Shown: piece by piece, positions 1 through 64,000 of the stretch
Position numbering within the stretch: position 1 is the stretch's first letter
How the letters are laid out: each line of letters starts with the position of its first letter
Origin: Candidatus Hydrogenedentales bacterium
GTDB lineage: Bacteria; Hydrogenedentota; Hydrogenedentia; Hydrogenedentales; SLHB01
Length of the DNA: 64,000 nucleotides
NCBI GenBank assembly: GCA_050950105.1
Contig: JBMNGZ010000008.1
Location: 22,167-86,166 of the forward strand
Reading direction: 5' to 3'
The notes under the pieces: generated by a model
Database searches by the model: none
Seen by the model: only the letters and a program-made list of their open reading frames with translations
What the model was told of the DNA's origin: nothing
Program-made: the position numbers and the translations under genes

Positions 1-106
1 CTTGCACCCAGCGCCAGAACCAGGCCCGAAACGAGCCAGGCAATGCCTTGCCACGGCGGTTTTGTGGTTTTCGGCTGTTCGTCGCCCACAGAGACTTCCC
101 GAGCGG

Positions 107-994
107 TTACCGGAGCTTCAGATCCTGGATGAGGGCGCGGCAATGTGCCACGTCGCGTTCGAGAATCTCGATGCGCTCTCCAGGCGTCTTAAAGCGTCCC
201 AGCGACTCATTTTCGATGCAGACATCGCCGTCGTAGCCGGCATCCGCCAGCATGCGCAGTACTTTGCCGTGATTGATGTCGCCTTCGTCGAGCGGGCAGG
301 CATACCGGGCGTATTCCCAGCCCGGCTCCCGGGTGATTTCGCGCTGGTCCTCGGGATAGTTGATGTTTTTCGCATGGGTGTGCTTCGTGTACGGCGCAAG
401 AATGCGCAGGATCCCATAGACTTCGGAGAGGGGGTAGCCGCGCCAGTAAAAGTTGCCGGTATCCATCGTTGCGCCCAGGCGATCCGAGCCCACCGCCTGG
501 TAGACATTGAGCTGAAACGCGAGATTATTGCCCTGAAATCCGTGGTTTTCGATACCCAGGGCGACTTTCGAGCCCGCGCTGCGTTCCAGGGCGCCGCCGA
601 GCCCTTCCGCGAACAGCTGCACCCGCTTCTCGAAATCAAGCTCGCGCTCCTTCGACATCGCGCTGTCGATGCGGACCACCGCCATTTCCATGATGTCCGC
701 CAGCTCAATGGCGCGGGCGACCCAGGCCGCGTTGGACTCAGTGTCTCCCGTACTGAAATCTTTGGCGGTCATGAAACAGCAGGCCCGGATGCCCAAGCCG
801 TCCAGATGTTTCTTGTAGGCCTTCGCGTCCTCGTCGGATGCCAGCGTGATCATCTCCTTCGAGTCCATAGCGCAGACCTGATAATCCGGCGTCATTCGTA
901 CTTCGACGTCCTCGACCGCCAGATGCCGCAGCCCGGCGACCGGGCTCGGGAATTCGTCGCCAGATACCATCGCATCGCGTATGGAAAGATACAT
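107..994 (-). CDS. sugar phosphate isomerase/epimerase (xylose isomerase-like TIM-barrel family)
   Basis: The minus-strand ORF 107..1312 is trimmed to the internal ATG at 994 (MYLSIRDAMVSGDEFP...). It has a TIM-barrel family-like layout with conserved acidic/His positions, e.g. GIENH and ELADIMEMAVV. The overlapping plus ORF 2..1183 looks like a spurious antisense ORF. Confidence 0.6.
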   Translation of the reverse strand: MYLSIRDAMVSGDEFPSPVAGLRHLAVEDVEVRMTPDYQVCAMDSKEMITLASDEDAKAYKKHLDGLGIRACCFMTAKDFSTGDTESNAAWVARAIELADIMEMAVVRIDSAMSKERELDFEKRVQLFAEGLGGALERSAGSKVALGIENHGFQGNNLAFQLNVYQAVGSDRLGATMDTGNFYWRGYPLSEVYGILRILAPYTKHTHAKNINYPEDQREITREPGWEYARYACPLDEGDINHGKVLRMLADAGYDGDVCIENESLGRFKTPGERIEILERDVAHCRALIQDLKLR

Positions 995-1338
995 TGCTCG
1001 TGCGTCTCCCGATTGAGTTTCGATGGGGCCTGTCTCGAGCCGCGCCCATCGCCTGGTTGCATCGTGTCGCTCAGTGTACGGTGGAGCCGGCGGCGGTTCA
1101 AGGAGGCGAAATGCCAGACGGTTTCGAACGGAGGGCCGGCGCGAGGGGGGGGATCCACCCGTTTCGACCGGCACATCCTGTAGAATATCGCATAGACTAT
1201 CGCAGCGTACAGCGGCCTTACGGTTGCAGCGGGGCCGTCTGGCCGCTATCCTTCTAAGATACGGCGCCGGAACGGCCGGCCCGTCGGCAAAGCGGGTGCA
1301 GCGCAGAAACAAACAGACAGACAGTCAATTAAACACGC

Positions 1339-1977
1339 ATGTCGCTCTATCTTATAAGCCTGAAAATCGCGGAACGGCCCTGTCTTGTGACAGGCGGCGG
1401 CCAAATCGCCCTGCCCAAAGCGCGCCAGCTCGTGGAGGCCGGCGCGCAGGTCACCGTGGTCAGTCCACGCTTCGCGCCGGGTTTTGCGGAACTCAGCGCC
1501 ACCCTCGTGCAACGCGCGTTTGAGCCCTCCGACCTCGAGGGCATGTTTCTCGCCATCGCCGCGACCGACGACCCCGAGGCCAACCGTAGCGTGGGGGAGA
1601 TCTGCCATGCCCGCGGGATTCTCTGCAACGCAGTCGACGAGCCTGAAGCGTGCGGGTTCTATCTCAACTCCGTGCTGCGGCGGGGCGACCTTCAGATCGC
1701 CGTGTCCACCGGCGGCGCTGCACCGGCCCTCGCAAAACGCCTTCGCGACGACCTGGAGCCCCTGTTTCCGGCGGACTACGGCGAGTATCTGGATTTTCTC
1801 CGCCAGGCCCGCGAGCGGACACGCTCCCGCGTCGCAGTTCCCGCGCTTCGCGCGCGGATCGCCCATGAATTCGCCTCCGAGGAGGGGTATCAGCGATTCC
1901 GCCGGCTTGATGCGGCCCAGCGAGACGACTGGGTCGAACAGGTCATCGCGCGAAACCAGCCGGAGACAAGCGTATGA
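1339..1977 (+). CDS. sirC: precorrin-2 dehydrogenase / sirohydrochlorin ferrochelatase (siroheme synthase N-terminal-type, Met8/SirC/CysG-N)
   Basis: The N-terminus (CLVTGGGQIALPKARQLVEAGAQVTVVSP) matches the NAD-binding start of CysG-N/SirC. The gene heads a hem gene cluster. Confidence 0.7.
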   Translation: MSLYLISLKIAERPCLVTGGGQIALPKARQLVEAGAQVTVVSPRFAPGFAELSATLVQRAFEPSDLEGMFLAIAATDDPEANRSVGEICHARGILCNAVDEPEACGFYLNSVLRRGDLQIAVSTGGAAPALAKRLRDDLEPLFPADYGEYLDFLRQARERTRSRVAVPALRARIAHEFASEEGYQRFRRLDAAQRDDWVEQVIARNQPETSV

Positions 1978-2828
1978 CGATCCTGACCCTGGCGGTATTG
2001 TTTGCCGGAACCCTGGCGTTCGCGGGCGCCACGGCGGCTGCGGTCCTGTATCTTGCCCACAAGCGGGGGGCCGCGCTTAACCTGACCCGGCGGCTGGCCT
2101 TGCTGGGCGCCGGCCTGTTCCTGCTGGCCCTCCTGCTGCGCGGGATTGCCTGGCACACCCTGCCCATGACCACCGCCGCCGACGCCCTCGTCGTATTTGT
2201 CATTTTCGCGACCGTCGTCATGTTTGTGTCCGCGCGCGACACCACACGCGCCGTCGCGTCCTTCTATGCGCCCGCTCTTTTCGTGCTGGCCGTTCTCGGC
2301 GCCAGCCTTGCCCCCGCGACCTTCGGCCATGCCCCAAAAGAGCTGCGCGGCCTGTTTCTCGCTGTACACGTCGGCCTGGCCTTTCTCGCGTACGCCTTCT
2401 TTCTCGGCGCCAGCGTGGCCAGCGTGGCCTATCTCTTTCAGTCGCGCCATCTCAAGAAACACCGTACCGTCGGCCTGTTTCAAGCCTTGCCGCCGCTCGA
2501 ACGGCTCGACAAAAGCCTGTATCGCCTCATACATCACGGGTATGTGATGTTTGCCGCCACGCTTCTGACCGGCGCAATCTGGGCACGGGTAGACCGGGCG
2601 CTGCTGGGGCCCCATTGGTTCCTCGCCCCCAAGGTCCTGCAATCCGTCGTGATGTTTTTGTTCTACGCATTTGTGTTTCACGGGCGCCAGTGCGGCCTGC
2701 TCCGCGGCCGTAAACTGGCGTTTGCGGTCTTGATCGGCTTTTCGGCCATGCTGGGCATCTACCTGGCGCGCACCGTGCTGAACCTGTCGTATTATTATTT
2801 CTGGGAGCCTTCGGCATGGGCGTCGTAG
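1974..2828 (+). CDS. hemX: cytochrome c assembly protein family membrane protein (CcsA/HemX-like), hem-cluster associated
   Basis: This is a 284-aa polytopic membrane protein with W- and H-rich helices (WHTLPM, WARVDRALLGPHWFLAPK). It sits immediately upstream of hemA, as in hemX-hemA-hemC-hemD clusters, and overlaps the sirC stop by 4 nt. Confidence 0.5.
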   Translation: MTILTLAVLFAGTLAFAGATAAAVLYLAHKRGAALNLTRRLALLGAGLFLLALLLRGIAWHTLPMTTAADALVVFVIFATVVMFVSARDTTRAVASFYAPALFVLAVLGASLAPATFGHAPKELRGLFLAVHVGLAFLAYAFFLGASVASVAYLFQSRHLKKHRTVGLFQALPPLERLDKSLYRLIHHGYVMFAATLLTGAIWARVDRALLGPHWFLAPKVLQSVVMFLFYAFVFHGRQCGLLRGRKLAFAVLIGFSAMLGIYLARTVLNLSYYYFWEPSAWAS

Positions 2829-4088
2829 CGGTCGGTCTCAGCCATCATACGAGCCCGTTGGCTCTGCGGGAACGGCTTCATTTTCCGCCGGAGGCCATCC
2901 CGGCGGCCTTGCGTGAACTCCAGAAACGGCTTCACGGCGGCGCCGCGGTGATTCTCAGCACCTGCAACCGCGTCGAAATTTATGCCCACCACGAAAAAGA
3001 CGCGGCGGCCCTCTGCGACGATATCCGCGCCTTCATCGCAGGCTGGCACCACATCGCCGAGCAGGAATTCGCCCCGTCGCTCTACGAACACAAAGGCCCC
3101 GAGGCCGTCAGCCACCTCTTCCGCGTGACGGCGAGCCTCGACAGCCTCGTCGTCGGCGAGGCCCAGATCCTCGGGCAGGTCCACGATGCCTTCACGCTGG
3201 CCCAGGAGCAGGAAACCGTCGACAAGGTCCTGTCCGCCCTGTTCCAGCGCGCCTTTTCCGTCGCGAAACAGGTCCGCACCGAAACGCGAATCGGGGCGGG
3301 AAAGGTCTCCGTCGCGTCGATCGCCGTCGATCTGGCCGTGTCTATCTTTATCGACCTGGCCGACAAGACGGTCATGATCATCGGCTCGGGCAAGATGGGC
3401 GAAAGCACCCTGAAAAGCCTGCTCGCGCGCGGGGTCGGCCGCATTCTCCTCGTCAACCGGAGCCACGAGAAGGCCCGCGCCCTGGCCGAAGAACTGGGGG
3501 GCGAAGCCGTGCCGCTCGACGATCTCGACGAGGCCCTCCCTCGGGCGGATATCGTCGTGACGTCCACCGCGGCCGCCACGCCGACTCCTCAATCCCGGCC
3601 ATTTTCAGCGCGCCTTGCGCAAGCGCGCCAACGCTCCCATGTTTGTCATCGACATCGCCGTGCCCCGCAACGTCGAAGCGGCGGTCAACGAACTCGACAA
3701 CGTCTATGTTTACGATGTCGACGCCCTGAAGCAGGCCGCGGACGAAAATCTGAAGGCGCGGCATGAGGCTATCGGCCAATGCCTGCGCCTGATCGATGAT
3801 GGCGTCACAAAATTCGTGCAATGGATGCAGAGTCTTATTGCGGAACCGGCCATCCTGTCCATCTCGGAGGAACTCCACGGGATTCGCGAGCGGGAACTCC
3901 AGAAGCTGCTGGCGGCCCATCCCGACCTGAGCGGCGAGCAGCGCGAAGCCGTGATCCATATGACCCGCCGCATCGTCAACGCCATCCTCCAGCGGCCTAT
4001 GAGCCAGCTCAAACGTGAAGTCGCCACCGAGGATCCGAGTTTCGTGCTCCAGCTCGTCCGGCGAATCTTTGGATTGAAGGAGTCATAA
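2816..4088 (+). CDS. hemA: glutamyl-tRNA reductase, reading frame interrupted by an apparent 1-nt indel near 3584
   Basis: The N-terminal 250 aa (GLSHHTSPLALRERLHF, SLDSLVVGEAQILGQV, IGSGKMGE, ADIVVTSTAAATP) and the C-terminal 157 aa in another frame (RKRANAPMFVIDIAVPRNVE...) are both clearly HemA. Reading TSTAAATP then LLNPGHFQRALRKR requires skipping one base at acg-ccg-a-ctc-ctc (~3584). Confidence 0.85.
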
Positions 4089-5008
4089 TGCCAAAACCCA
4101 TCGTCATCGGCTCCCGGGGCAGCGAACTGGCCCTGCGCCAGTCCGAACTCATCGCCAACGGGCTCCGCGCTCTGGAGCCCGCCGCCCGCATCGATATCCA
4201 GGTCATTCAAACGTCGGGCGACAAGATCACAGACGTGCCCCTCGCGCAGATCGGGGGCAAGGGGCTCTTCACGAAGGAAATCGAAGAGGCCCTCCTCGCC
4301 GGGGAGATCGACCTGGCCGTCCACAGCATGAAGGATCTGCCCACCGAACTCCCTGACGGGTTGTGCATTGGGGCGATCCCAAAGCGTGAAAGTCCGTGCG
4401 ATGTTCTCGTAAGCGCCGGCAAGCTCAGGCTCGAGCAACTGCCTCCCGGCGCGCGCGTGGGCACTTCAAGCCTTCGCCGCACCGCGCAGCTTCGTGCCTT
4501 CCGCAGCGACCTTAAGATCCTGCCGCTTCGGGGTAATGTCACGACCCGCCTGCGCAAAGTGAGCGAGAACAGCGTGGATGCGGCCATCCTGGCCGCCGCC
4601 GGCCTGATGCGACTCGGCCTCAGTGACCGGATTTCCCAGGAAATCCCCGTGACGCTCATGCTGCCTGCGCCCGCTCAGGGCGCGCTCGCCATCGAGGCGC
4701 GCGAGGACGACGCCAGGATCCTGCGCCTGCTTGCGGCGCTCGACGACCCGGAGACTCGTAGCGCCGTTACCGCCGAACGCACCTTCCTGGCTGCAATGGA
4801 GGGCGGATGTCAGGTTCCTCTGGGCGCCCTGGCGTCCCGTTCCGGCGAATCTATCGTGCTCGACGCCTGCGTGTGCAGCCTCGATGGCGCCCAGGTCTTG
4901 CGCTGCAGAACGGCCAGCAGGCCTGATCGGCCCGAAGAGGCCGGTCACCAGGCCGCTGTGGAGCTGCGCAACCAGGGCGCCGGCGCTCTGCTGGAGTCGC
5001 TGCGATGA
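4088..5008 (+). CDS. hemC: hydroxymethylbilane synthase (porphobilinogen deaminase)
   Basis: Shows IVIGSRGSELALRQ, GGKGLFTKEIEEALL, VHSMKDLP and GTSSLRR motifs. The start overlaps the hemA stop (TAATG). Confidence 0.9.
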   Translation: MPKPIVIGSRGSELALRQSELIANGLRALEPAARIDIQVIQTSGDKITDVPLAQIGGKGLFTKEIEEALLAGEIDLAVHSMKDLPTELPDGLCIGAIPKRESPCDVLVSAGKLRLEQLPPGARVGTSSLRRTAQLRAFRSDLKILPLRGNVTTRLRKVSENSVDAAILAAAGLMRLGLSDRISQEIPVTLMLPAPAQGALAIEAREDDARILRLLAALDDPETRSAVTAERTFLAAMEGGCQVPLGALASRSGESIVLDACVCSLDGAQVLRCRTASRPDRPEEAGHQAAVELRNQGAGALLESLR

Positions 5009-6537
5009 GCCGCCAATTCGGCACGGTCTATCTTGTGGGTGCAGGGCCCGGCGACCCCGGACTCATTACGGTCCGCGGGCGCGAATGCATCGCGCGGGCC
5101 GACGTCATCATCTACGATGCCCTCGCCAACGCCCAGCTTCTCGTGAATGCCCGTCCCGGCGCGAAGTGCATTTTCGCCGGCAAGGGACGCGGCCGCCACA
5201 CCCTCATCCAGGAAGAGATCAACCGGCTTCTGGTCGAGTGGGCCGGCAAAGTCGACCACGTCGTGCGCCTCAAAGGCGGCGACCCTTTCGTCTTTGGCCG
5301 CGGCGGCGAGGAGGCCCTGCTCCTGGCCCAACACAAGATCCCCTTCGAAATTGTGCCCGGCATCACCGCAGGAATCGCCGCCCCCGCGTATGCGGGGATC
5401 CCGGTCACCCACCGCGGCATGGCGGCCAGCGTCACCTTGCTCGCCGGGCACAGCCTCGGAAACGAGCCGGGAAAATCTCTCGCCCTCGACGATATCGCCC
5501 TCAACGGCACACTCGTCTTCTACATGGGAGTAAAAAACCTGCCGGCGCTCCTCGACGAACTCCGCCGGGTGGGCCGTCCGGCGGCCACGCCCGCCGCTGT
5601 CATCGAATGGGGCACCTGCGGGCGTCAGCGCAGCATCCTGGCCTCGCTCGACACCCTGGCCGCTCGCTGCGCCGAAGCCGGCGTACAGCCGCCCGCAGTG
5701 GTTGTGGTGGGGGAGGTGGCCCGGCTCCACGAAACCATCCCGTGGTTTGAGCGGCGGCCCCTGTTTGGTCAACGCATCGCCGTCACTCGCGCACGTGCCC
5801 AGGCCGGCGAGCTTGTCAGCGAACTGCGCGCCCTGGGCGCCGACGTGTTTGAATTTCCCACCATCGAGATCCTGCCCGTCGATGCACTGGCTGATTTCGG
5901 CTATATCGGCGATTACGACTGGGTCATCTTCACCAGCGTTAACGGGGTTGAGATCCTGTTTGACCGGCTCAATGCCCTCGGCCTGGATGCACGCGACCTC
6001 CACGGCGTCCGGCTCTGTGTGGTCGGCCCCGGCACCGCCGAGGCCGTCCGAAAACGATTCCTGCGAATCGATGCCATGCCCGAAAAATACGTCGCGGAAA
6101 AGCTTCTGGCCGAAGTCCTCCGACATGACCCCGAGCTGCGTGGCAAACGCATCTTGTTGCCCCGCGCCGACATCGCCCGCAGCTTTCTCCCCGAGGCACT
6201 CCGCGAACACGGGGCGGAGGTCACCGAACTGATTGTTTACCGGACCGTCGCGCCCTCGTCATCAGAGGCGCGGGTTGACGCACTGATGACTTTCGCGCCG
6301 GATCTCGTCACGTTCAGCAGCTCGTCTACGGCGCGCAACTTCCATGACCTGCTCGGCGCCGGGCGCGTGGATATGTTGAAAACCCGCGCGGCGTTTGCGG
6401 CGATCGGGCCCATCACCGCCCATACCGCACGCGAACTGGGGATGCCGCCCGCGCTTGAAGCCGACGAATACAGCATTCCAGGCCTGGTTCAGGCTATAGT
6501 TGAGTGGGCGGGTACCCGCCCGGGAGATTCACCGTGA
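5005..6537 (+). CDS. cobA-hemD: bifunctional uroporphyrinogen-III C-methyltransferase / uroporphyrinogen-III synthase (CobA-HemD fusion)
   Basis: The N-terminal half is a SAM-dependent tetrapyrrole methylase (VYLVGAGPGDPGLITVRG, RLKGGDPFVFGRGGEE). The C-terminal half is HemD-like (two-lobed, VVGPGTAEAV). The start overlaps the hemC stop (ATGA). Confidence 0.85.
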   Translation: MSRQFGTVYLVGAGPGDPGLITVRGRECIARADVIIYDALANAQLLVNARPGAKCIFAGKGRGRHTLIQEEINRLLVEWAGKVDHVVRLKGGDPFVFGRGGEEALLLAQHKIPFEIVPGITAGIAAPAYAGIPVTHRGMAASVTLLAGHSLGNEPGKSLALDDIALNGTLVFYMGVKNLPALLDELRRVGRPAATPAAVIEWGTCGRQRSILASLDTLAARCAEAGVQPPAVVVVGEVARLHETIPWFERRPLFGQRIAVTRARAQAGELVSELRALGADVFEFPTIEILPVDALADFGYIGDYDWVIFTSVNGVEILFDRLNALGLDARDLHGVRLCVVGPGTAEAVRKRFLRIDAMPEKYVAEKLLAEVLRHDPELRGKRILLPRADIARSFLPEALREHGAEVTELIVYRTVAPSSSEARVDALMTFAPDLVTFSSSSTARNFHDLLGAGRVDMLKTRAAFAAIGPITAHTARELGMPPALEADEYSIPGLVQAIVEWAGTRPGDSP

Positions 6538-7541
6538 CATTTCCACAGACCCGTATGAGGCGCCTTCGGCGCAATCCCTCGTTCCGCCGCATGGTCCGCG
6601 AAACGCGCCTCAGCGTGGACCAGCTCATCTTCCCCATGTTCGTCCGGCCGGGCTCGGGGGTGCGCAATCCCATCGCCTCCATGCCGGGCAACTTCCAGTT
6701 TTCGGTCGATACCCTCGCCGAAGAAGCCAGGAAAGTGGCCGCTTGCGGCGTCCCCGCCATCCTGTTGTTCGGCATCCCCGAGCACAAAGACGCCCAGGGT
6801 ACGCAGGCCTACGCCGAAGAAGCCATCGTGTGCAGGGCCGTTGAGGCCGTCAAACGAGCCGCGCCCGAATTGTCCGTCATCACCGATGTCTGCCTCTGCG
6901 AATACACCGACCACGGCCATTGCGGGATCATCCGAACCAATCGGGACGGCGTGCCCGACGTGGACAACGACGCCACCCTCGAGCTGCTCATCCGGGAAGC
7001 GCTGGCGCATGCGCGCGCCGGCGCCGATATGCTTGCCCCGTCCGACATGATGGACGGACGCGTCGGCGCCATTCGCGCCGGGCTCGACGGCGCCGGATTC
7101 CACGAGATCCCCATCATGGCCTACAGCGCCAAATACGCCTCGAGCTTCTACGGACCCTTCCGAGACGCCGCCGAATCGCCGCCGCAATTCGGCGATCGTT
7201 CCACTTATCAGATGGATCCCGCCAACGCGCGCGAGGCCCTGCGCGAACTCGCCCTCGATATCGAGGAGGGTGCCGACATCGTCATGGTCAAGCCTGCCCT
7301 CGCCTGCCTCGATATCATCGCCCGGGCGGCACAGCGTTTTGACCTCCCTCTCGCCGCATACCACGTTTCGGGCGAATTTGCGATGGTCAAAGCCGCGGCC
7401 GCCAACGGCTGGCTCGACGAAAAACGCGCGGCTCTGGAGATCCTCACCGCCATCGTCCGCGCGGGAGCATCACTCGTGCTCACCTACTGGGCCTGCGACG
7501 CCGCCCGGTGGCTGCAGGAAAGCGCTCCCGTCGCATCGTGA
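6534..7541 (+). CDS. hemB: porphobilinogen synthase (delta-aminolevulinate dehydratase)
   Basis: Shows RMRRLRRNPSFRRMVRETRLSVDQLIFPMFV, a cysteine-rich metal site (DVCLCEYTDHGHCG) and the active-site region YHVSGEFAMVKAAA. The GTG start at 6534 overlaps the cobA-hemD stop; an alternative ATG lies at 6555. Confidence 0.9.
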   Translation: MTFPQTRMRRLRRNPSFRRMVRETRLSVDQLIFPMFVRPGSGVRNPIASMPGNFQFSVDTLAEEARKVAACGVPAILLFGIPEHKDAQGTQAYAEEAIVCRAVEAVKRAAPELSVITDVCLCEYTDHGHCGIIRTNRDGVPDVDNDATLELLIREALAHARAGADMLAPSDMMDGRVGAIRAGLDGAGFHEIPIMAYSAKYASSFYGPFRDAAESPPQFGDRSTYQMDPANAREALRELALDIEEGADIVMVKPALACLDIIARAAQRFDLPLAAYHVSGEFAMVKAAAANGWLDEKRAALEILTAIVRAGASLVLTYWACDAARWLQESAPVAS

Positions 7542-7592
7542 CGCGATATACCGCTATACTGGGTCCGTTGGAGGCAGGGAAGGAGACACCGG

Positions 7593-7739
7593 ATGACGCA
7601 CATGCACGTTCTGACGAAGATCAGGCCCGCCAAAGCACAACAGGAACTTCCCGTTGAGAAACAGGCGCTGCGGTGGTTCAATTTTGGCCTGGACTCCGCC
7701 ATCCTGCTTATACGGGCCTTCGGCCCCAAGGTGTTCTAA
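7593..7739 (+). CDS. small hypothetical protein (48 aa) between hemB and hemL
   Basis: ATG at 7593 is preceded by a strong Shine-Dalgarno (GGAAGGAG, 6-nt spacer) and ends at TAA 7737-7739. Product: MTHMHVLTKIRPAKAQQELPVEKQALRWFNFGLDSAILLIRAFGPKVF. It is too short for the supplied ORF track. Confidence 0.3.
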   Translation: MTHMHVLTKIRPAKAQQELPVEKQALRWFNFGLDSAILLIRAFGPKVF

Positions 7740-7772
7740 GCCAGACTCACAAAACGACAGGGAGCCATCATC

Positions 7773-9063
7773 ATGAAACGCGACACATCCGCGGCCCTCT
7801 GGCGCGAGGCAAACAAGATCTTAGTAGGCGGCGTCAACAGCCCGGTCCGGGCTTTTAGCGCGGTCGGCGGCGAACCGTTTTTTGCCGCCTCCGGACGCGG
7901 CTCCCGTATTCAGGACGTCGATGGCAACGAATACCTCGACTATGTCTTGTCCTGGGGCCCGCTGGTCATGGGACATGCCCATCCGGGCGTCGTTGAAGCC
8001 GTAAGCGCGGCCATGCGCCTCGGCTCCAGTTTCGGCATCTCAACCGAGGCCGAGATCCGTCTTGCACAGCGCATCACGCGCCATTTCCCGGCCATCGAGA
8101 AGCTCCGCTTCGTCAACAGCGGGACCGAAGCCGTCATGAGCGCCATCCGCCTCGCCCGCGGTGTCACCGGCGCCGAGCTGGTTGTCAAAATTGCCGGTTG
8201 TTACCACGGTCACATGGACGGGCTGCTCGTCCGTGCCGGGAGTGGACTGACCACCCTGGGTCAGCCGGACAGCCAGGGCGTGCCAAATGCCTACACCCAA
8301 TGCACCCTCGTGGTTCCCTACAACGACCTGGACGCCGTCCGCGACGCCTTTTCTGCCTACGCCGGGAAGATCGCCTGCCTGATCGTCGAGCCCGTAGCCG
8401 GAAACATGGGCGTTGTCCTGCCCGAACCCGGGTATCTGGAAGGATTGCGCCAGATCACCCAATCCGCCGGCGCCTTGCTCATTTTCGATGAAGTGATGAC
8501 GGGCTTCCGCGTCAGCATGGGAGGCGCACAGGCGCGCTACCAGGTTACGCCCGATCTGACCGTGCTCGGCAAGGTCATTGGCGGCGGCCTCCCCGTGGGC
8601 GCCTACGGCGGTAGCGCCCGGATCATGGACCAGCTTTCTCCGCTCGGCCCCGTCTACCAGGCGGGCACGCTATCGGGCAATCCCCTCGCCATGGCCGCGG
8701 GCCTCGCCACCCTCGACGCCCTCGAACAGCCGGGTGCTTTCGAACGCACACGGAACAGGCCATGACTCGCGCTGTCCGAGGGCCTGGGCGAGATCGCGCG
8801 CCAGCGCGGGCATCCCCGTCTACCAGACCCAGGCGGGCTCCATGGCCTGCCTCTTCTTCAGTGAAGGCCCCGTGCGCAACTACGAAGACGCCACCGCCTC
8901 GGATACCAAACGCTATGCCGCTTTCTTCCGGGGCATGCTCGAACGAGGCGTCTATTTCGCCCCGTCCCAGTTCGAGGCCTGCTTCACCAGCGCGGCCCAT
9001 TCCAGCGCCGACATCGATCGGACGCTCGAGGCTGCCAGCGAGACGTTTCGAGAATTGTCCTGA
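7773..9063 (+). CDS. hemL: glutamate-1-semialdehyde 2,1-aminomutase, disrupted by an in-frame TGA at 8763 plus a 1-nt frame change near 8810
   Basis: Residues 1-330 are typical HemL ([28 protein letters not shown], the PLP-lysine region [17 protein letters not shown]). The C-terminus ([27 protein letters not shown]...[21 protein letters not shown]) continues in frame +1 from 8812. In between, [15 protein letters not shown] is readable in frame 0 only after a TGA. Confidence 0.85.
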
Positions 9064-9175
9064 ATGTATTCAGTCGACTAATTTCTGTAGTCGATTAATG
9101 TTAATATCTGTGCATATCGCTACGTAATGCAGTCGAATAGTCGTAAATCTGAGTTTTTTGACTAATGATGATCGC
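9064..9175. repeat. AT-rich segment with four GTCGA(N)TA(A)T direct repeats immediately downstream of hemL
   Basis: The local composition is strikingly AT-rich compared with the window. The motifs agtcgactaat, agtcgattaat, agtcgaatag and tcgtaaat are spaced 6-20 nt apart, followed by a T-run (gagttttttg). Confidence 0.35.
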
Positions 9176-9475
9176 AGGCACTCGCCCGAGCTGCCCGTTG
9201 CTGATCGTGCAGGGGGACTGAATCGCTGCGCTCTCTGTTTTCCTGGCTGTTTTTACCAGGCATGGGAGCTTTGCCTCGGGCAAGTCTTGCCTCCTCCGTC
9301 CCGCAAAGAGGGAATCCGCATGGTTGAGCTGGCGGCTCGCTTGGGTGCGGCTGTAGAAGCCTTGTTTTGAGACGGCGGGAGTTATACGTCAGCGGGCAAG
9401 CCGGCGCTTCATTCCATCTTGAAATGGCGGGTACAGCCATGGTGCAAGCCGGCCCCGGGTTCGCCATCCAGCGTT

Positions 9476-10330
9476 AAAACTCCACCCCCGAATCGGCTAT
9501 CGCCGATTCACCCCCGCCCGCGGGGGACAGGTGCGCTGCACATAAGTCTCTGGCCTTCAGGTTTTTGTGTCCCTCGCAGAAAAGGATGGATCAAAAGCCA
9601 AACCAAGCGCCGCGTGTGCCGGTTCCGGGTCTTGTGTCCCCCGCGGGCGGGGGTGGCCGCGAAGCGGCCGGGGGTGGATTGTGCGGGCAGACACACGAGT
9701 CTGCTCCTACGCGTTGCGGAGCATAGATAAACCAGGGAAGCTCCCGCGCTGCGGAAACCTGGATCGATCAGGACGGCTCCTGCGATTCCGTTCCGGAATG
9801 TAGGGGCGACCTCCTGGGCCGCCCATCCGGATCGCTCACGCACTTCGACGGGACGCTGTGAGCTGGAAGTCACACCCCAAAATCCAAGCTGCAAAACTCC
9901 ACCCCCAAATCGGCTATCGCCGATTCACCCCCGCCCGCGGAGGACAGGTGCCCTGGGAGCGCCGACGTCCTCGTCGGCACACGTTCACCTCCGCTCGCGG
10001 GGGACAAGTTGCGCTGCGTTTTGCCGAATGGGGTTACCCTGTTTTGACGGACACGTAGGGGTAGATGGAATGGAGCAAGGAGACCTGCGGCACATGGCTG
10101 CTAGTGAGCGCCGGCTACTGCAATCCGGCCGCAAAACTCCACCCCCAAATCGGCTATCGCCGATTCACCCCCGCCCGCGGGGGACAGGTGCGCTGGGAGC
10201 GCCGACGTCCTCGTCGGCACACGGTTCAGCCTCGCCAGCGGGGACAGCGCGCCGCGCCTGAATCGATCCATTTCCGGCTCTTGTGTCCCCCGCGGGCGGG
10301 GGTGGCCGCGAAGCGGCCGGGGGTGGACTC
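9476..10330. repeat. cluster of composite GC-rich palindromic (REP/BIME-like) repeats in a 1.66 kb non-coding gap
   Basis: Element A (aaaactccacccccRaatcggctatcgccgattcacccccgcccgcggRggacaggtgcSctg) occurs at 9476-9537, 9893-9955 and 10133-10195. Copies 2 and 3 extend with the hairpin gccgacgtcctcgtcggc and a partial re-iteration. Element B (cttgtgtcccccgcgggcgggggtggccgcgaagcggccgggggtgga) occurs at 9631-9678 and 10279-10326 and is an inverted relative of A. Each element is built from perfect stem-loops. Confidence 0.5.
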
Positions 10331-10850
10331 TGTAGACCGCGTGGCCGGGGGGGGCACGCTCAGCTTTTCTTCCTGATGATCCAGCCAAACAATTTCCTCC
10401 GCACGGTTCCTCTGTCCACGCATGTTTGCTTGACACCCGCGGCGCGCCCTGCTAGCCTGAATGTCATTCCGGTGGGCGAGTACCTGTCGAGGGCGAACCT
10501 TGAGCTGATTGGCTCACTCGTAAGCAATGGCAACAAGTACAGCCGATAAAGATGAGAGCCACCCCGCTGTTTGTGAAGCAGCAGACTCCGATGAGGCCGG
10601 GGCTCGTCCCGCGAAATACATGACATACAGTGCGGGGCGCTGGCCAGGCGTCGAGCTTCGGACAAACGGGCACCCGACGGGTCTCCTGCTGCAGATAGGA
10701 GACAGAGTGCAGCCGTCGCATTGGAGCGCCGCCGGCGGCGAGGCAACGCCTCCCTGCTCGTTTGCAGCGGGGGCTCCACAGCCGGCGCTTTCTGCGTCGG
10801 GCTTTTCTTTTTTTTCCTCTTATACACAGCCTGTTGGGGTACACAATATC

Positions 10851-10879
10851 TTGACACACTAAACGTTGTAATCTACACT
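10851..10879 (+). promoter_or_regulatory. putative sigma-70-type promoter for the LysM/lytic transglycosylase gene
   Basis: TTGACA (10851-10856), a 17-nt spacer, then TACACT (10874-10879), about 65 nt upstream of the GTG start at 10946. Confidence 0.3.
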
Positions 10880-10945
10880 ATGGGCCGGGGAGAAAGTTTC
10901 CCGTCTTGCGTTAGAGGCAGAATACGACTTTTTGGGGATATATTC

Positions 10946-13111
10946 GTGAGAAAACACTTGTTGCGCCTGGCGTTCCCACTTGTGCTTTGCCCTCTCCTTG
11001 CTGCGCTTGGCTGCGCCACAGCGGGTGCGCCTGGCAGGCGCGGTGTCCAGACCTTTGAACCTGTTCCGCACGGGCGGGTAGGCCGCCAGGAGCTTCCCAG
11101 TCCTCCTGCGCAACGAGCCACCGACCTGCTTCGGGCCGCCGGTGACGCCTTCCGAAAAGCCAATGAAGCCCAGGAAAACGGCGAAGAACAGGCCGCCTTG
11201 CGCCATTACGCCAAGATGTTACAACTGCTGCAGGAGGCGGACCTCGACCCTGCGATCTTTTACAACCTCCGCCCCGAGTTTGAACGCATTCTTGCCCAGA
11301 CCGCCGCGCAAGCCGGGTTGATGGACAGCGAAGGCCACCTGGAACGGCTCACGCCCGAAGAGATGGCCGAGGCCGGCCTGGGTGGCGGCATCGAAATCCC
11401 GTTTCCACTGCCTGAACGGGTCCTGGCAGAGATCGAAGAGATTCAGCAGGTTTATGCGAAGAACTTCCAGTATGGGTTGAACCGAAGCGTCAAATACGAC
11501 CAGCATCTGCGCCGCGAACTCACGTTGGCCGGCTTGCCCGAAGATCTCGTCTGGCTGGCCATGGTCGAAAGCCAGTTTCATCCCACCGTCGTGTCCCATG
11601 CCGGCGCAGCCGGTATGTGGCAGTTCATGCCCGCGACCGGCCGCCGCTACAACCTCCGCATCACTTCCTACGTCGACGAGCGCTTCAACTGGCGCAAAGA
11701 AACCAATGCCGCTGTCGCTTACCTGACCGAACTGCGCGACTTTTTCGAGGGCGATTGGCCTCTCGCCGTTACCGCGTACAATATGGGCGAGAATGGGATG
11801 GAGCGCGTCATCGCCTTGAATGGGGGAGAACGCGATCTCTGGAAACTCCTGGAAACCTCCCCCGGTTGCGATCGCATGGCTCGTGAATCACAAAAGTTTT
11901 ATGCCAAGTTTCTCGCATCCATCATTGTGGGCAAAAATCCCGAGAAATATGGGTTCACCACCCCTTCCGGCACGGCTGAAGAAGCGGAATTCGTGCCTAT
12001 CGAAGGCAGCTACAGTCTGGCCTCACTGGAAAAGGCCGCCGGCTGGCCCGAAAGTACGCTGCGCGACTTGAACCGTGACCTCACGCGCGGGATCACGCCC
12101 CCCACCGGCGAACACATGCTCGTGGTCCCAAAACATGGGGCCAAAACGCTCCTTGCCGCACTGGAAAACGCGGCCAAAGTGCAGCCCAACGTCCATGTGG
12201 TGAAGCGGGGTGAAACCCCGGATGGCATTGCCAAACACTATGGCGTCTCCGTGCGCGAGTTGATGGCCGTCAACAAGGTCCGCTCTCCGCGCCATCTTCC
12301 GGTCGGGATGAGTCTCATGATCCCCGGTACCGGCAGCGTGCCGGCCCCGAACGCTCCGGCGGCTCCGGCCGTATCAGAAACCCGTGAGACGCACGCCGCA
12401 ACAACGTATCGCGTCAAAAAAGGCGATACGCTGTCCGGAATTGCCACCCGCTTCGGCGCTAAAGTCAGCGACATCCAAACCTGGAACAACATGGGCCGAA
12501 AGACCCGAATTCAGGTGGGCTCCACGCTGAAAGTCGCTCCGGCCGGCACGAAGGTTGCCTCGGCGCCTCAACCCCAGGCGGCCAAACCTGCCGCTGAAAC
12601 CCACACGCACGTCGTGCGGGCCGGCGAATATCCCGCCAAGATCGCCAAACAGTACGGCGTGGGCCTCGATGAATTCCTCGCCTGGAACGGCCTCAAAAAA
12701 GACACCATGATTCGCGTGGGCGACAAACTGCTGGTCCACGGAAAAGTAAAGACCGCCGCCGCATCCGCACCCAGCGAGCCCGCCAAAACCGTATACAAAG
12801 TGAAATCGGGCGATTCCGCCTCGGTCATTGCGGATAAGCACGGCGTGAAGCTCTCCGAACTCCTGAAGTGGAACAACCTTTCCCGCACCTCCACCCTCAA
12901 AGTGGGCAAGGAACTGGTCCTCTACAAACCCGGCGCCCCAAGCGCCCCCGCCAAGGAAGAAGTCGTCGTGCACCGCGTCGCAAAAGGCCAGAATCCCACG
13001 ACGATTGCGCGAAGATACGGTGTCTCCGTAGATGACCTTCTCCGTTGGAACGGCTGGGACAAAAACCGTGTCCTGCGCGTGGGTGACACGGTCACCATTC
13101 GCCCGAACTAA
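10946..13111 (+). CDS. membrane-bound lytic murein transglycosylase D-like protein with five C-terminal LysM domains (lipoprotein/secreted)
   Basis: The GTG start at 10946 gives the signal/lipobox sequence VRKHLLRLAFPLVLCPLLAALGCATAG. The SLT domain shows EDLVWLAMVESQFHPTVVSHAGAAGMWQFMPATGRRY. Five LysM repeats follow (e.g. HVVKRGETPDGIAKHYGVSVRELMAVN, YRVKKGDTLSGIATRFGAKVSDIQTWN). Confidence 0.75.
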   Translation: MRKHLLRLAFPLVLCPLLAALGCATAGAPGRRGVQTFEPVPHGRVGRQELPSPPAQRATDLLRAAGDAFRKANEAQENGEEQAALRHYAKMLQLLQEADLDPAIFYNLRPEFERILAQTAAQAGLMDSEGHLERLTPEEMAEAGLGGGIEIPFPLPERVLAEIEEIQQVYAKNFQYGLNRSVKYDQHLRRELTLAGLPEDLVWLAMVESQFHPTVVSHAGAAGMWQFMPATGRRYNLRITSYVDERFNWRKETNAAVAYLTELRDFFEGDWPLAVTAYNMGENGMERVIALNGGERDLWKLLETSPGCDRMARESQKFYAKFLASIIVGKNPEKYGFTTPSGTAEEAEFVPIEGSYSLASLEKAAGWPESTLRDLNRDLTRGITPPTGEHMLVVPKHGAKTLLAALENAAKVQPNVHVVKRGETPDGIAKHYGVSVRELMAVNKVRSPRHLPVGMSLMIPGTGSVPAPNAPAAPAVSETRETHAATTYRVKKGDTLSGIATRFGAKVSDIQTWNNMGRKTRIQVGSTLKVAPAGTKVASAPQPQAAKPAAETHTHVVRAGEYPAKIAKQYGVGLDEFLAWNGLKKDTMIRVGDKLLVHGKVKTAAASAPSEPAKTVYKVKSGDSASVIADKHGVKLSELLKWNNLSRTSTLKVGKELVLYKPGAPSAPAKEEVVVHRVAKGQNPTTIARRYGVSVDDLLRWNGWDKNRVLRVGDTVTIRPN

Positions 13112-13262
13112 TCCGCCGAACATAGACTCACTACGATACGAGCCGTTTGTCTGCCGCTTGGACCGCTGTAAAAATCGTCGGTCTTCTGCGAGCGGACGCT
13201 CGCCAATTTCCTCCTGCGCGGCTGCGTCCATTTAATTTGCGCAGGCCCGCCAAGCAAATACT

Positions 13263-13292
13263 TTGACACTGTTCACGCACGAGGGGTATAGT
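13263..13292 (+). promoter_or_regulatory. putative sigma-70-type promoter upstream of the PilT-family ATPase gene
   Basis: TTGACA (13263-13268), an 18-nt spacer, then TATAGT (13287-13292). The AAGGAGG Shine-Dalgarno sits before ATG 13369. Confidence 0.4.
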
Positions 13293-13368
13293 GGCTCCCG
13301 ATACGTCAGGCGGCCTTTTATACCCCGGCAGGCAGGATCTCTGAACGTTCCGAAGGAGGGTTCGGCGT

Positions 13369-14877
13369 ATGGCAGAGCATATTGTCGGAATTGGCGGCGA
13401 ACGTAGTATTTTGGAGGCGGTGGCCATTGCCGCGGAAGAACTTGGCGTCGCCGAAGGGCATCCCAAGAAGATCAAGTTGCGGGCGGACACCTGCGAAATC
13501 GTGGCCGAACGCGCGGACTATGAGAGTCCGTTTAGTACATTCACTTTACGGATCCGCTCGGAGGCGATCAGTGCCACGGCCCTCCAGGGAGCCCTTGCTG
13601 CCGGGGCTTCCGAAAAGTATACCCTCACCCAAGACGAAGGATGGCAAGTCCTTCGCTGGCAGGAAACGGCCGCCGAAACGACCGAGGCCCAGCAAGCCGA
13701 AGATAGGGAATTTGCCAGCGCCCTGAAGCTTCCGGAGGTATGGCGCATTCACGGCGCAGATTTCCGTGTCGACGAGATCAGCCCTCATCTTCTCTTCCAG
13801 GCCATGGTGCAATACAAAGCCAGCGACGTCCATCTTTTCCCGGGAGCGCCCCCCGTGTTTCGCGTCGACAACAAGACCCAGGAGTCCAAACTGATCGGAG
13901 CGTTGTCCGCGCATCAGATACGCGCCCTGATCCGTGAAATCGCCGCGGAACGGTATTGGGAAGAGTTCGAGCGCGATTTTCAGACCAGTTTCAATTACCA
14001 CCAGAGCGGGCTCGGGTACGCGCGCGTTTCCGCCTTCACCAAAAACAGCGCCCCCCACTGCACCTTCCGTTTTCTGCCTGAGAAGATTCCGTCGTTCGAG
14101 GAACTCAATATCCCGCACGATACCATGGTCGAGCTGGGCAAGCTCCACCACGGGCTTATCCTCATTACCGGCATGACCGGCAGTGGAAAATCGACCACCA
14201 TGGCCGCACTCGTCGACTGGATCAATGCCAACAAAGCGGTCCATATCCTCTGTATCGAAAATCCCGTTGAATATGTGCATGTCAACAGAAAAGCGGTCGT
14301 CTCGCAGCGCAGTACCGGCTCCGACGTCCGCAATTTCTTCGACGCCGTTACCGGCGCCCTGCGTCATGACCCCGATGTCATCGTCATCGGCGAAATGCGC
14401 GACCCCGACACCATCCGCGCCGCCATTAATGCCGCGGCCACCGGGCACCTGGTGCTCAGCACCCTGCACTCCAACACGGCCTCCGAAGTCATCAACCGGA
14501 TCGTCAGCTTTTTCGATCCGGTCGAGCGCGACCTCGTCAGGCTGCAATTGCGCGACTGCATCCGCTGTGTTCTTTGCCAGCGGCTGGTGCCCCGCATCGG
14601 TGGGGGCCGGGTTCCAACGCTGGAATTTTTGTTCAATGACATCAAACCCATTACCGACGCCATCATCGCCGGCAACACCGATGCCCTGCGAATCGGTATG
14701 CAACAGACCGTGTCGCATTCCTTCCTCTTCGAGGAGTACCTGTACAAGCTCTACAAAAGAAAAATTATCAGTCTCGAAAACGCCCGGGAATTCACCACCG
14801 ATGTCAGTGTGCTCGACCAGATGCTCATGGGCACGTATTCCGTGCCGCGCCTCGATTCCATCAAAGCGGCGCACTGA
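13369..14877 (+). CDS. PilT/PilU-family type IV pilus retraction-type ATPase with a ~150-aa N-terminal extension of unknown function
   Basis: The C-terminal 350 aa carry Walker A (GMTGSGKST), the Asp box/Walker B (DVIVIGEMRD), the His box (LSTLHSN) and a PilT-like AIRRIV-type region. The N-terminal 150 aa (MAEHIVGIGGERSILEAVAIAAEELG...) is not a PilT domain I recognise. No other pilus genes are adjacent. Confidence 0.75.
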   Translation: MAEHIVGIGGERSILEAVAIAAEELGVAEGHPKKIKLRADTCEIVAERADYESPFSTFTLRIRSEAISATALQGALAAGASEKYTLTQDEGWQVLRWQETAAETTEAQQAEDREFASALKLPEVWRIHGADFRVDEISPHLLFQAMVQYKASDVHLFPGAPPVFRVDNKTQESKLIGALSAHQIRALIREIAAERYWEEFERDFQTSFNYHQSGLGYARVSAFTKNSAPHCTFRFLPEKIPSFEELNIPHDTMVELGKLHHGLILITGMTGSGKSTTMAALVDWINANKAVHILCIENPVEYVHVNRKAVVSQRSTGSDVRNFFDAVTGALRHDPDVIVIGEMRDPDTIRAAINAAATGHLVLSTLHSNTASEVINRIVSFFDPVERDLVRLQLRDCIRCVLCQRLVPRIGGGRVPTLEFLFNDIKPITDAIIAGNTDALRIGMQQTVSHSFLFEEYLYKLYKRKIISLENAREFTTDVSVLDQMLMGTYSVPRLDSIKAAH

Positions 14878-14920
14878 GGCTGAACGGACCGGAGCGATGC
14901 CGGCCGATCGAAAAAAAAGG

Positions 14921-14940
14921 TTATCCACAGGTTTTCCACA
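14921..14940. promoter_or_regulatory. pair of DnaA-box-like 9-mers (TTATCCACA, TTTTCCACA)
   Basis: A perfect consensus DnaA box lies at 14921-14929 and a 1-mismatch box at 14932-14940, in the same orientation, in the 366-bp gap upstream of rsmD-nrdR. Confidence 0.3.
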
Positions 14941-15243
14941 GGGGGATGGCCGCGCGCAAAAACAGACAAACGATAAAATCCTGAAGTCCTTGCCGCGAAT
15001 TTCCCGATTTTGGAAACCGAATACTCTCCAACCCGGTTGTGCTCTGTATCTTGTTGATTGTACGTGGGTTACGCCGTTTTTACAGGCCCGCGCCACCCAC
15101 AAGGAGCAATGTGATAGACAGCGAGGTAGCGTACCCTACATATTCTTGAATTTTCTGCCAGTTACGCCTGCTTTTAGCCAAACTGGCAGAGTTATCCCCA
15201 TCAGTTTCTACACCGCGGCGCCTTGTCGCGAACGGTGTTTTTC

Positions 15244-15798
15244 ATGCGGATAATCGCTGGAAAAGCCAAAGGGATGCGGCTTTGTGCACCGAAAAGCCGG
15301 AATGTCCGGCCCACCTTGGATCGCGTGCGCGAAAGCCTGTTCAATATCCTCGGACCCCGGATTCCTCACTCCCGATTCCTGGATCTTTACGCCGGTTCCG
15401 GGGCGAACGGCATGGAGGCGCTCAGCCGTGGCGCTTCCCGTGCCGTTTTTGTCGACAAAGATATCCAGTATATCCGTTCCAACTTGCAAAAAACCCGGCT
15501 AGATTCCCTGGCTGCCTGCGTGCAGGCCAATCTCCCGGGCGGGCTTGAAAAACTCGAAAATCTCCCTCCTTTTGACCTCATTTTCGCTGATCCACCCTTC
15601 AACTTGGTGGATTTCGCCCCTCTCTTGACCCGAATCGCCCGGCACGCGCTTCTGGTGGCCGGCGGGATGATTGTGCTCGAACATGCATCGCGCCTCACGC
15701 TGGACGAGCGCATTGGACCCTTCCAGCGGGACCGCGTCCGCCTCTACGGCGAAACCCAGCTGTCCTTCTATCTTGACGCTCCCGCCCCAATTTGTTAA
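15244..15798 (+). CDS. rsmD: 16S rRNA (guanine966-N2)-methyltransferase
   Basis: Shows MRIIAGKAKG..., the SAM-binding region LDLYAGSGANGMEALSRGA, and the DPPF catalytic motif (IFADPPFN). Confidence 0.7.
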   Translation: MRIIAGKAKGMRLCAPKSRNVRPTLDRVRESLFNILGPRIPHSRFLDLYAGSGANGMEALSRGASRAVFVDKDIQYIRSNLQKTRLDSLAACVQANLPGGLEKLENLPPFDLIFADPPFNLVDFAPLLTRIARHALLVAGGMIVLEHASRLTLDERIGPFQRDRVRLYGETQLSFYLDAPAPIC

Positions 15799-15807
15799 AG
15801 TGCTCCC

Positions 15808-15822
15808 ACAACATATAGTTGT
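15808..15822. promoter_or_regulatory. NrdR-box-like palindrome ACAACATATAGTTGT upstream of nrdR
   Basis: A 15-bp palindrome (ACAAC-ATATA-GTTGT) lies 64 nt upstream of the nrdR ATG. It resembles the AT-centred NrdR operator consensus. Confidence 0.35.
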
Positions 15823-15885
15823 TGAGCGCCCGTAGTTGGAATCTCTTGTGGTAGCATTAAGGTAAGTACCGGAAGGCGAGCCCTC

Positions 15886-16335
15886 ATGCGTTGTCCATTC
15901 TGCAGTCACACCGAAGGCAAAGTCGTGGATTCCCGGTCATCCAAAGATGGCGATTCCATTCGTCGCAGGCGTGAGTGCCTCCGCTGTGGCCGCCGTTTCA
16001 CCACCTACGAACGCATCGAGGAAATCGCCCAGATGGTGATCAAAAAGGATGGGCGGCGCGAGGCCTTTGATCGCTGGAAAATCAAGAGCGGTATCCTCAA
16101 AGCCTGTGAAAAACGTCCCGTCAGCCTGGAACAGGTCGATTCCCTCATCGACAGCGTCGAGCGCGCGCTGTTCAATTCCTCCGACAACGAAATTTCCACG
16201 GAAGCCATCGGGGCCGCGGTCATGGACCGGCTCAAAGACATCGATCAGGTGGCGTACGTCCGTTTCGCTTCGGTCTACCGCCAGTTCAAAGACCTGAACG
16301 AATTCATGGACGAGTTGAAGGGGCTTCTCATCTGA
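15886..16335 (+). CDS. nrdR: transcriptional repressor NrdR (zinc ribbon + ATP-cone)
   Basis: Shows the N-terminal zinc ribbon [19 protein letters not shown]...[12 protein letters not shown] followed by an ATP-cone ([16 protein letters not shown]). Confidence 0.9.
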
Positions 16336-16477
16336 CCCTCTGCCTGCCGGCCCTGACCCCACGCCGGATTTGCCCTTGTGTCTCCGGTCAAAAGCCGCTA
16401 AACTGATGTCTTGCACGCCATTGCACTGTATCTGAACGCTGCGGGACATTGCCTGCGCCATTTCGCAACAGAAACTG

Positions 16478-18781
16478 ATGACGGATCCAGAAGAACACCT
16501 TGCCGAAGACAGCTTCCGGCCCCTGGAGGCGGCGCGCGAAGGCGCCTACGACGAGCAGCTGCGCTTTGATTCCCCGCTGATGCGCCCCTCGGCGCCCGTG
16601 CGCATGGTCATCAAACGCGATGGCCGCGAAGAGCCCTACGACAAAAACAAGATCGCTGCCGCGATCCTGCGGGCCGCAGACAGCGCCGGCGAGGGTGACC
16701 GCGATCGTGCCATGAGTCTCGCCTCCGGCGTGACCATTTTTCTCAGCAAACGCTTTGAGGGCCGGGCGCCCACGGTGGCTCAGGTTCAGGATGCGGTTGA
16801 GAAAGTTCTGCTGGAAATGGGCCATGCGCGAACCGCCCTGGCCTTTGCGCGCCACCGGCGCAAACGGACCCGCGTCACCCGGCTGCGCCAGGGCGACCTC
16901 CATCATCTGCTCGATGAATTCGATGAAGCTCAATGGGAGCAGCGGCTTCGCGATGAAACCCACCAGGGCGCCCTCTTTGTCCGGACCAGCAGCGAGACCC
17001 TCTCCGGGTGGGATCGCTCGCGCATCGTCGATGCGCTGGTGCGCGAAACCCGGCTCGACCGCGCACGTGCTGAATCCATCGCGCTGGAGGTCGAGGCACA
17101 AATCCTGTCGGCCGGGATCAGCCCTCTGACCACGGCCCTCGTGCGGGAACTCGTCGACGCCAAACTCGCCGAACGCGGTCTCGAAGAATTCCGCCGCCGC
17201 CATATGCGGATCGGCGTCCCTCTGTACGACGCAGAACGCATCATCTGCACACCGGGCGAAACCGAGCGGATGTGCCGCCAGGACCCGGAGACGACCGACC
17301 GCTTCCTCGCGCAGCGGGTGAAGCGTGAATATGCCCTTACGCAGGTATTCTCCGAGCGCATCGTCGATGCCCACGTTTTCGGCGACCTGCACCTCTGCGG
17401 CCTGGGCTATGTCGACCGCTTTCAGGGTTTTTCCGCACCCATCGACTTTCTCGTGCGCTACGGTGGCGGGCTCCCGGGCGTATCCCGCCAGGCCGCTCCG
17501 CCTCAAGACCTGGAAGGCTTGTTGGTGCAGCTGGGCCGATTCCGGACGCAGGTCGACGCCCATTTCGCCGGGCCGGTCACCTGGGACATGCCCCACGTGT
17601 ACCTCAGCCCATTCCTGGATAACGCAACTGCCCAAGAACGGCAGCGCGCAGCACAAATTCTGCTCTTTGTGCTCGGCACGGACGCCGCACAACGCGCGGC
17701 AAAACCAGAACTCACCCTGAGCTGGGACGTCCCCGCACGGCTGGCGCGCCGAAAAGCCGAGGGACCGGCCCACGCCGTCGACGGCCGGGTCTACGCGGAT
17801 TTCGAATCGCTCGCCCAAGAACTCATGGAAGACATTCTGGCCACCTACCTCCAGGCCAACACCACGAACCGGCCCCTGCTGAGGTTCGTCCTCGACCGTT
17901 CCACATTTGCCCGCCGCGGCTGCCGCAGCGTCCTCGTGCGTCTGGCCGAAACGGCCCTGGCCAGCGGACTCCTCGAGATTGAGTTTGACCGCCCCTGCGA
18001 CGATGCCGCGAGCCCGCCTCCCCGGGACGGCAGCCCTGTGGCTCATGTGGTCAATCTAAACCTGGCGCGTATGGCCTTTCGTTCCGCAGACGAAACGGCA
18101 CTGATGGAAAATCTCGACGCCCTGGTTGATCTGGCCGCACAGGCGCACCAGGAAAAGTGCGCGTTTTTTGAGCGGCTCGTTGCGCTGCGCGCGCTCGGTC
18201 CCTTCGTGTTCCTCGCGGAGACGCCCGCGCATCCGCCCCTGTTCGATATCTCCAAGGCGGTCTATACCATTGCCGTGGACGGGCTCAGCGAATGCGTCGA
18301 AGCGCTTTGTGGAGCAGGGCCGCAGCAGTCCGGCGATGCCCAGGCGCTGGCGCTGCGCGTGCTGACCCGCCTCGCGGAAGGATGCCGGATCGCAAGCGAC
18401 CGCACCGGCTTGCGCATCGTGCCCGCCCAGGCCCGGTATGAATCCTCGGTCCGCCGTTTCGCGGCGCTCGACCTCCGGCCCTTCCCCGAGGAGGCCCGGC
18501 GCGTTGCGAAGAGCGATCCCATCACCCAGGACATCCACTATACGGCGGGAGCCCGTGTCGCCCGAACTGCCACCTGCACTCCGAGCGAGCGTGCCCTGCT
18601 GGAAGGAGAATTGCAGGCGCTTGTGTCTGAAGGCGCTCTTTCCCGCATCGAATTACCCGACATGGAGACCAGTCCGGAGGCCGTCGCCAGTTTTATTGAG
18701 ATGACATGGCGCCGCACAAAAATACGCCACCTGCTCCTGGAACGTCGCGGCGCGCCCACCGGATACCTGGTATACGAATGA
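16478..18781 (+). CDS. ATP-cone domain protein, putative ribonucleotide-reductase-like (class III NrdD-like N-terminal region) lacking a recognizable glycyl-radical C-terminus
   Basis: It has an N-terminal ATP-cone (VRMVIKRDGREEPYDKNKIAAAILRA) and a second ATP-cone-like segment. A GDLHLCGLGY motif resembles the GxIHIHD region of NrdD. The C-terminal 100 aa contain no CxxC pairs or RVxGY motif. The gene lies directly downstream of nrdR. Confidence 0.4.
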   Translation: MTDPEEHLAEDSFRPLEAAREGAYDEQLRFDSPLMRPSAPVRMVIKRDGREEPYDKNKIAAAILRAADSAGEGDRDRAMSLASGVTIFLSKRFEGRAPTVAQVQDAVEKVLLEMGHARTALAFARHRRKRTRVTRLRQGDLHHLLDEFDEAQWEQRLRDETHQGALFVRTSSETLSGWDRSRIVDALVRETRLDRARAESIALEVEAQILSAGISPLTTALVRELVDAKLAERGLEEFRRRHMRIGVPLYDAERIICTPGETERMCRQDPETTDRFLAQRVKREYALTQVFSERIVDAHVFGDLHLCGLGYVDRFQGFSAPIDFLVRYGGGLPGVSRQAAPPQDLEGLLVQLGRFRTQVDAHFAGPVTWDMPHVYLSPFLDNATAQERQRAAQILLFVLGTDAAQRAAKPELTLSWDVPARLARRKAEGPAHAVDGRVYADFESLAQELMEDILATYLQANTTNRPLLRFVLDRSTFARRGCRSVLVRLAETALASGLLEIEFDRPCDDAASPPPRDGSPVAHVVNLNLARMAFRSADETALMENLDALVDLAAQAHQEKCAFFERLVALRALGPFVFLAETPAHPPLFDISKAVYTIAVDGLSECVEALCGAGPQQSGDAQALALRVLTRLAEGCRIASDRTGLRIVPAQARYESSVRRFAALDLRPFPEEARRVAKSDPITQDIHYTAGARVARTATCTPSERALLEGELQALVSEGALSRIELPDMETSPEAVASFIEMTWRRTKIRHLLLERRGAPTGYLVYE

Positions 18782-18877
18782 CCGGAGCGGGCGCCGTTCG
18801 CCCCACAATAGCTCCGCCCATGTTTGCTCAGCCGTGGCCGGTGTAGAGGCAGAAAAGATGTCCGCTCGGGCGTCTCG

Positions 18878-19828
18878 TCAGAAGCTGTTTTCTTTTGTAA
18901 AGGCGATGAGTTCGTCCAGGTTTGCGTAGGCCACGGCCAGCACGGTGTCCGCGGCGCCGTAATACAGCCTGAGCTGCCGCTGGCTGTCCACGAGGGCCGC
19001 GCACGGAAATACCACGCTCGGCACGTCGCCCACACGCTCGTAGGGTTCTGTAGGCGCCAGGAGGTAGGTGCGGGTGCGGTAGCGGACCTGCCACGGTTTT
19101 TCCAGGTCGAGAAGTGCCGCGCCCACACTGTAGACAAACCCGGAACAGCTGGTTCGCACACCGTGATAAATCAGCAGCCATCCCTCGTCCGTCTCGATCG
19201 GCACGGGGCCGGCCCCTACCTTCGTGCTCTGCCACCCGCCACGCGGGCCAAACACAAAGCGGTGGCGGCCCCAATGCACGAGATCCGGGCTCGTCGAGTA
19301 AAAGATATCGCCGTACGGCGTATGTCCGAGATCGCTGGGGCGGTGCAGCATGGCGTACATCCCGTCGATCTTTCGTGGGAAGAGGACGCCGTTGCGGTTC
19401 AAATAGGCCACATTCGCATCGATTAGTTCGAAGCGGTGAAAATCCTGAGTTTGGGCCAGGCCGATGGCCGGCGCCTGCCCGCCCTGCGGGGCGTCGGGGT
19501 AATGGCACCAGGTCACGTAGTAGAGGTTGTCAATCCGTGTAATCCGGGGGTCGTACTGGAAGCGGCCGTCGAAGTTTACGTCCGGTCCGTCCAGATCATT
19601 GCGTTCAAACAGAATGGGCGATGCCTCGATCTGCCAGGCCAGCCCGTCATTGCTGAACCCGGCATGCAGCCCGGCCTCCATCCGCTGGGAATCCACCCGG
19701 AACACGCCGGCAAATCCGGTTCCAAATGGTGCCACCGCGCTGTTGAAGATCGAGTTGGCGGTAGGTACTGCCGCGGGGGTGACGATAGGATTGTGCTCGT
19801 AGCGCCGAAACACGGTCTCGTTGGCCAT
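18878..19828 (-). CDS. glycoside hydrolase family 130 protein (beta-mannoside phosphorylase/glycosidase-related, DUF377)
   Basis: A 316-aa 5-bladed beta-propeller-type sequence (YYVTWCHYPD, GMYAMLHRP, DEGWLLIYHGV, LRLYYGAADTVLAVAY) typical of GH130 members. Confidence 0.7.
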   Translation of the reverse strand: MANETVFRRYEHNPIVTPAAVPTANSIFNSAVAPFGTGFAGVFRVDSQRMEAGLHAGFSNDGLAWQIEASPILFERNDLDGPDVNFDGRFQYDPRITRIDNLYYVTWCHYPDAPQGGQAPAIGLAQTQDFHRFELIDANVAYLNRNGVLFPRKIDGMYAMLHRPSDLGHTPYGDIFYSTSPDLVHWGRHRFVFGPRGGWQSTKVGAGPVPIETDEGWLLIYHGVRTSCSGFVYSVGAALLDLEKPWQVRYRTRTYLLAPTEPYERVGDVPSVVFPCAALVDSQRQLRLYYGAADTVLAVAYANLDELIAFTKENSF

Positions 19829-19921
19829 AGAATACTCCTTGACGTGCCCGCATCCCGGATCCGGGTCACTTCAATCGCCCCTTACGCGCTGATACGCGAA
19901 ATTGCTGGGCAGCCGCCCCGG

Positions 19922-21106
19922 CTATTCTGCGTCAGCCGCCGGTTGCGGTTCCAGCGCCGGCGCCTCGGCCGGTGGGTCGGCCGGCGCGATGTCTTTCAGC
20001 GTTACCGTAAAAGTAGAACCTTCGCCGGGTTCGCTGTCCACCTTGACCTTGCCCGCATACAGCAGGGCCAGCTTTTTCACGATCGACAAGCCCAGACCGC
20101 TGCCCAGGATGCCCGAGGTGCTCGAGTTCTTGATCCGCACGAAGTCATTGAACAGTTTCCCCGCTTCGTCTCGGGTCATTCCGATGCCGGTGTCTTTCAC
20201 CGCGATGTGGAGGAGATCCTCGTCACGGGAGAGCGTGACGGCAACGTGTCCATCGTCCTTGTTGTATTTCACGGCGTTCGAGATGAGATTGTTCATGATA
20301 ATCTCAAGTTCGCCCGTGTCCGCCCACAAGAGCATATCGCCCGTTTGATGCAGGTCGATGCTGATCTTTCGGGACTGTGCTTCGGGGAGAAAGGTCTCGA
20401 TCGCGCGCTCCGCCATGCTTCCGGCGTCCACACGTTCCATCTCGCGCCGTTTCTGGCCGGATTCGATGCGCGTCAGGTCCAGCAGGTCGGCAATCATTTT
20501 TCGCATCCCCTGGATCCGGTCCAGGCAGCGAAAAATGACCTGGTTTATGGCCTGTGGATTTTCGCCGAGGGTCCCATCGCGTACGACGTTCAAATAGCCT
20601 TCGATGGCGTTAATCGGCGCTTTGAGTTCATGTGCGAGCACTGAAATGAACTGAAAGCGCACCTGGCGCTTTTCCTGGGCCAGCCGGCGCGCCTGGCGCG
20701 CCACCATCAGGTGCATGGCCGCTTTCGTAACCGTACTTTTCAGTTCCGTCGGAGTGAAGGGTTTTGCCAGAAAATCGTAGGCCCCCTGTTTCGTGGCGCG
20801 CACTGCGGTCTCGATCGACGCGTAGGCCGTGATCATCACGGTCAACGTTTCGATGTCTCGCTTATGCAGCTCCTCCAGCACATCCAGGCCGCTGATGCCG
20901 GGGAGTTTCAGGTCGAGCAGCAGGATCTGGGGCGGCTCCGCTGTAATTTTCTCAAGCGCTTCCTCGCCGGTCTCCGCCAGTTCCACCTGGAACTGCACGG
21001 ACTCGTCCATGTCGGGGATGTCCACGCTGAAATCGCGCAGGGCGCGTGCAACCCCCATGCGCATGCCCATTTCGTCGTCACAAACCAGCAGCTTCAGCGT
21101 TTCCAT
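19922..21106 (-). CDS. hybrid response-regulator/histidine kinase (REC-HisKA-HATPase_c)
   Basis: The start at METLKLLVCDDE (GGGAG Shine-Dalgarno upstream) gives a receiver domain with DDE...D...K positions (LLLDLKLPG). The H-box is LAHELKAPI. The N, G1 and G2 boxes are NLISNAVKYN, DTGIGM and GSGLGLSIV. Confidence 0.75.
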   Translation of the reverse strand: METLKLLVCDDEMGMRMGVARALRDFSVDIPDMDESVQFQVELAETGEEALEKITAEPPQILLLDLKLPGISGLDVLEELHKRDIETLTVMITAYASIETAVRATKQGAYDFLAKPFTPTELKSTVTKAAMHLMVARQARRLAQEKRQVRFQFISVLAHELKAPINAIEGYLNVVRDGTLGENPQAINQVIFRCLDRIQGMRKMIADLLDLTRIESGQKRREMERVDAGSMAERAIETFLPEAQSRKISIDLHQTGDMLLWADTGELEIIMNNLISNAVKYNKDDGHVAVTLSRDEDLLHIAVKDTGIGMTRDEAGKLFNDFVRIKNSSTSGILGSGLGLSIVKKLALLYAGKVKVDSEPGEGSTFTVTLKDIAPADPPAEAPALEPQPAADAE

Positions 21107-21224
21107 AGTACTCCCTTCGGCCGGTGGCGTCGATTGCCCGTCAAGGCCGCGTGGCGCATGGACCGCCACCACATCCAACATCCGCTCTGCTCTGGTACGC
21201 GCCCGATGGCGCCCGGCGGCCAAA

Positions 21225-21617
21225 TCAGCGAATCAGCCGCTCGATTTCGTGTTGCAGTTGTTCAAAACGGACCGGCTTGTCCAGCAGCGCATCGGCTTTG
21301 ACCCAGGCGCGCTCCTCTTCCGTCGCCGCATCGAAGGCCATGCCGGTCTCGTTGGCGACACCCGTGCAGATTACCACAGGACATCCGGGATAGGTCTTTT
21401 TGATCTCCCGGCACAAGGTGAAGCCCGCATCCATTTCTTCCATCATCAGGTCGATCACGGCCATGTCCGGCTGGGTGGAACGCAAGAGATTGCGCGCTGC
21501 GTTCAGGCCTGCTGCGGTAAGCACTTTGTATCCCGCTGCTTCAAGCTGCACTTTCTGCTGAAAGAGAAAGTCTTCGTCGTCATCAACTACCAGGATCATC
21601 TTTTTCTCGTCGCTCAT
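21225..21617 (-). CDS. single-domain response regulator (CheY/Spo0F-like receiver)
   Basis: A 130-aa protein with ILVVDDDEDF, the phospho-acceptor region AVIDLMM, and a conserved K in LLDKP. It has no output domain. Confidence 0.75.
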   Translation of the reverse strand: MSDEKKMILVVDDDEDFLFQQKVQLEAAGYKVLTAAGLNAARNLLRSTQPDMAVIDLMMEEMDAGFTLCREIKKTYPGCPVVICTGVANETGMAFDAATEEERAWVKADALLDKPVRFEQLQHEIERLIR

Positions 21618-21637
21618 TACGCCATCCCATCTATGGG

Positions 21638-21663
21638 AACTGCCGGCTTCGGCGCCGGCAGTT
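21638..21663 (-). other. perfect 10-bp stem / 6-nt loop hairpin between the hydrogenase-kinase gene and the receiver gene
   Basis: AACTGCCGGC-ttcggc-GCCGGCAGTT in the 136-bp gap. No U-tract follows, so it looks like an attenuator or processing hairpin rather than an intrinsic terminator. Confidence 0.3.
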
Positions 21664-21753
21664 TGCCCGTCATTCAGCTCAACGCACCAAACACCTTACG
21701 ATACCGCAATCCAGGTTGGGAATGAAACTTTCGCTCTTTGCCTGCATCGGCGG

Positions 21754-23820
21754 CTACGCGCCCAGCAACTCTTCTTCGCCGCCCAGGCCGATGCTCATCT
21801 CTACGGATTCCGGCTGGCCGGTCTGCCTGTGCCGAGGCAGCGAGATCTTGAATGTTGTGCCTGTCTGCCCCTTGGCCGGGTCTGAATTCGATTCCACGCG
21901 GATGTCTCCATGGTGCATTTTGACGATGCCGTAGGTCACCGCCAAGCCCAATCCTGTGCCAACACCGAGTTGTTTCGTCGTGAAAAAGGGGTCGAAAATC
22001 CGCGAGAGGTTCTCTTTTTTGATGCCCGTGCCTGTATCGACGATCTGCAGCATAATCCGGTCTGCTTCGTCCGTCAGCCGAACCGTCAGCACTCCGCCGT
22101 CGGGCATCGCCGCGAGGGCATTGCCAACCAGATTGGCCAGCACCTGCGTCATTTGATCGCGATCGATATCCGCCATGGGGACGCTCATTTCGTTCTCAAA
22201 CCGGACTCGTACGTTCTCGGGCACCGTGTTCGCTCGGAGCACGTGCTCGAGCATGTCCCCAACGTCGACAGACTCGAAAAGGACCTTGTTCTGTCGCGCA
22301 AAGTGCAAGAGCCCCGCCACGATCTTCTTGCAGCGGTCGGCATGCTCCGAGATCATCTGGAGGTCTTCCAGCATTTGGACATTCCCGCCGAACTCATCCT
22401 TGATGATGTGGGCGTACATCAGCACGATGCCCAGCGGGTTGTTCAATTCGTGTGCGATGCCCGCGGCCAACTGGCCCATGCTCGCCAGCTTTTCCGACTG
22501 CACCAGGGCCGACCGCGCTTCCGCGAGCTGCTCGTTCGACTGATTGAGATCCTGGATGGTCGTCGCCAGCAGCTCGATCGTGTGCGGGAGGCACATCGCG
22601 GTTTCCGCCAGCCCTTTGTAGATCGCAATGGCATGTTCGCGGCAGGTCTCGTATCCGCAGGCGCCGCAATTGAGCTCGTCGCCCGGTAAAAACTTGCCCA
22701 TCCGCTCCATCAGCTCGCGGATCTGACCCTCCGACGGCACCGCGATCCGCTGATCGTCCGGCCGGTACGTCCGGCTCAAGTCCAGCGTGCTGAATTCCTG
22801 CATCGCGTCCGCCCACTCCGCCTCGGCGGCGTTTTTCATGCGGCGGCGCACATACGAGCTTACCCGGCAGCGCCGGACGTATTGCGGGTCCTGGTTCGTC
22901 GTCCCCGGCCCCATGATGCAGCCTTTGCAGGCGAGGGTTTCCAGCAGACGCACCTCAAAAAATCCCGCTGCAAACTCGCTGATCGCTTCAGGAAAATCGA
23001 CGCGACCATCCGCCACCGCCACATTGCCGTCAACGAGGTCCTCGACAATGTTAGCCGCCTGCAGAAGGCCCCGGCTGACCGGGAACAGACCGCCGTAGCG
23101 CGCGTGTGGCGGGTCAAAATTGCTCGCATCGACCGATTCCGGCGTGATGTTTCGCGCCGCCAGCAGCGCCTGCAATTCGGCGAAAGTCAGGACGCTCTGT
23201 ACGTCATCGGGCAGCTCGTCGCTCGCGGCCTCGCCTTTCTTCGCGATGCAGGGGCCGATGAACACAATCTTCAACCCCGGTCCATGCTGCTTATGCAGCA
23301 CGCGCGCCATCGCCACCATCGGCGACACGATGGGCGCCAGCGATGTGACCAAGTCCGGCTGGTAGCGCTGCACGTACGCCACAATGGACGGGCAGGTCGT
23401 TGCCACAAAGCGCTTATCCTGCGTCGTTTCGATCAGCTTTCGGTATTGATCCGCCACAAGATCGGCGCCAAAGGCCACCTCGTGGACATAATCGAAGCCA
23501 AGCGCGCGCAACATGCCCACGACGCGCTCGTACTCGCAATCATCGAATTCCACTGGAAAGCTCGGTGCGAGCAGCGCCGCCACCTTAGCTTCTCCGGCCA
23601 GCAGCGCCTCGACCTCCGCCTTGGAATCCCAGACGCGTTTCGCGCCCTGGCTGCACACGCGAACACAGTTGCCGCAACCAATGCACCGGCTGCAGATCAC
23701 ATCCGCCTGACCGTCCACGATGCGGATGGCTTTCGCGGGACATTCCCGCACGCAGGTGAAACAGACGCGGCACCGTTCTTTAATGGTGGTGACCAGCGGT
23801 ATGTTGGATGCGCTTTTCAT
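21754..23820 (-). CDS. [FeFe]-hydrogenase-like sensory protein: 2x[4Fe-4S] ferredoxin + H-cluster domain + extra Cys motif fused to a HisKA/HATPase_c histidine kinase
   Basis: The N-terminus has CRVCFTCVRECP and CSRCIGCGNCVRVC. The H-domain has L2 (GPCIAKKGE) and L3 (ETLACKGCIMGPG), but L1 reads ATTCPSI instead of TSCCPxW. An extra CGACGYETC...C motif follows. The kinase part has the H-box IAHELNNPLG, N-box LVGNALAAM, and G-boxes DTGTGI and GLGLAV. Confidence 0.7.
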   Translation of the reverse strand: MKSASNIPLVTTIKERCRVCFTCVRECPAKAIRIVDGQADVICSRCIGCGNCVRVCSQGAKRVWDSKAEVEALLAGEAKVAALLAPSFPVEFDDCEYERVVGMLRALGFDYVHEVAFGADLVADQYRKLIETTQDKRFVATTCPSIVAYVQRYQPDLVTSLAPIVSPMVAMARVLHKQHGPGLKIVFIGPCIAKKGEAASDELPDDVQSVLTFAELQALLAARNITPESVDASNFDPPHARYGGLFPVSRGLLQAANIVEDLVDGNVAVADGRVDFPEAISEFAAGFFEVRLLETLACKGCIMGPGTTNQDPQYVRRCRVSSYVRRRMKNAAEAEWADAMQEFSTLDLSRTYRPDDQRIAVPSEGQIRELMERMGKFLPGDELNCGACGYETCREHAIAIYKGLAETAMCLPHTIELLATTIQDLNQSNEQLAEARSALVQSEKLASMGQLAAGIAHELNNPLGIVLMYAHIIKDEFGGNVQMLEDLQMISEHADRCKKIVAGLLHFARQNKVLFESVDVGDMLEHVLRANTVPENVRVRFENEMSVPMADIDRDQMTQVLANLVGNALAAMPDGGVLTVRLTDEADRIMLQIVDTGTGIKKENLSRIFDPFFTTKQLGVGTGLGLAVTYGIVKMHHGDIRVESNSDPAKGQTGTTFKISLPRHRQTGQPESVEMSIGLGGEEELLGA

Positions 23821-23828
23821 ACTTGACC

Positions 23829-25550
23829 TCAGATCATAACCTCGCGTTTGGCGTAGTGTGTGTGGAGCAGTTGGTGGCTCTTTTCGCCGAGCGGCTCGCC
23901 CAGAAACTCTTCGTAGAGCCGTTGGATCGCCGGATTTCCGTGCGAGGTGCGCACGGGCTCGTCCCGGTCGATCGTATACAGCGCCTGCATCCGCGCCCGG
24001 ATGGCGTCCGGGTCTGCGTTGAGCGGTTGCCCGCCGCCCGCGATGCAGCCGCCGGGGCAGGTCATCACTTCGATGAAATGAATGTCGTCGCGCCCGTTGC
24101 GAATTTCTTCCAGCAAGAGCCGCGCGTTCTGCAGGCCACTGACTACCGCTACGCCAATCGGGATGCCGTTAATCTCAAGTTTGGCCTCTTTGCGCCCCTC
24201 GAACCCTCGGATCGCTTCCACTTTGAGGCCGGGCAGTTCCTCGCCGGTCAGCAGGTAGTGTGCCGTGCGGATCGCCGCTTCCATCACCCCGCCGCTCGCG
24301 CCGAAAATCTTGCCCGCCGTGCTGCGCTCGCCAAACGGCGTATCGGCGTGTTCGGGGGCCAGCGATTGCATGTCCATGCCGCGCATGCGTATGACCCGCG
24401 CCAGTTCCCGCGTGGTCAGGACCGCGTCGACATCGGGCCTGCCGTCCCGGGAATGTTCCGGCCGTCCCGCTTCGAATTTCTTGGCCACACAGGGCATGAT
24501 CGCCACACTGAAGATATCCTCTGGAGCGATACCTTCCCGCTCCGCGAAAAACGACTTGATCACCGCTCCCATCATCTGCTGCGGGCTCTTGCAGGTCGAG
24601 AGGTTGTCGATCATTTCCGGGTAGAACTCTTCCACAAATTTGATCCAGCCCGGCGAACAACTGGTCATCATGGGAAGTTTTCCGCCGGTGCGGATGCGAT
24701 GAGCCAGTTCCGAGGCCTCTTCCATGATCGTCAGGTCCGCCGAAAACGACGTGTCGAACACCTGGTCAAAACCGAGTCTGCGCAACGCCGCCACCAGCAT
24801 GCCGTCTACGTCCGCGCCCGGTTTCAGACCGAATTCCTCGCCCAGGGTCACCGACACGCTCGGCGCGTGCTGCACCACCACGAGCTTCGTGGGGTCTGCG
24901 ATGGCATTCAGCACTTCCTTGATATAACTCTGCTCGCGCAGCGCGCCTGTCGGGCACACCATGATGCACTGGCCGCAGTTGATGCAGCTCGAAACGTTGA
25001 GCCCTTCGCTGAACGCCGTTCCGATCACGGTCTGGCTGCCGCGGCCCACAAAATCGATGGCCGAGACTCCCTGCACTTCCTCACACACGCGCACGCATTT
25101 CCCGCAGAGGATGCATTTGGCGGGCTCGCGTACGATGGCGGGGTTCGACGAATCCACATGGTATTCATTCTTGCCGCCCGAGTAGCGCCGTTCACGCACG
25201 CCCAGCTCATTGGCCAGACCCTGCAGGTCGCAATGGCCGCTGCGCACGCAATACAGGCAATCGTCGGGGTGGTTCGCGAGCAGCAGCTCGATGATCGTCT
25301 TGCGCGCTCGCAACGCCCGGGGCGAATGCGTCTGGACCCGCATCCCGTCCCGTACCGGGTAGGCGCAGCTCGGCACCAGCGCCCGCTCGCCCTCCACCTC
25401 AACCGCGCACATGCGGCAGGCGCCCGTCGGGAACAGGTTGTCCATGTTACACAAGGTCGGCACCGTAATGCCGTTCCGTTTCAGCGCATCCAGCAGCATC
25501 TCGCCGCTTTTCGCCTCAATCTTCCGGTTATTGACTTCGATGCTAAGCAT
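23829..25550 (-). CDS. hydA: [FeFe]-hydrogenase catalytic subunit HydA (NuoG-like N-terminal FeS domains + H-cluster domain)
   Basis: The start is at MLSIEVNN (GAGGAA Shine-Dalgarno; the upstream in-frame ATG at 25577 overlaps the hydB stop region). It has a 2Fe-2S site (CNMDNLFPTGACRMC), a His-ligated cluster (HPDDCLYCVRSGHC) and 2x CxxCxxCxxxCP motifs. H-cluster motifs L2 (MPCVAKKFE) and L3 (EVMTCPGGCIAGGGQP) are canonical, while L1 is MMTSCSPGW (a Ser where the second Cys is expected). Confidence 0.85.
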   Translation of the reverse strand: MLSIEVNNRKIEAKSGEMLLDALKRNGITVPTLCNMDNLFPTGACRMCAVEVEGERALVPSCAYPVRDGMRVQTHSPRALRARKTIIELLLANHPDDCLYCVRSGHCDLQGLANELGVRERRYSGGKNEYHVDSSNPAIVREPAKCILCGKCVRVCEEVQGVSAIDFVGRGSQTVIGTAFSEGLNVSSCINCGQCIMVCPTGALREQSYIKEVLNAIADPTKLVVVQHAPSVSVTLGEEFGLKPGADVDGMLVAALRRLGFDQVFDTSFSADLTIMEEASELAHRIRTGGKLPMMTSCSPGWIKFVEEFYPEMIDNLSTCKSPQQMMGAVIKSFFAEREGIAPEDIFSVAIMPCVAKKFEAGRPEHSRDGRPDVDAVLTTRELARVIRMRGMDMQSLAPEHADTPFGERSTAGKIFGASGGVMEAAIRTAHYLLTGEELPGLKVEAIRGFEGRKEAKLEINGIPIGVAVVSGLQNARLLLEEIRNGRDDIHFIEVMTCPGGCIAGGGQPLNADPDAIRARMQALYTIDRDEPVRTSHGNPAIQRLYEEFLGEPLGEKSHQLLHTHYAKREVMI

Positions 25551-25580
25551 TGCCGTTCCTCGTTCGAGCGCGTCCACGCG

Positions 25581-27656
25581 CTATTGTTTGCCCATGCGGT
25601 AAAGCGCCGCGCCTTCATGCCAGTCTTCGAAAGCGTCCGATGCAAACACGCTCAAGGCCTGCTCACTCTCGCGGCGTTCACGGTCGATCTCTTCCGCGCC
25701 CGGAATCCGAAGCCGTGCGGCGTGTATCGGGCACACGTCCACACAGGTCCCGCAACCGATGCACTTGTCCTCAATGATGTAATGCACTTTTTTCGGCACG
25801 CCCACGATCGCCCCGTCCACGGGGCAACGCTGCGCGCAGAGGGTGCAGCCGTCGCACAATTCCACGTCGATCTCGAAGGAGCGCAGCTCCTGGCAGACCC
25901 CCGCGGGGCAGCGCCGCTCGTAGATGTGGGCCTCATATTCGTCGCGGAACCAGTGCAGTGTGCTCAATACCGGGTTCGGGGCCGTCTGGCCCAGGCCGCA
26001 GAGGCTCGTGTCGCGAATGACCTCGGCCGTCCGATTGAGCATCATGACGCCTTTGAAGCGTTCGAGCGCCTGGAATTTCGATTCGCTTTTGCGGCCCCGC
26101 GTGATGCGTTCGAGTATCTGGAGCATACGCAGCGTGCCTTCCCGGCAGGGGATGCATTTTCCGCAGCTTTCCCGCTGGATGAACTCCATGAAGAACTTGG
26201 CCACGTCGACCATGCACGTGTCTTCGTCCATCACGACCAGGCCGCCGGAACCCATCATCGCGCCCACGGTCTTCAGCGATTCGTAATCGATGGCGATGTC
26301 CAGATGCTGGTCGGGGATGCACCCGCCGGAGGGACCGCCGATCTGCACCGCCTTGAATTTCTTTCCGCCCGGGATCCCGCCGCCGATATCAAACAAGACC
26401 TGGCGCAGCCGGGTGCCCATCGCCACTTCGACCAGGCCGGTCAGCGCGATCTTGCCGGAGAGCGCAAACACCTTGGTGCCTTTGCTCGTCTCCGTGCCTA
26501 TCGCCGCGAACGCTTCCGCTCCTTTTTCCGCAATCCGCGGGACATTCGCCAGGGTCTCCACGTTGTTGATGATCGTCGGTTTATCAAAGAGGCCCCGGAC
26601 GGCCGGAAACGGCGGGCGGGGACGAGGCATGCCCCGTTTCCCTTCGATGCTGTTGATCAATGCGGTCTCTTCGCCGCATACGAAGGCGCCCGCGCCCATC
26701 TTGATCACGATCTCGAGGCTGAACCCGCTGTCCTGAACGTTGTCGCCGAGGAAACCGCAGTCTTTCGCCTCGGCAATGGCGTGCTGGAGCCGTTTGATGG
26801 CCAGCGGATACTCGGCCCGGATATAAATGTAAGCCTTGCTTGCGCCGATGGCGTACGCCGCAATGGCCATGCCTTCCAAGAGCCGGTGCGGGTCGCCTTC
26901 AATCACCGCCCGGTCCATGAACGCACCCGGATCGCCTTCGTCCGCGTTGCAGACCAGATACTTGCGGTCGCTGGTCGTGCTCAGCGCGAATTTCCATTTT
27001 TTGCCCGCTGGAAACCCGCCGCCGCCCCGGCCGCGCAGCCCGCTCTGTTCAACCAGGTCGCAGACCTCGGCCGGCGTCATGGTATGAATGACTTTCGTCA
27101 GAGCCCGGTAGCCGCCGCTCGCGACATATTCTCCCAGACTCGATGGATTGATGATCCCGCAGTTCTTCAGCACCCAGCGCGTCTGCGGCGCGAAGAAAGG
27201 ATGTTCCGAAAGCCGGTCAACGTTATGCCAGGGCGCCACGCCCGGCGTGGTGAACTGGCCCAATACCATGTCCGTGGGGATCGTCTCCGACAGCACGCTT
27301 TCCAGTAAAGGCTTGACCTTGTCTTCCGTCACGTGTTTGAACGAGACGCGCGGCTTGCCCGGCAGCTGAATGTCCACCAGGGGCTCTTCGGCGCACAACC
27401 CGATGCACCCCACTTCGACAATCTCGGCGTCAATGTTGCGCAGGCGCAAGAACGCCCGGATCGCATTGAGCGACTTGCCTGCGCCCGCGCCCAGGCCACA
27501 GGTGCCCGCGCCCACGTAGATCGTCGGGCGCTCCGTCCGTTCGCGGCGCAGCAGCCGCAGTTGTTCTTCATAGTCCGCACGCACGGCCTCATCGAGGTCC
27601 GGCGTGAGACCGCATGCATAGTTTAATAAACCGTTCAGGCTGGCCGGCGGTTTCAT
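25581..27656 (-). CDS. hydB: NADH-binding hydrogenase subunit HydB (NuoF-like flavoprotein with thioredoxin-like [2Fe-2S] and C-terminal 2x[4Fe-4S])
   Basis: The start at ATG 27656 is preceded by AAGGAAA, which overlaps the hydC stop. It has the NADH/FMN motifs GRGGGGFPAGKKW and ESCGKCIPCREG, and the C-terminal clusters CDGCTLCAQRCP and CIGCGTCVDVCP. Confidence 0.9.
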   Translation of the reverse strand: MKPPASLNGLLNYACGLTPDLDEAVRADYEEQLRLLRRERTERPTIYVGAGTCGLGAGAGKSLNAIRAFLRLRNIDAEIVEVGCIGLCAEEPLVDIQLPGKPRVSFKHVTEDKVKPLLESVLSETIPTDMVLGQFTTPGVAPWHNVDRLSEHPFFAPQTRWVLKNCGIINPSSLGEYVASGGYRALTKVIHTMTPAEVCDLVEQSGLRGRGGGGFPAGKKWKFALSTTSDRKYLVCNADEGDPGAFMDRAVIEGDPHRLLEGMAIAAYAIGASKAYIYIRAEYPLAIKRLQHAIAEAKDCGFLGDNVQDSGFSLEIVIKMGAGAFVCGEETALINSIEGKRGMPRPRPPFPAVRGLFDKPTIINNVETLANVPRIAEKGAEAFAAIGTETSKGTKVFALSGKIALTGLVEVAMGTRLRQVLFDIGGGIPGGKKFKAVQIGGPSGGCIPDQHLDIAIDYESLKTVGAMMGSGGLVVMDEDTCMVDVAKFFMEFIQRESCGKCIPCREGTLRMLQILERITRGRKSESKFQALERFKGVMMLNRTAEVIRDTSLCGLGQTAPNPVLSTLHWFRDEYEAHIYERRCPAGVCQELRSFEIDVELCDGCTLCAQRCPVDGAIVGVPKKVHYIIEDKCIGCGTCVDVCPIHAARLRIPGAEEIDRERRESEQALSVFASDAFEDWHEGAALYRMGKQ

Positions 27657-27669
27657 CGCTGTGGTTTCC

Positions 27670-28170
27670 TTATTCATCGGTTTCGACCTCTTCGCGGAGT
27701 TCATCCAAAATGTCACGGACCTTTTGAGGGGTCAGATTTGCGTAAAACTCGCCGTTGATGCTGATCACGGGCGCCAGACCGCAGGCGCCGATGCATGCCA
27801 CAACTTCCAGGCTGAACAGGCCGTCGCGCGTCGTTTTGCCGGGTTCAAGCGCCAGATCCTGCCGGATCGCGTCCAGGACCCCCAGCGAGCCCTTTACGTG
27901 GCACGCCGTGCCACGGCAGACTTGAATGTGATAACGCCCGAGCGGCTGAAAACGGAACTGGTTATAGAAGGTCGCCACACCGTAGATCTTGCTTGCCGGA
28001 AGCTGAAGATGTTCGCCGATACGCGCGATCGCTTCCCGTGACAGGTAGCCGTGTGTCTCCTGAACGTCCTGAAGCAGGGGGATCAGGGCATCTCGCCCCG
28101 CACCCGCGTGCCGCTCAAGAATCTCCCCAATATCCGGCTGCACGGCCGGCTGTCCCGTAATGGTGCTCAT
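27670..28170 (-). CDS. hydC: hydrogenase [2Fe-2S] subunit HydC (NuoE-like)
   Basis: Shows CRGTACHVKGS...CIGACGLAPV, a thioredoxin-like 2Fe-2S ferredoxin signature. It overlaps the rex stop by 4 nt. Confidence 0.85.
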   Translation of the reverse strand: MSTITGQPAVQPDIGEILERHAGAGRDALIPLLQDVQETHGYLSREAIARIGEHLQLPASKIYGVATFYNQFRFQPLGRYHIQVCRGTACHVKGSLGVLDAIRQDLALEPGKTTRDGLFSLEVVACIGACGLAPVISINGEFYANLTPQKVRDILDELREEVETDE

Positions 28171-28805
28171 GACATGGTTTCCTTCTGCGACGCCCGAAGG
28201 CCCGCAAAAAACGCGACCTTCTCCAGCGCCATACTCAAATCCAGGTTCTCAATGTATACATGCGGCGGAACCCAGAGGTGCGTGGGGGCAAAATTCAGCA
28301 GGCCCGACACCCCCGCACGGCAAAGACGCCGCGCGGTGTCCTGGGCCACGGCCGACGGCACTGCGATGATGCCCACCCGGATCCCTTCCGATTCCACAAC
28401 CTCTTCCAACTGCGGCATCGGATAACACCGGCACCCGTGAATCACCCGGTTCACTTTCGTCTTGTCGTTGTCGAAAGCCGCGACCAGAGGGATACGCGGA
28501 TTGCGCCGCGGCGAAAACGCCATCAGCGCGCGACCCAGGTTGCCGATGCCCACCAACGCCACTTTCTGCGCGTCGGAATGAAACAAAAAGTCGTTGATGC
28601 TTCCCGCCAGAGCCGCTACGTCGTAGCCGCGAACCGGGCTCCCGGTGTAGCCCGTGGCCATCACGTCCCGACGGACCTGCGCCGCCGTGCATCCCGACCG
28701 CGCGGCCAGCTCATGTGAAAACACATGCTGCTGCCCGGCGTCCTGCATCGCCAGCAGGACCCGCCGGTACACACTGAGCCGGGCCACGGTTTTATCGGAA
28801 ATCAC
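28167..28805 (-). CDS. rex: redox-sensing transcriptional repressor Rex
   Basis: The N-terminal winged helix (TVARLSVYRRVLL) and a Rossmann-type NADH-binding domain (VALVGIGNLGRALM) are present. I place the start at GTG 28805 (GAGGAA Shine-Dalgarno 5 nt upstream) rather than ATG 28844, because ATG 28844 lies inside a Rex operator. Confidence 0.8.
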   Translation of the reverse strand: MISDKTVARLSVYRRVLLAMQDAGQQHVFSHELAARSGCTAAQVRRDVMATGYTGSPVRGYDVAALAGSINDFLFHSDAQKVALVGIGNLGRALMAFSPRRNPRIPLVAAFDNDKTKVNRVIHGCRCYPMPQLEEVVESEGIRVGIIAVPSAVAQDTARRLCRAGVSGLLNFAPTHLWVPPHVYIENLDLSMALEKVAFFAGLRASQKETMS

Positions 28806-28833
28806 GGCAATTCCTCGCGGTTTACGGTAGAAC

Positions 28834-28866
28834 TGTGAAGACATTCACGCTGTGATTCGTTTCACA
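28834..28866. promoter_or_regulatory. two tandem Rex operator sites (TGTGAAGACATTCACG and TGTGATTCGTTTCACA)
   Basis: Both match the TTGTGAA-N4-TTCACAA Rex consensus (the second with one mismatch). They are separated by 1 nt and sit 30-60 nt upstream of the proposed rex GTG start, at the head of the rex-hydCBA-sensor operon. Confidence 0.6.
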
Positions 28867-29100
28867 GGGACTATACCACCCGAAGTGGCCTCATGTCAAG
28901 AGAAATCGTGATGCTTTATCACGATTCGACGGCTGCCTCTACGCGCTTACGGCCCTTCGATATAAGGGAGGCTTGCACTTCCGTTGCAGATCGTGCATGC
29001 TGAATCCTGCGCGAATAGCGCATCCGCGGGTTAAATGCGTGTTGATCTGCGTCTTTTTTGGGGCTCTGAGGCGCTGTGCCGGCCAAATGGAGGAGAAACC

Positions 29101-30420
29101 GTGCGTATTTTCACGATTAGCGTGTCTGTCCTGGGAGTGCTTTCCGCCGTGGTGGCCTGGTCCGCGGAGCTGGAATTCGCGGGCAACTGGGCGAATGAGG
29201 CGGCGGTGGCGGAGCTGGCCGCCGGCACCCGTACGGAGGCCAATGCCGCCTGGTGGGGATTTGACCCCGAGGATGCGACCGCCGCCGTGCAGGCCGCGAT
29301 CGATTCCAATGCCCCGCGCGTCCGCATCCCGTACCTGGGCCGCCCCTGGATCGTCACGCCCATCCGCCTTCGGGGCAACCTGGAACTGCATTTCGAGCCG
29401 GGTGTGGTGGTTCTCGCAAAAGGAGGCCAGTTCAAAGGCAAGAGCGACAGCCTCTTCACCGCGGCGAACGCGGCCAACATTACGTTGCGCGGATACGGGG
29501 CGACCTTGCGTATGCCCAAAGCCGATTACCAGAGCGATGCCTATGAAAAGGCCGAATGGCGGATGAGCCTTGCTTTTCGCGGCTGCCGGAACATCCGGGT
29601 CGAGGGCCTTCGTCTTGAAGGCAGCGGGGGAGACGGCATCTACCTGGGGGCGACCCAGGAGCTTGCCTGGTGCGAGGATGTCGTCGTTCGCGACGTGATC
29701 TGCCACGACCATCACCGCCAGGGCATCAGCGTCATCGGAGCGGTGAATCTGCTTATCGAGAATACCGTGATGACCGATACCCGCGGGACAGCCCCCGCTG
29801 CGGGCATCGATTTCGAGCCCAACCATCCCCGCGAAAAGCTGGTCAACTGCCTGGTACGGAATTGTGTTTTCTCCGGCAATCAGGGCGCCGGTATACTCCT
29901 GTATCTCAAAAATCTCGACGCCAACAGCAGCCCTGTGTCTCTGACCTTTGAGGATTGCTACATCGGCGCCGGCAACAGTTCCGGTATCACGATAGGCGCA
30001 GTAAACGATCAGGGACCCGGCGGGCATGTCGAGTTCCGCAATTGCGCCGTCGAAGGCTCGCTCCGGCACGGCCTGCGCATTTACGACAAGGCCGCGTCAA
30101 GCGTGGGGGTCCACTTCATGAACTGCCATTGGAGTGCTTCCTGGTCGCAGGCTCCCAAACAGACCGATGCCCCCCGGTCTCCCCTGGAGATCGAGCTTCG
30201 CCGGCAGGAGATCACCCGCGAGCAAGGCGGCGTGACCTTTGATGCCTGCTATGTCTATGACAGCGTCGACCAGCCCGTGCTTGCCATCCGTGAAAACGAG
30301 ACTGAATTCGGCGCGCGCCATGTGTCCGGCACGCTGTTTGTTGCCTCTCCCCATGCCCCGCGCATGGATCCCGGACCCAACCCGAAAGGCGTGAACGTCG
30401 AGCTAATCCAGATCCCCTGA
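29101..30420 (+). CDS. secreted right-handed parallel beta-helix repeat protein (pectate-lyase-fold; putative glycan-active enzyme)
   Basis: The GTG start at 29101 is preceded by GGAGGAG and followed by a signal peptide (RIFTISVSVLGVLSAVVAWSAE). Repeated NxxxxN/GxGIxL-type beta-helix rungs appear (NCVFSGNQGAGILLY, GAGNSSGITIGA). Confidence 0.5.
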   Translation: MRIFTISVSVLGVLSAVVAWSAELEFAGNWANEAAVAELAAGTRTEANAAWWGFDPEDATAAVQAAIDSNAPRVRIPYLGRPWIVTPIRLRGNLELHFEPGVVVLAKGGQFKGKSDSLFTAANAANITLRGYGATLRMPKADYQSDAYEKAEWRMSLAFRGCRNIRVEGLRLEGSGGDGIYLGATQELAWCEDVVVRDVICHDHHRQGISVIGAVNLLIENTVMTDTRGTAPAAGIDFEPNHPREKLVNCLVRNCVFSGNQGAGILLYLKNLDANSSPVSLTFEDCYIGAGNSSGITIGAVNDQGPGGHVEFRNCAVEGSLRHGLRIYDKAASSVGVHFMNCHWSASWSQAPKQTDAPRSPLEIELRRQEITREQGGVTFDACYVYDSVDQPVLAIRENETEFGARHVSGTLFVASPHAPRMDPGPNPKGVNVELIQIP

Positions 30421-30649
30421 CGTTCCGGATCCAGGCGCACCTGGCCCGGGCGAAGCGGTGAGAGACCGAGTTGCCGGGTGTCGGGTTTGCATATGACAGG
30501 CACGAAGCACATATACTAATATTCTGCAAGACGCAGTAGAGTTCATGAAGTGCCTGCAACCGGCCGTATTCATTTCTGTCTGGTTGCGCGCCGTGCGCCA
30601 AAAAAGTGGCAGGAATTCCCTGTTTGGTCCGGCATGCGGAGGAAAATGA

Positions 30650-31402
30650 GTGATTCATGCAGGTGACGGACTGACGCCGAAACAGCGCGAGATCCGGGAG
30701 CGGGAGGAACAGATTCTTGAGACCGCCCGCCAGATGTTTTTCGAAAAGGGATACTACAACCTGACCATGGGCAAAATTGCCAAGCGGGTCAACTGTGCCA
30801 AAGGCACCGTATATCTTCATTTTCCAAGCAAGGAAGACATCATCGTCGCGCTGGCCGAACGGGCGCACGAACGGCGCTATGCCATGCTCCAGCGCGCCAT
30901 GGGGTTCCAGGGATACAACCGGGAACGTCTGCTGGCGTTCTGCCTGGCGGGCGAGTATTACGCGCGTCTCAACCCGGGCGACATGCAGATCATGAAGACC
31001 ATCACCCGTTCGTTCCGCGAAAAGATCTCGGCCGAGCGGGCAGCCTGCTTTGAAAAACTGGAGCAACGCATTATCAATTATCTGATGCGCATGGTGCATC
31101 AGGCCGTGACCGACGGAGATCTGGTGCTCCGCCCAGGCAGCACGGTGGGTAGAATCGTATGGGCCTTGTGGGCCCTGGCGGAGGGCGGCTACGGCATCGT
31201 TCTCAGCGGCGTGTCTCTGGAAGCCCTCGGCATCGAAGATCCCTGGGGGATGATCGCATCGTTTGCGGGAAAAATGGCGGACAGCCTGGGATGGAAACCG
31301 CTGTCTTCCGAATGGGATTACGATGCGTCCATTAAACGCATCCAGCGGGAGGTGTTCGCCGACGAGGCCCGGCAACTTGGGGAATTTCCTGGTGACGCCT
31401 AG
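30650..31402 (+). CDS. TetR/AcrR-family transcriptional regulator
   Basis: Shows the N-terminal HTH (LTMGKIAKRVNCAKGTVYLHFPSKEDI) and an all-helical C-terminal ligand domain. The GTG start follows GGAGGA. Confidence 0.7.
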   Translation: MIHAGDGLTPKQREIREREEQILETARQMFFEKGYYNLTMGKIAKRVNCAKGTVYLHFPSKEDIIVALAERAHERRYAMLQRAMGFQGYNRERLLAFCLAGEYYARLNPGDMQIMKTITRSFREKISAERAACFEKLEQRIINYLMRMVHQAVTDGDLVLRPGSTVGRIVWALWALAEGGYGIVLSGVSLEALGIEDPWGMIASFAGKMADSLGWKPLSSEWDYDASIKRIQREVFADEARQLGEFPGDA

Positions 31403-31501
31403 AGCACTGCCGGGATGACCGGCCCCATTCACGGCGCATGGCCTCCGCCTTGCAGTTCCGTGGGCTCCTCTCCTACCATGGCGGGGGAGGACTACGCCGT
31501 T

Positions 31502-32959
31502 ATGAATCAGCCGCGAAGAGACCCGAGGACAACCGTTAGCCGGCGCCATTTTCTGGCGGGCACGGCGGCCGGCGTTGCGCTGGCCCATACCGCGCGCCCG
31601 GGCACCGACTCTCCGGTATCGAAGCCCAACGTCGTTTTCGTTTTTGCTGACCAGTGGCGCGCCCAGGCCACCCCTTTCAACAACGACCCGAATGTGCAGG
31701 CTCCGTACCTCGCCCGGCTGGCCGCCGAAAGCGTGAACTTCACCCGCGCCGTGTCGGGCTGCCCCGTCTGCACGCCGTACCGCGCCAGTCTGATGACCGG
31801 CCAGACGCCCCTGACCAACGGCGTGTTCATGAACGACGTGCCCTTACCCGACCAGGCCGTCACCATCGGGAAAGTGTTCAAAAACGCCGGTTATGATACG
31901 GCCTATATCGGCAAATGGCATCTCGACGGACGCGGCCGTTCGAGCTATATCCCTCCGGAACGCCGACAGGGATGGGACTACTGGAAGGTGCTCGAATGCA
32001 CCCACGACTACAATCATTCCGCCTACTATGCCGATGAAGACGAGAAACTGCAGTGGGACGGATACGACGCCCTTGCCCAGACCCGCGACGCCCAGCAGTA
32101 CATTCACGCGCATGCGCGGACAGAGAAACCGTTCGTGCTCTTTCTCTCCTGGGGACCACCCCACGCGCCCTACCAGACGGCCCCGGAGCCCTACCGTCAG
32201 CGATTCCGTCCCGAAGACCTCGTGCTGAGGCCCAATGTATCGCCAGAGGCGCAGGAACAAGCCCGCAGCGACCTCGCCGGATACTACGCGCACATCGCCG
32301 CGCTCGACGACTGCCTGGCCGCGCTCGATCAAACCCTCGCCGAGGCCGGCATTGCCGAGAACACCGTCTTTGTGTTCACCTCCGACCACGGCGATATGCT
32401 GGGCTGCCAAGGCCGCTGGAAGAAGCAGTGGCCTTTCGAGGAATCGATTCGTGTGCCCTTCCTGCTGCGGTATCCCGCCGCGTTCGGGCGGCTGGGCCGC
32501 CAGCTGGATGCCCCGATCGATGCACCCGATATCATGCCCACCCTGCTCGGCCTCTGCGGCATTCCCGTGCCCGAGAGCGTCGAAGGGCTTGATTTCTCCG
32601 GGTACATCGGCGGCGGACCCAATCCCGGCGACGGAACCGCCATCATCATGTGTCCTCAGCCGTTCGGGCAGGTCTCGCGCAAACACGGCGGCCGTGAATA
32701 CCGCGGCATCGTTGACGGCCAATACAGCTACGTGCGCGATCTCAACGGTCCCTGGCTCCTCTACGACAACGCAAGCGACCCCTATCAGCTCCAGAATCGC
32801 TGCAACGACTCCGAGATGGCGGAGATCCAGGCGAAGCTGGACGCGCAGTTGTCCGCCCGCCTCGCGCAACGCAACGACGAGTTCCTCCCCGGCCGCGCCT
32901 ACATCGAACGGTTCGGCTACACGGTCGATGACACGGAGACGGTGCCCTACAAGCCTTGA
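31502..32959 (+). CDS. sulfatase (formylglycine-dependent arylsulfatase family), TAT-secreted
   Basis: Shows a twin-arginine signal (SRRHFLAGTAAGVALA), the sulfatase signature C-x-P-x-R (CTPYRASLMTG), and GKWHL and DHGD motifs. Confidence 0.8.
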   Translation: MNQPRRDPRTTVSRRHFLAGTAAGVALAHTARPGTDSPVSKPNVVFVFADQWRAQATPFNNDPNVQAPYLARLAAESVNFTRAVSGCPVCTPYRASLMTGQTPLTNGVFMNDVPLPDQAVTIGKVFKNAGYDTAYIGKWHLDGRGRSSYIPPERRQGWDYWKVLECTHDYNHSAYYADEDEKLQWDGYDALAQTRDAQQYIHAHARTEKPFVLFLSWGPPHAPYQTAPEPYRQRFRPEDLVLRPNVSPEAQEQARSDLAGYYAHIAALDDCLAALDQTLAEAGIAENTVFVFTSDHGDMLGCQGRWKKQWPFEESIRVPFLLRYPAAFGRLGRQLDAPIDAPDIMPTLLGLCGIPVPESVEGLDFSGYIGGGPNPGDGTAIIMCPQPFGQVSRKHGGREYRGIVDGQYSYVRDLNGPWLLYDNASDPYQLQNRCNDSEMAEIQAKLDAQLSARLAQRNDEFLPGRAYIERFGYTVDDTETVPYKP

Positions 32960-33099
32960 GGCCCGGCGCCACCGTCGACAGCCTGTCGTTCCGTCCGTTG
33001 AGTGTCGTCCGTTGAGCTGCCCAGGGAGTCTGTTCGTGCTATCATGCGCGGCGGCGCGACCGGCAACAGGACGCGCATGAGATACAGGGGAGACGCGCC

Positions 33100-34170
33100 A
33101 TGTTCAACGGCCTTGGAATGCATCTGGGTAACCTGTCGCGCCTGTCAAACGCGAAGACACGATCGATCTCGGCGGAAAACTTTGATGGCGCGAAAGGCCG
33201 CGGCGGCATGGCCACCGACGGCACGTGCGCCCAATGCGCGCGCGACCTCGGCCAGGGCTGGAAGATCTCGCCGTCGGTCTGCATCGAACCGGGGCAGACC
33301 TTCGAGCTTGCCAGCATCGACGGCCCGGGAGCGATCCAGCAGATCTGGATGACGCCCACCGGCAACTGGCGCTTCAGCATCCTGCGCGTCTATTGGGACG
33401 GCGAGGACCTCCCCAGCATCGAAACGCCCGTCGGCGACTTTTTCTGCATGGGCTGGGGCGAATACACCCACGTGAACTCCCTGCCGGTCTGCGTCAATCC
33501 CGGCAGCGCGTTCAACTGCTATTGGGAAATGCCTTTCCGCAAACACTGCCGCATGACGTTTGAGAATATCGGCGACGAGCCCATGATCCTGTTCTATCAG
33601 ATCAACTACACCCTCACCAGCGTGCCCGACGACTGCGCCTACCTTCATGCCCAATTCCGCCGGACCAATCCGCTCCCGTACAAAGAGAACTACACCATCG
33701 CCGACGGCATCCGCGGGCACGGCCAGTACGTCGGCACCTACCTCGCCTGGCAAGTCAATAACACCGGCTGGTGGGGAGAGGGCGAGATCAAGTTTTTTCT
33801 AGACGGCGACGGGGAGTTTCCTACGATCTGCGGCACGGGCACGGAAGATTACTTCTGCGGCTCCTACAACTTCGACCGAAACGGCCACTATACGGAATTC
33901 AGCACCGCCTATGCCGGGTTGCCCCAGGTCATCCGTCCTGACGGCGCCTATCGTTCCCAGCAACGCTTCGGCCTCTATCGCTGGCACCTTATGGACCCGA
34001 TCCGCTTTGAACAGGACCTGCGGGTGACCATCCAGGCCCTGGGCTGGCGGAGCGGCGGACGTTACCTGCCCCTCCAGGACGACATCGCGTCGGTTGCATT
34101 TTGGTACCAGGCCGAGCCGCACGCGCCGTTCCCCAGTCTTCCTGGAAGAGATGAACTCGAAGTGATCTGA
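33100..34170 (+). CDS. DUF2961-family protein (glycoside hydrolase family 172-like)
   Basis: A 356-aa protein with a GTGTEDYFCGSYNFD motif and a jelly-roll-like composition I associate with DUF2961/GH172 members. Confidence 0.55.
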   Translation: MFNGLGMHLGNLSRLSNAKTRSISAENFDGAKGRGGMATDGTCAQCARDLGQGWKISPSVCIEPGQTFELASIDGPGAIQQIWMTPTGNWRFSILRVYWDGEDLPSIETPVGDFFCMGWGEYTHVNSLPVCVNPGSAFNCYWEMPFRKHCRMTFENIGDEPMILFYQINYTLTSVPDDCAYLHAQFRRTNPLPYKENYTIADGIRGHGQYVGTYLAWQVNNTGWWGEGEIKFFLDGDGEFPTICGTGTEDYFCGSYNFDRNGHYTEFSTAYAGLPQVIRPDGAYRSQQRFGLYRWHLMDPIRFEQDLRVTIQALGWRSGGRYLPLQDDIASVAFWYQAEPHAPFPSLPGRDELEVI

Positions 34171-34326
34171 AAAAACGGCGAAATTTGAGTTTCTGGCGCG
34201 CCAGTGAGTTCTGAAGAAAGGGGTGGGTTCTTTGACCATCCTGCTCGATTCCGCCCATGGCCTCATTGCCACTCCCTCTCCCAGGTGATACAATGTAGGT
34301 ACACAAAAACAACAAGGAGCCCACTC

Positions 34327-34554
34327 ATGATCAAGAAACTCGTACGACACGGAAACAGCCTGGCGCTCGTCATCGACAAAGCCATCCTCGAACTTCTCCG
34401 CATCGACCACGACACGCCCCTCGAACTCATCACCGACGGCGACGTCATCGTCATCAAGCCGGAAAGGGATGAGGACCATGAAAAGAAGTTGCATCTCGCG
34501 CTGGAAGCCGTCAATGAAAAATACGGCCGGGTGCTTAAACGGCTCGCGGAGTAG
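34327..34554 (+). CDS. AbrB/MazE/SpoVT-family antitoxin (Phd-like partner of Doc)
   Basis: A 75-aa protein (MIKKLVRHGNSLALVIDKAILELL...) with the swapped-hairpin AbrB-type N-terminus. The AGGAG Shine-Dalgarno precedes the start, and the gene sits 7 nt upstream of a Doc toxin gene. Confidence 0.55.
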   Translation: MIKKLVRHGNSLALVIDKAILELLRIDHDTPLELITDGDVIVIKPERDEDHEKKLHLALEAVNEKYGRVLKRLAE

Positions 34555-34560
34555 TGACTG

Positions 34561-34959
34561 ATGCCAATGGACAGGCCGGAGTTTCTCAGCCTCGCTGATG
34601 TCCTGACGATTCATGAAGACCAGATAGACCGGTATGGTGGATCGCACGGGATACGCGACCAAGGCCTCCTGGAAAGCGCTTTAGCACAGCCCCCTGCCAC
34701 GTTCGGTGGGGAGTATCTGCACCTCGGCCTCTATGAAATGGCGGCCGCCTACCTCTATCACATTGTGCAGAATCACCCATTTATCGACGGGAACAAGCGT
34801 GTCGGGGCTGTTTCTGCCTATGTCTTCCTGCGGATGAATGGCATTGAACTCGTCTCCTCCGAGGAAGCGATTGAGTCGCTCGTTCTCGCGGTTGCTTCAG
34901 GACAGGCCCACAAAGCCCAGGCAGCGGCCTTTTTCGAGCAACACAGCCGCCCGGTATGA
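34561..34959 (+). CDS. doc: Doc (death-on-curing) toxin, Fic/Doc family
   Basis: Shows the Doc-type Fic motif HPFIDGNKRVG in a 132-aa protein. Confidence 0.75.
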   Translation: MPMDRPEFLSLADVLTIHEDQIDRYGGSHGIRDQGLLESALAQPPATFGGEYLHLGLYEMAAAYLYHIVQNHPFIDGNKRVGAVSAYVFLRMNGIELVSSEEAIESLVLAVASGQAHKAQAAAFFEQHSRPV

Positions 34960-35030
34960 GGGCGGCGCCGCCTTTGCAAAAGCACCACAATTCGCGAAAA
35001 AAGGCGTAGCGAACCGCGGCCACAAAAAAA

Positions 35031-35053
35031 GCCCGCGACGCATCGCGGGCTTT
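35031..35053. terminator. bidirectional intrinsic terminator-like hairpin between convergent doc and Gfo/Idh/MocA genes
   Basis: GCCCGCGA-cgca-TCGCGGGC, flanked by an A7 run upstream and TTT downstream. Confidence 0.5.
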
Positions 35054-35076
35054 CACGAACCAGTCTGTTGCCGGCT

Positions 35077-36483
35077 TTAGCCGAGCGTGTATCCATTGAG
35101 ATAGGGGCGCGCAATCCACTCGTTGGCCTGTTTGACCGCATCGGCCGGCCCTCCGGTGAACTGTTCCGCCGCGGCGTCCCAGGTCAACTTGGCGCCCGCG
35201 AGGTACGCCGCGTTGCCGATGTGGCAGATCGTGCTCGAATTGTGGCACGACTCCACGTGGCTGATGGGTTTTTCGCCCGACCGGATGCAGGAGATGAAGT
35301 CATCGAGGTGCGGCTCGTAGAGCACCGACGCGCTGTCGTTTTCCTGGGCTTCGGCGGATTCGTAGGGGCCGCGTTCGGGCACGTATTGCTCGTTCGCCCC
35401 CGGGATCAGCTTAAATCCCGCGCGGCTGAGTTTCAACGAGCCCTTCGTGCCGTAGAAGATGATCCCGTGGTTGTCCGCCGGCGCGATCTGATCGCCATAG
35501 GAATTCCAGACCCGGTTTGTGAAGGTCAGCAGGTAGTCGTCGAATTCCCAACTGACGTTGATGGTGTCCGGCGTGGTGCGGTTGTCGGTAATGATGAATT
35601 TGCCGCCCGAGGCCGACACCGTCTTCGGTGCTTTCTCTTCGCCCATGGCCGACACTACGATGTCGACCAGGTGAACGCCCCAGTCGGTCAGTTTGCCGCC
35701 CGCGTAATCGTAGAACCAGCGGAAATTGTAGAGCCAGCGGTTCACGTTGAAAGGTTTGTGCTCCACCCAGCCCTGGTAGGTGTCCCACGGCCCGTACGAT
35801 TTCCATTTCTCGGGATCCGTCACGTCCGGCGGATTGCCGATGCCGGTCGGCGCCAGCATGTCGATCGAGAACGTATGCACGTGGGCGATCTGGCCGAGCG
35901 TCCCGCTCTTGACGATCTCGATGGCTTCCTTAAAGTGTTCGCCGCTGCGCTGGATGGTTCCACACTGGAACACCGTGTTGTTGCGCTGCGCGGCCGCGAC
36001 CATCGCCTGGCCTTCTTCCACCGTGGTGCCCAGCGGCTTCTCGCAATATACGGCCTTACCCGCATCGCAGGCGGCGATCGAGATCAGCGCGTGCCAATGG
36101 TCGGTTGTCGAGCAGATCACCGCATCGACGTCTGGATTGTCGATGATTTCCTTGTAATCATCATGTACCGTCGCCTGTTCGTTTTTCGCCTGGGCCATGG
36201 CATGTCCCTTGTCGCGGTTGCGCGGGAGCAGGTCGCAGACCGCGATCGGCATGACATCCGGACGCTGCATATTGTATCTCAGGTTGCCCGAACCCATAAC
36301 CCCCAAGCCGATGTGGCCGGTGCGAATCATCTCGTTGGCCCCGAGCACGCTCGAGGGAAGGATCGATTTATATACATCCGCGCGAGCCGTTTTGACCGTC
36401 GCTGCGCCCGCCGTGATGCCCGCCGCCGTCTTGGCCGCATCGCGCATAAATGCCCGGCGGCTCACTTCCTTCTTGCCTGCCAT
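35077..36483 (-). CDS. Gfo/Idh/MocA-family oxidoreductase, TAT-secreted
   Basis: Shows a twin-arginine signal (SRRAFMRDAAKTAAGITAGAATV), the Rossmann start (IGLGVMGSG) and the family-typical EKP motif (VYCEKPLG). Confidence 0.8.
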   Translation of the reverse strand: MAGKKEVSRRAFMRDAAKTAAGITAGAATVKTARADVYKSILPSSVLGANEMIRTGHIGLGVMGSGNLRYNMQRPDVMPIAVCDLLPRNRDKGHAMAQAKNEQATVHDDYKEIIDNPDVDAVICSTTDHWHALISIAACDAGKAVYCEKPLGTTVEEGQAMVAAAQRNNTVFQCGTIQRSGEHFKEAIEIVKSGTLGQIAHVHTFSIDMLAPTGIGNPPDVTDPEKWKSYGPWDTYQGWVEHKPFNVNRWLYNFRWFYDYAGGKLTDWGVHLVDIVVSAMGEEKAPKTVSASGGKFIITDNRTTPDTINVSWEFDDYLLTFTNRVWNSYGDQIAPADNHGIIFYGTKGSLKLSRAGFKLIPGANEQYVPERGPYESAEAQENDSASVLYEPHLDDFISCIRSGEKPISHVESCHNSSTICHIGNAAYLAGAKLTWDAAAEQFTGGPADAVKQANEWIARPYLNGYTLG

Positions 36484-36790
36484 CGTGTACCTCCATTATC
36501 TGACTACGCGGTCGCTGATACGCGCCGGGTTGCTCCGATTCGCCGCCTGGCGGACCGGTTTCAAGGATTGCGGTCATGGTACTCCAAACGAGGCCGCGTT
36601 TCCAGAATCCGTCCTGCGGCATAAACCAACGCACTAACTGGCAATGTTCTCGCGCGCCAGGCGTCCACGAAGTGGAGCGCGCCACATTCCCGCTAAAACC
36701 AGCCTCAAGAGGCGGCAAGCAAACCCGGGTCCCCCGACATTCGCGGCATGCCCGGGCGAGCCCTGCTTGCCATCTTCGGCCACCGCTGCG

Positions 36791-36882
36791 ATTCTGCCCA
36801 CGAGCGCCCGGGAACAATGCCGCGGCGTGCGGGTGTTCCACGCTGTACTGCATTCTGCCCACGAACGCCGGGGAATAATCCC
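36791..36882. repeat. 31-bp direct repeat (ATTCTGCCCACGARCGCCSGGGAAYAATSCC) x2 in the divergent promoter region upstream of fabF
   Basis: The copies lie at 36791-36821 and 36852-36882, 61 nt apart, and match at 26/31 positions. Confidence 0.35.
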
Positions 36883-37015
36883 TTGAACTTCATTCGCGCC
36901 ACCCGTACCATGGCGCTTGCGTTTTAACCAGACAGGGAGGGATGGCTGCGAGCGCGTGTCTACCGTTTGCGGCGGCGCGGCGGCTGGCTAGCGTTGCATC
37001 CAAGAGGGTTGCACT

Positions 37016-38263
37016 TTGAAACATGAACGCCGCGTTGTTGTCACGGGGCTCGGCGCCATTACACCGCTGGGTGTTGGTCTTGAGCCAACGTGGGAGGGGC
37101 TTCTGGCCGGGAAGAACGGCATCGACCGCCTCACCCATTTTGATCCTTCGCAGTATCGCTCCCAGATTGCCGGCGAGGTGCGCGACTTTCGGGTGGAAGA
37201 CTGGCTCGACAGCAAATCTGCGCGCCGGATGGATCGGGTGATGCACTTTGGGCTCGTCGCCTCGAAAATGGCCCTTGCGGATGCCGCCCTCGACAACGCC
37301 TCGTATGACAAGAACCGTGCAGGCGTCATCATCGGTTCGGGGATTGGCGGTTCGACGAGCATCGAAGAAGGCTGCGCGATATCCAGAGCGAAAGGCCCAC
37401 GCGCCATCAGCCCCTTTTTCGTGTCTAAAGTGCTGATCAACATGACCGCGTGCGCGGTCTCCATCGAGCATGGGCTGAAAGGCCCCTTGACCGCGTTGTC
37501 GGTGGCCTGTTCGACCGGCGCCAATGCCGTGGGCGATGCATTTCGCGTGATTCAGCGCGGGGACGCCGAGATCATGGTGGCAGGGGCCTCGGAAGCCTGT
37601 CTTACCCCGGTGCCGTACGGAGGATTCTGTGCGACGCGTTCCATGTCGACCCGGAACGACGATCCCACCCACGCCAGCCGGCCTTTCGACAGAAACCGCG
37701 ACGGATTTGTGATGGGAGAAGGCGCGGGCGTGGCCGTTCTGGAGGAATTGGAGCACGCCCGGGCCCGCGGCGCACGGATTTATGCGGAGCTGGTGGGCTA
37801 CGGAAATACCGCGGATGCATACCACTTCACCGCGCCGGAACCGGCAGGTGACGGCATGCTGCGGGTGATGCGCGCGGCGCTGCATGATGCGGGGCTCGCC
37901 CCTGAGGCCATCGGTTACATAAATGCCCACGGTACATCGACGGTCCTGAACGATCGCACCGAATCCCTGGCCATCGAGCGGGTATTCGGCGCACAGGCGA
38001 AAAAGTTGAAAATCAGCGCCACAAAGTCCATGATCGGCCACTTGATGGCTGCGGCCGGCGCTGCGGAGTTCATTGCGACCGTCATGTGCCTTCATACCGG
38101 CAAGATCCATCCAACCATCAACTACGAGGAACCCGACCCGGAATGCCCCCTGGACTACGTGCCCAATGTGGCCCAGGAATGCCAATTCGACGCGGCCCTG
38201 TGCAATGCGTTCGGATTCGGCGGCGGCAACGCGTGTCTCATCGTACAACGCTTCGGAGAATAG
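37016..38263 (+). CDS. fabF: beta-ketoacyl-[acyl-carrier-protein] synthase II
   Basis: Shows the active-site Cys region (SVACSTGANAVGDA), the His-His pair (HGTSTVLND...GHLMAAAGAAE) and C-terminal NAFGFGGGNACLIV. Confidence 0.85.
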   Translation: MKHERRVVVTGLGAITPLGVGLEPTWEGLLAGKNGIDRLTHFDPSQYRSQIAGEVRDFRVEDWLDSKSARRMDRVMHFGLVASKMALADAALDNASYDKNRAGVIIGSGIGGSTSIEEGCAISRAKGPRAISPFFVSKVLINMTACAVSIEHGLKGPLTALSVACSTGANAVGDAFRVIQRGDAEIMVAGASEACLTPVPYGGFCATRSMSTRNDDPTHASRPFDRNRDGFVMGEGAGVAVLEELEHARARGARIYAELVGYGNTADAYHFTAPEPAGDGMLRVMRAALHDAGLAPEAIGYINAHGTSTVLNDRTESLAIERVFGAQAKKLKISATKSMIGHLMAAAGAAEFIATVMCLHTGKIHPTINYEEPDPECPLDYVPNVAQECQFDAALCNAFGFGGGNACLIVQRFGE

Positions 38264-38264
38264 C

Positions 38265-39332
38265 GTGGACATCCCAAAACTTCAGATAGGCTCCATTACA
38301 GCCGAAGTGCCCATCATTCAGGGCGGTATGGGCGTGAAGGTGTCGCTGGCCTCGCTGGCGGCCGCCGTGGCCAATGAAGGCGGCATCGGCACCATCGCCA
38401 GTGTGGGCCTCGGCGATATGCACGCGACGCGCGAAAATTACGAGGGGGTTAGCAGCGAGGCCATTGCCGAAGAGATCCGCAAGGCCCAAAGGGCTACCCA
38501 GGGACCGATCGCCGTGAACGTCATGAGCGTCCTGAGCAATGCGGAAACGCTTATCCGCACCAGCGTCCGCGAGGGCGTCAAAATGGTCGTCGTCGGCGCG
38601 GGATTGCCGCTCAAGCTTCCGGCCATGGTCGAAGACGACAGCGTCAACCTCGTTCCGATTGTCAGTTCCAGCCGGGCCGCTGCCCTGATCCTCCGGACTT
38701 GGAAAAAACGCTATGGGCGTACGGCCCAGGCCGTCATCCTCGAGGGTCCGCTGGCTGGCGGCCATCTCGGTTTCTCCGAAGAAGAGTTGTCCCGGGCGGA
38801 GGACTTCTCGCTCGAACGCCTGCTGCCCGAGACCCTGGAAGCCCTCAAACCGTTTGAAGACGCGTTCGGCGTCAAAATCCCCGTGATCGCCGCGGGAGGC
38901 ATCTATACCGGCCACGACATTGCCCGCATGCTGTCGCTCGGCGCGTCGGGCATCCAGATGGCGACCCGCTTTGTGTGCACCCGGGAATGCGGCGTGTCCG
39001 ACGCCTTCAAACAGGCCTATCTCGATGCATCCGAGGACGATATCGTCATCATCAAGAGTCCCGTGGGCATTCCCGGCCGCGCAGTCCGCAACCGTTTTCT
39101 CCAACGCCTGGACCGCGGTGAGCCCATTCCGATCAATTGCCCCTATAAATGCCTCAGCACGTGTAAGATTTACGATTCCCGCTACTGTATCGCGAATGCG
39201 CTGCTCAACGCCTATGACGGCGATATGGAGAACGGGCTTGTGTTCGCAGGGCACAACGTCTCACGTGTCCATGAAATTCTCACGGTCAAGGAGCTGATCG
39301 ACAGCCTCCTCGACGAGCTGCGGGCCGCCTGA
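38265..39332 (+). CDS. fabK: NAD(P)H-dependent flavin oxidoreductase, nitronate monooxygenase family (putative enoyl-ACP reductase FabK)
   Basis: The GTG start immediately follows the fabF stop. The FMN-binding TIM barrel shows PIIQGGMGV and IAAGGIYTGHDIA. The FabK assignment rests on the linkage to fabF. Confidence 0.55.
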   Translation: MDIPKLQIGSITAEVPIIQGGMGVKVSLASLAAAVANEGGIGTIASVGLGDMHATRENYEGVSSEAIAEEIRKAQRATQGPIAVNVMSVLSNAETLIRTSVREGVKMVVVGAGLPLKLPAMVEDDSVNLVPIVSSSRAAALILRTWKKRYGRTAQAVILEGPLAGGHLGFSEEELSRAEDFSLERLLPETLEALKPFEDAFGVKIPVIAAGGIYTGHDIARMLSLGASGIQMATRFVCTRECGVSDAFKQAYLDASEDDIVIIKSPVGIPGRAVRNRFLQRLDRGEPIPINCPYKCLSTCKIYDSRYCIANALLNAYDGDMENGLVFAGHNVSRVHEILTVKELIDSLLDELRAA

Positions 39333-39500
39333 TTTTACGGGCGCTGTGCGGACCCCGGCCCCGTCAACAGGACCCCCTCCGAAACGGAGCGGTCCCGGCT
39401 GCCGGGTGCTTGCGGGCGAGGCAAGCCTTTGTTTAGTATGGCGGCCGCAGAATTCATGGCGCCCCTGCTTTGTGGCGAGAAATGAGTCTTGGAGGCTTTC

Positions 39501-41195
39501 ATGCGGAATTCCCGGCGGCCTGTCTTGTTCCAACCGCTGCGTGCGGCGGTACTGATGGCATTCCTGTGGGTGCTTTTCCTGGGCGGCTGCGGCGGTCCAG
39601 CCGTGCAGCCCGGCCCGGCGCCGGGCGGGGAGGAAGCCGAAGCCGCGCCCACCGCATCGGCGGAAACGGACGGCGAACCCGCGTATGGGGACTGGCTCAT
39701 CACGCGCATGTCGGCCGAGACCGAAAACCTCAATCCGTACACGAGTTCCGACGCCTATGCGTCGCGGATCACTGCGTTCATTTTTGAGAGCCTGCTGGAA
39801 CGTGACAACGAATCCCTCGAGATGGTCCCCCGGCTGGCCGAAACCTGGGAAATTTCCGACGATAAACTGGCGTATACCTTTACCCTTCACGAAGGAACCG
39901 TATTTTCCGACGGAACGCCGCTGACGACCGAAGACATCAAGTTCAGCTTCGACACCATCAAGGATCCCAAGGTTGACGCGCCGCACCTGCGCAATTATTA
40001 CCAGGATGTCACGGCCTGCGAGGTTATTGATGCGCGGACGGTCCGGTTTGTGTGTTCAAAACCCTATTTCCGCCATATCGTCATGCTGGGCGGCCTCGAC
40101 ATCATTCCCAAGCACATTTACGGTGTGGGCGATTTCAACGCGCACCCCAACAACCGCAAACCCGTAGGTTCGGGGCCATACATGCTTGAAAAATGGGATC
40201 CCGGGCAGCAAATGGTGCTGGTTGAAAATCCCGTGTATTGGGGCAAACGGCCCTACCTCGCAAAGCGCGTTTACCGGATCATCCTGTCCGATGGGCCCGC
40301 CCTGCAGGCACTCCAGGGAGGGCAACTCGATACGATGGGGCTCACCCCCGAACAATGGGTGCGCCAGACGGGTTCCAAACGGTTCACGGGACAGTTCAAC
40401 AAATTTTCGTTTTATGCGCCCTACTACAATTATATCGGCTGGAACAGCCGCCGGCCTCAGTTCAGCGACAAGCGAGTCCGGCGCGCACTCACTATGCTGC
40501 TGAACCGCGAGGACATCCGCGAAAAGATCTTCCACGGTCTGGCGATCACTGTGACGGGCAACGCCTTTGTCGAGAGCCCGGAATACAACAAAGACATTCA
40601 GCCATGGCCTTTCGACCCCGAACAGGCCAAACAGCTCCTGGCCGAAGCGGGCTGGGTCGATTCCGACGGCGACGGCCTCCGCGATAAAGACGGGACCGCG
40701 TTCCGCTTCGACCTGCTCATCAAGAACGACAGCCCGGAAACGGAACAGATCGCCACGATTTTTCAAAACGAACTCAAGCGGGCCGGCATCGAAATGTCGC
40801 TCCGCCCCCTGGAATGGGCCACTTTTCTTCAGCAGATCGACGCGCGCAAATTTGACGCCTGCATCCTGGGCTGGTCGATGCCGGCTGATTTTGACCCGTA
40901 CCAAGTCTGGCATTCGAGCATGGCCGAGGGCACCGGGTCGAATTTCGTCGGTTTCAACAGCGCCGAGGCGGACGAGATCATGGAGACGGCCCGCCAGACC
41001 TTTGACCGGGAAGAGCGCATCCGGATGTACCACCGGTTCCACGAGATTCTCCACGAGGAACAGCCCTATACCTTCCTTTTCTGCAGCAAATCGCTTCTGG
41101 CCGTGGATAAGCGTTTCCACGGGATCGTGATGTATCCGCTCGGCCCTGATACGCGGGAGTGGTGGGTGCCCAAGGCATTGCAGCGGTATCCGTAA
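39501..41195 (+). CDS. ABC transporter substrate-binding lipoprotein, peptide/nickel (family 5, OppA/DppA-like)
   Basis: Shows a lipobox (LFLGGC). The ATG at 39501 follows GGAGG. The ~560-aa SBP-5 architecture is present. Confidence 0.8.
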   Translation: MRNSRRPVLFQPLRAAVLMAFLWVLFLGGCGGPAVQPGPAPGGEEAEAAPTASAETDGEPAYGDWLITRMSAETENLNPYTSSDAYASRITAFIFESLLERDNESLEMVPRLAETWEISDDKLAYTFTLHEGTVFSDGTPLTTEDIKFSFDTIKDPKVDAPHLRNYYQDVTACEVIDARTVRFVCSKPYFRHIVMLGGLDIIPKHIYGVGDFNAHPNNRKPVGSGPYMLEKWDPGQQMVLVENPVYWGKRPYLAKRVYRIILSDGPALQALQGGQLDTMGLTPEQWVRQTGSKRFTGQFNKFSFYAPYYNYIGWNSRRPQFSDKRVRRALTMLLNREDIREKIFHGLAITVTGNAFVESPEYNKDIQPWPFDPEQAKQLLAEAGWVDSDGDGLRDKDGTAFRFDLLIKNDSPETEQIATIFQNELKRAGIEMSLRPLEWATFLQQIDARKFDACILGWSMPADFDPYQVWHSSMAEGTGSNFVGFNSAEADEIMETARQTFDREERIRMYHRFHEILHEEQPYTFLFCSKSLLAVDKRFHGIVMYPLGPDTREWWVPKALQRYP

Positions 41196-41210
41196 CGTAA
41201 TGGGTGGTTC

Positions 41211-42215
41211 GTGAAAGCCTATCTCATACGACGCTTGTTCCTGGTGATTCCGACCTTTCTCGGGATCAGCATGATCTCGTTCGCGGTCATTCAATTGGCG
41301 CCCGGCAGCCCGATCTACATGAAATTGCGCACGGCCGATCAGGGTATGTCCACCGACGCCAACACCCAGGAAATTCTCCAGCAGACCCGGGAACTCTACG
41401 GGCTGGATCGGCCGCTTCCCGTGCAATACATCAAATGGCTGGGCCGCCTCGTAACCCTGGATTTCGGCGAATCGTTCAAAGACCATCGTCCCGTGCGCGA
41501 CAAAATCCTCGAAGCATTGCCGATCACGCTGCAGCTCAACATCATTTCGATCTTTCTCGTCTATCTCATCTCCATTCCAATCGGAGTGTATTCCTCCACC
41601 CACCAGCGCACCTGGTCGGACACGTTTATCACGATCGGGCTCTTTGTGCTGTACAGCATGCCGAGCTTCTGGGTGGCGATGCTGCTGATTTACTTTTTCG
41701 GCGGCGGTGAATGGTTTAACTGGTTTCCAGTCTCCGGCATGAACTCGATTGGCGCAGAAAATTTCTCGTGGATGCACTGGCTCGTCGACCGCACCTGGCA
41801 CCTGGTGTTGCCGGTCTTCTGTCTGACCTATGGCGGGCTTGCCGGATTATCGCGCTATGCCCGTTCGGGGATGATTGAGGTCATCCGGCAGGACTATATC
41901 CGCACCGCCCGCGCCTACGGGTTTTCGGAAAAGGTCGTGGTCTTCAAATACGCGATGCGAAACTCGTTGATCCCCATCATTACGCTGCTCGGCACGCTGC
42001 TTCCGTCGTTGCTGGGCGGCAGCGTGATCATCGAGAGCATTTTTTCCGTTCCCGGGATGGGTTTCCGGGGCTTTGACGCCCTCTTGTCGCGGGATTATCC
42101 GATGATCATGGGTCTGTTGGCGGTGTCCGCCTTGCTTACCCTCATCGGGCTGCTTGTGTCCGATGTCCTGTATGCGATCGCGGATCCGCGCATCAAATTT
42201 GAACAATCGGATTGA
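41211..42215 (+). CDS. ABC transporter permease (OppB/DppB-like)
   Basis: Has 6 TM segments and the EAA-like loop (SRYARSGMIEVIRQDYIRTARAYG). Confidence 0.8.
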   Translation: MKAYLIRRLFLVIPTFLGISMISFAVIQLAPGSPIYMKLRTADQGMSTDANTQEILQQTRELYGLDRPLPVQYIKWLGRLVTLDFGESFKDHRPVRDKILEALPITLQLNIISIFLVYLISIPIGVYSSTHQRTWSDTFITIGLFVLYSMPSFWVAMLLIYFFGGGEWFNWFPVSGMNSIGAENFSWMHWLVDRTWHLVLPVFCLTYGGLAGLSRYARSGMIEVIRQDYIRTARAYGFSEKVVVFKYAMRNSLIPIITLLGTLLPSLLGGSVIIESIFSVPGMGFRGFDALLSRDYPMIMGLLAVSALLTLIGLLVSDVLYAIADPRIKFEQSD

Positions 42216-42224
42216 CGGGGCGGT

Positions 42225-43256
42225 ATGAACGGCGCAGCTGGAAAGAGACAGAGTTACTGGCGGCTGGTCTGGCGGCAGTACCGGAAAAACCGGCTCGCCA
42301 TGGCCGGGCTTGCGGTGATTCTCTGCCTTTTCGTGGTGGCGTTGCTGGCGCCGTTTCTGGCCCATTCGCGTCCCATATACCTGATCAAAGACGGGCGCAG
42401 CTACTGGTTCACCAACCTGATCAACTATCCCCAGCTGGTTGAGGTCGATTTTGTGAACTGGACCCCCGGTGATGGCGAGCGCGCCCTGCGGCCGCCCGTG
42501 CCGTTTGGCCCGCTCGATGACAACGTGCTTCAGCGCCTCGAACCGCCCGCCTGGGCGGGCGCCGGGTTAACGGCGGAGTCCGCGCGGCACTGGCTGGGCA
42601 CGGACGACCGCGGCCGCGATGTGCTCAGCCGTCTCATCTGGGGCACGCGCATTTCGATGAGCATCGGCTTTGTGGCCGTGGGCATTTCGGCACTGATCGG
42701 CGTGCTCTTCGGGGCCCTGGCGGGCTATTACGGCGGCAAAGTCGATTTGGTTATTCTGCGGCTGATCGAGATCGTGATGTGTTTTCCGAGCTTCTTTCTG
42801 ATTTTGACCCTGATGGCCTTCCTGCCGCCGAGTATCTGGAACATCATGGTGGCGATCGGGCTGCTTGGCTGGACAGGGATTGCCCGGCTCGTGCGGGGCG
42901 AATTTCTCCGCCTGCGCGAGAGCGATTTTGCGACGGCCGCACGGGCTACGGGCCTTCATGACGGTTGGATCATCTTTCGCCACCTGCTGCCGAACGCGCT
43001 CGCGCCCGTCTGGGTATCCGCGACATTCGGCGTGGCGGGTGCTATTTTGACAGAATCGGGCCTCAGTTTTCTGGGATTTGGCGTGCCGCCGCCCGCGGCC
43101 AGCTGGGGCGAAGTGCTCAAACAATCACAAACATACATCACGTACGCGTGGTGGCTCGTGACTTTTCCAGGCGTGGCCATTTTTATTACCGTGACTGCGT
43201 TCAACCTGGTGGGAGAGGGCCTGCGTGATGCCATGGATCCGAGGCTCCGTCAATAA
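42225..43256 (+). CDS. ABC transporter permease (OppC/DppC-like)
   Basis: A TM-rich protein with an EAA-like loop (TAARATGLHDGWIIFRHLLPNAL). Confidence 0.8.
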   Translation: MNGAAGKRQSYWRLVWRQYRKNRLAMAGLAVILCLFVVALLAPFLAHSRPIYLIKDGRSYWFTNLINYPQLVEVDFVNWTPGDGERALRPPVPFGPLDDNVLQRLEPPAWAGAGLTAESARHWLGTDDRGRDVLSRLIWGTRISMSIGFVAVGISALIGVLFGALAGYYGGKVDLVILRLIEIVMCFPSFFLILTLMAFLPPSIWNIMVAIGLLGWTGIARLVRGEFLRLRESDFATAARATGLHDGWIIFRHLLPNALAPVWVSATFGVAGAILTESGLSFLGFGVPPPAASWGEVLKQSQTYITYAWWLVTFPGVAIFITVTAFNLVGEGLRDAMDPRLRQ

Positions 43257-43275
43257 CAACACAAAGGAGAGTGCG

Positions 43276-43662
43276 ATGCGAGTCGAACATCTGGCCCTGA
43301 ATGCTGCCAATCCAGCGGAATTGACCGGATGGTTGTGTGAAAACCTCGGCATGCGCGTACTGCGGCAGTTTGGCGAGCCCCCGAACGCCTTCTTTGTGGC
43401 CGATTCCGAGGGATTCACCGTGCTCGAGATCTACAATAACCCGGACGGTCCCATCCCGGATTACGCGTCGATGCATCCGGCCACACTGCATCTGGCGTTC
43501 GTGACCGACGACGTGGCGGGGACCCTCGAACGACTGCTCGCCGCGGGGGCGGCACCCGAAGCAGGCGTCAGCACGACGCCGGGAGGCGATGAACTGGCCA
43601 TGGTGCGTGCTCCGGGCGGCCTCGCGGTCCAGCTCATGAAACGCGCTGCTCCGTTCATTTAG
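43276..43662 (+). CDS. VOC-family protein (glyoxalase/bleomycin-resistance/dioxygenase superfamily)
   Basis: A 128-aa protein (MRVEHLALNAANPAELTGWLCENLGMRV...HLAFVTDD...) with AAGGAGAG Shine-Dalgarno. It is inserted between the permease and ATPase genes of the opp-like operon. Confidence 0.5.
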   Translation: MRVEHLALNAANPAELTGWLCENLGMRVLRQFGEPPNAFFVADSEGFTVLEIYNNPDGPIPDYASMHPATLHLAFVTDDVAGTLERLLAAGAAPEAGVSTTPGGDELAMVRAPGGLAVQLMKRAAPFI

Positions 43663-43668
43663 GAAACC

Positions 43669-44697
43669 ATGGATACCGTACTCAGCATCCGCAACCTGAA
43701 GACCTGCTTTTTCACCGACGCGGGCGTCGCGAAGGCGGTGGACGGGGTGTCTCTCGACATTCCGAAAGGCAAGACGGTCGCACTGGTCGGAGAGAGCGGC
43801 TGCGGGAAAAGCGTGACCGCGTTGTCCGTGTTGCGGCTTGTGCCCAGTCCTCCCGGCCGCATCGTGGACGGGGAGATCCTGTTTGGCGGCCGTAATCTGG
43901 TGGAGCTGCCGGAGCGGGAGATGCGCCGTATTCGCGGTAACGGCATCTCGATGATCTTCCAGGAGCCCATGACGGCGCTGAATCCGGTATTTCGCGTCGG
44001 CAAGCAGATTGCCGCGGCGATCCGGGTCCATCGCGATGTGACGAAGAAAGAAGCGATGGAACAAGCCGTCGAGCTGCTTGACCAAGTCGGTATCCCGGAC
44101 CCGGCGCAACGGATCCGAGAATATCCGCATCAGATGTCGGGCGGCATGCGGCAGCGGGCCATGATCGCCATGGCGCTCGCGTGCAATCCAGAACTGCTCA
44201 TCGCGGACGAGCCCACCACCGCCCTGGACGTGACCATTCAGGCACAAATCCTGGAGCTGCTCCGCCAGCTCCAGGTCGAGCGGCATATGGCCATCCTGCT
44301 CATCACGCACGACCTCGGCATCGTCGCCGAAACAGCCGATGAAGTGGCCATCATGTATGCGGGAAAAATCGTCGAGCAGGCGACGGTCAACGACCTCTTC
44401 GACCATCCGCTGCATCCGTACACGCTGGGGCTGTTTAAGAGCCTTCCCCGTCTCGACGAACCCCGCGGACGCCTGCGCACGATCGAGGGGCGCGTGCCTG
44501 CCGCCACGCATTTCCCGCCGGGCTGCCGTTTCCACCCACGCTGCGACTATGCCATGGCGGTGTGCCGCAAACAGGAACCGCCGCTCATGGACGGCGCGCC
44601 CGGGCATCGCGTAGCCTGCTGGCTTTATGATGCGGAAGCCACCGGCCGCGAGGGCCGTCCCCTGGGTATCCCCCGGAATGAGGAGGCAGCCCCATGA
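43669..44697 (+). CDS. ABC transporter ATP-binding protein (OppD/DppD-like)
   Basis: Shows Walker A (GESGCGKS), the signature (MSGGMRQR), Walker B ([12 protein letters not shown]) and a C-terminal oligopeptide-ABC extension with Cys residues. Confidence 0.85.
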
Positions 44698-45689
44698 CCG
44701 ACTCCGCAGGACAGCAGCCTCTCCTTGAGGTGGATGGCCTGGTCAAATACTTCCCCGTGCGGGGCGGCGTGCTGTCCCGTGTGCTGGGCACGGTCCGCGC
44801 GGTCGACGGGGTCAGCTTCGCGATCCCGAAAGGCAAGACCCTGAGCCTCGTCGGCGAGAGCGGCAGCGGCAAGACCACCGCCGGACGAAGCATTCTGCGG
44901 CTCATTGAGCCGTCCGCGGGGCGTATATTGTTCAACGGGGTCGATCTGACGACGATCGATCGGCGGGCGATGCGCCGTTACCGCAAGGCCATGCAGATCA
45001 TCTTTCAGGACCCGTACGGCTCGCTGAATCCGCGCATGACCGTGTACAACATGCTGTCAGAAATACTGGCGACGCATAAACTGGTGCCGCGAGCGCAGCG
45101 CCGCCAGCGCATCGACGAGCTTCTCGAACTGGTCGGACTGCCGCCGGAAAGCGCCGATCGGTACCCGCATGAGTTCAGCGGCGGCCAGCGCCAGCGTATT
45201 GGTATCGCCCGTGCGCTTGCGGTCGAACCCGAGCTGATCGTCGCCGATGAACCCATCTCCGCGCTCGATGTCTCGATCCAGGCCCAGATCCTCAATCTGC
45301 TGCGCGATTTGCAGGAACAACTCGGCCTGACCTATCTGTTCATCGCCCACGACCTGAGCGTGGTGCGCCACATCTCTGATTTTGTCGCCGTGATGTACCT
45401 GGGGCGCATCGTTGAGCGCGGGCCCGTCGACGATATCTTCGCGCATCCCGTCCATCCCTACACGAAAGCGCTGCTCGCCGCGGCGCCTGTGCCCAATCCA
45501 AAGTGCGCGCGCCGGCGCCAGCCGCTCGCCGGCGACGTCCCGTCGCCGATCCATCCCCCCTCGGGTTGCCATTTCCATCCGCGCTGCCCGGATGCCGTTG
45601 CGGCGTGCCGAGTTACTGAGCAGCGCCTCGTCGAGGTGACGCCCGGCCACTGGGTCGCCTGCAGCGTCCATGCCCCGTACGTGGAATAG
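44694..45689 (+). CDS. ABC transporter ATP-binding protein (OppF/DppF-like)
   Basis: Shows Walker A (GESGSGKTT), the signature (FSGGQRQR) and Walker B ([12 protein letters not shown]). Confidence 0.85.
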
Positions 45690-45866
45690 CGGCGCCCGGC
45701 CGGTCGACCGCAAGTCCAGTGCCGATAGGTGCAAGGTTCGTGTGGGAAGCCGCTGGGCAGTCTTTGGACGTGGGCTCAACCGATTTGCCGCCGCCCAGCG
45801 TTTCTTTTCGCAATTGAGGCGCGACTGAGTATAGAATGCGGGCGCGACGCATTCAGGAGAAGACGC

Positions 45867-46286
45867 ATGAATTGTCCCGCCTGCAAAGAACCGATGATCG
45901 GGCTTGAATACGATAAGGTGGAGGTGGACTACTGCCTCGAATGCGCGGGCGTGTGGCTGGACGAAGGCGAGCTGGAGCTTCTGCTGGGCATGGACGCGCC
46001 GGAGGTGGCGTCGATGATCTCAAACGGCGAAGGCCTCGCGGCGGACGAGGCGAAACGGCCCTGTCCCGCCTGCGACCGGCCCATGGCCAAAATGGTGTTT
46101 GGCACGGAAAACCGGGTGATATACGACTGGTGCCCGCAGAACCACGGCCTGTTTCTTGACCGGGGTGAGCTTGTGGCGATTCTCGAACATGCGCCTGAAT
46201 TTGAGCGTGGCAGCGAAATAGCGCAATTTCTGCGCGGCATCTTCACCGAACCGGAAGAGAAACCGGGGCAGGTTTCCGAGACCTAG
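45867..46286 (+). CDS. tandem zinc-ribbon protein (zf-TFIIB-like, two CPxC...C(x)EC/CP half-sites)
   Basis: MNCPACKEPM...VDYCLECAGVWLD and CPACDRPMAKM...DWCPQNHGLFLD. The AGGAGAAG Shine-Dalgarno precedes ATG 45867. Confidence 0.45.
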   Translation: MNCPACKEPMIGLEYDKVEVDYCLECAGVWLDEGELELLLGMDAPEVASMISNGEGLAADEAKRPCPACDRPMAKMVFGTENRVIYDWCPQNHGLFLDRGELVAILEHAPEFERGSEIAQFLRGIFTEPEEKPGQVSET

Positions 46287-46353
46287 ATGAGGCGGATGAG
46301 GAAAGCCATGTCCGGGCGGAACGGGTGTGGCACAACGAGGGAGTGAGTCACCT

Positions 46354-46917
46354 ATGAGTATCCTCGTCGTTCTGATTGTGCTGGCGGTCATCGTGTTCGG
46401 CGCGCTTGCCTGGCTGACCGGCATCTACAACGGCCTGGTCCGGCTGCGCAACGAAGTGAAGAACGCCTGGGCCCAGGTGGATGTGCAGCTCAAACGGCGT
46501 TACGACCTGATCCCAAACCTGATCGAGACCGTGAAGGGCTACGCGAAACACGAACGAGAGACCTTTGAGAAGATTACGCAGGCACGCAGCGCGGCCATGA
46601 GCGCGCAGGGCGTGGCCGAACAGGCCAAAGCGGAGACGCAGCTCAGTCAGGCCCTGGGCGGGTTGCGACTCGTTGTCGAGGCCTATCCCGACCTGAAGGC
46701 CAATACGAATTTCCTCGCCTTGCAGGAGGAACTGACGTCGACCGAGAACAAGATCGGGTTTGCGCGCCAGTTTTACAACGACCAGGTGATGCAACTGAAC
46801 AACAAGGTGCAGATGTTTCCGAGCAATATCGTTGCGGGGATGTTCGGGTTCACACTGGAGGACTTCTTCGAAGTGGAAGAGCCCGAAGCGCGCGAAGCCC
46901 CCAAAGTGCAGTTTTAA
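46354..46917 (+). CDS. lemA: LemA-family protein
   Basis: Shows an N-terminal TM helix followed by the characteristic LemA sequence (YNGLVRLRNEVKNAWAQVDVQLKRRYDLIPNLIETVKGYAKHE...FYNDQVMQLNNKVQMFPSNIVAGMFGF). Confidence 0.8.
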   Translation: MSILVVLIVLAVIVFGALAWLTGIYNGLVRLRNEVKNAWAQVDVQLKRRYDLIPNLIETVKGYAKHERETFEKITQARSAAMSAQGVAEQAKAETQLSQALGGLRLVVEAYPDLKANTNFLALQEELTSTENKIGFARQFYNDQVMQLNNKVQMFPSNIVAGMFGFTLEDFFEVEEPEAREAPKVQF

Positions 46918-46987
46918 GAGCGCGACCGGATTGTGAACCCCGGCCCGGGAGCGCCCCCGGGCTGTATGCAAGAGGATAGCGGCGCCA

Positions 46988-48508
46988 ATGTGGGAAGCCA
47001 TTCGGGCGAACAAACGAAAATCGATCGTTCTCGCTGCATCCATGTTCATGCTGCTGACGGCACTGGGTTTTTTTATCGGCGTCGCTCTGTTTGCGGTTCC
47101 GATGGAGCTTGACGCCTACGGCCAGACCTATCCCGTTCCCCTGCTCGGCGGCGTTTTGGGCGTGCTGGCGGCAAGCGGCGTTTGGGCGTTGCTGACCGTT
47201 ATCGCCTATTTCAGCGGGGGCAGCATCCTGATGGCGGCGAGCGGTGCACGGAGGATCGAGAAGCAGGACCATCCGCAGCTGTTCAATGTCGTTGAGGAGA
47301 TGACGATCGCCTCCGGACTGGGCGCGATGCCGGCCGTGTACATCATCGACGATCCCGCCCTGAACGCATTTGCGACGGGCCGCGACCCTCAGCACGCCGC
47401 GGTGGCCATTACATCGGGCTTGCTCTCGCGGCTGAGCCGCGACCAGCTGCAAGGCGTGATCGCGCACGAGATGGGGCATATCCTCAACCGCGACATCCTG
47501 TTCATGCAGATGCTCGGGGTCATGGCAGGCGCGATCGTGATGATCTCCGATCTATACGTTCGGGGCGTGTTCTATTCGTCCGGGGGGGGACGGCGGCGTT
47601 CGCGCTCGTCTTCGAAAGGCAAAGGCAACCAGTTGCAGGCGCTCTTGCTCTTGCTGGGTCTGGTCTTCGCCGTATTGTCTCCGCTCTTTGCGCAGCTCAT
47701 TTATCTGGCGGCATCCCGCCGGCGCGAATACCTCGCGGATGCCCAAAGTGCGGTCCTCACGCGGTATCCGGAAGGGCTGGCATCCGCCCTGGAACTCATC
47801 GAGCGGGACAGCCAACAGCTCGCCCGCCTCAACCGCAATATCGCCCCCATGTTCATCTGCAATCCGTACAAACGAGGGCTCTCGACGGCCGGCCTCATGC
47901 GGACGCATCCCCCGACGGCAGAGCGCATCCGCATTCTCCGCACGATGGCGGGCGCCGCCTCGTTCGCCGAATACCAGCGGGCGTCGGAGCGTCTCGGGGC
48001 GAAAGCAAACGTGCCGCCGTCGGTCCGGGCCGCGGAGGCGGCTGCGCCGATCCGGGCTGCCCAGCCCGAAGCTCCCCGCGCTCAGCTGCACGAACAGCGG
48101 AAACTGCAGTGGCGTCAGGCGACCGACGCGCTGCGCGGCGTGAACAAGTTCATGTTTCTTACCTGTGCCTGCGGGCTCCGGCTGAAACTTCCGCCCGATT
48201 TCAAAAAAGAGAAGGTCGCATGTCCGCGCTGCCGTCGCGAGCTGGCCCTTCCTGTCGCGGCGCTGGCGGCTGCGCGTTCGCTTGGCGATACGCTGGAACG
48301 CGCCGCAGCATCTTCGCCGCCCGATTCCCGGCGCGAACCGCCGAAAGCTAAAGCTCCGGAGATGCTTTCTGTGAAACGCCAGCCGGGCGCCTGGACCTCG
48401 TTTCGCTGTCCCTGCGGCCAGGTCACCAACCTCCCGCCGGGTTTCGAGGCGCCGACCGTGCAATGCCCTCGGTGCAAGCGCAGCATACGCATTGATGGCG
48501 CCGCGTAA
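46988..48508 (+). CDS. M48-family zinc metallopeptidase (HtpX-like) with two C-terminal zinc-ribbon repeats
   Basis: Shows TM segments, the HEMGH zinc site (VIAHEMGHILNRD), and two C-terminal ribbons: CACG...CPRCRR and CPCG...CPRCKR. Confidence 0.7.
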   Translation: MWEAIRANKRKSIVLAASMFMLLTALGFFIGVALFAVPMELDAYGQTYPVPLLGGVLGVLAASGVWALLTVIAYFSGGSILMAASGARRIEKQDHPQLFNVVEEMTIASGLGAMPAVYIIDDPALNAFATGRDPQHAAVAITSGLLSRLSRDQLQGVIAHEMGHILNRDILFMQMLGVMAGAIVMISDLYVRGVFYSSGGGRRRSRSSSKGKGNQLQALLLLLGLVFAVLSPLFAQLIYLAASRRREYLADAQSAVLTRYPEGLASALELIERDSQQLARLNRNIAPMFICNPYKRGLSTAGLMRTHPPTAERIRILRTMAGAASFAEYQRASERLGAKANVPPSVRAAEAAAPIRAAQPEAPRAQLHEQRKLQWRQATDALRGVNKFMFLTCACGLRLKLPPDFKKEKVACPRCRRELALPVAALAAARSLGDTLERAAASSPPDSRREPPKAKAPEMLSVKRQPGAWTSFRCPCGQVTNLPPGFEAPTVQCPRCKRSIRIDGAA

Positions 48509-48571
48509 GGCGTCGGACGGGAAACAGCCGCGTGCAAGCGGGCGTTTCCTCTCGGCACTGCGCGGGGTGGG

Positions 48572-49540
48572 TCAGCCGGCGGTCCCTTCGATATTCCCAG
48601 GCGCGTGACGGTGCTCGAGAGAACGCTGGAAATAGTCGTCGAGCAGCTCGAACTCGAATTCTTCGATCAGGTCGCCGATGGTGAACTCGGAGGTTTCGCT
48701 GCTGATCAGGACGGCGCCGAGGAGTCCCGGGTCGTGCATCTTCACCTTCGGGCCGTATTGGTTGAGCATGGCCCGGATTCTGCCCCAGTTATGGTCGAGA
48801 TGGATGAGCACGCAGTCGAGATTGACGGTGGCCGTGACGTGAGAGAAGTAATTGGTGGTTGTGGCCAGAATCTCCCCCGTGGGCGCGAGGATGGCGCTGG
48901 GCAGGCCGCAACAGGCGCCCACAAAATGTGCGCGGCAGGAATAGGCCCAGTACGCCTGCATCAGCCCGCCGTGGTACATCGATGAAAACACGATGAGTTC
49001 GGGTTTTTGGGCAGCGTACTTCAGGCGCAGCTCATCGAAATTCAGGTCAAAACAGATCGCACAGGCCACGCGCCCGAAGTCGCATTCAAAAACGGGCGCC
49101 TCCGCACCGTAGAGCATGCCCCACCGGGTGCGTTCCTCGATGACCAGGTGGTTCTTGTTGTAGATGCCCGCGACCTTGCCGGCGCGATCGAGCAGTTGGG
49201 TCGAGTTGCGCCAGCTGCCGTCGTCCATCTCGCGCGCCGCCGAATAGGCGATATAGCATTCGTGCTCCCGGGCGATGGCGGCGAGGGCGTCGCGGATCTG
49301 GTTTCCCCGGATCGTGTAATACTCGAAACGATCCTCGTTGTCATGGTCCGGAAAGCGATCGGAGGCTTCAGGCAGGACGATGAGGTCCGGCCGGGTGGGA
49401 AGCACCTGCGCCAATTGCGCCCGCCAGTGCGCGAGCATGCGGTCAACCGCCTCCTGCCCGAAGACTCGTCCGCTGCGTTCAAAACGCAGGGCAGGGGTGG
49501 CGAATGTGCTGATACGAACGGGTCGGGCCATAACGGACAT
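48572..49540 (-). CDS. carbon-nitrogen hydrolase family protein (nitrilase/amidase superfamily)
   Basis: The E-K-C catalytic triad context is consistent with the fold (LPEASD...; KNHL; ACAICFDLNF). Confidence 0.65.
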   Translation of the reverse strand: MSVMARPVRISTFATPALRFERSGRVFGQEAVDRMLAHWRAQLAQVLPTRPDLIVLPEASDRFPDHDNEDRFEYYTIRGNQIRDALAAIAREHECYIAYSAAREMDDGSWRNSTQLLDRAGKVAGIYNKNHLVIEERTRWGMLYGAEAPVFECDFGRVACAICFDLNFDELRLKYAAQKPELIVFSSMYHGGLMQAYWAYSCRAHFVGACCGLPSAILAPTGEILATTTNYFSHVTATVNLDCVLIHLDHNWGRIRAMLNQYGPKVKMHDPGLLGAVLISSETSEFTIGDLIEEFEFELLDDYFQRSLEHRHAPGNIEGTAG

Positions 49541-49632
49541 TCCTTCGGCATGGGCTGCCGGTCAGGGCTTCGTGTTGGCGCTAGTATAACGATTTTGGAG
49601 GCGGAATATCGTCGGGCAGACCGGCGGCGGGG

Positions 49633-52105
49633 TCATGGCGCCTTGGTCTGGGCATCGGCCAGCGCCTGCTGGATGGCTCTGCTCAGGTCGGCGTCAACAA
49701 ACGGCTTTTCGAGGTAGCCGTTGAATTTGGCCTCGCGTGCCCGCCGTTCATCCATTCGTTCACTGTAGCCCGTGCACAGGATGATGGGGATATCGGGGCG
49801 GATCGCGCGCATGCGTTCGGCGAGTTCCTCGCCCGTCATATCCGGCATGGTCTGATCCGTGATGACCACATCAAAGTCCTGGGGTCTCTCTTCGAAACGA
49901 CGGAGGGCCTCCAGGCTCTTCGTGCAGGACAGCACCCGGTAGCCGCTGCGCTCGAGCGCCATGCGCGCCAGCAGGGCCAACGACTCTTCGTCGTCCACAA
50001 ACAGGATGCGCTCGCCGCGGGCCCGCCGGACGAGGCTTGGGCCTTCGGGCGCGGCGGCATCTTCTTCGTGCCGGTACAAGGGGATATAGACGTCGAAGGT
50101 CGAGCCTTCGCCGGGGGCGCTTTTGACCGTCACAAGCCCCTGGTGGCCGCGCACGATGCCGTGCACAATAGCCAGGCCCATTCCCGTGCCCTCGCCGGGC
50201 GGTTTGGTCGTGAAATAGGGTTCAAAAATCCGTTCGAGGGTGGCTTTGTTCATGCCTTTGCCCGTGTCGGTCACGGACAGATGCGCGTAGTCTCCGGGGG
50301 GCAGGCCGGGCGCCGGCTCGGGTCCGCCGGGCGCGATATCGAGCCGGCGGTAGGTGACGGTGAGCACCCCGCCGCGTTCGCGCATGGCGTGATACGCGTT
50401 GGTGCAGAGATTGACGATAACCTGGTGCAACTGGGTCGGATCGGCCAGGATCTGGCCGCATTCAGAATCGATGTCCCTGCTGAATTGTAATCGTAACGGG
50501 CAACGTGCCCCGAAGAAGCTTCATGGCTTCTTTCAGAACGGGCTGAATCTGTACCGGTTGATGTTCCTGTTCGGTCTGTCGGCTGAAGGTGAGGATCTGG
50601 TGAACCAGTTCCGCGGCGCGGCGGCCCGCTTTGCGCACTTCTTCAATGCATTTACGTGTGACGCTCGGCTCGGGCATGTCTTCCAGGGCCAGCTCGGCAA
50701 ATCCGATGATGGCGCTGAGGATGTTGTTGAAGTCGTGGGCGATCCCCCCGGCCAGCGTGCCGATGGCCTCCATTTTCTGGGCCTGGCGGAGCTGCGCCGC
50801 GAGTTCCATCTCTTGGGTGAGATCGCGCGAGATCGAGATGAAATGCTCCACTTCGCCTGCGGGATTCAGCACCGGCGAAATCGTGACTTCCTTCTCGTAG
50901 AGCGAGCCGTTCTTGCGTTTGTTGGTCAGGCGCCCGCGCCAGGTCTCGCCACGGAGCAGCGTTGCCCACAGTTGCGCGTAGAATGTCGCGCTGTGCCGGC
51001 CGCTTTTGAGTATCCGGGGCGTTTTGCCAATGGCTTCGGCGGACGAAAATCCCGACAGGCGTTCAAAGGCGGGGTTGGCGTATTCGACCACACCTTCGGG
51101 CGTGGTGATGAAGATGCTCTCGCTGGCGTATTCAATCGCCGTCGCCAGCAAGCGGTTTTCGTCTTCCGCACGCTTCTGCGGCGTGATGTCCTCATAGACA
51201 AACACCAGCTCGCCCGTCGAGAGCTTGTACGCAAAACATTCGAACCAGCGCTCGCCGCGCCCGGCAGCCTTTGATGAAAGATACCTCCGAACAGACTTGC
51301 CGGAACGCCAGACTTCGCGGCATACCTCGAGCAGCGGCGCGCCCATGCCTGTAAAATCCACCTCGGCAAGGCGCCGCCCGACGATGTCTTCGCGGAACCG
51401 GCCCGTGATGCGTTCCCCGGCGGCGTTCAGATCCTCGACGATGAAGTCGCTGCCGTCTTCGACTACCTCCAACACGGCCACGCCGCCGTTGATGTTGTTG
51501 AAAAGATCCCGGTACCGCTCCTCGCCCAGACGGATGGCCTGAATCGCGCGGTCGCGCTCGGCAACGGCCTCTTGGGCTGCGCGCTCGTGCCGCCGGATGC
51601 GCAGATACGCGATCCCGAGTCCGAGGGCGACCACGAGCAGGGCCGCCGAAGTGGCCGTCAGGGCTGCGGGGAGCGGCAATGGCTCGCTTTCGGCGGCGAA
51701 CGCCGCACTCGCAGCGCTGAGATGGGCCAGGGCGGCGACAGCGATGATCGCGAAAAACGGCCTTTTACGCAGAACATACCCCCTTCTTGCCCGTTGTGCC
51801 TTCGGAAAGTACGCCGACGGAACCCGAACGCGGGCCGCGGCCTCCCCCTCAGCAGAAAGCGGTGTGGTCCTCATCATGGGTCTAGCTACCGGGCATCCCC
51901 CTGCCCCAGCCCCGCCGTGAGGCTCGGGCGCCAGACATGATACCATAACTGCGGGGTCCACGCTCCCCGTAAGATAGCGGTTGGGAAGGGCATCGCCTGT
52001 CAAGAACGCCACAGGCTGTGCGAGAAGATTCAGATGCTCATTGACATTCATACACGGGCCTCGCCGCGGCGACACCCGAAGATCACCCGCGCAAAGGGCT
52101 CGCAC
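49633..52105 (-). CDS. PAS-domain hybrid sensor histidine kinase (TM-PAS-HisKA-HATPase_c-REC), interrupted by a 1-nt frame change near 50478
   Basis: The upstream piece (50462-52105) ends in HisKA (IAHDFNNILSAI...). The downstream piece (49633-50430) begins within HATPase_c (HQVIVNLCTNAYHAM, DTGKGM, GTGMGLAIV) and ends with a receiver (ILFVDDEESL...VITDQTMPDMTG). Reading DIDSECGQILADPTQLHQV across the junction requires a +1 shift at cagcagg-gacatc. Confidence 0.65.
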
Positions 52106-52357
52106 TTTTCCGGGCCGGCCGGACTGATTCAGATGATGGACAACGCGCCGATCGATAAGGCAGGTGTCATGGGAGGGGTCCGCCCCGAATGCCGGTATAC
52201 CGTGGTGATGGTCGAGGACCTCGTCGAGCTTTGCGCGCAGTATTTCGCTCGCTTGATTCCGTTCTGCAAGCTCGAGCCACGGTTACCTGAGCCATGACGC
52301 CGGCCGCCTTTTGGAGCTGGGTCTGGAATGAACACGCGACACCGGAGGGACCTGACG

Positions 52358-54847
52358 ATGCGATATGACCGCGGATGCTGGACATGGTGGTTTTCTGCAG
52401 GCGCGTTGCTTTTGCTGGCTGCCGTTCTGACGGCGGGCCCTGAGGCAGGTGCTGCGGAACCCGTTTCGGACGCAGCCGTAGAGCGGATGGAGCGCAATGT
52501 TCCGCAGCCGCTGCCCGGGCATCCGGGAAATGTCTTTCTTGCAGGCGAGGCGGTCGAGATACCGAGTCCCCCGGACAGCGCGTGGACCCAGTTTCGTGTC
52601 CTGGATGACGCCGGCGAAACACAAGGCGGCGGTGCGCGCGAAAACGGCGCCACGCAGGTCGCGGCGGGGACGCTCCCAGCCGGATGGTACCGGATTGAGT
52701 TCCTGGACGCCGGCGGGAAGGCAGTGGCGCAGACCTCCGCGGCAGTCCTGGTTCCTCTGACCGCGCCGATCCCCCTGGATTCACCGATCTGCATTGATAC
52801 GGCGATGGCGTGGTTTGCGCGGAGGGACGCGGAAAAACAACGCGCGTTTGCGTCGCTTGCGGCGCTGGCGGGCATGAACTGGTCGCGTGACCGTTTGTCA
52901 TGGGGTGAGCTTGAGACCGAGCCGGGCGTCTTCGCGCAAGACGGCACCTCGTACGATACCGCGGCATCTGCGGCAGCGGCCGAGGGCCTGAACGTGTTGC
53001 AGGTATTTCATCATACGCCGCCGTGGGCTCAAAATGTCGAGCTGGACAGCACCCGGCCGGGCGGGCGCTTTCCACGGGATCTCCGGGCGCTTTACCGGCT
53101 TTGCGAGGCCCTGGCTATACGATACCAAGGGCGCGTGCAGGCCTGGGAACCGTGGAACGAGGCAAATATCACGTCGTTTGGCGGCCATTTGATCAACGAG
53201 ATGTGTTCGTTCCAGAAGGCGGCATTTCTGGCCTTCAAGGCGGGCGATCCGGAACTCACGGTCTGCTGGAATGTGTACGCAGGCAGTGGCTCCGCATTGC
53301 ATACCGAGGGCGTCTTGTTGAATGAAGCCTGGCCCTATTTCGACACCTACAACATCCATACCTACAGCGCCCCCGCCAATTATCTGGCCGAGTTCGAAGG
53401 GCCCCGAAACGCTGCCAGCGGAAAGCCTATCTGGTTGACGGAATGCGGTATACGCCTCAAAGCCGCCGACCCCGAGCCCGAGGCGGAGATGTCGGAAGAG
53501 GACGAATTACAGCAGGCCTGGTTTGTGGCGCCGTCGTATGCGTCGAGCTTGTATTCGGGTGTGGAGCGCCATTTCTTTTTCATCCTTGGAAATTATTTCG
53601 AGCGGGGCATCCAGTTTGGCCTGCTGCGCCATGACCTGACCCCGCGGCCCGGGTACGTGGCGCTGGCGTCCGTCGGCCGCCTCCTTGCGAGCGCGCGGCC
53701 TCTCGGGCGCCACTGCATTGACGCCGAGGCCAATGCCTGGGCATACGCATTTCATGCCCGGCCGGAGGGGCGGCCCGCCGAAGTGCTTGTGGCCTGGGCG
53801 GACACCGCGTTCTCCTGGCAACCCGTTTTTGCCCGTGCCCCCGTGGCGGTTCATGATTATCTGGGCCGGGCCCTGGCGGACGAAGCAGCGCTGGAGCTGG
53901 GTCCGGCTGCCGTCTTTGTAGTGCTTCCGGAGGGAACCTGCGGACAGCTGGCGCTGGAACCCCCGCCGCCGCTCGCGATGTTGCGCGAGGGGACGCCCTC
54001 GCCGGTGGTCTTGCAGGCGGAGTTCCCGCAGGAAACCGTGCGGCTGGAACCGCAGGCCTACGAACTGACCGCAGGCGAGCCGGCTGCCATGCCGCTGTGG
54101 GTGTACAACTTCAGCGCCGAACCGGTCGAAGGACGCCTCGCCGTGGACCGCGCGCCGGCTGACTGGCGGGTGGAACTGCCCGGCGGGCTGATTCAAATCC
54201 CGCCGTTTGAGGGTATCCCGCTGATGCTGGACCTGGCGCTGCCCACGAACGGCCGGCCCGCGCTGGTGGGCGAATGGGTGCACATCCGGGGTGATTTCGG
54301 GGCTGCGGGACAGCCCGTGCTGGCATTCCGGCTGATCGGCGAGCGGGGCAGCCTGGCGCCCCTAAGCGTGCACGCCATTGAAGCGGCTGCCGACCCCGCC
54401 CGATGGGAAGAAAATATCGTTGAGGGGGCGTCCATGGTGCACCAGGTTGCTGAGGACGGCGCGCAGGTGTTTACGATGCAGTTTGGCGATGGGGAGCCGT
54501 GGTCGTATCCGCGGCTACGACTGGAACCGGCCGAACGGCCTTCTGACGATGACGACGGCCTCGCGGTCACCGTGGACCTGATCGAAGGAGAAGGCTCCGT
54601 CAACGCGCAATTCATAGAGGAATCCGGCGCAACCTATGTGGCCCGCTTGGGCGCGCCGTCCGCGGGCGATGGACCGCAACGAGTAATGGCGCTGTTTTCG
54701 GAGGCGCGCTGGGCCAGCTATTCGCGTCCGGATCCGAACGGTCGCCTGGATCCCGGGCAAATTTCAATCATCCTCATCGGGCTGAGTTCCCGGCGCAACA
54801 CGCGCGCTGAACTGGCCCTAGCTGACCCCGCGTGGGTGCGGTACTGA
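52358..54847 (+). CDS. secreted glycoside hydrolase, TIM-barrel clan GH-A-like catalytic domain (GH39/GH5-like) with large C-terminal beta-rich region
   Basis: Shows a signal peptide (MRYDRGCWTWWFSAGALLLLAAVLTAG) and acid/base-like (WEPWNEANI) and nucleophile-like (IWLTECGI) motifs in the expected order. Confidence 0.45.
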   Translation: MRYDRGCWTWWFSAGALLLLAAVLTAGPEAGAAEPVSDAAVERMERNVPQPLPGHPGNVFLAGEAVEIPSPPDSAWTQFRVLDDAGETQGGGARENGATQVAAGTLPAGWYRIEFLDAGGKAVAQTSAAVLVPLTAPIPLDSPICIDTAMAWFARRDAEKQRAFASLAALAGMNWSRDRLSWGELETEPGVFAQDGTSYDTAASAAAAEGLNVLQVFHHTPPWAQNVELDSTRPGGRFPRDLRALYRLCEALAIRYQGRVQAWEPWNEANITSFGGHLINEMCSFQKAAFLAFKAGDPELTVCWNVYAGSGSALHTEGVLLNEAWPYFDTYNIHTYSAPANYLAEFEGPRNAASGKPIWLTECGIRLKAADPEPEAEMSEEDELQQAWFVAPSYASSLYSGVERHFFFILGNYFERGIQFGLLRHDLTPRPGYVALASVGRLLASARPLGRHCIDAEANAWAYAFHARPEGRPAEVLVAWADTAFSWQPVFARAPVAVHDYLGRALADEAALELGPAAVFVVLPEGTCGQLALEPPPPLAMLREGTPSPVVLQAEFPQETVRLEPQAYELTAGEPAAMPLWVYNFSAEPVEGRLAVDRAPADWRVELPGGLIQIPPFEGIPLMLDLALPTNGRPALVGEWVHIRGDFGAAGQPVLAFRLIGERGSLAPLSVHAIEAAADPARWEENIVEGASMVHQVAEDGAQVFTMQFGDGEPWSYPRLRLEPAERPSDDDDGLAVTVDLIEGEGSVNAQFIEESGATYVARLGAPSAGDGPQRVMALFSEARWASYSRPDPNGRLDPGQISIILIGLSSRRNTRAELALADPAWVRY

Positions 54848-54999
54848 GCCGTCTGTTTGGCTACATAGATATATTTGACCAGACATAATCCCGTAACGTA
54901 TTGTGACGGGCATGTTTCGAAGAACTGAATTCGCCGTATGTCCGTCGATCCCGGCACCTAAGCCAAGCATGGGTGACGGGCCTGGGCGGGATGTGAAAT

Positions 55000-55028
55000 T
55001 TGAGGCGCCGTAGTCGCTCTGATATGAT
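55000..55028 (+). promoter_or_regulatory. putative sigma-70-type promoter of the rpsF-ssb-rpsR operon
   Basis: TTGAGG (55000-55005), a 17-nt spacer, then TATGAT (55023-55028). The Shine-Dalgarno AAAGGAGGTG precedes the GTG at 55079. Confidence 0.4.
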
Positions 55029-55078
55029 ATGCACTTCGTGCTTCTGGCAACAATCTACAAAAAAGGAGGTGAATACTA

Positions 55079-55585
55079 GTGCGGACATACGAAGCGCTCT
55101 ACATCGTCCATCCGGAAGTAAAGGACGATGAGATCCAGACGATAGCCAACAACGTCGAGACGCTTGTCACCGACAACGGCGGAGCTATCGTGCGCTCGGA
55201 GATCCAGGGCAAACGCAAATTGGCCTACGAGGTCAAGCGCTGCACCGAAGGTTGCTACGTGCTGTTGCGGTTCCAGGCGGAACCGCCGTGCATCACGAAG
55301 CTGGAAACTTATTTCCGGCTTGCGGAAACCATCATTCGCAGCCTGGTGGTCTATTTCGACGAGCACACGTTACGTCTCGAAGCCGAACAGGAAAAACGGA
55401 GGCAGTTGGAGCTGCAGGCGAGCGCCGCGGCACGGTCATCGGACGGCGAGGAAGATGACGACGGCCGTGGGCGCAGGCGGCGCTCCCCGCGTCATCGCGA
55501 CGACGACGATGACGACGCCGATGACGACCGGGAGCGGGGACGCCGGAAACGGCCCGCGCGGCCGGCGGCATCCGATGACGAATAA
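55079..55585 (+). CDS. rpsF: 30S ribosomal protein S6 with a ~70-aa highly charged C-terminal extension
   Basis: Shows MRTYEALYIVHPEV...GKRKLAYEV. The tail is RRRRSPRHRDDDDDDADDDRERGRRKRPARPAASDDE. Confidence 0.9.
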   Translation: MRTYEALYIVHPEVKDDEIQTIANNVETLVTDNGGAIVRSEIQGKRKLAYEVKRCTEGCYVLLRFQAEPPCITKLETYFRLAETIIRSLVVYFDEHTLRLEAEQEKRRQLELQASAAARSSDGEEDDDGRGRRRRSPRHRDDDDDDADDDRERGRRKRPARPAASDDE

Positions 55586-55612
55586 CGCATCAACGCTTGG
55601 AGGGATAGACGG

Positions 55613-56038
55613 ATGGCAGATCTGCGGATGCCGGACCTGAATAAGGTTTTCCTGGCGGGTCGCTTGACGCGCGATCCAGAGCTGCGTTACCTGTCCAGCG
55701 GAACCCCTTTATGCCGGATGGGCCTGGCGGTTAGCCGCTTTTACAAAACCCGGGAAGGTGAACGCCGCGAAGAGACCCTTTTTGTGGACGTGGTTGCGTG
55801 GCGAGGCACAGCGGAGTATTGCGGCGAAAACCTCAAAAAAGGCCGCCCTATCCTCGTGGAAGGGACGCTTCGCAGCGACCATTGGGAAGACAAGACCACC
55901 GGACAGAAACGCAGCAAAATTGAAGTGCAGGCAGATCGCATCCAGACCCTGGACTGGGACTCGGACGGCGGAACCGGCGGAAAACCCGCGCCGCGGGTCA
56001 TTGAAGAGCCGATTCCCGAAGACGACGTCCCGTTTTAG
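55613..56038 (+). CDS. ssb: single-stranded DNA-binding protein
   Basis: Shows the OB fold (LNKVFLAGRLTRDPELRY...LFVDVVAWRGTAE), a Gly-rich linker, and a C-terminal acidic tip ending in EDDVPF. Confidence 0.9.
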   Translation: MADLRMPDLNKVFLAGRLTRDPELRYLSSGTPLCRMGLAVSRFYKTREGERREETLFVDVVAWRGTAEYCGENLKKGRPILVEGTLRSDHWEDKTTGQKRSKIEVQADRIQTLDWDSDGGTGGKPAPRVIEEPIPEDDVPF

Positions 56039-56071
56039 CACTAGGCTTTCTGAACCAGGAGTGACTACACA

Positions 56072-56335
56072 ATGGCACGAGCAATGGGTAAACGGTCGAA
56101 AAAGCGCAGAAAAAAGAAGCGCGGTACCGGCCGGGCCAAGGTCTGCCGGTTAACGGTCGACCGGGTTGTATATATCGATTACAAAGACGTGAACCTTCTG
56201 AAGCATTACGTGACAGAACGCGGAAAGATTATTCCGCGCCGTATCACCGGGGCGACAGCCCAGCATCAGCGCATGTTGACCCGCGCCATCAAGCTGGCGC
56301 GTCAGATCGCGCTATTGCCGTACGTGGCGGATTGA
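56072..56335 (+). CDS. rpsR: 30S ribosomal protein S18
   Basis: Shows the KRR-rich N-terminus and the conserved region [26 protein letters not shown]. Confidence 0.9.
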
Positions 56336-56348
56336 TCGGGGCGGGCGC

Positions 56349-57335
56349 GTGGCGGCCAACAGCCTCGTAACGACGCTTCGTTACTCCATGGCGCTCGCGG
56401 GCGCGGGGCTGTTTTGCGCCATGCTGTCGTGGGCGGGAGCCAACCCGGTTGCGCCGCTGCCGTTTATTCTGCTGGTTGCGGTGTACTGGGCTACCGGGCG
56501 TTATTGGCTGGCCGGTGCAGCCGTGGCCTGCGCCATAGTGATTGGCACGGGCGCGACCCTGCGGCTGCAGGCAGGCCTGTTTTACGGCCTGCTTGTGCTG
56601 GCGGGCGCCGCGCTGGGGTCGGGAATCCGCCGCCAATGGAGTCTGGGCACGCTGGTCGCCATGGTTTCGGGATGGATGACCGGAACGTTTGCGGCGTTTC
56701 TCGTGCTGCATCTCACTTGGAGTGGATGGGCGCAGCAGGCCTCGGCCTCGTACGAGATGCTGGTGGCGCAGGCGCACGACGCCTCAAGCGCTTCGGCCAG
56801 CCAGCAGGCGGCTCAGGAAGCGCTGCGATGGTTGCTGGTGGAACATTGGGCCGACGTCAGCGTTGGATTGATGTTCGGCTCGTTCCTCGTCTGCGCGGCC
56901 CTGGCGGCGGCTACTGCGTCCGCATGGCTGCGTTTGCGGTACGGCCTGCCGGGCCCCCGCACGACCTTTGGCGCGATGCGGCCGTCCGAATGGCTTGTGT
57001 GGCCCGCGATTCTGTGCGCGGTGCTATGGTATGTAGAGCAGCGGTCGCCGAATAGTGTGCTTCGAGCCCTGACCTGGAATACCGCGATCGGGCTGGCTGC
57101 GATATACTGGCTCAACGGGCTGAGTATAGCGGTGTACGCAATACGCCGTATACAACCTCCGGTGTTCGTCGTGGTGGCCGTGGTCATCTTTCTGGCGTAC
57201 GTGGGGGGCTGGCTCCTGGGTTTTGCCGGGCTCTTCGACACCTGGTGGGAGTTGCGCGGCAAAGTGGACCGCCTCGTTGCGATGCGCGATAAGCTCCGCG
57301 AAGGTCCCGGCGGCGATGGGCCGCCCGGAGCGTGA
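56349..57335 (+). CDS. DUF2232-family integral membrane protein (YybS-like)
   Basis: A polytopic membrane protein. The call is mainly positional (rpsR-DUF2232-rplI-dnaB as in Bacillota). Confidence 0.45.
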   Translation: MAANSLVTTLRYSMALAGAGLFCAMLSWAGANPVAPLPFILLVAVYWATGRYWLAGAAVACAIVIGTGATLRLQAGLFYGLLVLAGAALGSGIRRQWSLGTLVAMVSGWMTGTFAAFLVLHLTWSGWAQQASASYEMLVAQAHDASSASASQQAAQEALRWLLVEHWADVSVGLMFGSFLVCAALAAATASAWLRLRYGLPGPRTTFGAMRPSEWLVWPAILCAVLWYVEQRSPNSVLRALTWNTAIGLAAIYWLNGLSIAVYAIRRIQPPVFVVVAVVIFLAYVGGWLLGFAGLFDTWWELRGKVDRLVAMRDKLREGPGGDGPPGA

Positions 57336-57411
57336 ATTCATAAACGCGTGAGAAGCCGGACCGGCAACCCGCCGGACGGCGGATAGGCAGACTTTAAGGG
57401 AGGTGGATGCC

Positions 57412-57987
57412 GTGAAGGTAATCCTGAGTGAAAATGTGCCGCATCTGGGCGATATGGGCGCCACGATCAATGTAAAAGACGGTTACGCCCGCAATTTTCT
57501 GTTCCCACGGAAACTGGCTGTGCCGGCCGATTCGGGGACTGCGAAAGAGCTGGAGCATCAGCGTCGGCAGATCGCGCGACGCGAGGAGAAAGTGCGCGCG
57601 GGACTGACGCAGGCAGCCAAGGAACTCGAAGGGTTGACCCTCGAGATCAAGGCGCGCGCGGGGGAGAACGAGAAGATCTTCGGGTCGGTTACCACCGGAA
57701 TGCTCGCGGAGAAGCTGCGCGAACTGGGGCATGAGTTTGACCGGCGGCAGATCGAGCTGGAAGAGCCGATCAAGAGCCTCGGCATTTACTCGGTGCCGCT
57801 GCGCCTCATGCAAGGCATTACAGCCAACCTGAAAGTCTGGGTGAGCGCGACGGAGCCCGAAGAAGCGGCGGAAACCAAGACGGTCGAGGCTGAGTCGGCC
57901 AAGGAAGCTGAGGAGACGCCTGAACCGGCCGCAGATACCCCGCAGGAAGCACAGGAAGCAACCGACGAAGCCTCCACCGAGGAGTAA
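57412..57987 (+). CDS. rplI: 50S ribosomal protein L9 with acidic C-terminal extension
   Basis: The GTG at 57412 (VKVILSEN, GGGAGGTGG upstream) is read as MKVIL. Conserved NVKDGYARNFLFPRKLAV is present. The tail is about 45 aa, rich in E/A/T. Confidence 0.85.
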   Translation: MKVILSENVPHLGDMGATINVKDGYARNFLFPRKLAVPADSGTAKELEHQRRQIARREEKVRAGLTQAAKELEGLTLEIKARAGENEKIFGSVTTGMLAEKLRELGHEFDRRQIELEEPIKSLGIYSVPLRLMQGITANLKVWVSATEPEEAAETKTVEAESAKEAEETPEPAADTPQEAQEATDEASTEE

Positions 57988-57993
57988 ACAGCG

Positions 57994-59457
57994 GTGGCGA
58001 CCCGCCCTAAAGCCGACCCGGTCTTTGACCGTACGCCCCCGCACGATATCGACGCGGAGCGGGCGGTGCTTGGAGCGATGCTGCTCGATTCCGACGCCGT
58101 TGGCGCCGCGATTGAGATCTTGCGCGAAAATCCTGCGGAAATGTTTTACGCGCCCGCGCACCAGCGCCTCTACGGCGCGATATTGTCGCTGTATCGCAAC
58201 AACACGGCGGTGGATTCCACGACGCTGGTCCACCAACTCAATCGGGACGGCGCCCTTGACGAGGCGGGCGGAGCCAGCTACGTCGCCGAACTGACCAGCG
58301 CGGTCCCGACCTCGGCCAATATCGAGCACTATGCCCGCATCGTGCTCGATGCCGCCGTGCTTCGGCGTACGATCACCGTCTGCACGCGGATCATCGGCAA
58401 AGCATACGAAGCGCGGGATGACGTCAACGAGCTGCTCGACAACGCCGAAGCCGACATCTTCGCCATTGCCGAAAAACGACAGCTCAATCCCATCCTGCAT
58501 GTAGGGCAATTGCTTCGGCCCGCCGTCGAGAAGATCGAAAGCATCATCAAGTCGCATAAGGGCATTACCGGTATCGAAACCGGTTTTTCCCGGTTGGACG
58601 AGCTGCTTTCGGGATTTCAGGCATCGGACATGATCGTCCTGGCGGCGCGTCCGTCGGTGGGCAAAACGGCGCTCGCCCTCAACATGGCGCGCCACGTCGC
58701 CGTGCACAATGGCCAGTCGGCGCTGGTGTTCAGCCTGGAAATGGCGAAAGAACAGCTGGTGCAACGCATGATCTGCATGGAAGGGCAGATCGATTCGGGT
58801 AAATTGCGCACGGGTTTTCTCGCGAAACAGGTCTTCTCGAAACTCCAGCTCGCCGCAGGAAAACTCAACACGGCCCCCATCTTCATCGACGACACGCCGA
58901 ACATCAGCATCCTGGAATTGCGGTCTAAGGCGCGCCGCCACGCGTCACAACACGCGCTCGACCTGATCATCATCGACTACCTTCAGCTCATGAACGTGGG
59001 GGGGCGCCGCCTCGAAAACCGGCAGCAGGAAATCTCGGAGATCTCGCGTGCCGTCAAAGGGCTCGCCCGCGAACTCAAGGTCCCCGTGCTGGCCCTGTCG
59101 CAGTTGAGCCGCGAGGCCGAAAAAGACGATTCCGGCATCCCCAAACTCTCGCACCTGCGCGAATCGGGCGCCATCGAGCAGGACGCCGATGTCGTGCTGA
59201 TGTTGTCGCGCATGACAAGCGAAGAGACCGAACACATGCATCAGAACAAAATTCGCCTGAACGTGGTCAAACAGCGCAATGGTCCCACCGGCGAGGTACA
59301 CCTGCTGTTTGACAAGCCCATGCAGCGTTTTGGCGACCTTGTCGCAGGCGCGGGAGGACGGCGCATGGAAGAGCCACCTCCTGGTGTCGGCGAATACGAG
59401 CACGATACCTACGACACGCGCCCAGTAGACGACGGCGAGGACGACGTTCCCTTCTGA
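57994..59457 (+). CDS. dnaB: replicative DNA helicase DnaB
   Basis: Shows the N-terminal domain (PPHDIDAERAVLGAMLL), Walker A (ARPSVGKTALAL), Walker B (IIIDYLQLM), and SQLSRE / RNGPTG motifs. The C-terminal tail ends in DDGEDDVPF. Confidence 0.9.
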   Translation: MATRPKADPVFDRTPPHDIDAERAVLGAMLLDSDAVGAAIEILRENPAEMFYAPAHQRLYGAILSLYRNNTAVDSTTLVHQLNRDGALDEAGGASYVAELTSAVPTSANIEHYARIVLDAAVLRRTITVCTRIIGKAYEARDDVNELLDNAEADIFAIAEKRQLNPILHVGQLLRPAVEKIESIIKSHKGITGIETGFSRLDELLSGFQASDMIVLAARPSVGKTALALNMARHVAVHNGQSALVFSLEMAKEQLVQRMICMEGQIDSGKLRTGFLAKQVFSKLQLAAGKLNTAPIFIDDTPNISILELRSKARRHASQHALDLIIIDYLQLMNVGGRRLENRQQEISEISRAVKGLARELKVPVLALSQLSREAEKDDSGIPKLSHLRESGAIEQDADVVLMLSRMTSEETEHMHQNKIRLNVVKQRNGPTGEVHLLFDKPMQRFGDLVAGAGGRRMEEPPPGVGEYEHDTYDTRPVDDGEDDVPF

Positions 59458-59546
59458 ATGCCGGCATGAGCTGCGGCCGGTTGCCGCGCAGAACCCGTGC
59501 CCGAAGCGTGTATCCGTGTCGCGCGCTGTATGGCTGCTCCCCGCAA

Positions 59547-62300
59547 TCACCTGCCTTCGATGCTGATATCGTCGATATAGAACGCGGTTTCCGCGTCTGC
59601 GTTCGAGACGAAGCCGAACCAGTCGAGGCGCTTGATCCCTTCCCCGGTCTGTCGCAGGCTCTCAAAGTGTCTGGGTTCCTGGCCGTCCACGGTAACCGTC
59701 AGGTCATAGGTTCCCGTGGCGTGGCGCCCGAGCGGGCACTCCATCTCAAACCGTACCCAGACCCCAAACGGCAGCTCCATCAACGTCTGTCCGTTTGCAA
59801 TGAGACGTCCGTCGCGAACCCAGAGGCTTGGCCCCACCCGGTACGGCGAATGGTTGTCGCGCCATTCGTGGAAAAACACCACGCCCGGCTCAAAGCGCCC
59901 TGAAAAGGCGCCAACGGCCGTGCCGGTCCGCAGGCGCGGTGCGTAGTGCATGTACGGCAGGAAGGCGTGTTTGAGGCCGGAAACATCCGTGAACTTGAGG
60001 CTGTGCGTGCCCGACGCGGCGGCCTCACGGGTGACGCGGATCGATGCGGCGCCTTCGCCCTCTGTCGTATACGCACCGCGGGCGGTCTCGTTCTCCGGGG
60101 TCTCTTCAAAATCATCCGCGATCGTAACGGGCTCGGGCACGGGAGGCGGCATGAAGGGTTCGCGCTCGATCTGCCTGGGTTTATTAACCCATTCCGGGTC
60201 GCCGTAGAGTCCCGGTTCGGTCAGGTCAAAAGGCTGAAATCCCAATTCCAGGGCCGGGGAGTCCGGATGAAGCCGGAAATCGCCGTGTTCGGGGTCGAGG
60301 AAACGCGGGTCAGCCACAATCGACTGCGCATCGTGACCCTCGGCCTGCCACTCTGAAAAATCGCGTCCCGCAAAATCGAGGTCGTCGCCGTCCGAATTCC
60401 AATAACAGTGGGCGTCGAGCCGGTAGTTGCCGTTCGCCCAGTGGACGCCGAGCATGGAGTCGTTGTTGGCGAAGACGATGTTGCGCTCGAGTATGAACGA
60501 GATGTGATCCTCTTCGCGTGACCGGCGTAGCTGCGGCCCGTGGGAGTACGCGAAGATGTTGTTGATGACGTGGTTTTCCTTGCCGTAATGCTGATGCAGG
60601 TTGCCGCTCCGCGTGTTGTAGACAAGATTGTTCTCGGCGACGATGTACGTGGAGCCCTCGTCGAAATAGATGCCCCAGCCGCCCGACACCTTCGGATACG
60701 AGAGCGAGTCGTGAAAAATGTTGTTGCGGATCACGGTTCCGGGCGAAACCCCGAGGGTATAGATGCTCCCCGTATCGCTCAACTGGCCTTTGGCCGTGTG
60801 GTGAACGTGGTTGTACTCGATGCGGTTGTGGTGGGCGCTGCTCGGCTGGAATCCCCACGACCACCCCACCGAAATGCCCGTATACCGGAAATCGCAGATC
60901 TCGTTGTGGGAGAGGGTATTGTAAGAGCTTCGGCCGATCCAGGCGCCGATCGCGCCGCGGTACCGTTTTCCGCCGTCGTGGATGAAGCAGTTGTCGACGG
61001 TGTTGCGCATGCATACGAGTGCGGCGGAAGCGGCGCTGCTGGTCTCGCCGATACGCACACCGCCCGCCCCCAGATCCGTGATCTCGCAGCGGACGAGGAG
61101 GTTGTCCTGGCAGCCGGCGCGGAACCAGACGCCATAATTGCCGACGTGGGCAATTTCACAATCCTCGATGAGGCAATGGCGGGCGCCGCGGGCTTCCACG
61201 GCAGCGTTGACCGCCACGGCCGCCTGTCCGCCGGGATATCCGGCCTCGGGCAGCGTGTATTCGGTGTAATTGAATCGCAGTCCCTTAAACGCCAAATGCT
61301 CGACGTAACTCTTTTCTTCGGGCTTGCCCGTGAGCAGGAGCAATTGCTGCGCCACAGGGGCGACCACGACCGTGGTGTCGGGCGTCTCGCCCGGCATTGG
61401 ATAGTAATACAGCGTGCCGGTCTTGCGGTTCAGATACCATTCGCCCGGCTGATCGAGGCCCTCGAAGAGATTTTCGATGAAAAAGCGCTGTCCGGCGGAC
61501 TGCCAATACCCCATCGGCCGGCCCGAGCCGCACGAAAACTCCATCGTATGATCCTCGAGATCCAAGGTCTTGACGAAATGCATGGACGTGTTCCACGAGT
61601 GAAACATGACGACCCAGGCATCCGGGAGGGACTCCCATTGCTGCACATCGCCCGCCTGGAAGCGGATTTTGTCTTTGCTGGGCTCTTCTTTGCCCGTGTC
61701 GGGATTTACCACGGTGACCTGGCCGGTGGTGTAGAAATAGTCCGTTTCTTCGGGGTAATCCCCCACGGGGTGCGCGGGATTGGGCGTGCGCGCGGGCTGC
61801 CGCCATTCTCCGTTGGCATAGAGGCCCGTGAAGACCCACCGGCCTTCGCGCACCTCGGGCAATTCCAGGGTCCACAGCGGGCCGTCCGTCTTCCACCCCG
61901 AGAGAACGCGTCCGCCGTGAATGACCGGCTCCTCTCCGGGATACGCCTCGTAGGTGATGGGCGCGGAAGCGGTACCCGAATCTTCCGGTCCAAAGGTGAT
62001 TGGCCCGGTGACGTGATAATTGCCGCCCCGGATCCGGATCTGAACCGGGCCCTGCGCGCGCACGGCGGGTTCACGGCTCCTGAGGGCATCGCGCGCGCCG
62101 GCGATCGTGGCAAAGGGCCCGTCCGTCCCATCGGTATTGGGCGCCTCAAAAGCGCCCGACCAGGCATCGTTGCCGTTGGGCGCGACGTAGACGATCGCGG
62201 CGCCGGAAAACTCCTGCGCCACTCCGAAGAAAGAGGCCAGCAGGAGACCCAGGCTCGCCAGCGCGGTTCGAGAATGCGATAGGGTGCTTCGTAGGGACAC
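59547..62300 (-). CDS. secreted right-handed parallel beta-helix protein (pectin-lyase-fold) with C-terminal beta-sandwich-like domain
   Basis: The GTG start at 62300 (rc) sits 7 nt after AGAGGAGG, giving MSLRSTLSHSRTALASLGLLLASFFGVAQE as a signal peptide. Many beta-helix rungs appear (NNIFHDS, ENNLVYNT, INNIFAYS). The longer ORF to 62615 lacks a Shine-Dalgarno. Confidence 0.5.
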   Translation of the reverse strand: MSLRSTLSHSRTALASLGLLLASFFGVAQEFSGAAIVYVAPNGNDAWSGAFEAPNTDGTDGPFATIAGARDALRSREPAVRAQGPVQIRIRGGNYHVTGPITFGPEDSGTASAPITYEAYPGEEPVIHGGRVLSGWKTDGPLWTLELPEVREGRWVFTGLYANGEWRQPARTPNPAHPVGDYPEETDYFYTTGQVTVVNPDTGKEEPSKDKIRFQAGDVQQWESLPDAWVVMFHSWNTSMHFVKTLDLEDHTMEFSCGSGRPMGYWQSAGQRFFIENLFEGLDQPGEWYLNRKTGTLYYYPMPGETPDTTVVVAPVAQQLLLLTGKPEEKSYVEHLAFKGLRFNYTEYTLPEAGYPGGQAAVAVNAAVEARGARHCLIEDCEIAHVGNYGVWFRAGCQDNLLVRCEITDLGAGGVRIGETSSAASAALVCMRNTVDNCFIHDGGKRYRGAIGAWIGRSSYNTLSHNEICDFRYTGISVGWSWGFQPSSAHHNRIEYNHVHHTAKGQLSDTGSIYTLGVSPGTVIRNNIFHDSLSYPKVSGGWGIYFDEGSTYIVAENNLVYNTRSGNLHQHYGKENHVINNIFAYSHGPQLRRSREEDHISFILERNIVFANNDSMLGVHWANGNYRLDAHCYWNSDGDDLDFAGRDFSEWQAEGHDAQSIVADPRFLDPEHGDFRLHPDSPALELGFQPFDLTEPGLYGDPEWVNKPRQIEREPFMPPPVPEPVTIADDFEETPENETARGAYTTEGEGAASIRVTREAAASGTHSLKFTDVSGLKHAFLPYMHYAPRLRTGTAVGAFSGRFEPGVVFFHEWRDNHSPYRVGPSLWVRDGRLIANGQTLMELPFGVWVRFEMECPLGRHATGTYDLTVTVDGQEPRHFESLRQTGEGIKRLDWFGFVSNADAETAFYIDDISIEGR

Positions 62301-62560
62301 GGAAGAACCTCCTCTGAATGGCGTGCGCTGCGCACGCGCAGCCGGGATACGCCGTGGGACTGTTTTCGACATCATTACGCACCAGGAGACAATATTCAAT
62401 GCGTGCACGTAGAACGTAAAGGTGCCGTGCTTCTTGCGTTCAGACAATGAGCGGGCTAGGATGAGTGGCGGGCCGCTTTCGATGTGGCCGGCACTCACGG
62501 CGCGTATACCGCAACGCAGCGGCGCGACCGCCGAAGTACGATGGAAGGAGGCACGATTCA

Positions 62561-63415
62561 GTGAAAGCTCAGACAACAGATCAGATAGGGGTGTGCAGCT
62601 GGTCGCTTCAGGCAACGGGTCCGGACGATCTCGCGCAGAAGGTGAATGCCCTGGGCGTCAAACGGGTGCAGCTGGGACTGACCCCGCACCGCGACGACCC
62701 CGGCGCCTGGGATGGCGTCGAGGACGTCCTGGGTGCCTCGGGAATCCGCATTGTGACGGGGATGTATTCCACCATTGGCGAGGACTACAGCACGCCGGAG
62801 ACGATCCGGTTGACGGGCGGCATCGTGCCGGATCAGCACTGGGAAGAGAACCTGGCCCTGGCGAAAGTCACGGCGGCGAAAGCGGCGGAGCTGGAATTGC
62901 CGTACATCATGGCCCACGCCGGGTTTTTACCGCACGACCCCAACGATCCGAGCTTCGACAAGCTGGCCGGCCGGGTCGCCACGCTCGCGAAGCTTTTCGC
63001 AGACGCCGGGGCGGGCCTGCTGATGGAAACGGGCCAGGAAAGCGCGGACACCCTGCTCGAATTCCTGGAGGAAATGAAACGGCGCGGCGCGGACAATGTC
63101 GCCGTGAACTTTGATCCGGCCAATATGATCCTCTACGACATGGACGAGCCCATTGACGCGTTGACCAAACTGGCCCCGCATGTGCGGCAGGTGCACGTGA
63201 AAGACGCAAAACGCACGCAGGTCAAAGGCGAATGGGGCGAGGAAGTCGTGGTCGGCACCGGTCAAGTGGACTGGGTGGCCTTTGTGCGCATTCTCGCCAA
63301 TGCGGGATTTGACGGCGGCTACATTTTCGAGAGAGAGGCCGGCGACGACCGTGTGGGCGATATTTTGAAAGGTATTGAAGCCCTGACCGCGGCCATGAAG
63401 GCGGTGGCCGAATAG
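62561..63415 (+). CDS. sugar phosphate isomerase/epimerase (xylose isomerase-like TIM barrel)
   Basis: The GTG at 62561 follows GGAAGGAGG. The fold-typical metal-ligand spacing is present (E in LMETGQE, D in NFDPAN, H in HVKD). Confidence 0.6.
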   Translation: MKAQTTDQIGVCSWSLQATGPDDLAQKVNALGVKRVQLGLTPHRDDPGAWDGVEDVLGASGIRIVTGMYSTIGEDYSTPETIRLTGGIVPDQHWEENLALAKVTAAKAAELELPYIMAHAGFLPHDPNDPSFDKLAGRVATLAKLFADAGAGLLMETGQESADTLLEFLEEMKRRGADNVAVNFDPANMILYDMDEPIDALTKLAPHVRQVHVKDAKRTQVKGEWGEEVVVGTGQVDWVAFVRILANAGFDGGYIFEREAGDDRVGDILKGIEALTAAMKAVAE

Positions 63416-63544
63416 ACTCGCGTGGACTTGTTCCCAGCATGGCACGGGCGCCGGCGCATCTGCGGCGGGCGCCCGGCTGCCTGCGCTTCCTGACGGCATA
63501 CCGGCAGCGCGGGGAGAGCCTGAACCCTCCCGGAGGAGACAGTG

Positions 63545-64000
63545 GTGGATTTCCGGATCGAAACGGACTCAATGGGCGAAATGCGCGTACCGGCCGGCAT
63601 GTATTATGGTTGCCAGACCGCGCGCTCGATTGAAAACTTCAAGATCGGCACCGAAACCATGCCGCGCGAGGTTATTCATGCCTTCGGGATCCTCAAAAAG
63701 GCCGCGGCGCTGACCAACTACGAACTGGGCCTGCTCAGCCCCGACCTCCGCAGCGCCATCTGCCAGGCGGCCGGTGAGGTCGTGGATGGCCATCTGGACG
63801 CGCATTTCCCCCTGGTGGTGTGGCAGACGGGCAGCGGGACCCAGAGCAACATGAATGCGAACGAGGTCATCTCCAACCGGGCCATCGAAATTCTCGGCGG
63901 GGAGTTGGGCAGCAAAAACCCCGTGCACCCCAATGACCACGTGAATATGTCGCAATCGTCAAACGACACGTTCCCGACCGCCATGAACATCGCGGCCGCG
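63545..64000 (+). CDS. fumC: class II fumarate hydratase (3'-truncated at window edge)
   Basis: Shows the FumC/aspartase signature block [58 protein letters not shown]. The GTG start is 6 nt after GGAGGAG. Confidence 0.85.

Follow-up and report, generated by a model that had tools for sequence, protein, structure and literature searches.

A 64-kb stretch of DNA from a Candidatus Hydrogenedentales bacterium (64,000 nucleotides, hereafter the window) contains, directly after nrdR, a gene for a 767-aa protein, the core of which is unambiguously NrdD by sequence and predicted fold. The protein is best explained as a non-catalytic pseudoenzyme derived from NrdD, with the sensing of ATP/dATP as its most likely function, inherited from an nrdR–nrdD operon ancestor (probability about 0.6). 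In this explanation, the ancestor was a double-cysteine class III (anaerobic, glycyl-radical) ribonucleotide reductase (RNR) that carried two ATP-cones and was encoded in an nrdR–nrdD operon. Because the catalytic elements are lost from its alignment, the 767-aa protein cannot carry out ribonucleotide reduction. The most strongly kept part is the N-terminal module, comprising ATP-cone 1, the degenerate ATP-cone 2, linker helices and an EGxFDxQLxF peptide. The initial annotation suggested an RNR-like protein that is divergent or non-radical, or else a paralogue with a regulatory role; the NrdD core, the missing radical domains, additional losses and purifying selection support this proposal.

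The locus is represented by the following features:

16478..18781 (+): gene of the putative NrdD-like pseudoenzyme, 767 aa, ATG start
15886..16335 (+): nrdR, encoding a repressor with zinc ribbon and ATP-cone, 149 aa (TIGR00244, 208 bits; Zn_ribbon_NrdR; ATP-cone)
16336..16477 (+): spacer of 142 nt between nrdR and the NrdD-like gene, without predicted promoter or terminator
18878..19828 (-): convergent GH130 gene, the downstream limit, given for context only (Pfam Glyco_hydro_130, 210 bits)

The open reading frame was reproduced with its exact coordinates and length of 767 aa. Both features of gene context noted in the initial annotation hold: nrdR is located immediately 5' of the gene, and only 96 nt separate its stop codon from the GH130 gene, leaving no room for a missing domain. 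Proteins encoded by nrdR are 80–100% identical across the phylum Hydrogenedentota. The gene nrdR was found directly upstream in 14 of 20 canonical nrdD loci versus 8 of 36 loci of the NrdD-like family. The linkage is synteny inherited from canonical nrdR–nrdD operons and, as it persists at no more than these 8 family loci, is by itself weak functional evidence. Clustering of neighbouring genes across the family loci as a search for a conserved partner gene yielded nrdR and generic families only; apart from nrdR, the gene surroundings of family members vary among genomes.

Upstream of nrdR, a leader with predicted regulatory elements was found:

15773..15801 (+): predicted sigma-70-type nrdR promoter, TTGACG, 17-nt spacer, TAAAGT, with TG (consensus scan)
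15808..15822 (+): NrdR-box-like palindrome ACAACATATAGTTGT just 3' of the promoter (read from the sequence; putative function)
15842..15854 (+): second, half-degenerate putative box TCTCTTGTGGTAG, about 32 bp from the first, conserved in leaders

The sequence TTGAC-N17-TAnAGT is also present upstream of nrdR in other Hydrogenedentota loci. The first box is conserved 5' of nrdR across the phylum as CACAAyATrTAGTTGT and resembles the canonical box GCTCTATATATAGTGT, located upstream of nrdR–nrdD in WOR-3 relatives, and the element (T)CTTGTGGTG recurs as a conserved feature of nrdR leaders in Hydrogenedentota. A spacing of 32 bp suits tandem NrdR boxes. Since the promoter and the boxes precede nrdR and nothing is predicted in the spacer, nrdR and the NrdD-like gene are probably co-transcribed in the lineage of the window, from a promoter with NrdR-box-like sites. 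In the 350 bp 5' of family genes that do not adjoin nrdR, the NrdR-box core was detected in 1 of 41 cases, with a background of 0.07; no box stands above background at these loci, and membership in the NrdR regulon is thus not general.

The family of the 767-aa protein is represented by 156 distinct sequences, mostly from Hydrogenedentota MAGs. The domain composition of the protein is as follows:

16535..16591 (+): family-specific N-terminal linear motif R-E-G-x-[FY]-D-x-Q-L-x-[FL]..P..P, residues 20–38 (alignment of 156 sequences)
16604..16870 (+): ATP-cone 1, residues 43–131 (Pfam PF03477, 85 bits; K46, R47, K58, I59, D105, E108, R127 and R130 94–100% conserved)
16976..17197 (+): ATP-cone 2, degenerate, residues 167–240, with VRTS replacing KRDG (Pfam ATP-cone, 24.9 bits)
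17270..18745 (+): NrdD alpha/beta barrel, residues 265–756 (Pfam NRDD, 131 bits; AF2; Foldseek)

The N-terminal ATP-cone reported by the initial annotation is matched by the Pfam ATP-cone profile with 85 bits, the best stretch being residues 43–131, and the protein carries the signature K-R...K-I...D..E...R of PF03477. In this cone, K46, R47 and E108 are conserved in 100% of sequences, and K58, I59 and R127 in 98%. The second cone-like segment, also noticed earlier, is genuine but degenerate: residues 167–240 match the profile with 24.9 bits (E 3e-5), just below the Pfam cut-off of 25.8 bits. A profile match was needed to confirm it, as internal BLASTP of cone 1 against cone 2 gave no alignment. 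The second cone is also present in the canonical relative L037 (ATP-cone, 34.5 bits). In the N-terminal EGxFDxQLxF motif, E21, G22, D25 and Q27 are conserved in 98–99% of the 156 sequences; the motif is absent from canonical relatives, and AF2 pLDDT in this region is below 50.

Pfam NRDD aligns residues 265–750 with profile positions 5–500 of 562; the unmatched positions 501–562 correspond to the zinc ribbon and the glycyl radical loop. NrdD structures are also matched by a profile of the family (E 4e-29). The AF2 model has a pLDDT of 81.9, mostly above 85 in the barrel, and all top Foldseek matches are NrdD, among them 8P2C, 9D3X, 4COI and 1H78 (E 1e-21 to 1e-15; target-normalised TM 0.54–0.71). 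Pfam NRDD, together with AF2 and Foldseek, thus indicates the 10-stranded alpha/beta barrel of NrdD type. The link to RNR suggested in the initial annotation therefore stands, since profile and fold place the core in NrdD and not in an unrelated family. Scores against the NCBIfam NrdD equivalogs are all far under their cut-offs (122.6 vs 548, 109.7 vs 326, 85 vs 657 and 75 vs 764). An anti-phage defence role was considered and rejected, as PADLOC matched no families.

Losses were identified by comparing the 156 family sequences with the closest canonical relatives (WOR-3 and Eisenbacteria; 32–35% identity), which align with Cys125, Cys329/330 and Gly621 of Thermotoga maritima NrdD (tmNrdD). 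Altered sites of the barrel, and one that is kept, are listed in order:

17255..17278 (+): lost NxN flap site, canonical N-x-E-N-A-N-I-P, here GETERMCR (alignment)
17390..17401 (+): degenerate triphosphate motif, HLCG for HxHD (alignment)
17414..17434 (+): site of the beta-A cysteine, DRFQGFS (canonical DRPYCSG; tm Cys125, T4 Cys79) (alignment)
17672..17710 (+): loop 2 remnant, canonical YSQQSVARGGQAIFSD, here LGTDAAQRAAKPE (alignment)
17984..18046 (+): finger-loop remnant FDR...H after deletion of about 18 residues, the Cys-Cys (thiyl) motif among them (canonical FDRGETAKISECCRLSFKLEQSD)
18050..18070 (+): VNLNLAR kept (canonical TLNLPR), N528 invariant (alignment)
18695..18781 (+): C-terminus with HLLLE as last barrel strand, a 12-residue tail and the stop codon, without zinc ribbon and glycyl radical loop

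The last 100 residues had been described as lacking CxxC...CxxC and RVxGY; both are absent from the whole family, not only from the protein of the window, and no alternative glycyl-radical motif was found in the C-terminus. All members of the family stop at the last barrel strand, and the columns of the four canonical zinc-ribbon cysteines are gaps in 80–100% of family sequences. A tblastn search with two canonical C-termini against all frames of the 64-kb window for a glycyl-radical remnant gave nothing beyond chance (E > 1). The extreme C-terminus of the window protein, ...GAPTGYLVYE, contains a TGY tripeptide. It was rejected as a cryptic glycyl radical site, being located about 9 residues past the last strand and not conserved: the closest relatives have AGLL, SGLL, SGLF or QSLF at this position, and most family members end 8–12 residues sooner.

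According to the alignment, the losses exceed those listed in the initial annotation and include the beta-A cysteine, the finger-loop Cys-Cys motif, the NxN flap and residues of loop 2. The beta-A cysteine, described as conserved in all known RNRs (PMC4493059), is found in 100% of canonical sequences and in 0% of the family, where the column is occupied by Ser (51%), Gly (19%) or Ala (12%), with Gly317 in the window protein. The columns of the finger loop SECCRLSFKL are gapped in 98–99% of the 156 sequences; the span from R505 to N528 comprises 23 residues in the window protein versus 41 in L037, and the thiyl-radical cysteines (tm Cys329/330; T4 Cys290) are absent from the family. Cys507 (RPC) was rejected as a relocated thiyl cysteine, as it is not conserved even in a relative of 84% identity. 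The NxN flap over the substrate, defined in NrdD (PMC11226230), has N-A-N in 100% of canonical sequences, and the family columns are variable or gapped (41–43% gaps). Residues R221, Q224 and Y227 of loop 2 in tmNrdD contact the substrate base (PMC4493059); their equivalents are not conserved in the family, and the phosphate-binding TPAES motif at a helix N-terminus is also lost. The segment GDLHLCGLGY, previously compared to a conserved RNR motif, does correspond to one: residues 302–311 align with canonical G-D-I-H-L-H-D-L-G, containing the triphosphate-binding motif HxHD (PMC4493059). In the family, H305 is conserved in 88% of sequences, H307 in 81% and D308 in only 40%.

Genes for the activation of a glycyl radical enzyme and for other RNRs were searched for. 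With E. coli NrdG as the phmmer query, no NrdG activase was found in the 64-kb window, and phmmer with E. coli NrdA, NrdB, NrdD and NrdG against the ORFs of 85 loci and the window yielded NrdD relatives only. No RNR was found in nrdR neighbourhoods on contigs of 1.6 Mb, 0.8 Mb and 32 kb or in the 10 kb beyond the left edge of the window, and no canonical NrdD was present in Hydrogenedentota-labelled loci among the 80 fetched. A radical SAM activase-like gene overlapping the stop codon was found in a single family locus, L018. It carries a ferredoxin insert and, as NrdG-type activases are without one (PMC13450708), appears to be of a non-NrdG type. In relatives from Ratteibacteria, TA06 and Omnitrophota, the glycyl-radical motif is encoded by a separate ORF of about 100 aa just 3' of a truncated nrdD. 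These split relatives keep the beta-A cysteine, the Cys-Cys finger loop and the zinc ribbon. An intron between the two segments was rejected, as there was no Rfam match and the segment is a separate ORF. In some Eisenbacteria relatives, in-frame stops are located within the glycyl-radical region.

The NrdD-like gene is under purifying selection, with dN/dS of 0.11–0.16 overall, 0.03–0.07 in cone 1, 0.03–0.09 in cone 2 and 0.15–0.19 in the barrel; mean column conservation is 0.74 and 0.71 in the cones versus 0.51 in the barrel. A near-identical contig differs by 14 synonymous and 0 non-synonymous changes, the identical protein is encoded on 17 contigs of independent assemblies, and intact ORFs of about 760 aa with invariant motifs are present phylum-wide, in dozens of genomes, at about 40% identity. 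The loss of many catalytic motifs, as well as the in-frame stops in the Eisenbacteria relatives, could be read as signs of a functionless gene, decaying or truncated by mis-assembly, but this reading is refuted by the selection analysis, is at odds with the C-terminal end point, which is uniform family-wide, and is very improbable. The family combines lost catalytic residues with purifying selection and wide conservation, as characterizes a pseudoenzyme. The same constraint on the barrel is compatible with a neofunctionalised enzyme, the barrel of which would catalyse a new, non-radical reaction of a nucleotide or some other ligand and be switched allosterically by the ATP-cones. The former active-site residues H305, H307, N528, R531, E605, R660, D665 and Y688 are still conserved; of the pocket-lining positions, H299, G302, N528, R660, D665 and Y688 reach 100% and E605 93%, and C606 (94%) and G691 (98%) are newly conserved and family-specific. 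These residues could reflect residual ligand binding or a new activity of the barrel, not a pure scaffold. However, the elements by which NrdD holds its substrate (the NxN flap, loop 2, the N-terminus of the TPAES helix and D308 of HxHD) are degenerate or gone, the window protein itself reads HLCG, no new grouping of residues of catalytic type can be recognised, and the barrel is clearly under less constraint than the cones; a new enzymatic activity is therefore rather unlikely.

That the protein is still an RNR, receiving its radical in trans, for example from a separately encoded glycyl-radical protein like that of the split nrdD genes, can be considered on account of the relatives from Ratteibacteria, TA06 and Omnitrophota and of the activase-like gene in L018. 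The missing cysteines contradict this: a thiyl cysteine is needed by every RNR characterised so far (PMC4493059; PMC8463856), and the Hydrogenedentota family has none of the beta-A cysteine, Cys-Cys loop and zinc ribbon that the split relatives retain. Moreover, neither a glycyl-radical peptide nor NrdG was found in the window or in other family loci, and the L018 activase is a single case, with a ferredoxin insert unlike NrdG (PMC13450708), which makes this explanation scarcely credible. A further explanation is a non-catalytic subunit, that is, a permanent regulatory or structural partner of an active RNR or of NrdR within a hetero-oligomer, as opposed to a free sensor; it overlaps the explanation of a sensor pseudoenzyme. 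Class III RNRs are dimers with one active monomer at a time, and cones mediate tetramerisation (PMC11226230), and the helices of the dimer interface are partly conserved in the family (LLAQ..F..L..HF, W369). No conserved adjoining partner gene was found, however, and the Hydrogenedentota-labelled loci among the 80 fetched lack a canonical NrdD, so that a permanent subunit is unlikely.

For the sensor pseudoenzyme, the most likely mechanism is the following. The barrel would persist as a folded scaffold, cone 1 would bind ATP or dATP, and the nucleotide in the cone may shift conformation or oligomeric state, by analogy with active NrdD and NrdR. Oligomeric switching driven by the ATP-cone has precedents in NrdD (PMC11226230) and in NrdR (PMC9110341). 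The disordered N-terminal peptide, the dead barrel or both would relay this state to a partner, candidates for which are the putative real RNR of the organism, NrdR or another component of dNTP metabolism or replication. A broader proposal, which is tentative and rather doubtful, is that the family represents an RNR pseudoenzyme, the first in cellular organisms, and serves across the phylum as an ATP/dATP sensor derived from NrdD, in which the freed cones would regulate dNTP supply or replication through the N-terminal docking peptide, with NrdR, the real RNR or a replisome component as target. The core of this peptide, QLSF, bears a loose resemblance to QL[SD]LF, the beta-clamp motif of bacteria. 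A full-text literature search, with subscription journals outside its coverage, turned up neither a class III RNR described as lacking the glycyl radical domain nor an RNR pseudoenzyme from bacteria.

Proteins of the family are labelled by NCBI and JGI as 'anaerobic ribonucleoside-triphosphate reductase'. Genome pipelines thus probably mislabel the family as an enzyme of DNA precursor synthesis, and where metabolic reconstructions of Hydrogenedentota assign anaerobic dNTP synthesis to it, they are probably in error. The known role of ATP-cones is that of switches on active RNRs or NrdR; that selection keeps a dead RNR barrel together with two cones and a new putative docking peptide suggests that nucleotide sensing has a further, so far undescribed layer. 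Neighbouring lineages contain canonical, split, decaying and fully dead forms, a rare graded series of the dismantling and reuse of a glycyl-radical enzyme. If the protein is indeed a sensor, the split and decaying nrdD genes of sister phyla, together with the dead family, would document a stepwise transition from radical enzyme to regulator. The 767-aa protein should be oxygen-insensitive by construction and could suit the study of cone-to-barrel communication in class III free of radical chemistry.

Among known systems, the double-cysteine NrdDs, represented by T. maritima NrdD (PDB 4COI/4U3E) and uncharacterised ones of WOR-3, Stahlbacteria and Eisenbacteria, for instance L037, share with the family the barrel fold, the domain order (ATP-cone, degenerate cone, barrel), the motifs HxRLGVPLYD, AH..GD.H, NLPR, GLNE, R..A.LD and YT, and synteny with upstream nrdR; the WOR-3 NrdDs are 32–35% identical to the 767-aa protein. 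Unlike them, the family lacks the glycyl radical loop, the zinc ribbon, about 18 finger-loop residues with Cys-Cys, the beta-A cysteine, the NxN flap, loop 2 residues and TPAES, and has gained the N-terminal peptide EGxFDxQLxF. The best matches of the cone, with the same barrel, are the NrdDs of Prevotella copri (PDB 8P23 and others) and Streptococcus thermophilus (9D3X), in which ATP or dATP in the cone alters oligomeric state and order (PMC11226230). In these enzymes, control by the cone is exerted on the glycyl radical domain and the NxN flap; the 767-aa protein has neither, and its cone must therefore act elsewhere.

NrdR, encoded immediately upstream and probably on one transcript, is likewise non-catalytic and senses ATP/dATP with an ATP-cone of RNR type; it binds DNA through a zinc ribbon and is without a barrel, whereas no DNA-binding domain is recognisable in the 767-aa protein. 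Catalytically inactive homologues of the RNR large subunit retained for a non-enzymatic role are represented by M45 of MCMV and UL45 of HCMV in betaherpesviruses. These are class Ia R1 homologues of eukaryotic viruses, involved in cell-death signalling, whereas the 767-aa protein is a class III homologue encoded on a bacterial chromosome, with its allosteric cones kept.

The ATG-initiated reading frame of 767 amino acids described in the initial annotation was found exactly as described, and its third-position GC content (0.74) is typical for coding regions of the window. The Pfam search identified an ATP-cone, with the best stretch at residues 43–131 (cone 1), and the NRDD family (cut-off 26 bits) at protein residues 265–750, corresponding to profile positions 5–500 of 562. 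Since the match ends at position 500, the section with the zinc ribbon and the glycyl radical loop has no counterpart in the protein. All NCBIfam NrdD equivalog models scored far under their cut-offs (e.g., 122.6 against 548). The cone-like second segment proved to be a genuine but degenerate ATP-cone (cone 2, residues 167–240, 24.9 bits, E 3e-5). The gene nrdR does lie directly upstream, and the convergent GH130 gene leaves 96 nt past the stop codon.

Features of the nrdR/NrdD-like locus (window coordinates)
15773–15801: predicted nrdR promoter
15808–15822: palindrome of the CACAAyATrTAGTTGT type
15842–15854: second element, of the (T)CTTGTGGTG type
15886–16335: nrdR (TIGR00244, 208 bits)
16478–18781, plus strand: NrdD-like gene, 767 aa (ATP-cone, 85 bits; NRDD, 131 bits)
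16535–16591 (residues 20–38): family-specific motif R-E-G-x-[FY]-D-x-Q-L-x-[FL]..P..P
19828 to 18878: GH130 gene, converging on the NrdD-like gene

The absence of a glycyl radical and zinc ribbon C-terminus, suspected from the sequence, is confirmed by the unmatched NRDD profile end and represents a family-wide loss. A tblastn search with canonical C-termini against all frames of the window gave no match, and no NrdG activase was found in the window by phmmer with E. coli NrdG.

Among assemblies from NCBI, ENA and Logan, 17 contigs encode the identical protein, and protein search returned 627 relatives; the window protein is therefore no single-assembly oddity. The best 120 of the 627 all contain ATP-cone and NRDD domains at 38–84% identity, nearly all are 730–830 aa long (the few shorter ones are listed as partial), and every one ends at the same point, just past the last barrel strand. 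They are labelled ‘anaerobic ribonucleoside-triphosphate reductase’ or ‘hypothetical protein’, and the named organisms among them are mostly Candidatus Hydrogenedentes/Hydrogenedentota MAGs. Relatives are present in at least 572 genomes of GTDB species representatives. The truncated type was found in 43 of the 80 loci kept from the scan of these representatives; the remaining loci belong to WOR-3, Stahlbacteria, Eisenbacteria, Ratteibacteria, TA06 and Omnitrophota, and their proteins share the two-cone architecture at 32–35% identity to the window protein. Complete NrdDs, with DRPYCSGQS, the finger loop ISECCRLSFKL, TLNLPR, CxxC...CxxC and ITRVTGYFS, are encoded in 23 of these non-family loci. 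The canonical relative L037 can be aligned over its full length with the NrdD of T. maritima (PDB 4COI). In T. maritima numbering, its cysteines correspond to Cys125 and Cys329/330 and its glycine to Gly621, and its HLHD coincides with the triphosphate motif.

Losses were analyzed in an alignment of 156 family sequences and 38 canonical relatives. Of the 299 columns without variation among the canonical relatives, the family retains 92 at 80% or more, and 101 count as lost, with less than 20%. As judged from this alignment, the lost columns are a list of the NrdD catalytic apparatus.

Elements of canonical NrdD lost in the truncated family
NxN flap: variable, or gaps in 41–43% of the 156 family sequences
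P-Y-C-S-G: the Cys column is now S51, G19, A12
Loop 2 (YSQQSVARGGQAIFSD in canonical proteins): variable
Finger-loop tip SECCRLSFKL: gaps in 98–99% of family sequences
EQTPAES helix N-terminus: lost
YYTNST: the family reads x-Y-T-P-G-A
Zinc ligands, all four, and glycyl loop: lost

The NxN flap is among the most conserved NrdD motifs (PMC11226230). Between R505 and N528 of the window protein there are 23 residues, compared with 41 in L037. The HxHD site is partially retained in the family (H305 88%, H307 81%, D308 40%), and the window protein reads H-L-C-G there. Conservation of Cys507 (RPC) of the window protein does not extend even to the 84%-identical relative, and the ‘TGY’ at its C-terminus, missing from the relatives, is there by chance. 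Of the eight testable features that define active class III RNRs, the window protein lacks seven, and it is therefore not classed as an NrdD enzyme. Lacking a radical store, a relay cysteine, a reducing cysteine and substrate-closing elements, the protein is unable to perform the RNR reaction as known, as these comparisons show.

The core nevertheless retains the fold, in agreement with the RNR link proposed in the initial annotation. The structure predicted by AlphaFold2 with 63 family sequences as input had a mean pLDDT of 81.9, mostly above 85 in the barrel, with low confidence only at residues 1–36, 157–175, 263–265 and the final six residues. The top Foldseek PDB matches were all NrdD, namely, those of P. 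copri, S. thermophilus, T. maritima and phage T4 (E 1e-21 to 1e-15; target-normalised TM 0.54–0.71), with class I R1 proteins ranked far behind. Accordingly, the core is a class III barrel by predicted fold, and homology to an unrelated family was not found.

The dN/dS values (Nei–Gojobori) are 0.12 and 0.11 for the window gene against the 84%- and 73%-identical relatives, respectively, and 0.16 between these two; by region, they are 0.03–0.09 in the cones and 0.09–0.19 in the barrel. The copy on CAZHFY010000014.1 differs by 14 nucleotides and no amino acids. Within the family, cone 1 (0.74) and cone 2 (0.71) show the highest mean column conservation, compared with 0.51–0.52 in the barrel, and the ATP-cone signature residues K46, R47, K58, I59, D105, E108, R127 and R130 are 94–100% conserved. 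These data show that the gene is kept by selection, strongest in the nucleotide-sensing N-terminal module. Four positions of the N-terminal motif are 98–99% conserved among the 156 family members; as the motif is absent from canonical relatives and predicted to be disordered, it looks like a docking peptide. Purely as speculation, its Q-L-S-F core loosely recalls the bacterial beta-clamp-binding motif.

Of the 20 canonical loci, 14 have nrdR as the next upstream gene in the same orientation; this arrangement occurs in 4 of 11 truncated loci of the ‘zinc-ribbon only’ type and in 8 of 36 loci of the family, which indicates that the linkage in the window is inherited synteny. Outside the window lineage, the family gene stands alone in unrelated contexts across the phylum, and neighbour clustering of the loci revealed no recurrent partner besides nrdR. 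The order SLT/LysM, PilT-like ATPase, RsmD, nrdR is conserved across Hydrogenedentota, as is the nrdR leader, comprising the promoter TTGAC-N17-TAnAGT, the palindrome and, about 32 bp on, the second element (window 15773–15854 and loci L006, L009, L014, L021, L026, L072 and L088–L090). From their sequence, the palindrome and second element are probably tandem NrdR boxes for autoregulation of nrdR. No promoter or terminator was predicted in the 142-nt spacer between nrdR and the NrdD-like gene, making their co-transcription under NrdR control plausible in the window. Among family genes not adjoining nrdR, a box core within 350 bp upstream was found for 1 of 41 (background 0.07). PADLOC gave no match. 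NrdR identity across Hydrogenedentota is 80–100%; from established knowledge, such a highly conserved NrdR would imply RNR targets, and a free-living bacterium would be expected to possess an RNR. Neighbourhoods of 20 kb around the family gene and around nrdR yielded no bona fide RNR, nor did the window or the 10 kb past its left edge.

Several other features of the window were observed. The gene hemL for glutamate-1-semialdehyde aminomutase (7773–9063) is intact (428 aa) on the near-identical contig L001, but in the window small indels at 8743–8804 split it into two frames. Additional or divergent DNA of about 480 bp is present in the intergenic region 9478–10228; both may reflect assembly error or strain variation. 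A 688-aa fusion of a [FeFe]-hydrogenase-like Fe-S domain and a histidine kinase (HisKA and HATPase; 21754–23820, minus strand) looks like a hydrogenase-type sensor kinase and adjoins HydA/HydB/HydC-like electron-bifurcating hydrogenase genes (23829–28844, minus strand) and a Rex-like regulator, a region that identifies the organism as anaerobic or fermentative. An 839-aa reading frame (52328–54847, plus strand) has a coding-like GC3 of 0.73 and no Pfam match at E ≤ 1e-5. No tRNA or tmRNA genes were detected by ARAGORN in the whole 64-kb window.

Naturally split nrdD genes were found in five loci of Ratteibacteria, TA06, Omnitrophota and others (L036, L038, L063, L066, L081). The core, with catalytic cysteines and zinc ribbon preserved, stops just short of the glycyl loop, while a separate ORF of about 98–110 aa, 20–50 nt downstream, bears VEWISRVTGYFSKINSWNKGKK and matches Pfam NRDD positions 531–560 of 562. 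In L063, L066 and L081 the glycyl motif lies 220–300 nt beyond the nrdD stop. No Rfam match to an intron was found in the gap. The ORF resembles a GrcA-type stand-alone glycyl radical subunit, for an RNR; no description of a naturally split class III RNR was found in the literature searched. Several otherwise canonical Eisenbacteria-type nrdD genes have in-frame stops at or just after the RVTGY codons, or a decayed remnant, for which sequencing error, recoding or a recent loss of the glycyl radical domain may be responsible.

Separated or decayed glycyl regions in relatives
L036:3254–3550 and L038:~12360–12692: separate glycyl-radical ORF
L058:~2498–2620, L040:~12275–12406, L062, L075, L084: stop-bearing or decayed glycyl region, e.g., GITKVTS*FSRISGWNSGKK

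The split, decaying and Hydrogenedentota forms look like stages in dismantling a glycyl-radical enzyme. In a single family locus, the gene of the dead NrdD homologue is overlapped at its stop codon by a gene (L018:10046–10990) for a 314-aa radical SAM protein of the glycyl-radical-enzyme activase type, which contains a two-cluster insert resembling ferredoxin; its surroundings include no gene for a glycyl radical enzyme.

We propose, with a probability of about 0.6, that the window protein is an NrdD-derived pseudoenzyme that would still sense ATP/dATP through cone 1 and pass the signal to others by protein–protein contact. That it is functional and not an RNR is held with high confidence; this particular sensing and relay mechanism, taken by itself, is tentative. 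The targets of the cone in active NrdD are the glycyl radical domain and the flap (PMC11226230); as both are gone, the output of the cone must be new, and candidates for it would be the conserved peptide at the N-terminus and the surface of the retained barrel.

Some pocket residues persist, as a barrel with a new non-radical activity would have, although we regard this as unlikely; slightly less probable still is that the protein serves an active RNR, or NrdR, as a permanent subunit without catalytic function. An RNR whose radical is supplied in trans is contradicted by the missing cysteines, and a decaying pseudogene by the dN/dS values, both being highly improbable. Neither a class III RNR without the glycyl radical domain nor a bacterial RNR pseudoenzyme is described in the literature searched, which most subscription journals lay outside; it took in an analysis of RNR insertions and extensions, the T. 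maritima NrdD paper and a 2026 review of glycyl-radical enzymes. Among known systems, NrdR, an ATP-cone sensor without catalysis, is the closest in function to the window protein, and the inactive R1 homologues carried by betaherpesviruses are the closest in concept.

What the first reader, a model, noticed from the sequence alone, without database searches (positions are those of the whole stretch)
19922..23820. H2-sensor-like [FeFe]-hydrogenase domain fused directly to a histidine kinase, followed by a stand-alone receiver and a REC-HisKA hybrid: a putative hydrogen/redox-sensing phosphorelay
The 688-aa protein at 21754-23820 combines an N-terminal 2x[4Fe-4S] ferredoxin, a complete H-cluster domain (L2 GPCIAKKGE and L3 ETLACKGCIMGPG intact), an extra CxxCx4C...C motif and a full HisKA-HATPase_c transmitter. 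Immediately downstream on the same strand are a 130-aa receiver-only protein and a receiver-kinase hybrid. No DNA-binding output domain is present. Sensory [FeFe] hydrogenases (HydS type) are usually described with PAS domains and Ser/Thr kinase/phosphatase partners. Here the H-domain would feed a His-Asp phosphorelay or kinase cascade, and it is co-located 3' of a structural hydABC operon under Rex control. The final output regulator is not in the window.
Basis: partly seen in the sequence, partly recalled or inferred. Interest (0 to 1): 0.8.

Follow-up and report, generated by a model that had tools for sequence, protein, structure and literature searches.

The report
Hydrogen-sensor hydrogenase fused to histidine kinase
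The gene is real and intact: a hydrogenase-like sensor domain fused to a histidine kinase, sitting behind a hydrogen-producing enzyme operon. This fusion is widespread and already catalogued, though never tested, so it is a good experimental handle rather than a discovery.

Summary
Window 21754-23820(-) encodes a 688-aa protein with 2x[4Fe-4S], an [FeFe]-hydrogenase H-domain, a Cx2Cx4Cx16C cluster, HisKA and HATPase_c. All 16 cluster cysteines and the phospho-His are invariant or nearly so in 76 relatives. The H-domain has the 'sensory' signature of group C enzymes: the proton-relay Cys is T/S/A, Met353 is Gly and Met497 is Leu.

It follows rex-hydC-hydB-hydA, with an 8-nt gap after hydA. Upstream of rex is a strong sigma70-like promoter followed by two Rex-box palindromes. 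A 130-aa receiver and a REC-HisKA-HATPase protein follow it.

The novelty claim is not supported. HydDB (2016) lists 'histidine kinase-linked' sensory [FeFe] hydrogenases. A 2024 paper on Hydrogenedentota, the phylum of this window's closest relatives, records the kinase-fused form downstream of hydA. The same architecture is seen in all of the best 120 homologs.

What I add:
- The kinase/REC-kinase pair is kept in about 42 of 45 genome loci across about ten phyla.
- The single receiver travels with hydABC.
- No DNA-binding regulator and no HPt domain is encoded nearby, so this looks like a kinase cascade, not a phosphorelay.

I found no experimental work on these fusions. Verdict: new member of a known kind, moderate interest.

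The parts
28870..28899 (-). sigma70-type promoter-like site, TTGACA-18-TATAGT with an upstream TG, at the head of the operon
   Evidence: 11 of 12 matches, the best site in 10.5 kb. Sequence read.
28833..28867 (.). Two abutting Rex-operator-like palindromes (cTGTGAaacgaaTCACAg and gcGTGAAtgtcTTCACAg) between the -10 element and the rex start
   Evidence: Each has 3 mismatches to TTGTGAANNNNTTCACAA, all at outer positions. The window holds 3 such matches in all, against 1.4 expected by chance. Function is inferred.
28167..28844 (-). rex, the redox-sensing repressor. The true start is probably the GTG at 28805, after a GAGGA
   Evidence: Put_DNA-bind_N plus CoA_binding. NCBIfam Rex, 193 bits against a cut-off of 126, with the match starting at residue 14. 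Sequence.
27670..28170 (-). hydC, the NuoE-like [2Fe-2S] subunit
   Evidence: 2Fe-2S_thioredx, E 4e-52.
25581..27716 (-). hydB, the NuoF-like FMN/NADH subunit. The start codon is uncertain and the ORF overlaps the end of hydC
   Evidence: Complex1_51K E 1e-49, NADH_4Fe-4S, and Fer4.
23829..25577 (-). hydA, the catalytic [FeFe]-hydrogenase subunit of the trimeric enzyme
   Evidence: Fe_hyd_lg_C E 3e-94 and Fe_hyd_SSU. NF040763, 839 bits against a cut-off of 765; best PDB match is 8a6t, T. kivui HydA1, E 2e-194.
21754..23820 (-). hydS-HK, a sensory-type [FeFe]-hydrogenase module fused to a histidine kinase (688 aa). It starts 8 nt after the hydA stop
23641..23781 (-). N-terminal 2x[4Fe-4S] ferredoxin domain, residues 14-60 (C17, 20, 23, 27 and C46, 49, 52, 56)
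   Evidence: All eight Cys are invariant in 76 relatives.
22906..23586 (-). H-domain, residues 79-305. H-cluster Cys are C143 (L1), C191 (L2), and C298 and C301 (L3). T142 takes the place of the proton-relay Cys, G189 of Met353 and L296 of Met497
   Evidence: AF2 pLDDT is about 85-98 here. Foldseek matches solved [FeFe] hydrogenases.
22585..22677 (-). PF04060 Fe-S motif C385-x2-C388-x4-C393-x16-C410, the junction cluster just before the kinase helices
   Evidence: All four Cys are invariant. The spacing is the same as reported for TmHydS and TamHydS (PMC8163306).
22291..22479 (-). HisKA/DHp domain, residues 448-510, with phospho-acceptor H457 in AGIAHELNNPLG. C497 in helix 2 is 99% conserved
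   Evidence: Nearest solved kinase is ZraS, 9jfj, E 1.4e-35.
21832..22164 (-). HATPase_c catalytic domain, residues 553-663, with N, G1, F and G2 boxes present
   Evidence: Conservation string (NL..NA, DtG.GI, F.PFFTTK, G.GTGLGL).
21225..21617 (-). Single-domain receiver (130 aa) with D12-D14, D56, T85 and K114. It belongs to a distinct subfamily with the conserved insert ETG..F...W.KAD
   Evidence: Loci found by searching with it lie in hyd operons.
19922..21106 (-). REC-HisKA-HATPase_c protein (394 aa from the ATG at 21106; the mechanical ORF extends to the TTG at 21223)
   Evidence: It has the same architecture as LvrB, PDB 8vc9.

Best explanation
The 688-aa protein is a group C (HydS-type) sensory [FeFe]-hydrogenase module wired directly to an NtrB/ZraS-like histidine-kinase transmitter. 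It is co-transcribed with the electron-bifurcating-type hydrogenase genes rex-hydC-hydB-hydA from a Rex-controlled promoter.

Shown here:
- the domain order
- intact ligands for three [4Fe-4S] clusters plus the H-cluster
- the sensory-type active-site substitutions
- a complete kinase core
- the conserved gene partners

Inferred mechanism:
1. H2 sets the redox state of a slow-turnover H-cluster. The ferredoxin pool contributes through the N-terminal clusters.
2. That state is passed to the Cx2Cx4Cx16C cluster, which sits about 40 residues before the phospho-His helix.
3. This shifts the kinase/phosphatase balance at H457.
4. The phosphoryl group goes to the receiver of the downstream REC-kinase, the near-obligate partner. 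That receiver gates a second kinase of different specificity.
5. The small receiver, which travels with hydABC rather than with the sensor, is a terminal acceptor or connector.

The final output is not encoded nearby. It is either an orphan regulator elsewhere in the genome or a protein-protein effect on hydrogenase expression or activity.
For: Architecture and E-values.

Conservation in 76 relatives:
- all 16 cluster Cys are invariant
- K194, E197 and the APS motif (85-87) are invariant
- H457 is in 75 of 76
- L1 is [YF]IAT[TSA]CPA
- G189 is invariant and L296 is in 72 of 76
These match the loss of Cys299, Met353 and Met497 reported for TmHydS and TamHydS (PMC8163306).

The sensor module behaves as an exchangeable input domain. 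Of 75 representatives scanned, 28 carry HATPase_c, at least 18 carry PAS, 9 carry a sigma54 activator plus HTH_8, and 2 carry MCPsignal. 73 of the 75 keep PF04060.

Structure: the AF2 model is confident over residues 1-415, and the fold matches solved [FeFe] hydrogenases and ZraS.

Gene partners:
- REC-kinase lies directly downstream in about 42 of 45 genome loci.
- Gaps are mostly 0-40 nt, and several are 4-nt overlaps.
- The single REC is present in 35 of 35 loci with hydABC against 2 of 7 without (Fisher p 2.5e-5).
- Of 47 metagenome loci found by searching with the single REC, 41 hold hydA and 42 hold HydS-HK.
- hydG, hydE and hydF maturase genes follow the cassette in many loci.

The two kinases differ at DHp positions H+7 and H+11: G and M in the sensor kinase, N and G in the second (read). 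That these positions set partner specificity is my recollection of the EnvZ work, not something tested here.

Promoter and Rex boxes.
Against: - No experiment exists for any kinase-fused member.
- H2 binding, cluster content and phosphotransfer are all inferred.
- The authors of PMC11406978 could not recognise standard H-cluster motifs in the proteins they class as group C1 and doubted that those sense H2. The motifs here are divergent but every ligand is present.
- The DHp region of the monomer model has low confidence (pLDDT 30-60), so the cluster-to-helix coupling is not modelled.
- Who phosphorylates whom among the two kinases and two receivers is not resolved. Three loci (L010, L043 and short L020) lack the REC-kinase.
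- In this window the gaps before REC (136 nt, with a GC-rich hairpin) and before REC-kinase (118 nt) are longer than usual.
Confidence: 0.6

Rival explanations
1. It is a general redox (ferredoxin or Fe-S) sensor kinase. The H-domain is a degenerate scaffold that carries only Fe-S clusters, or no [2Fe] subsite. The kinase reports the reduction state of the ferredoxin pool rather than H2.
For: - The N-terminal 2x[4Fe-4S] domain, a ferredoxin-interaction module, is invariant.
- The proton-transfer Cys is lost.
- PMC11406978 reports difficulty finding canonical P1-P3 motifs in the Hydrogenedentota proteins it classes as group C1.
- Rex in the same operon already shows that redox is the regulatory theme.
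Against: - All four H-cluster Cys are invariant over about ten phyla. So are the pocket residues that contact the [2Fe] ligands in CpI: APS, K194 and E197. A pure Fe-S scaffold would not need them.
- The cassette is repeatedly followed by the H-cluster maturase genes hydG, hydE and hydF, even where hydABC is absent.
- The related TmHydS and TamHydS bind a functional H-cluster (PMC8163306).
Confidence: 0.15
2. The canonical pair is sensor kinase to single-domain REC. The REC-kinase is a separate branch, phosphate sink or phosphatase rather than the main downstream step. The output is the small REC acting by protein-protein contact on Rex or HydABC.
For: - Gene order in the window puts REC immediately after the kinase.
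- The REC subfamily has a conserved, unusual alpha4-beta5 insert (ETG..F...W.KAD), which suggests a dedicated interaction surface.
- This REC is found next to hydA even without HydS-HK in L078, L091 and L099.
- It co-occurs with hydABC.
Against: - About a dozen genome loci keep HydS-HK plus REC-kinase with no single REC between them or nearby.
- The REC-kinase is the most constant partner, in about 42 of 45 loci.
- No direct evidence exists for either pairing.
Confidence: 0.2
3. It is a structural or catalytic extra subunit (the 'T' subunit) of the HydABC complex. Its ATPase domain would have a non-signalling role, for example regulating complex assembly.
For: - It starts 8 nt after hydA in the same operon.
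- PMC11406978 names it BfuT, as a subunit of the sub-type V cluster.
- PMC8542988 raises a metabolic role for a group C1 enzyme that sits next to bifurcation-type subunits.
Against: - It has a complete HisKA with an invariant phospho-His and an E-x-x-N phosphatase motif. It also has two conserved receiver partners with intact Asp pockets.
- The same sensor module is fused elsewhere to sigma54 activators and MCP domains, which are purely regulatory outputs.
- Several loci have the pair without hydABC.
Confidence: 0.05

Closest known systems
Thermotoga maritima HydS (TmHydS; group C, M2f) and Thermoanaerobacter mathranii HydS (TamHydS; group D, M2e), the putative sensory [FeFe] hydrogenases
   Same: - N-terminal 2x[4Fe-4S], H-domain and a C-terminal Cx2Cx4Cx16C cluster
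- loss of the proton-relay Cys299
- Met353 replaced by Gly as in TmHydS, and Met497 replaced by Leu as in TamHydS
- gene placed next to a trimeric group A hydrogenase (PMC8163306)
   Different: TmHydS continues into a PAS domain, and its presumed partners are Ser/Thr kinase/phosphatase-type proteins. TamHydS has no fused output. Here the junction cluster leads straight into HisKA-HATPase_c, with no PAS hit.
HydDB [FeFe] group C1, 'histidine kinase-linked (putative)'
   Same: The idea is the same: a sensory [FeFe] hydrogenase that signals through a histidine kinase (PMC5037454).
   Different: In the published examples the kinase is usually a neighbouring gene, not a fusion (PMC6163223, PMC8542988). 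I could not run the HydDB classifier. The Hydrogenedentota paper files the kinase-fused protein downstream of hydA under C3, not C1.
Hydrogenedentota sub-type V cluster 'BfuTABC', whose BfuT carries a His-kinase domain. Its best HydDB hit is Caldithrix abyssi WP_006928132.1 (PMC11406978)
   Same: The phylum matches that of the window's closest relatives: the window protein is 95% and 89% identical to Hydrogenedentota MAG proteins. The gene order is the same, hydC-hydB-hydA followed by the kinase-fused H-domain protein. hydA has the same Ser variant of the P1 motif.
   Different: That paper does not mention the two receiver genes ('response regulator' occurs 0 times). It does not analyse the ligands of the T protein and gives no mechanism. 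That the window protein belongs to their sub-type V is my inference from gene order and domains. It was not checked against their data set.
[NiFe] regulatory hydrogenase system HoxBC-HoxJ-HoxA (HydDB group 2b, 'histidine kinase-linked')
   Same: It works alike in outline. A low-turnover hydrogenase reports H2 to a histidine kinase that controls hydrogenase genes (PMC5037454 Table 1).
   Different: The metal site and fold are unrelated ([NiFe] against [FeFe]). There the sensor and kinase are separate proteins joined through a PAS-like domain, and a DNA-binding response regulator (HoxA) is part of the system. Here the sensor and kinase are fused and no DNA-binding regulator is nearby.
ZraS, AtoS and NtrB-type kinases, and CckA
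   Same: The kinase core is most similar to these: ZraS 9jfj E 1.4e-35, and NCBIfam AtoS at 200 bits and ZraS at 181 bits.
   Different: All NCBIfam scores are far below the family cut-offs, so it is not an ortholog of any of them. It has no transmembrane or periplasmic sensor. No sigma54-dependent partner is in the window, and sigma54 promoter-like sites are not enriched.
LvrB of Leptospira (PDB 8vc9), a REC-HisKA-HATPase protein in a multi-kinase cascade
   Same: It has the same domain order and size as the downstream REC-kinase (382 against 394 aa). It also lacks a DNA-binding output.
   Different: The score is well below the NCBIfam cut-off for LvrB or LvrA, so this is an architectural analogue only.

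Membership tests
Group C (HydS-type) sensory [FeFe] hydrogenase | H-domain (PF02906) with four Cys ligands for the H-cluster (L1, L2 and two in L3) | tested here: met
   E 1.6e-46. C143, C191, C298 and C301 align to the hydA motifs and are 76/76 conserved.
Group C (HydS-type) sensory [FeFe] hydrogenase | Loss of the proton-relay Cys (CpI C299) and replacement of Met353 and Met497 | tested here: met
   T142 (family T/S/A/P), G189 (76/76) and L296 (72/76). The criterion is taken from PMC8163306. CpI numbering was transferred through the window's own HydA, not through a direct CpI alignment.
Group C (HydS-type) sensory [FeFe] hydrogenase | N-terminal 2x[4Fe-4S] domain plus a C-terminal Cx2Cx4Cx16C cluster | tested here: met
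   The spacing is exactly C385-x2-C388-x4-C393-x16-C410.
Group C (HydS-type) sensory [FeFe] hydrogenase | PAS domain fused after the H-domain (M2f / C3 as usually described) | tested here: not met
   Pfam gives no PAS hit at E <= 0.01. Residues 306-447 are modelled as helices plus the Fe-S motif. HisKA follows directly.
Group C (HydS-type) sensory [FeFe] hydrogenase | Gene adjacent to a trimeric group A3-type hydrogenase operon | tested here: met
   The same holds in 29 of 45 genome loci (directly upstream) and 41 of 47 REC-anchored metagenome loci.
Group C (HydS-type) sensory [FeFe] hydrogenase | Binds an H-cluster, with low turnover and high H2 sensitivity | not testable with these tools
   This needs maturation, FTIR/EPR and activity assays.
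HydDB subgroup assignment (C1, C2 or C3) | k-NN classification of the catalytic-domain sequence against HydDB references | not testable with these tools
   HydDB is not available here. The literature is inconsistent for the fused form: C1 by definition, C3 for the cluster type in PMC11406978.
HisKA-class sensor histidine kinase | DHp domain with a conserved phospho-acceptor His in an H-box | tested here: met
   HisKA E 3.6e-12. H457 lies in AGIAHE.NNPLG and is 75/76 conserved.
HisKA-class sensor histidine kinase | HATPase_c with N, G1, F and G2 boxes | tested here: met
   E 9.7e-25. The boxes are conserved.
HisKA-class sensor histidine kinase | ATP-dependent autophosphorylation and transfer to a cognate receiver | not testable with these tools
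   This is a biochemical assay.
Multi-step His-Asp-His-Asp phosphorelay | An HPt (PF01627) or Spo0B-like histidine phosphotransferase between two receivers | tested here: not met
   None of the three proteins has an Hpt hit. The weak PF10090 hit (21.7 bits, below the 22.9 cut-off) overlaps the region just before and into HATPase_c. No such gene recurs among the conserved gene clusters of the loci.
Classical two-component system with a transcriptional output | A response regulator with a DNA-binding or other effector domain encoded with the kinase | tested here: not met
   The window has only three REC-containing ORFs and none has an HTH. No such family recurs in 61 genome loci or in the 47 longer metagenome loci mapped from the 80 fetched.
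Rex regulon member | A Rex repressor gene plus a TTGTGAAnnnnTTCACAA-type operator in the promoter region | tested here: inconclusive
   The Rex gene is clear. Two abutting sites, each with 3 outer mismatches, lie between the -10 element and the rex start. Window-wide the match count (3 against 1.4 expected) is not significant on its own. Binding was not tested.

The most novel reading that the evidence does not exclude
The conserved trio is the sensor kinase, the REC-kinase and the hydrogenase-linked single receiver. It never comes with a DNA-binding regulator. The most novel reading is that it forms a self-contained H2-driven kinase cascade whose end point is post-translational. In this reading the small receiver, with its conserved ETG..F...W.KAD surface, binds Rex or the HydABC complex when phosphorylated. 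It would thereby tune an electron-bifurcating hydrogenase directly in response to H2.
Probability: 0.15. Interest if true: 0.65.

Novelty: new member of a known kind. Interest (0 to 1): 0.38.

Why it matters
How putative sensory [FeFe] hydrogenases pass an H2 signal to the cell is still unknown. The studied examples, TmHydS and TamHydS, have no easily measured output. In the kinase-fused form the H-cluster is coupled to an enzymatic readout (autophosphorylation) inside one polypeptide, with two obvious phosphoryl acceptors encoded next door. That makes H2-dependent signalling directly testable in vitro.

The cassette occurs in loci labelled as about ten phyla of anaerobes and sits beside hydrogenases of the kind that set fermentative H2 output. 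Its logic therefore matters for understanding H2 cycling in sediments, digesters and guts. The idea and the class are already in the literature, however. This window adds one more copy, not a new kind of system.

Tried and rejected
1. [quoted passage not shown] Pfam gives no hit, and the model shows helices plus the Fe-S motif. Rejected.

2. A DNA-binding or sigma54-type response regulator near the cassette. I clustered all ORFs of the 61 genome loci. The recurring extra families were HydG, HydE, HydF and an aspartase-like lyase, not regulators. Pfam on ORFs around L012, L010, L043, L003 and L021 found none either. A REC/HK search of the window found only a third, unrelated hybrid kinase.

3. 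Sigma54 promoters. TGGCAC-N5-TTGCW with 2 mismatches gave 25 matches against 31 expected, and none lay upstream of the operon. Rejected.

4. An intrinsic terminator separating hydA, hydS, REC and REC-kinase. No convincing site was found in the gaps. There is only a GC-rich hairpin without a T-run at 21640-21661.

5. A possible defect in HydA. Its L1 motif is TSCSPGW rather than TSCCPGW. This turned out to be the majority form among cassette HydAs (26 of 34). It is shared with the solved A. woodii HydA1, 7q4v, and is already noted in PMC11406978. It is not an anomaly.

6. hydE, hydF and hydG in the window. None was found. There is only a truncated aspartase-like ORF at the 3' edge.

7. Assigning kinase-receiver pairs by co-variation. 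Not attempted, because about 45-90 cassettes are too few and are confounded by phylogeny. The specificity positions of HK1 are almost invariant, so they carry no signal.

8. A search for experimental work on kinase-fused [FeFe] sensors. Searches returned nothing relevant.

Full report

Yes. The minus strand of the window carries a tight row of genes:
- rex, 28167-28844
- hydC, 27670-28170, NuoE-like
- hydB, 25581-27716, NuoF-like
- hydA, 23829-25577. Fe_hyd_lg_C scores E 3e-94, and NCBIfam 'NADH-dependent [FeFe] hydrogenase' scores 839 bits against a cut-off of 765.
- the 688-aa protein, 21754-23820, which starts 8 nt after the hydA stop
- a 130-aa receiver, 21225-21617
- a REC-HisKA-HATPase_c protein, 19922-21223

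Pfam places these domains on the 688-aa protein:

| Domain | Residues | E-value |
|---|---|---|
| Fer4 dicluster | 14-60 | |
| Fe_hyd_lg_C | 79-305 | 1.6e-46 |
| PF04060 'FeS' | 382-412 | 1.7e-8 |
| HisKA | 448-510 | 3.6e-12 |
| HATPase_c | 553-663 | 9.7e-25 |

One correction: the last gene most likely begins at the ATG at 21106 (METLKLL..., 394 aa), because its orthologs are about 390 aa.

**2. Is the H-domain a real H-cluster domain?**

I aligned the protein with 75 relatives: 45 from genome loci across many phyla and 30 from the protein search. All eight Cys of the N-terminal 2x[4Fe-4S] domain are 76/76 conserved. So are the four H-cluster Cys (C143, C191, C298, C301) and the four Cys of C385-x2-C388-x4-C393-x16-C410.

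Alignment to the window's own HydA places these residues:
- C143 on the Cys before the Pro of the L1 motif
- C191, K194 and E197 on the L2 motif MPCxxKKxE
- C298 and C301 on the L3 motif
- A85-P86-S87 on the APS motif

All of these are invariant in the family.

The family consensus for L1 is [YF]IAT[TSA]CPA. The residue corresponding to the proton-relay Cys is therefore Thr, Ser or Ala. The residue corresponding to Met353 is an invariant Gly, and Met497 is Leu. The literature gives the loss of the relay Cys and replacement of both Met residues as the mark of the putative sensory enzymes TmHydS and TamHydS. It also gives the same Cx2Cx4Cx16C motif (PMC8163306).

An AlphaFold2 model is confident over residues 1-415. 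Foldseek matches it to solved [FeFe] hydrogenases (CbA5H, T. kivui HydA, DdH, CpI) and, for the C-terminal part, to ZraS. Neither the sequence search nor the Foldseek search of the PDB returned a group C sensor, so none appears to be solved.

**3. Is the transmitter complete?**

Yes.
- H457 sits in AGIAHELNNPLG and is 75/76 conserved.
- The N, G1, F and G2 boxes are conserved.
- The nearest solved kinase is ZraS (E 1.4e-35). The nearest NCBIfam models are AtoS, ZraS and CckA, all far below their cut-offs.

Both receivers have the full acidic pocket, phospho-Asp, Thr/Ser and Lys.

No HPt domain is present in any of the three proteins. 'Phosphorelay' in the strict sense is therefore not supported. 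The arrangement is two kinases and two receivers.

**4. How common is it, and are the neighbours conserved?**

- *Protein search.* It returned about 8000 candidates at E <= 1e-10. The best 120 (58-99% identical) all have the same Pfam architecture. Where a source gives a name, the names are Hydrogenedentes, Phycisphaerae, Planctomycetes, Latescibacteria and Verrucomicrobia.
- *Genome scan.* A scan of one genome per species gave 61 loci. The closest are Hydrogenedentota MAGs (95% and 89% identity), so the window very probably comes from that phylum. Other loci are labelled Planctomycetota, Myxococcota, Lentisphaera, Bacteroidota, Fibrobacteraceae, Acidobacteriota, Chromatiales, Ignavibacteria and Thermoleophilia.
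- *Neighbours in the 45 loci with a full-length ortholog.* The REC-kinase lies directly downstream in 40 by automatic count and 42 after checking ORF-calling misses. L010 and L043 truly lack it, and L020 is too short to tell.
- *Single receiver.* It lies in between in 29 loci, and hydA lies directly upstream in 29. These two features coincide in 28.
- *Loci without hydABC.* They lack the in-between receiver and are instead followed by hydG, hydE, hydF and an aspartase-like gene.
- *Association.* Counting any single REC in the locus, 35 of 35 loci with hydABC have one, against 2 of 7 without (Fisher p 2.5e-5).
- *Spacing.* Gaps between the three genes are mostly 0-40 nt, and several are 4-nt overlaps.

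As an independent sample I searched metagenome contigs with an alignment of the small receiver. Of 47 loci of at least 6 kb, 41 hold hydA and 42 hold the sensor kinase.
- The usual order is hydC-hydB-hydA-sensor kinase-REC-REC kinase.
- Seven loci have hydA-REC-sensor kinase-REC kinase.
- Three have the REC after hydA with no sensor kinase.

The small receiver is therefore a dedicated, hydrogenase-operon-specific subfamily. It has a conserved insert, ETG..F...W.KAD.

**5. The sensor module is an exchangeable input domain.**

Residues 1-430 alone hit 974 clusters (50%-identity representatives) at E <= 1e-30. I scanned 75 full-length representatives from the best 150 with Pfam:

| Feature | Number of 75 |
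|---|---|
| H-domain | 75 |
| PF04060 | 73 |
| HATPase_c | 28 (25 with HisKA) |
| PAS | at least 18 |
| Sigma54 activator | 9 (8 with HTH_8) |
| MCP signalling domain | 2 |

This supports a sensing role, with the PF04060 cluster as the constant junction to the output. It also shows that the kinase fusion is one of the commonest forms of this module.

**6. Regulation of the operon.**

A near-consensus sigma70-type promoter (TTGACA-18-TATAGT with TG) lies at 28899-28870. It is followed by two abutting palindromes of the Rex-operator type, cTGTGAaacgaaTCACAg and gcGTGAAtgtcTTCACAg, at 28867-28833. These precede the probable rex start, a GTG at 28805 after GAGGA.

Control of the operon by Rex is thus plausible but untested. 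I found no terminator within the operon. I also found no enrichment of sigma54 promoter-like sites.

**7. Most likely mechanism.**

*Shown:* the anatomy, the ligand conservation, the sensory-type active site, the complete kinase and receivers, and the conserved gene partnership.

*Inferred:*
- H2 reduces a slow H-cluster.
- The N-terminal clusters connect it to the ferredoxin pool.
- The junction [4Fe-4S] sits about 40 residues before the DHp helix and reports this state to the kinase.
- Phosphoryl transfer goes first to the receiver of the REC-kinase, the near-obligate partner.
- The second kinase has different residues at DHp positions H+7 and H+11: N and G, against G and M in the sensor kinase. 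That these positions set partner specificity is my recollection of the EnvZ work and was not tested here.
- The second kinase then acts on the small receiver or on an orphan regulator elsewhere.

I put 0.6 on this overall picture. The exact wiring is much less certain. The rivals are:
- a ferredoxin/redox sensor without a [2Fe] site (0.15). The invariant pocket residues and the hydEFG linkage argue against it.
- sensor kinase to small REC as the main path, with a protein-protein output (0.2)
- a non-signalling extra subunit (0.05)

**8. Comparison with what is known.**

[quoted passage not shown] In published genome descriptions C1 is usually an H-domain protein next to a kinase gene.
- The 2024 study of 179 Hydrogenedentota genomes reports group C proteins with HATPase_c or histidine-kinase domains. 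It describes a 'sub-type V' cluster in which such a protein (BfuT) lies downstream of bfuA, as in Caldithrix abyssi. It also notes the Ser variant of the HydA P1 motif (PMC11406978). It does not mention the receiver genes and offers no mechanism.
- I found no experimental study of a kinase-fused member.
- In function the system resembles the [NiFe] HoxBC-HoxJ-HoxA H2 sensor. It is unrelated in fold and lacks a HoxA-like regulator.
- The downstream REC-kinase has the architecture of LvrB (PDB 8vc9).

**9. Verdict.**

The feature is real, intact and under strong conservation. It is also a common and catalogued class, so it is a new member of a known kind.

What is new here is modest:
- the near-obligate REC-kinase partner
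- the hydrogenase-linked small receiver
- the consistent absence of a DNA-binding output or HPt
- the range of outputs fused to the same sensor module

Its value is practical. It is probably the most direct system in which to test H2-dependent signalling by an [FeFe] sensor. Interest is 0.38. The most novel reading still open is a post-translational output through the small receiver onto Rex or HydABC. I give it a probability of about 0.15 and an interest of about 0.65 if true.

Noticed in passing
window 23829-25577 (-), HydA residues ~302-310: The catalytic HydA has the L1 motif MMTSCSPGW, with Ser where the second Cys of the canonical TSCCP sits. 26 of 34 HydAs in related cassettes share it, as does the solved A. 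woodii HydA1 (7q4v). PMC11406978 already notes it. By my recollection the second Cys is an H-cluster ligand in CpI. How the Ser variant ligates the cluster therefore deserves a look at the 7q4v coordinates.
   Followed up: partly
window 49633-52105 (-): A PAS-PAS-HisKA ORF (50462-52105) and a HATPase_c-REC ORF (49633-50430) are two halves of one hybrid histidine kinase. They are split by a +1 frameshift near a GGG run at about 50440-50470. This is either a pseudogene or an assembly error.
   Followed up: partly
window 22330-22332 (-), residue C497 of the sensor kinase: A Cys in the second DHp helix (ADRCKKIV) is conserved in 75 of 76 relatives. ZraS has Leu and KinB has Ala at that position. 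It might be a redox-sensitive or cluster-proximal residue. It remains unexplained.
   Followed up: no
P0121-P0270 (representative proteins, not in the window): The same sensor module (2x[4Fe-4S], H-domain, PF04060) is fused in other organisms to a sigma54 activator domain (9 of 75 sampled, 8 of them with HTH_8) and to MCP signalling domains (2 of 75). The first group are one-component H-domain enhancer-binding proteins. I did not check whether the sigma54 fusions have been described.
   Followed up: partly
window 21640-21661 (-), gap between the sensor kinase and the REC gene: A GC-rich 8-bp hairpin (CTGCCGGC-gccgaa-GCCGGCAG) without a following T-run lies in an unusually long 136-nt gap. Orthologous loci mostly have gaps of 0-40 nt.
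   Followed up: no
L026 1164-3020 (-); also L073, L074, L077 and many other metagenome loci: Several loci carry a second, divergent HydS upstream of hydC and place rex after the REC-kinase. L026 is labelled Bacteroidota. Its copy is 618 aa and has no kinase domain. This matches the 'two bfuT genes' remark in PMC11406978.
   Followed up: partly
L021, L023, L027, L033, L022, L029, L030, L015, L102, L115, L120, L123 (just upstream of hydC): A different single-domain receiver (~130 aa, only 40-60 bits to the window's REC) is encoded immediately upstream of hydC in many loci from Acidobacteriota, Chromatiales, Ignavibacteria and other groups. Receiver-only proteins thus seem to be a recurrent part of these hydrogenase operons.
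   Followed up: no
window 15886-18781 (+) and 63542-64000 (+): NrdR and an anaerobic class III ribonucleotide reductase (NrdD-like with an ATP-cone) lie about 1 kb beyond the GH130 gene that follows the cassette, which fits an anaerobic lifestyle. A truncated aspartase-like lyase sits at the 3' edge of the window. Such a lyase lies between hydG and hydF in related loci, but no hydE, hydF or hydG is in the window.
   Followed up: no

Follow-up and report, generated by a model that had tools for sequence, protein, structure and literature searches.

A natural Cys-Ser variant of the L1 motif in HydA of a putative electron-bifurcating [FeFe]-hydrogenase operon from Hydrogenedentota

Serine in place of the L1 cysteine that ligates the [4Fe-4S]H subcluster is an already known variant of [FeFe]-hydrogenases, documented generally, structurally, and for the Hydrogenedentota. 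It occurs in ~20 % of sequences (Kertess et al. 2017, PMC5855289). In the same study each cubane ligand of Chlamydomonas reinhardtii HydA1 was mutated; numbered on the mature protein, as was done there, the L1 ligand is C115 and the adjacent relay cysteine C114. Variants C115S, C115A and C115D were poorly loaded with [4Fe-4S], took up no [2Fe] and were inactive. Alanine variants at the other ligands retain a [4Fe-4S] cluster, which may be coordinated by solvent. The HydABC complex of Acetobacterium woodii, solved at 3.4 Å under H2 (Katsyv et al. 2023, PMC10021017), carries serine naturally: its HydA1 (PDB sequence 7q4v_A) reads TSCSPGW, Ser301 is modelled as a cluster ligand, and the enzyme has a normal H-cluster FTIR signature and bifurcating activity. 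At 3.4 Å the Fe-O(Ser) bond is part of the model and is not directly resolved in the map. Within the Hydrogenedentota, 195 BfuABC clusters have been catalogued, and four of the five BfuA sub-types have serine at the P1 position; the authors themselves call the effect of motif changes of this kind unvalidated (Zheng & Huang 2024, PMC11406978). The heptad TSCSPGW was also noted in confurcating hydrogenases of Melainabacteria, which were contrasted with an enzyme having “all the necessary residues” (Di Rienzi et al. 2013); this paper was the only relevant match in a full-text literature search for “TSCSP”. Strict screening for TSCCPxW has been used in some surveys (Poudel 2018).

The hydA gene described here lies on the minus strand of the window, the whole stretch of 64,000 nucleotides that was analysed (Table 1). 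Its open reading frame (23829..25577) has 582 codons, but the true start is almost certainly Met10 (at 25550), giving a protein of 573 aa, the length also called in independent contigs. It matches database cluster P0001 at 100 % identity; that entry comes from a Candidatus Hydrogenedentales MAG and bears the NCBI name “NADH-dependent [FeFe] hydrogenase, group A6”. HydA scores above the cut-offs of NCBIfam NF040763 (“group A6”; 839 bits, cut-off 765) and TIGR02512 (503 bits, cut-off 406), and matches the Pfam models PF02906 (E=3e-94) and PF02256 (E=9e-25). Residues 9-214 contain the Fer2_4, NADH-G_4Fe-4S_3 and Fer4_Nqo3/Fer4 domains of Pfam, i.e. the N-terminal [2Fe-2S] and multiple [4Fe-4S] F-clusters of the M3 type.

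Table 1. Genes and motifs of the hydrogenase locus, with positions in the window.
Feature	Position	Strand	Remarks
hydA/bfuA, 573 aa	23829..25550	-	M3-type [FeFe]-hydrogenase large subunit: 2Fe-2S and 4Fe-4S F-domains, H-domain, small-subunit-like C-terminus
hydB/bfuB, 698 aa	25581..27677	-	NuoF-like FMN/NAD subunit with N-terminal extension and C-terminal 2x[4Fe-4S] ferredoxin domain (Pfam)
hydC/bfuC, 166 aa	27670..28170	-	NuoE-like thioredoxin-like [2Fe-2S] subunit; above NuoE-family model cut-offs
rex, redox-sensing transcriptional repressor	28167..28844	-	immediately upstream of hydC, 4-nt overlap
Sensor-type [FeFe]-hydrogenase-like protein with HisKA/HATPase_c (“BfuT”)	21754..23820	-	L1 ATTCPS, relay Cys replaced by Thr
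Response-regulator receiver protein	21225..21617	-	downstream of sensor; conserved in independent contigs
Hybrid response-regulator/histidine kinase	19922..21223	-	start may be later: called as 394-419 aa elsewhere
L1/P1 motif MMTSCSPGW of hydA	24645..24671	-	
Ser299 codon TCG (573-aa numbering)	24654..24656	-	CpI Cys300 column, L1 ligand of the [4Fe-4S]H subcluster
Cys298 codon TGT	24657..24659	-	CpI Cys299 column, proton relay to the adt bridge
L2/P2 motif MPCVAKKFE	24471..24497	-	Cys equivalent to CpI C355
L3/P3 motif EVMTCPGGCIAGGGQP	24024..24071	-	Cys equivalent to CpI C499 and bridging C503
1166-aa open reading frame	23808..27308	+	antisense to hydA and hydB
Anaerobic ribonucleotide reductase (NrdD with ATP-cone)	16478..18781	+	near the hydrogenase operon

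Transcription on the minus strand runs in the order rex, hydC, hydB, hydA, sensor, receiver, hybrid kinase, and the rex-hydC-hydB-hydA-sensor context is the same in those independent contigs that are long enough to show gene order. HydB, which is called at the same length in independent contigs, matches NfnB and the HydB subunits of A. woodii, T. kivui and T. maritima over residues 50-656 (E 1e-182 to 1e-214); its near full-length matches also include NiFe-HydB. The adjacent NuoF-like HydB and NuoE-like HydC, together with an M3-type HydA, are the features of HydABC/Bfu enzymes (HydDB group A3), so that the operon is, as far as gene content can tell, of the electron-bifurcating HydABC type. 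A reading of hydA as the large catalytic subunit of such an operon, made earlier from the DNA alone, is thus borne out by Pfam and by the full-length family matches of HydB and HydC.

The position of rex directly upstream of hydC, an arrangement kept in independent contigs, means that the operon probably responds to NADH/NAD+ besides the sensor kinase. The sensor protein is the counterpart of the “BfuT” described by Zheng & Huang 2024 (PMC11406978). Its motifs are ATTCPSIV (L1), GPCIAKKGE (L2) and the L3-like ETLACKGCIMGPG, and it also contains an FeS domain (PF04060). Together with the receiver protein and the hybrid kinase it has the look of a phosphorelay that senses H2 or redox state and is joined to the hydCBA operon. 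No H-domain genes besides hydA and the sensor gene were found in the window. Given the strong family matches of the minus-strand genes, the long plus-strand frame opposite hydA and hydB is almost certainly spurious, kept open by a GC content of 62 %. The nearby gene for an anaerobic ribonucleotide reductase is consistent with an anaerobic or facultative lifestyle.

Among described systems, the BfuA proteins of group A3 in Hydrogenedentota (PMC11406978) come from the same phylum (cluster P0001 and relatives L001-L003 are all Hydrogenedentota MAGs) and share the M3a architecture, the C-B-A-T gene order and the kinase-bearing T subunit. From gene order and domains, the protein is most likely a BfuA of sub-type V of Zheng & Huang 2024, in which bfuT with a His-kinase domain adjoins bfuA. 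The A. woodii enzyme (HydA1 in PDB 7Q4V, 7Q4W and 8A5E; HydABC(D)) shares with the query its L1 heptad, with serine in the ligand column, its M3-type domain organisation and its HydB/HydC partners. However, its host belongs to the Bacillota, the operon described here carries rex and a sensor-kinase module in addition, and A. woodii HydA1 is only 46 % identical to the query, the Cys-Cys enzyme of T. kivui being closer (51 %). HydA1 of Thermoanaerobacter kivui (PDB 8A6T) and CpI of Clostridium pasteurianum agree with the query in fold, in the remaining H-cluster ligands, and in the residues of proton path and pocket, but have cysteine at the L1 ligand (canonical TSCCPxW).

In the translation of hydA, L1 is embedded in GGKLPMMTSCSPGWIKFVEEF, and its codons on the minus strand, from 24671 to 24645, are ATG ATG ACC AGT TGT TCG CCG GGC TGG. 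The sequence-only reading had reported Cys-Ser (TGT-TCG) in place of Cys-Cys, together with the L2 and L3 motifs of Table 1, and all three are found in the translation as it gave them. It had placed L1 at 24642..24665, a segment that spells T-S-C-S-P-G-W-I and has the critical codons inside, but is offset by ~3-6 nt from the motif quoted. HMMER alignments of HydA with CpI, T. kivui HydA1 and A. woodii HydA1, all of solved structure, contain zero gaps from CpI E279 through S319, which puts the serine exactly in the Cys300 column; a MAFFT alignment mapped to CpI numbering likewise assigns the query cysteine to the C299 column and the serine to C300. Comparison with these characterised enzymes therefore confirms what simple alignment had proposed, a serine in the cluster-ligating column with the proton-transfer cysteine kept.

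Outside this one column, every catalytic residue checked is that of CpI (CpI numbering). The remaining ligand columns C355, C499 and C503 are all cysteine, every residue of the proton path (C299, E279, E282, R286, S319) is the same, and so is every residue of the pocket (A230, P231, S232, P324, Q325, M353, K358, E361, F417, M497). HydA thus has the features of a group A catalytic subunit, i.e. H-domain and C-terminus above curated cut-offs, the L2/L3 cysteines, the proton path and the pocket. Assignment to the sensory [FeFe]-hydrogenases (group C, HydS type) was considered and rejected: the relay cysteine (C299), M353 and K358 are kept, and HydA is without a fused signalling domain. Sensory-type features, namely loss of the relay cysteine, an altered pocket and a signalling fusion, are shown by the neighbouring sensor protein.

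The 27-nt L1 sequence, ATGATGACCAGTTGTTCGCCGGGCTGG, is identical in seven contigs that were assembled independently of one another, from separate runs or samples (JGI 3300060823, SRR8925717, SRR8925752, SRR31061295, SRR8925760, SRR8925749 and ERR14141146), and so is the 573-aa HydA in all seven assemblies. Beyond these assemblies, serine occupies the L1 ligand position in 78 of 80 GTDB species-representative genomes whose HydA is 68-96 % identical to the query. These genomes are spread over Hydrogenedentota, Planctomycetota, Latescibacterota, Marinimicrobia, Acidobacteriota, Lentisphaeria, KSB1, Fibrobacteres, Myxococcota and others. All six serine codons are used among the 78 (TCG 52, TCA 9, TCT 8, TCC 7, AGT 1, AGC 1), and since serine is kept in nearly every genome with such varied codons, the pattern reads as the signature of purifying selection holding the residue across a long divergence. 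The earlier statement that the codon is not a base-call error is upheld by the seven assemblies and the species genomes. The accompanying argument, that it lies two changes from any Cys codon, is correct for TCG itself (two substitutions from TGT/TGC), but the TCC and TCT codons of relatives are a single step away. In one close relative (L005, 83 % identical) the codon is TGC, and the motif reads TSCCPAW instead.

Cys-Ser (C-S) is also the rule in the immediate protein family: with proteins clustered at 90 % identity, the nearest 120 clusters (72-100 % identical to the query) include 117 with C-S and three, closely related, with TSCCPAW. For a wider view, an exhaustive HMMER search of 1.84 billion 50 %-identity representatives gave 2,832 proteins at E<=1e-30, of which the best 150 were classified by their L1 motif. 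Among these 150, Cys-Cys (C-C) accounts for 93, C-S for 27 (18 %, in agreement with the published ~20 % of PMC5855289), loss of the first cysteine (x-C) for 22 and other forms for 7, with one protein lacking coverage of L1. The L2 cysteine and both L3 cysteines are kept in 16 of the 16 C-S representatives with a complete H-domain. Residues replacing the second cysteine are otherwise very restricted: one C-A and one C-T occur among 142 aligned H-domains, and Ala, Gly or Thr after a cysteine in the first position is almost never seen.

HydA reads TSCSPGW and so departs from the strict L1 consensus TSCCPxW with its two adjacent cysteines, while agreeing with the relaxed published form xTSCxPxW (Zheng & Huang 2024). 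Since 18 % of the diverse representatives and a published ~20 % of sequences have serine, that of the active A. woodii enzyme among them, the strict motif does not truly define group A HydA. On the evidence of its sequence, with serine in the CpI-C300 column, the preceding relay cysteine kept and a loop without indels, the query belongs to a widespread natural class, TSCSPGW, that is predicted to use serine as L1 ligand of [4Fe-4S]H. The view that the motif is non-canonical and unexpected for a catalytic enzyme finds no support in these counts (117/120 clusters, 78/80 genomes, 18 % of diverse representatives) or in the active precedent in A. woodii; TSCSP is common and apparently functionally tolerated in this HydA clade.

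The C-S proteins do not seem to form a single group. On a rough neighbour-joining tree of 142 H-domains (BLOSUM62 distance, no bootstrap) they are scattered, with ~14 switches between C-C and C-S among 116 taxa, a count that is indicative only, vs ~25 (minimum 21) for shuffled labels; a single origin of C-S is rejected on this basis. No H-domain position tracks the serine tightly, the largest frequency difference between 16 C-S and 86 C-C non-redundant sequences being 0.48. There are weak tendencies in C-S proteins towards Gly after the Pro (13/16, vs 35/86 in C-C) and a residue other than Phe three positions before the Cys. Compensation by an extra cysteine was also considered. At the CpI-A321 position (LSTCKSP) both the query and A. 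woodii carry Cys, against Ala in CpI and T. kivui, but C-C proteins have this Cys just as often, the close TSCCPAW relatives among them, and the idea was rejected for that reason. The sole C-C close relatives of the query, L005 and P0021/P0023/P0024 (all Hydrogenedentota, 83-86 % identical), have TSCCPAW throughout; in them the change from Ser to Cys goes with one from Gly to Ala after the Pro, a weak local coupling.

Two other kinds of H-domain protein turned up in the representative library. The x-C proteins (TSSCP, ISACP and similar, e.g. P0132, P0144, P0148, P0153 and P0162) make up ~15 % of the M3-type HydA-like representatives. They are full-length, have lost the relay cysteine, and are degenerate both in L2 context (e.g. 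SSCTAAKTE) and in pocket residues; these paralogs are probably non-catalytic or sensory. P0121 is a protein of 4122 aa with seven tandem H-domains, in which L1 is TSCCASW or TSCCAGW, with Ala where L1 otherwise has Pro, L2 is MPCTVKKTE and L3 is EIMMCEGGCMNGAGQP.

The most satisfactory explanation, and one we hold with considerable confidence by analogy with A. woodii, is that HydA is a functional catalytic subunit (BfuA) whose cubane would be ligated by three cysteines and the O-gamma of Ser299, with Cys298 as the proton relay. The serine oxygen would replace the thiolate of CpI Cys300 as fourth cubane ligand, the other three ligands, bridging cysteine included, would be unchanged, and Cys298 would keep its usual role of passing protons to the azadithiolate bridge. 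We infer that the ligand, FTIR and activity behaviour of the 46 %-identical A. woodii homolog also holds for the query protein. The engineered C. reinhardtii HydA1 C115S (C170S in precursor numbering) is the same chemical change at the same ligand position, but it is inactive, with little [4Fe-4S] and no [2Fe], whereas the natural serine enzymes appear to be maintained by selection and are active in A. woodii. Because the engineered variant loses most of its [4Fe-4S] cluster and is inactive, ligation by serine is context-dependent; the covariation scan of the H-domain brought no determinant of this context to light.

A first alternative is a swap of register, with Cys298 ligating the cubane and Ser299 left as a bystander or weak proton relay. 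The A. woodii map, at 3.4 Å, would strictly be compatible with such an arrangement too, but Ser301 is the ligand in the deposited model, that enzyme is normal in FTIR signature and activity, and in the query the flanking T-S and P-G-W, along with the whole E279-S319 block, align without gaps. The state of the remaining proton path is also informative. The residues E279/E282/R286/S319 and the pocket residues M353/K358/M497 are 93-100 % conserved in C-S proteins and 90-98 % in C-C proteins, and the x-C proteins, which have lost the relay cysteine, are degenerate at the same residues (E279 9 %, M353 4 %, K358 19 %). That C-S is conserved like C-C while x-C is degenerate argues against a register swap, which we regard as improbable, and equally against a non-catalytic paralog.

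Marginally less probable again is a cluster held by three cysteines only, in which Ser299 is unbound and the fourth Fe site is occupied by water or hydroxide, or left open. This idea draws on the alanine variants of CrHydA1 at the other ligands, which keep their [4Fe-4S] cluster, possibly with solvent. An unbound residue would not explain why serine specifically should be under purifying selection in 78/80 genomes with six codons, nor the near absence of alanine, glycine and threonine from this position in the 142 H-domains, and in the A. woodii model the serine is a ligand.

That hydA might be a non-catalytic or sensory paralog, or a decaying gene, is suggested by its mismatch to strict TSCCPxW and by the true sensor-type paralog that adjoins it, but seems very unlikely: the reading frame is intact within a conserved hydCBA operon, CpI has the same residue at all the other catalytic, ligand and proton-path positions, the C-S class shows conservation of the catalytic type unlike that of the x-C sensors, and a homolog sharing the motif, that of A. 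woodii, is active in bifurcation. A sequencing or assembly error at the serine codon can be set aside as having a negligible chance, given identical motif DNA in seven independent assemblies and the same residue, under varying synonymous codons, in relatives 68-96 % identical.

Ligation of the cubane by Ser299 alongside three cysteines thus stands as the preferred reading of this locus. As regards mechanism it brings nothing new, since hydA is here one of thousands of serine examples. The question of switching between cysteine and serine is real but not specific to the hydA locus. One speculative and rather doubtful idea is that the choice between them at the L1 ligand is a recurrent tuning knob (~14 switches on the rough tree), available only in a permissive M3/HydABC scaffold. 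If this were true, the exchange would shift, in bifurcating hydrogenases, the potential of [4Fe-4S]H, the catalytic bias, the kinetics of maturation or the robustness against oxidation, and its confinement to a permissive scaffold could account for the loss of activity on making this change in the algal enzyme. A more practical consequence concerns the search for these enzymes: strict screening for TSCCPxW would wrongly drop about one-fifth of genuine catalytic [FeFe]-hydrogenases, and the losses would include most HydABC enzymes of Hydrogenedentota, Planctomycetota and related phyla.
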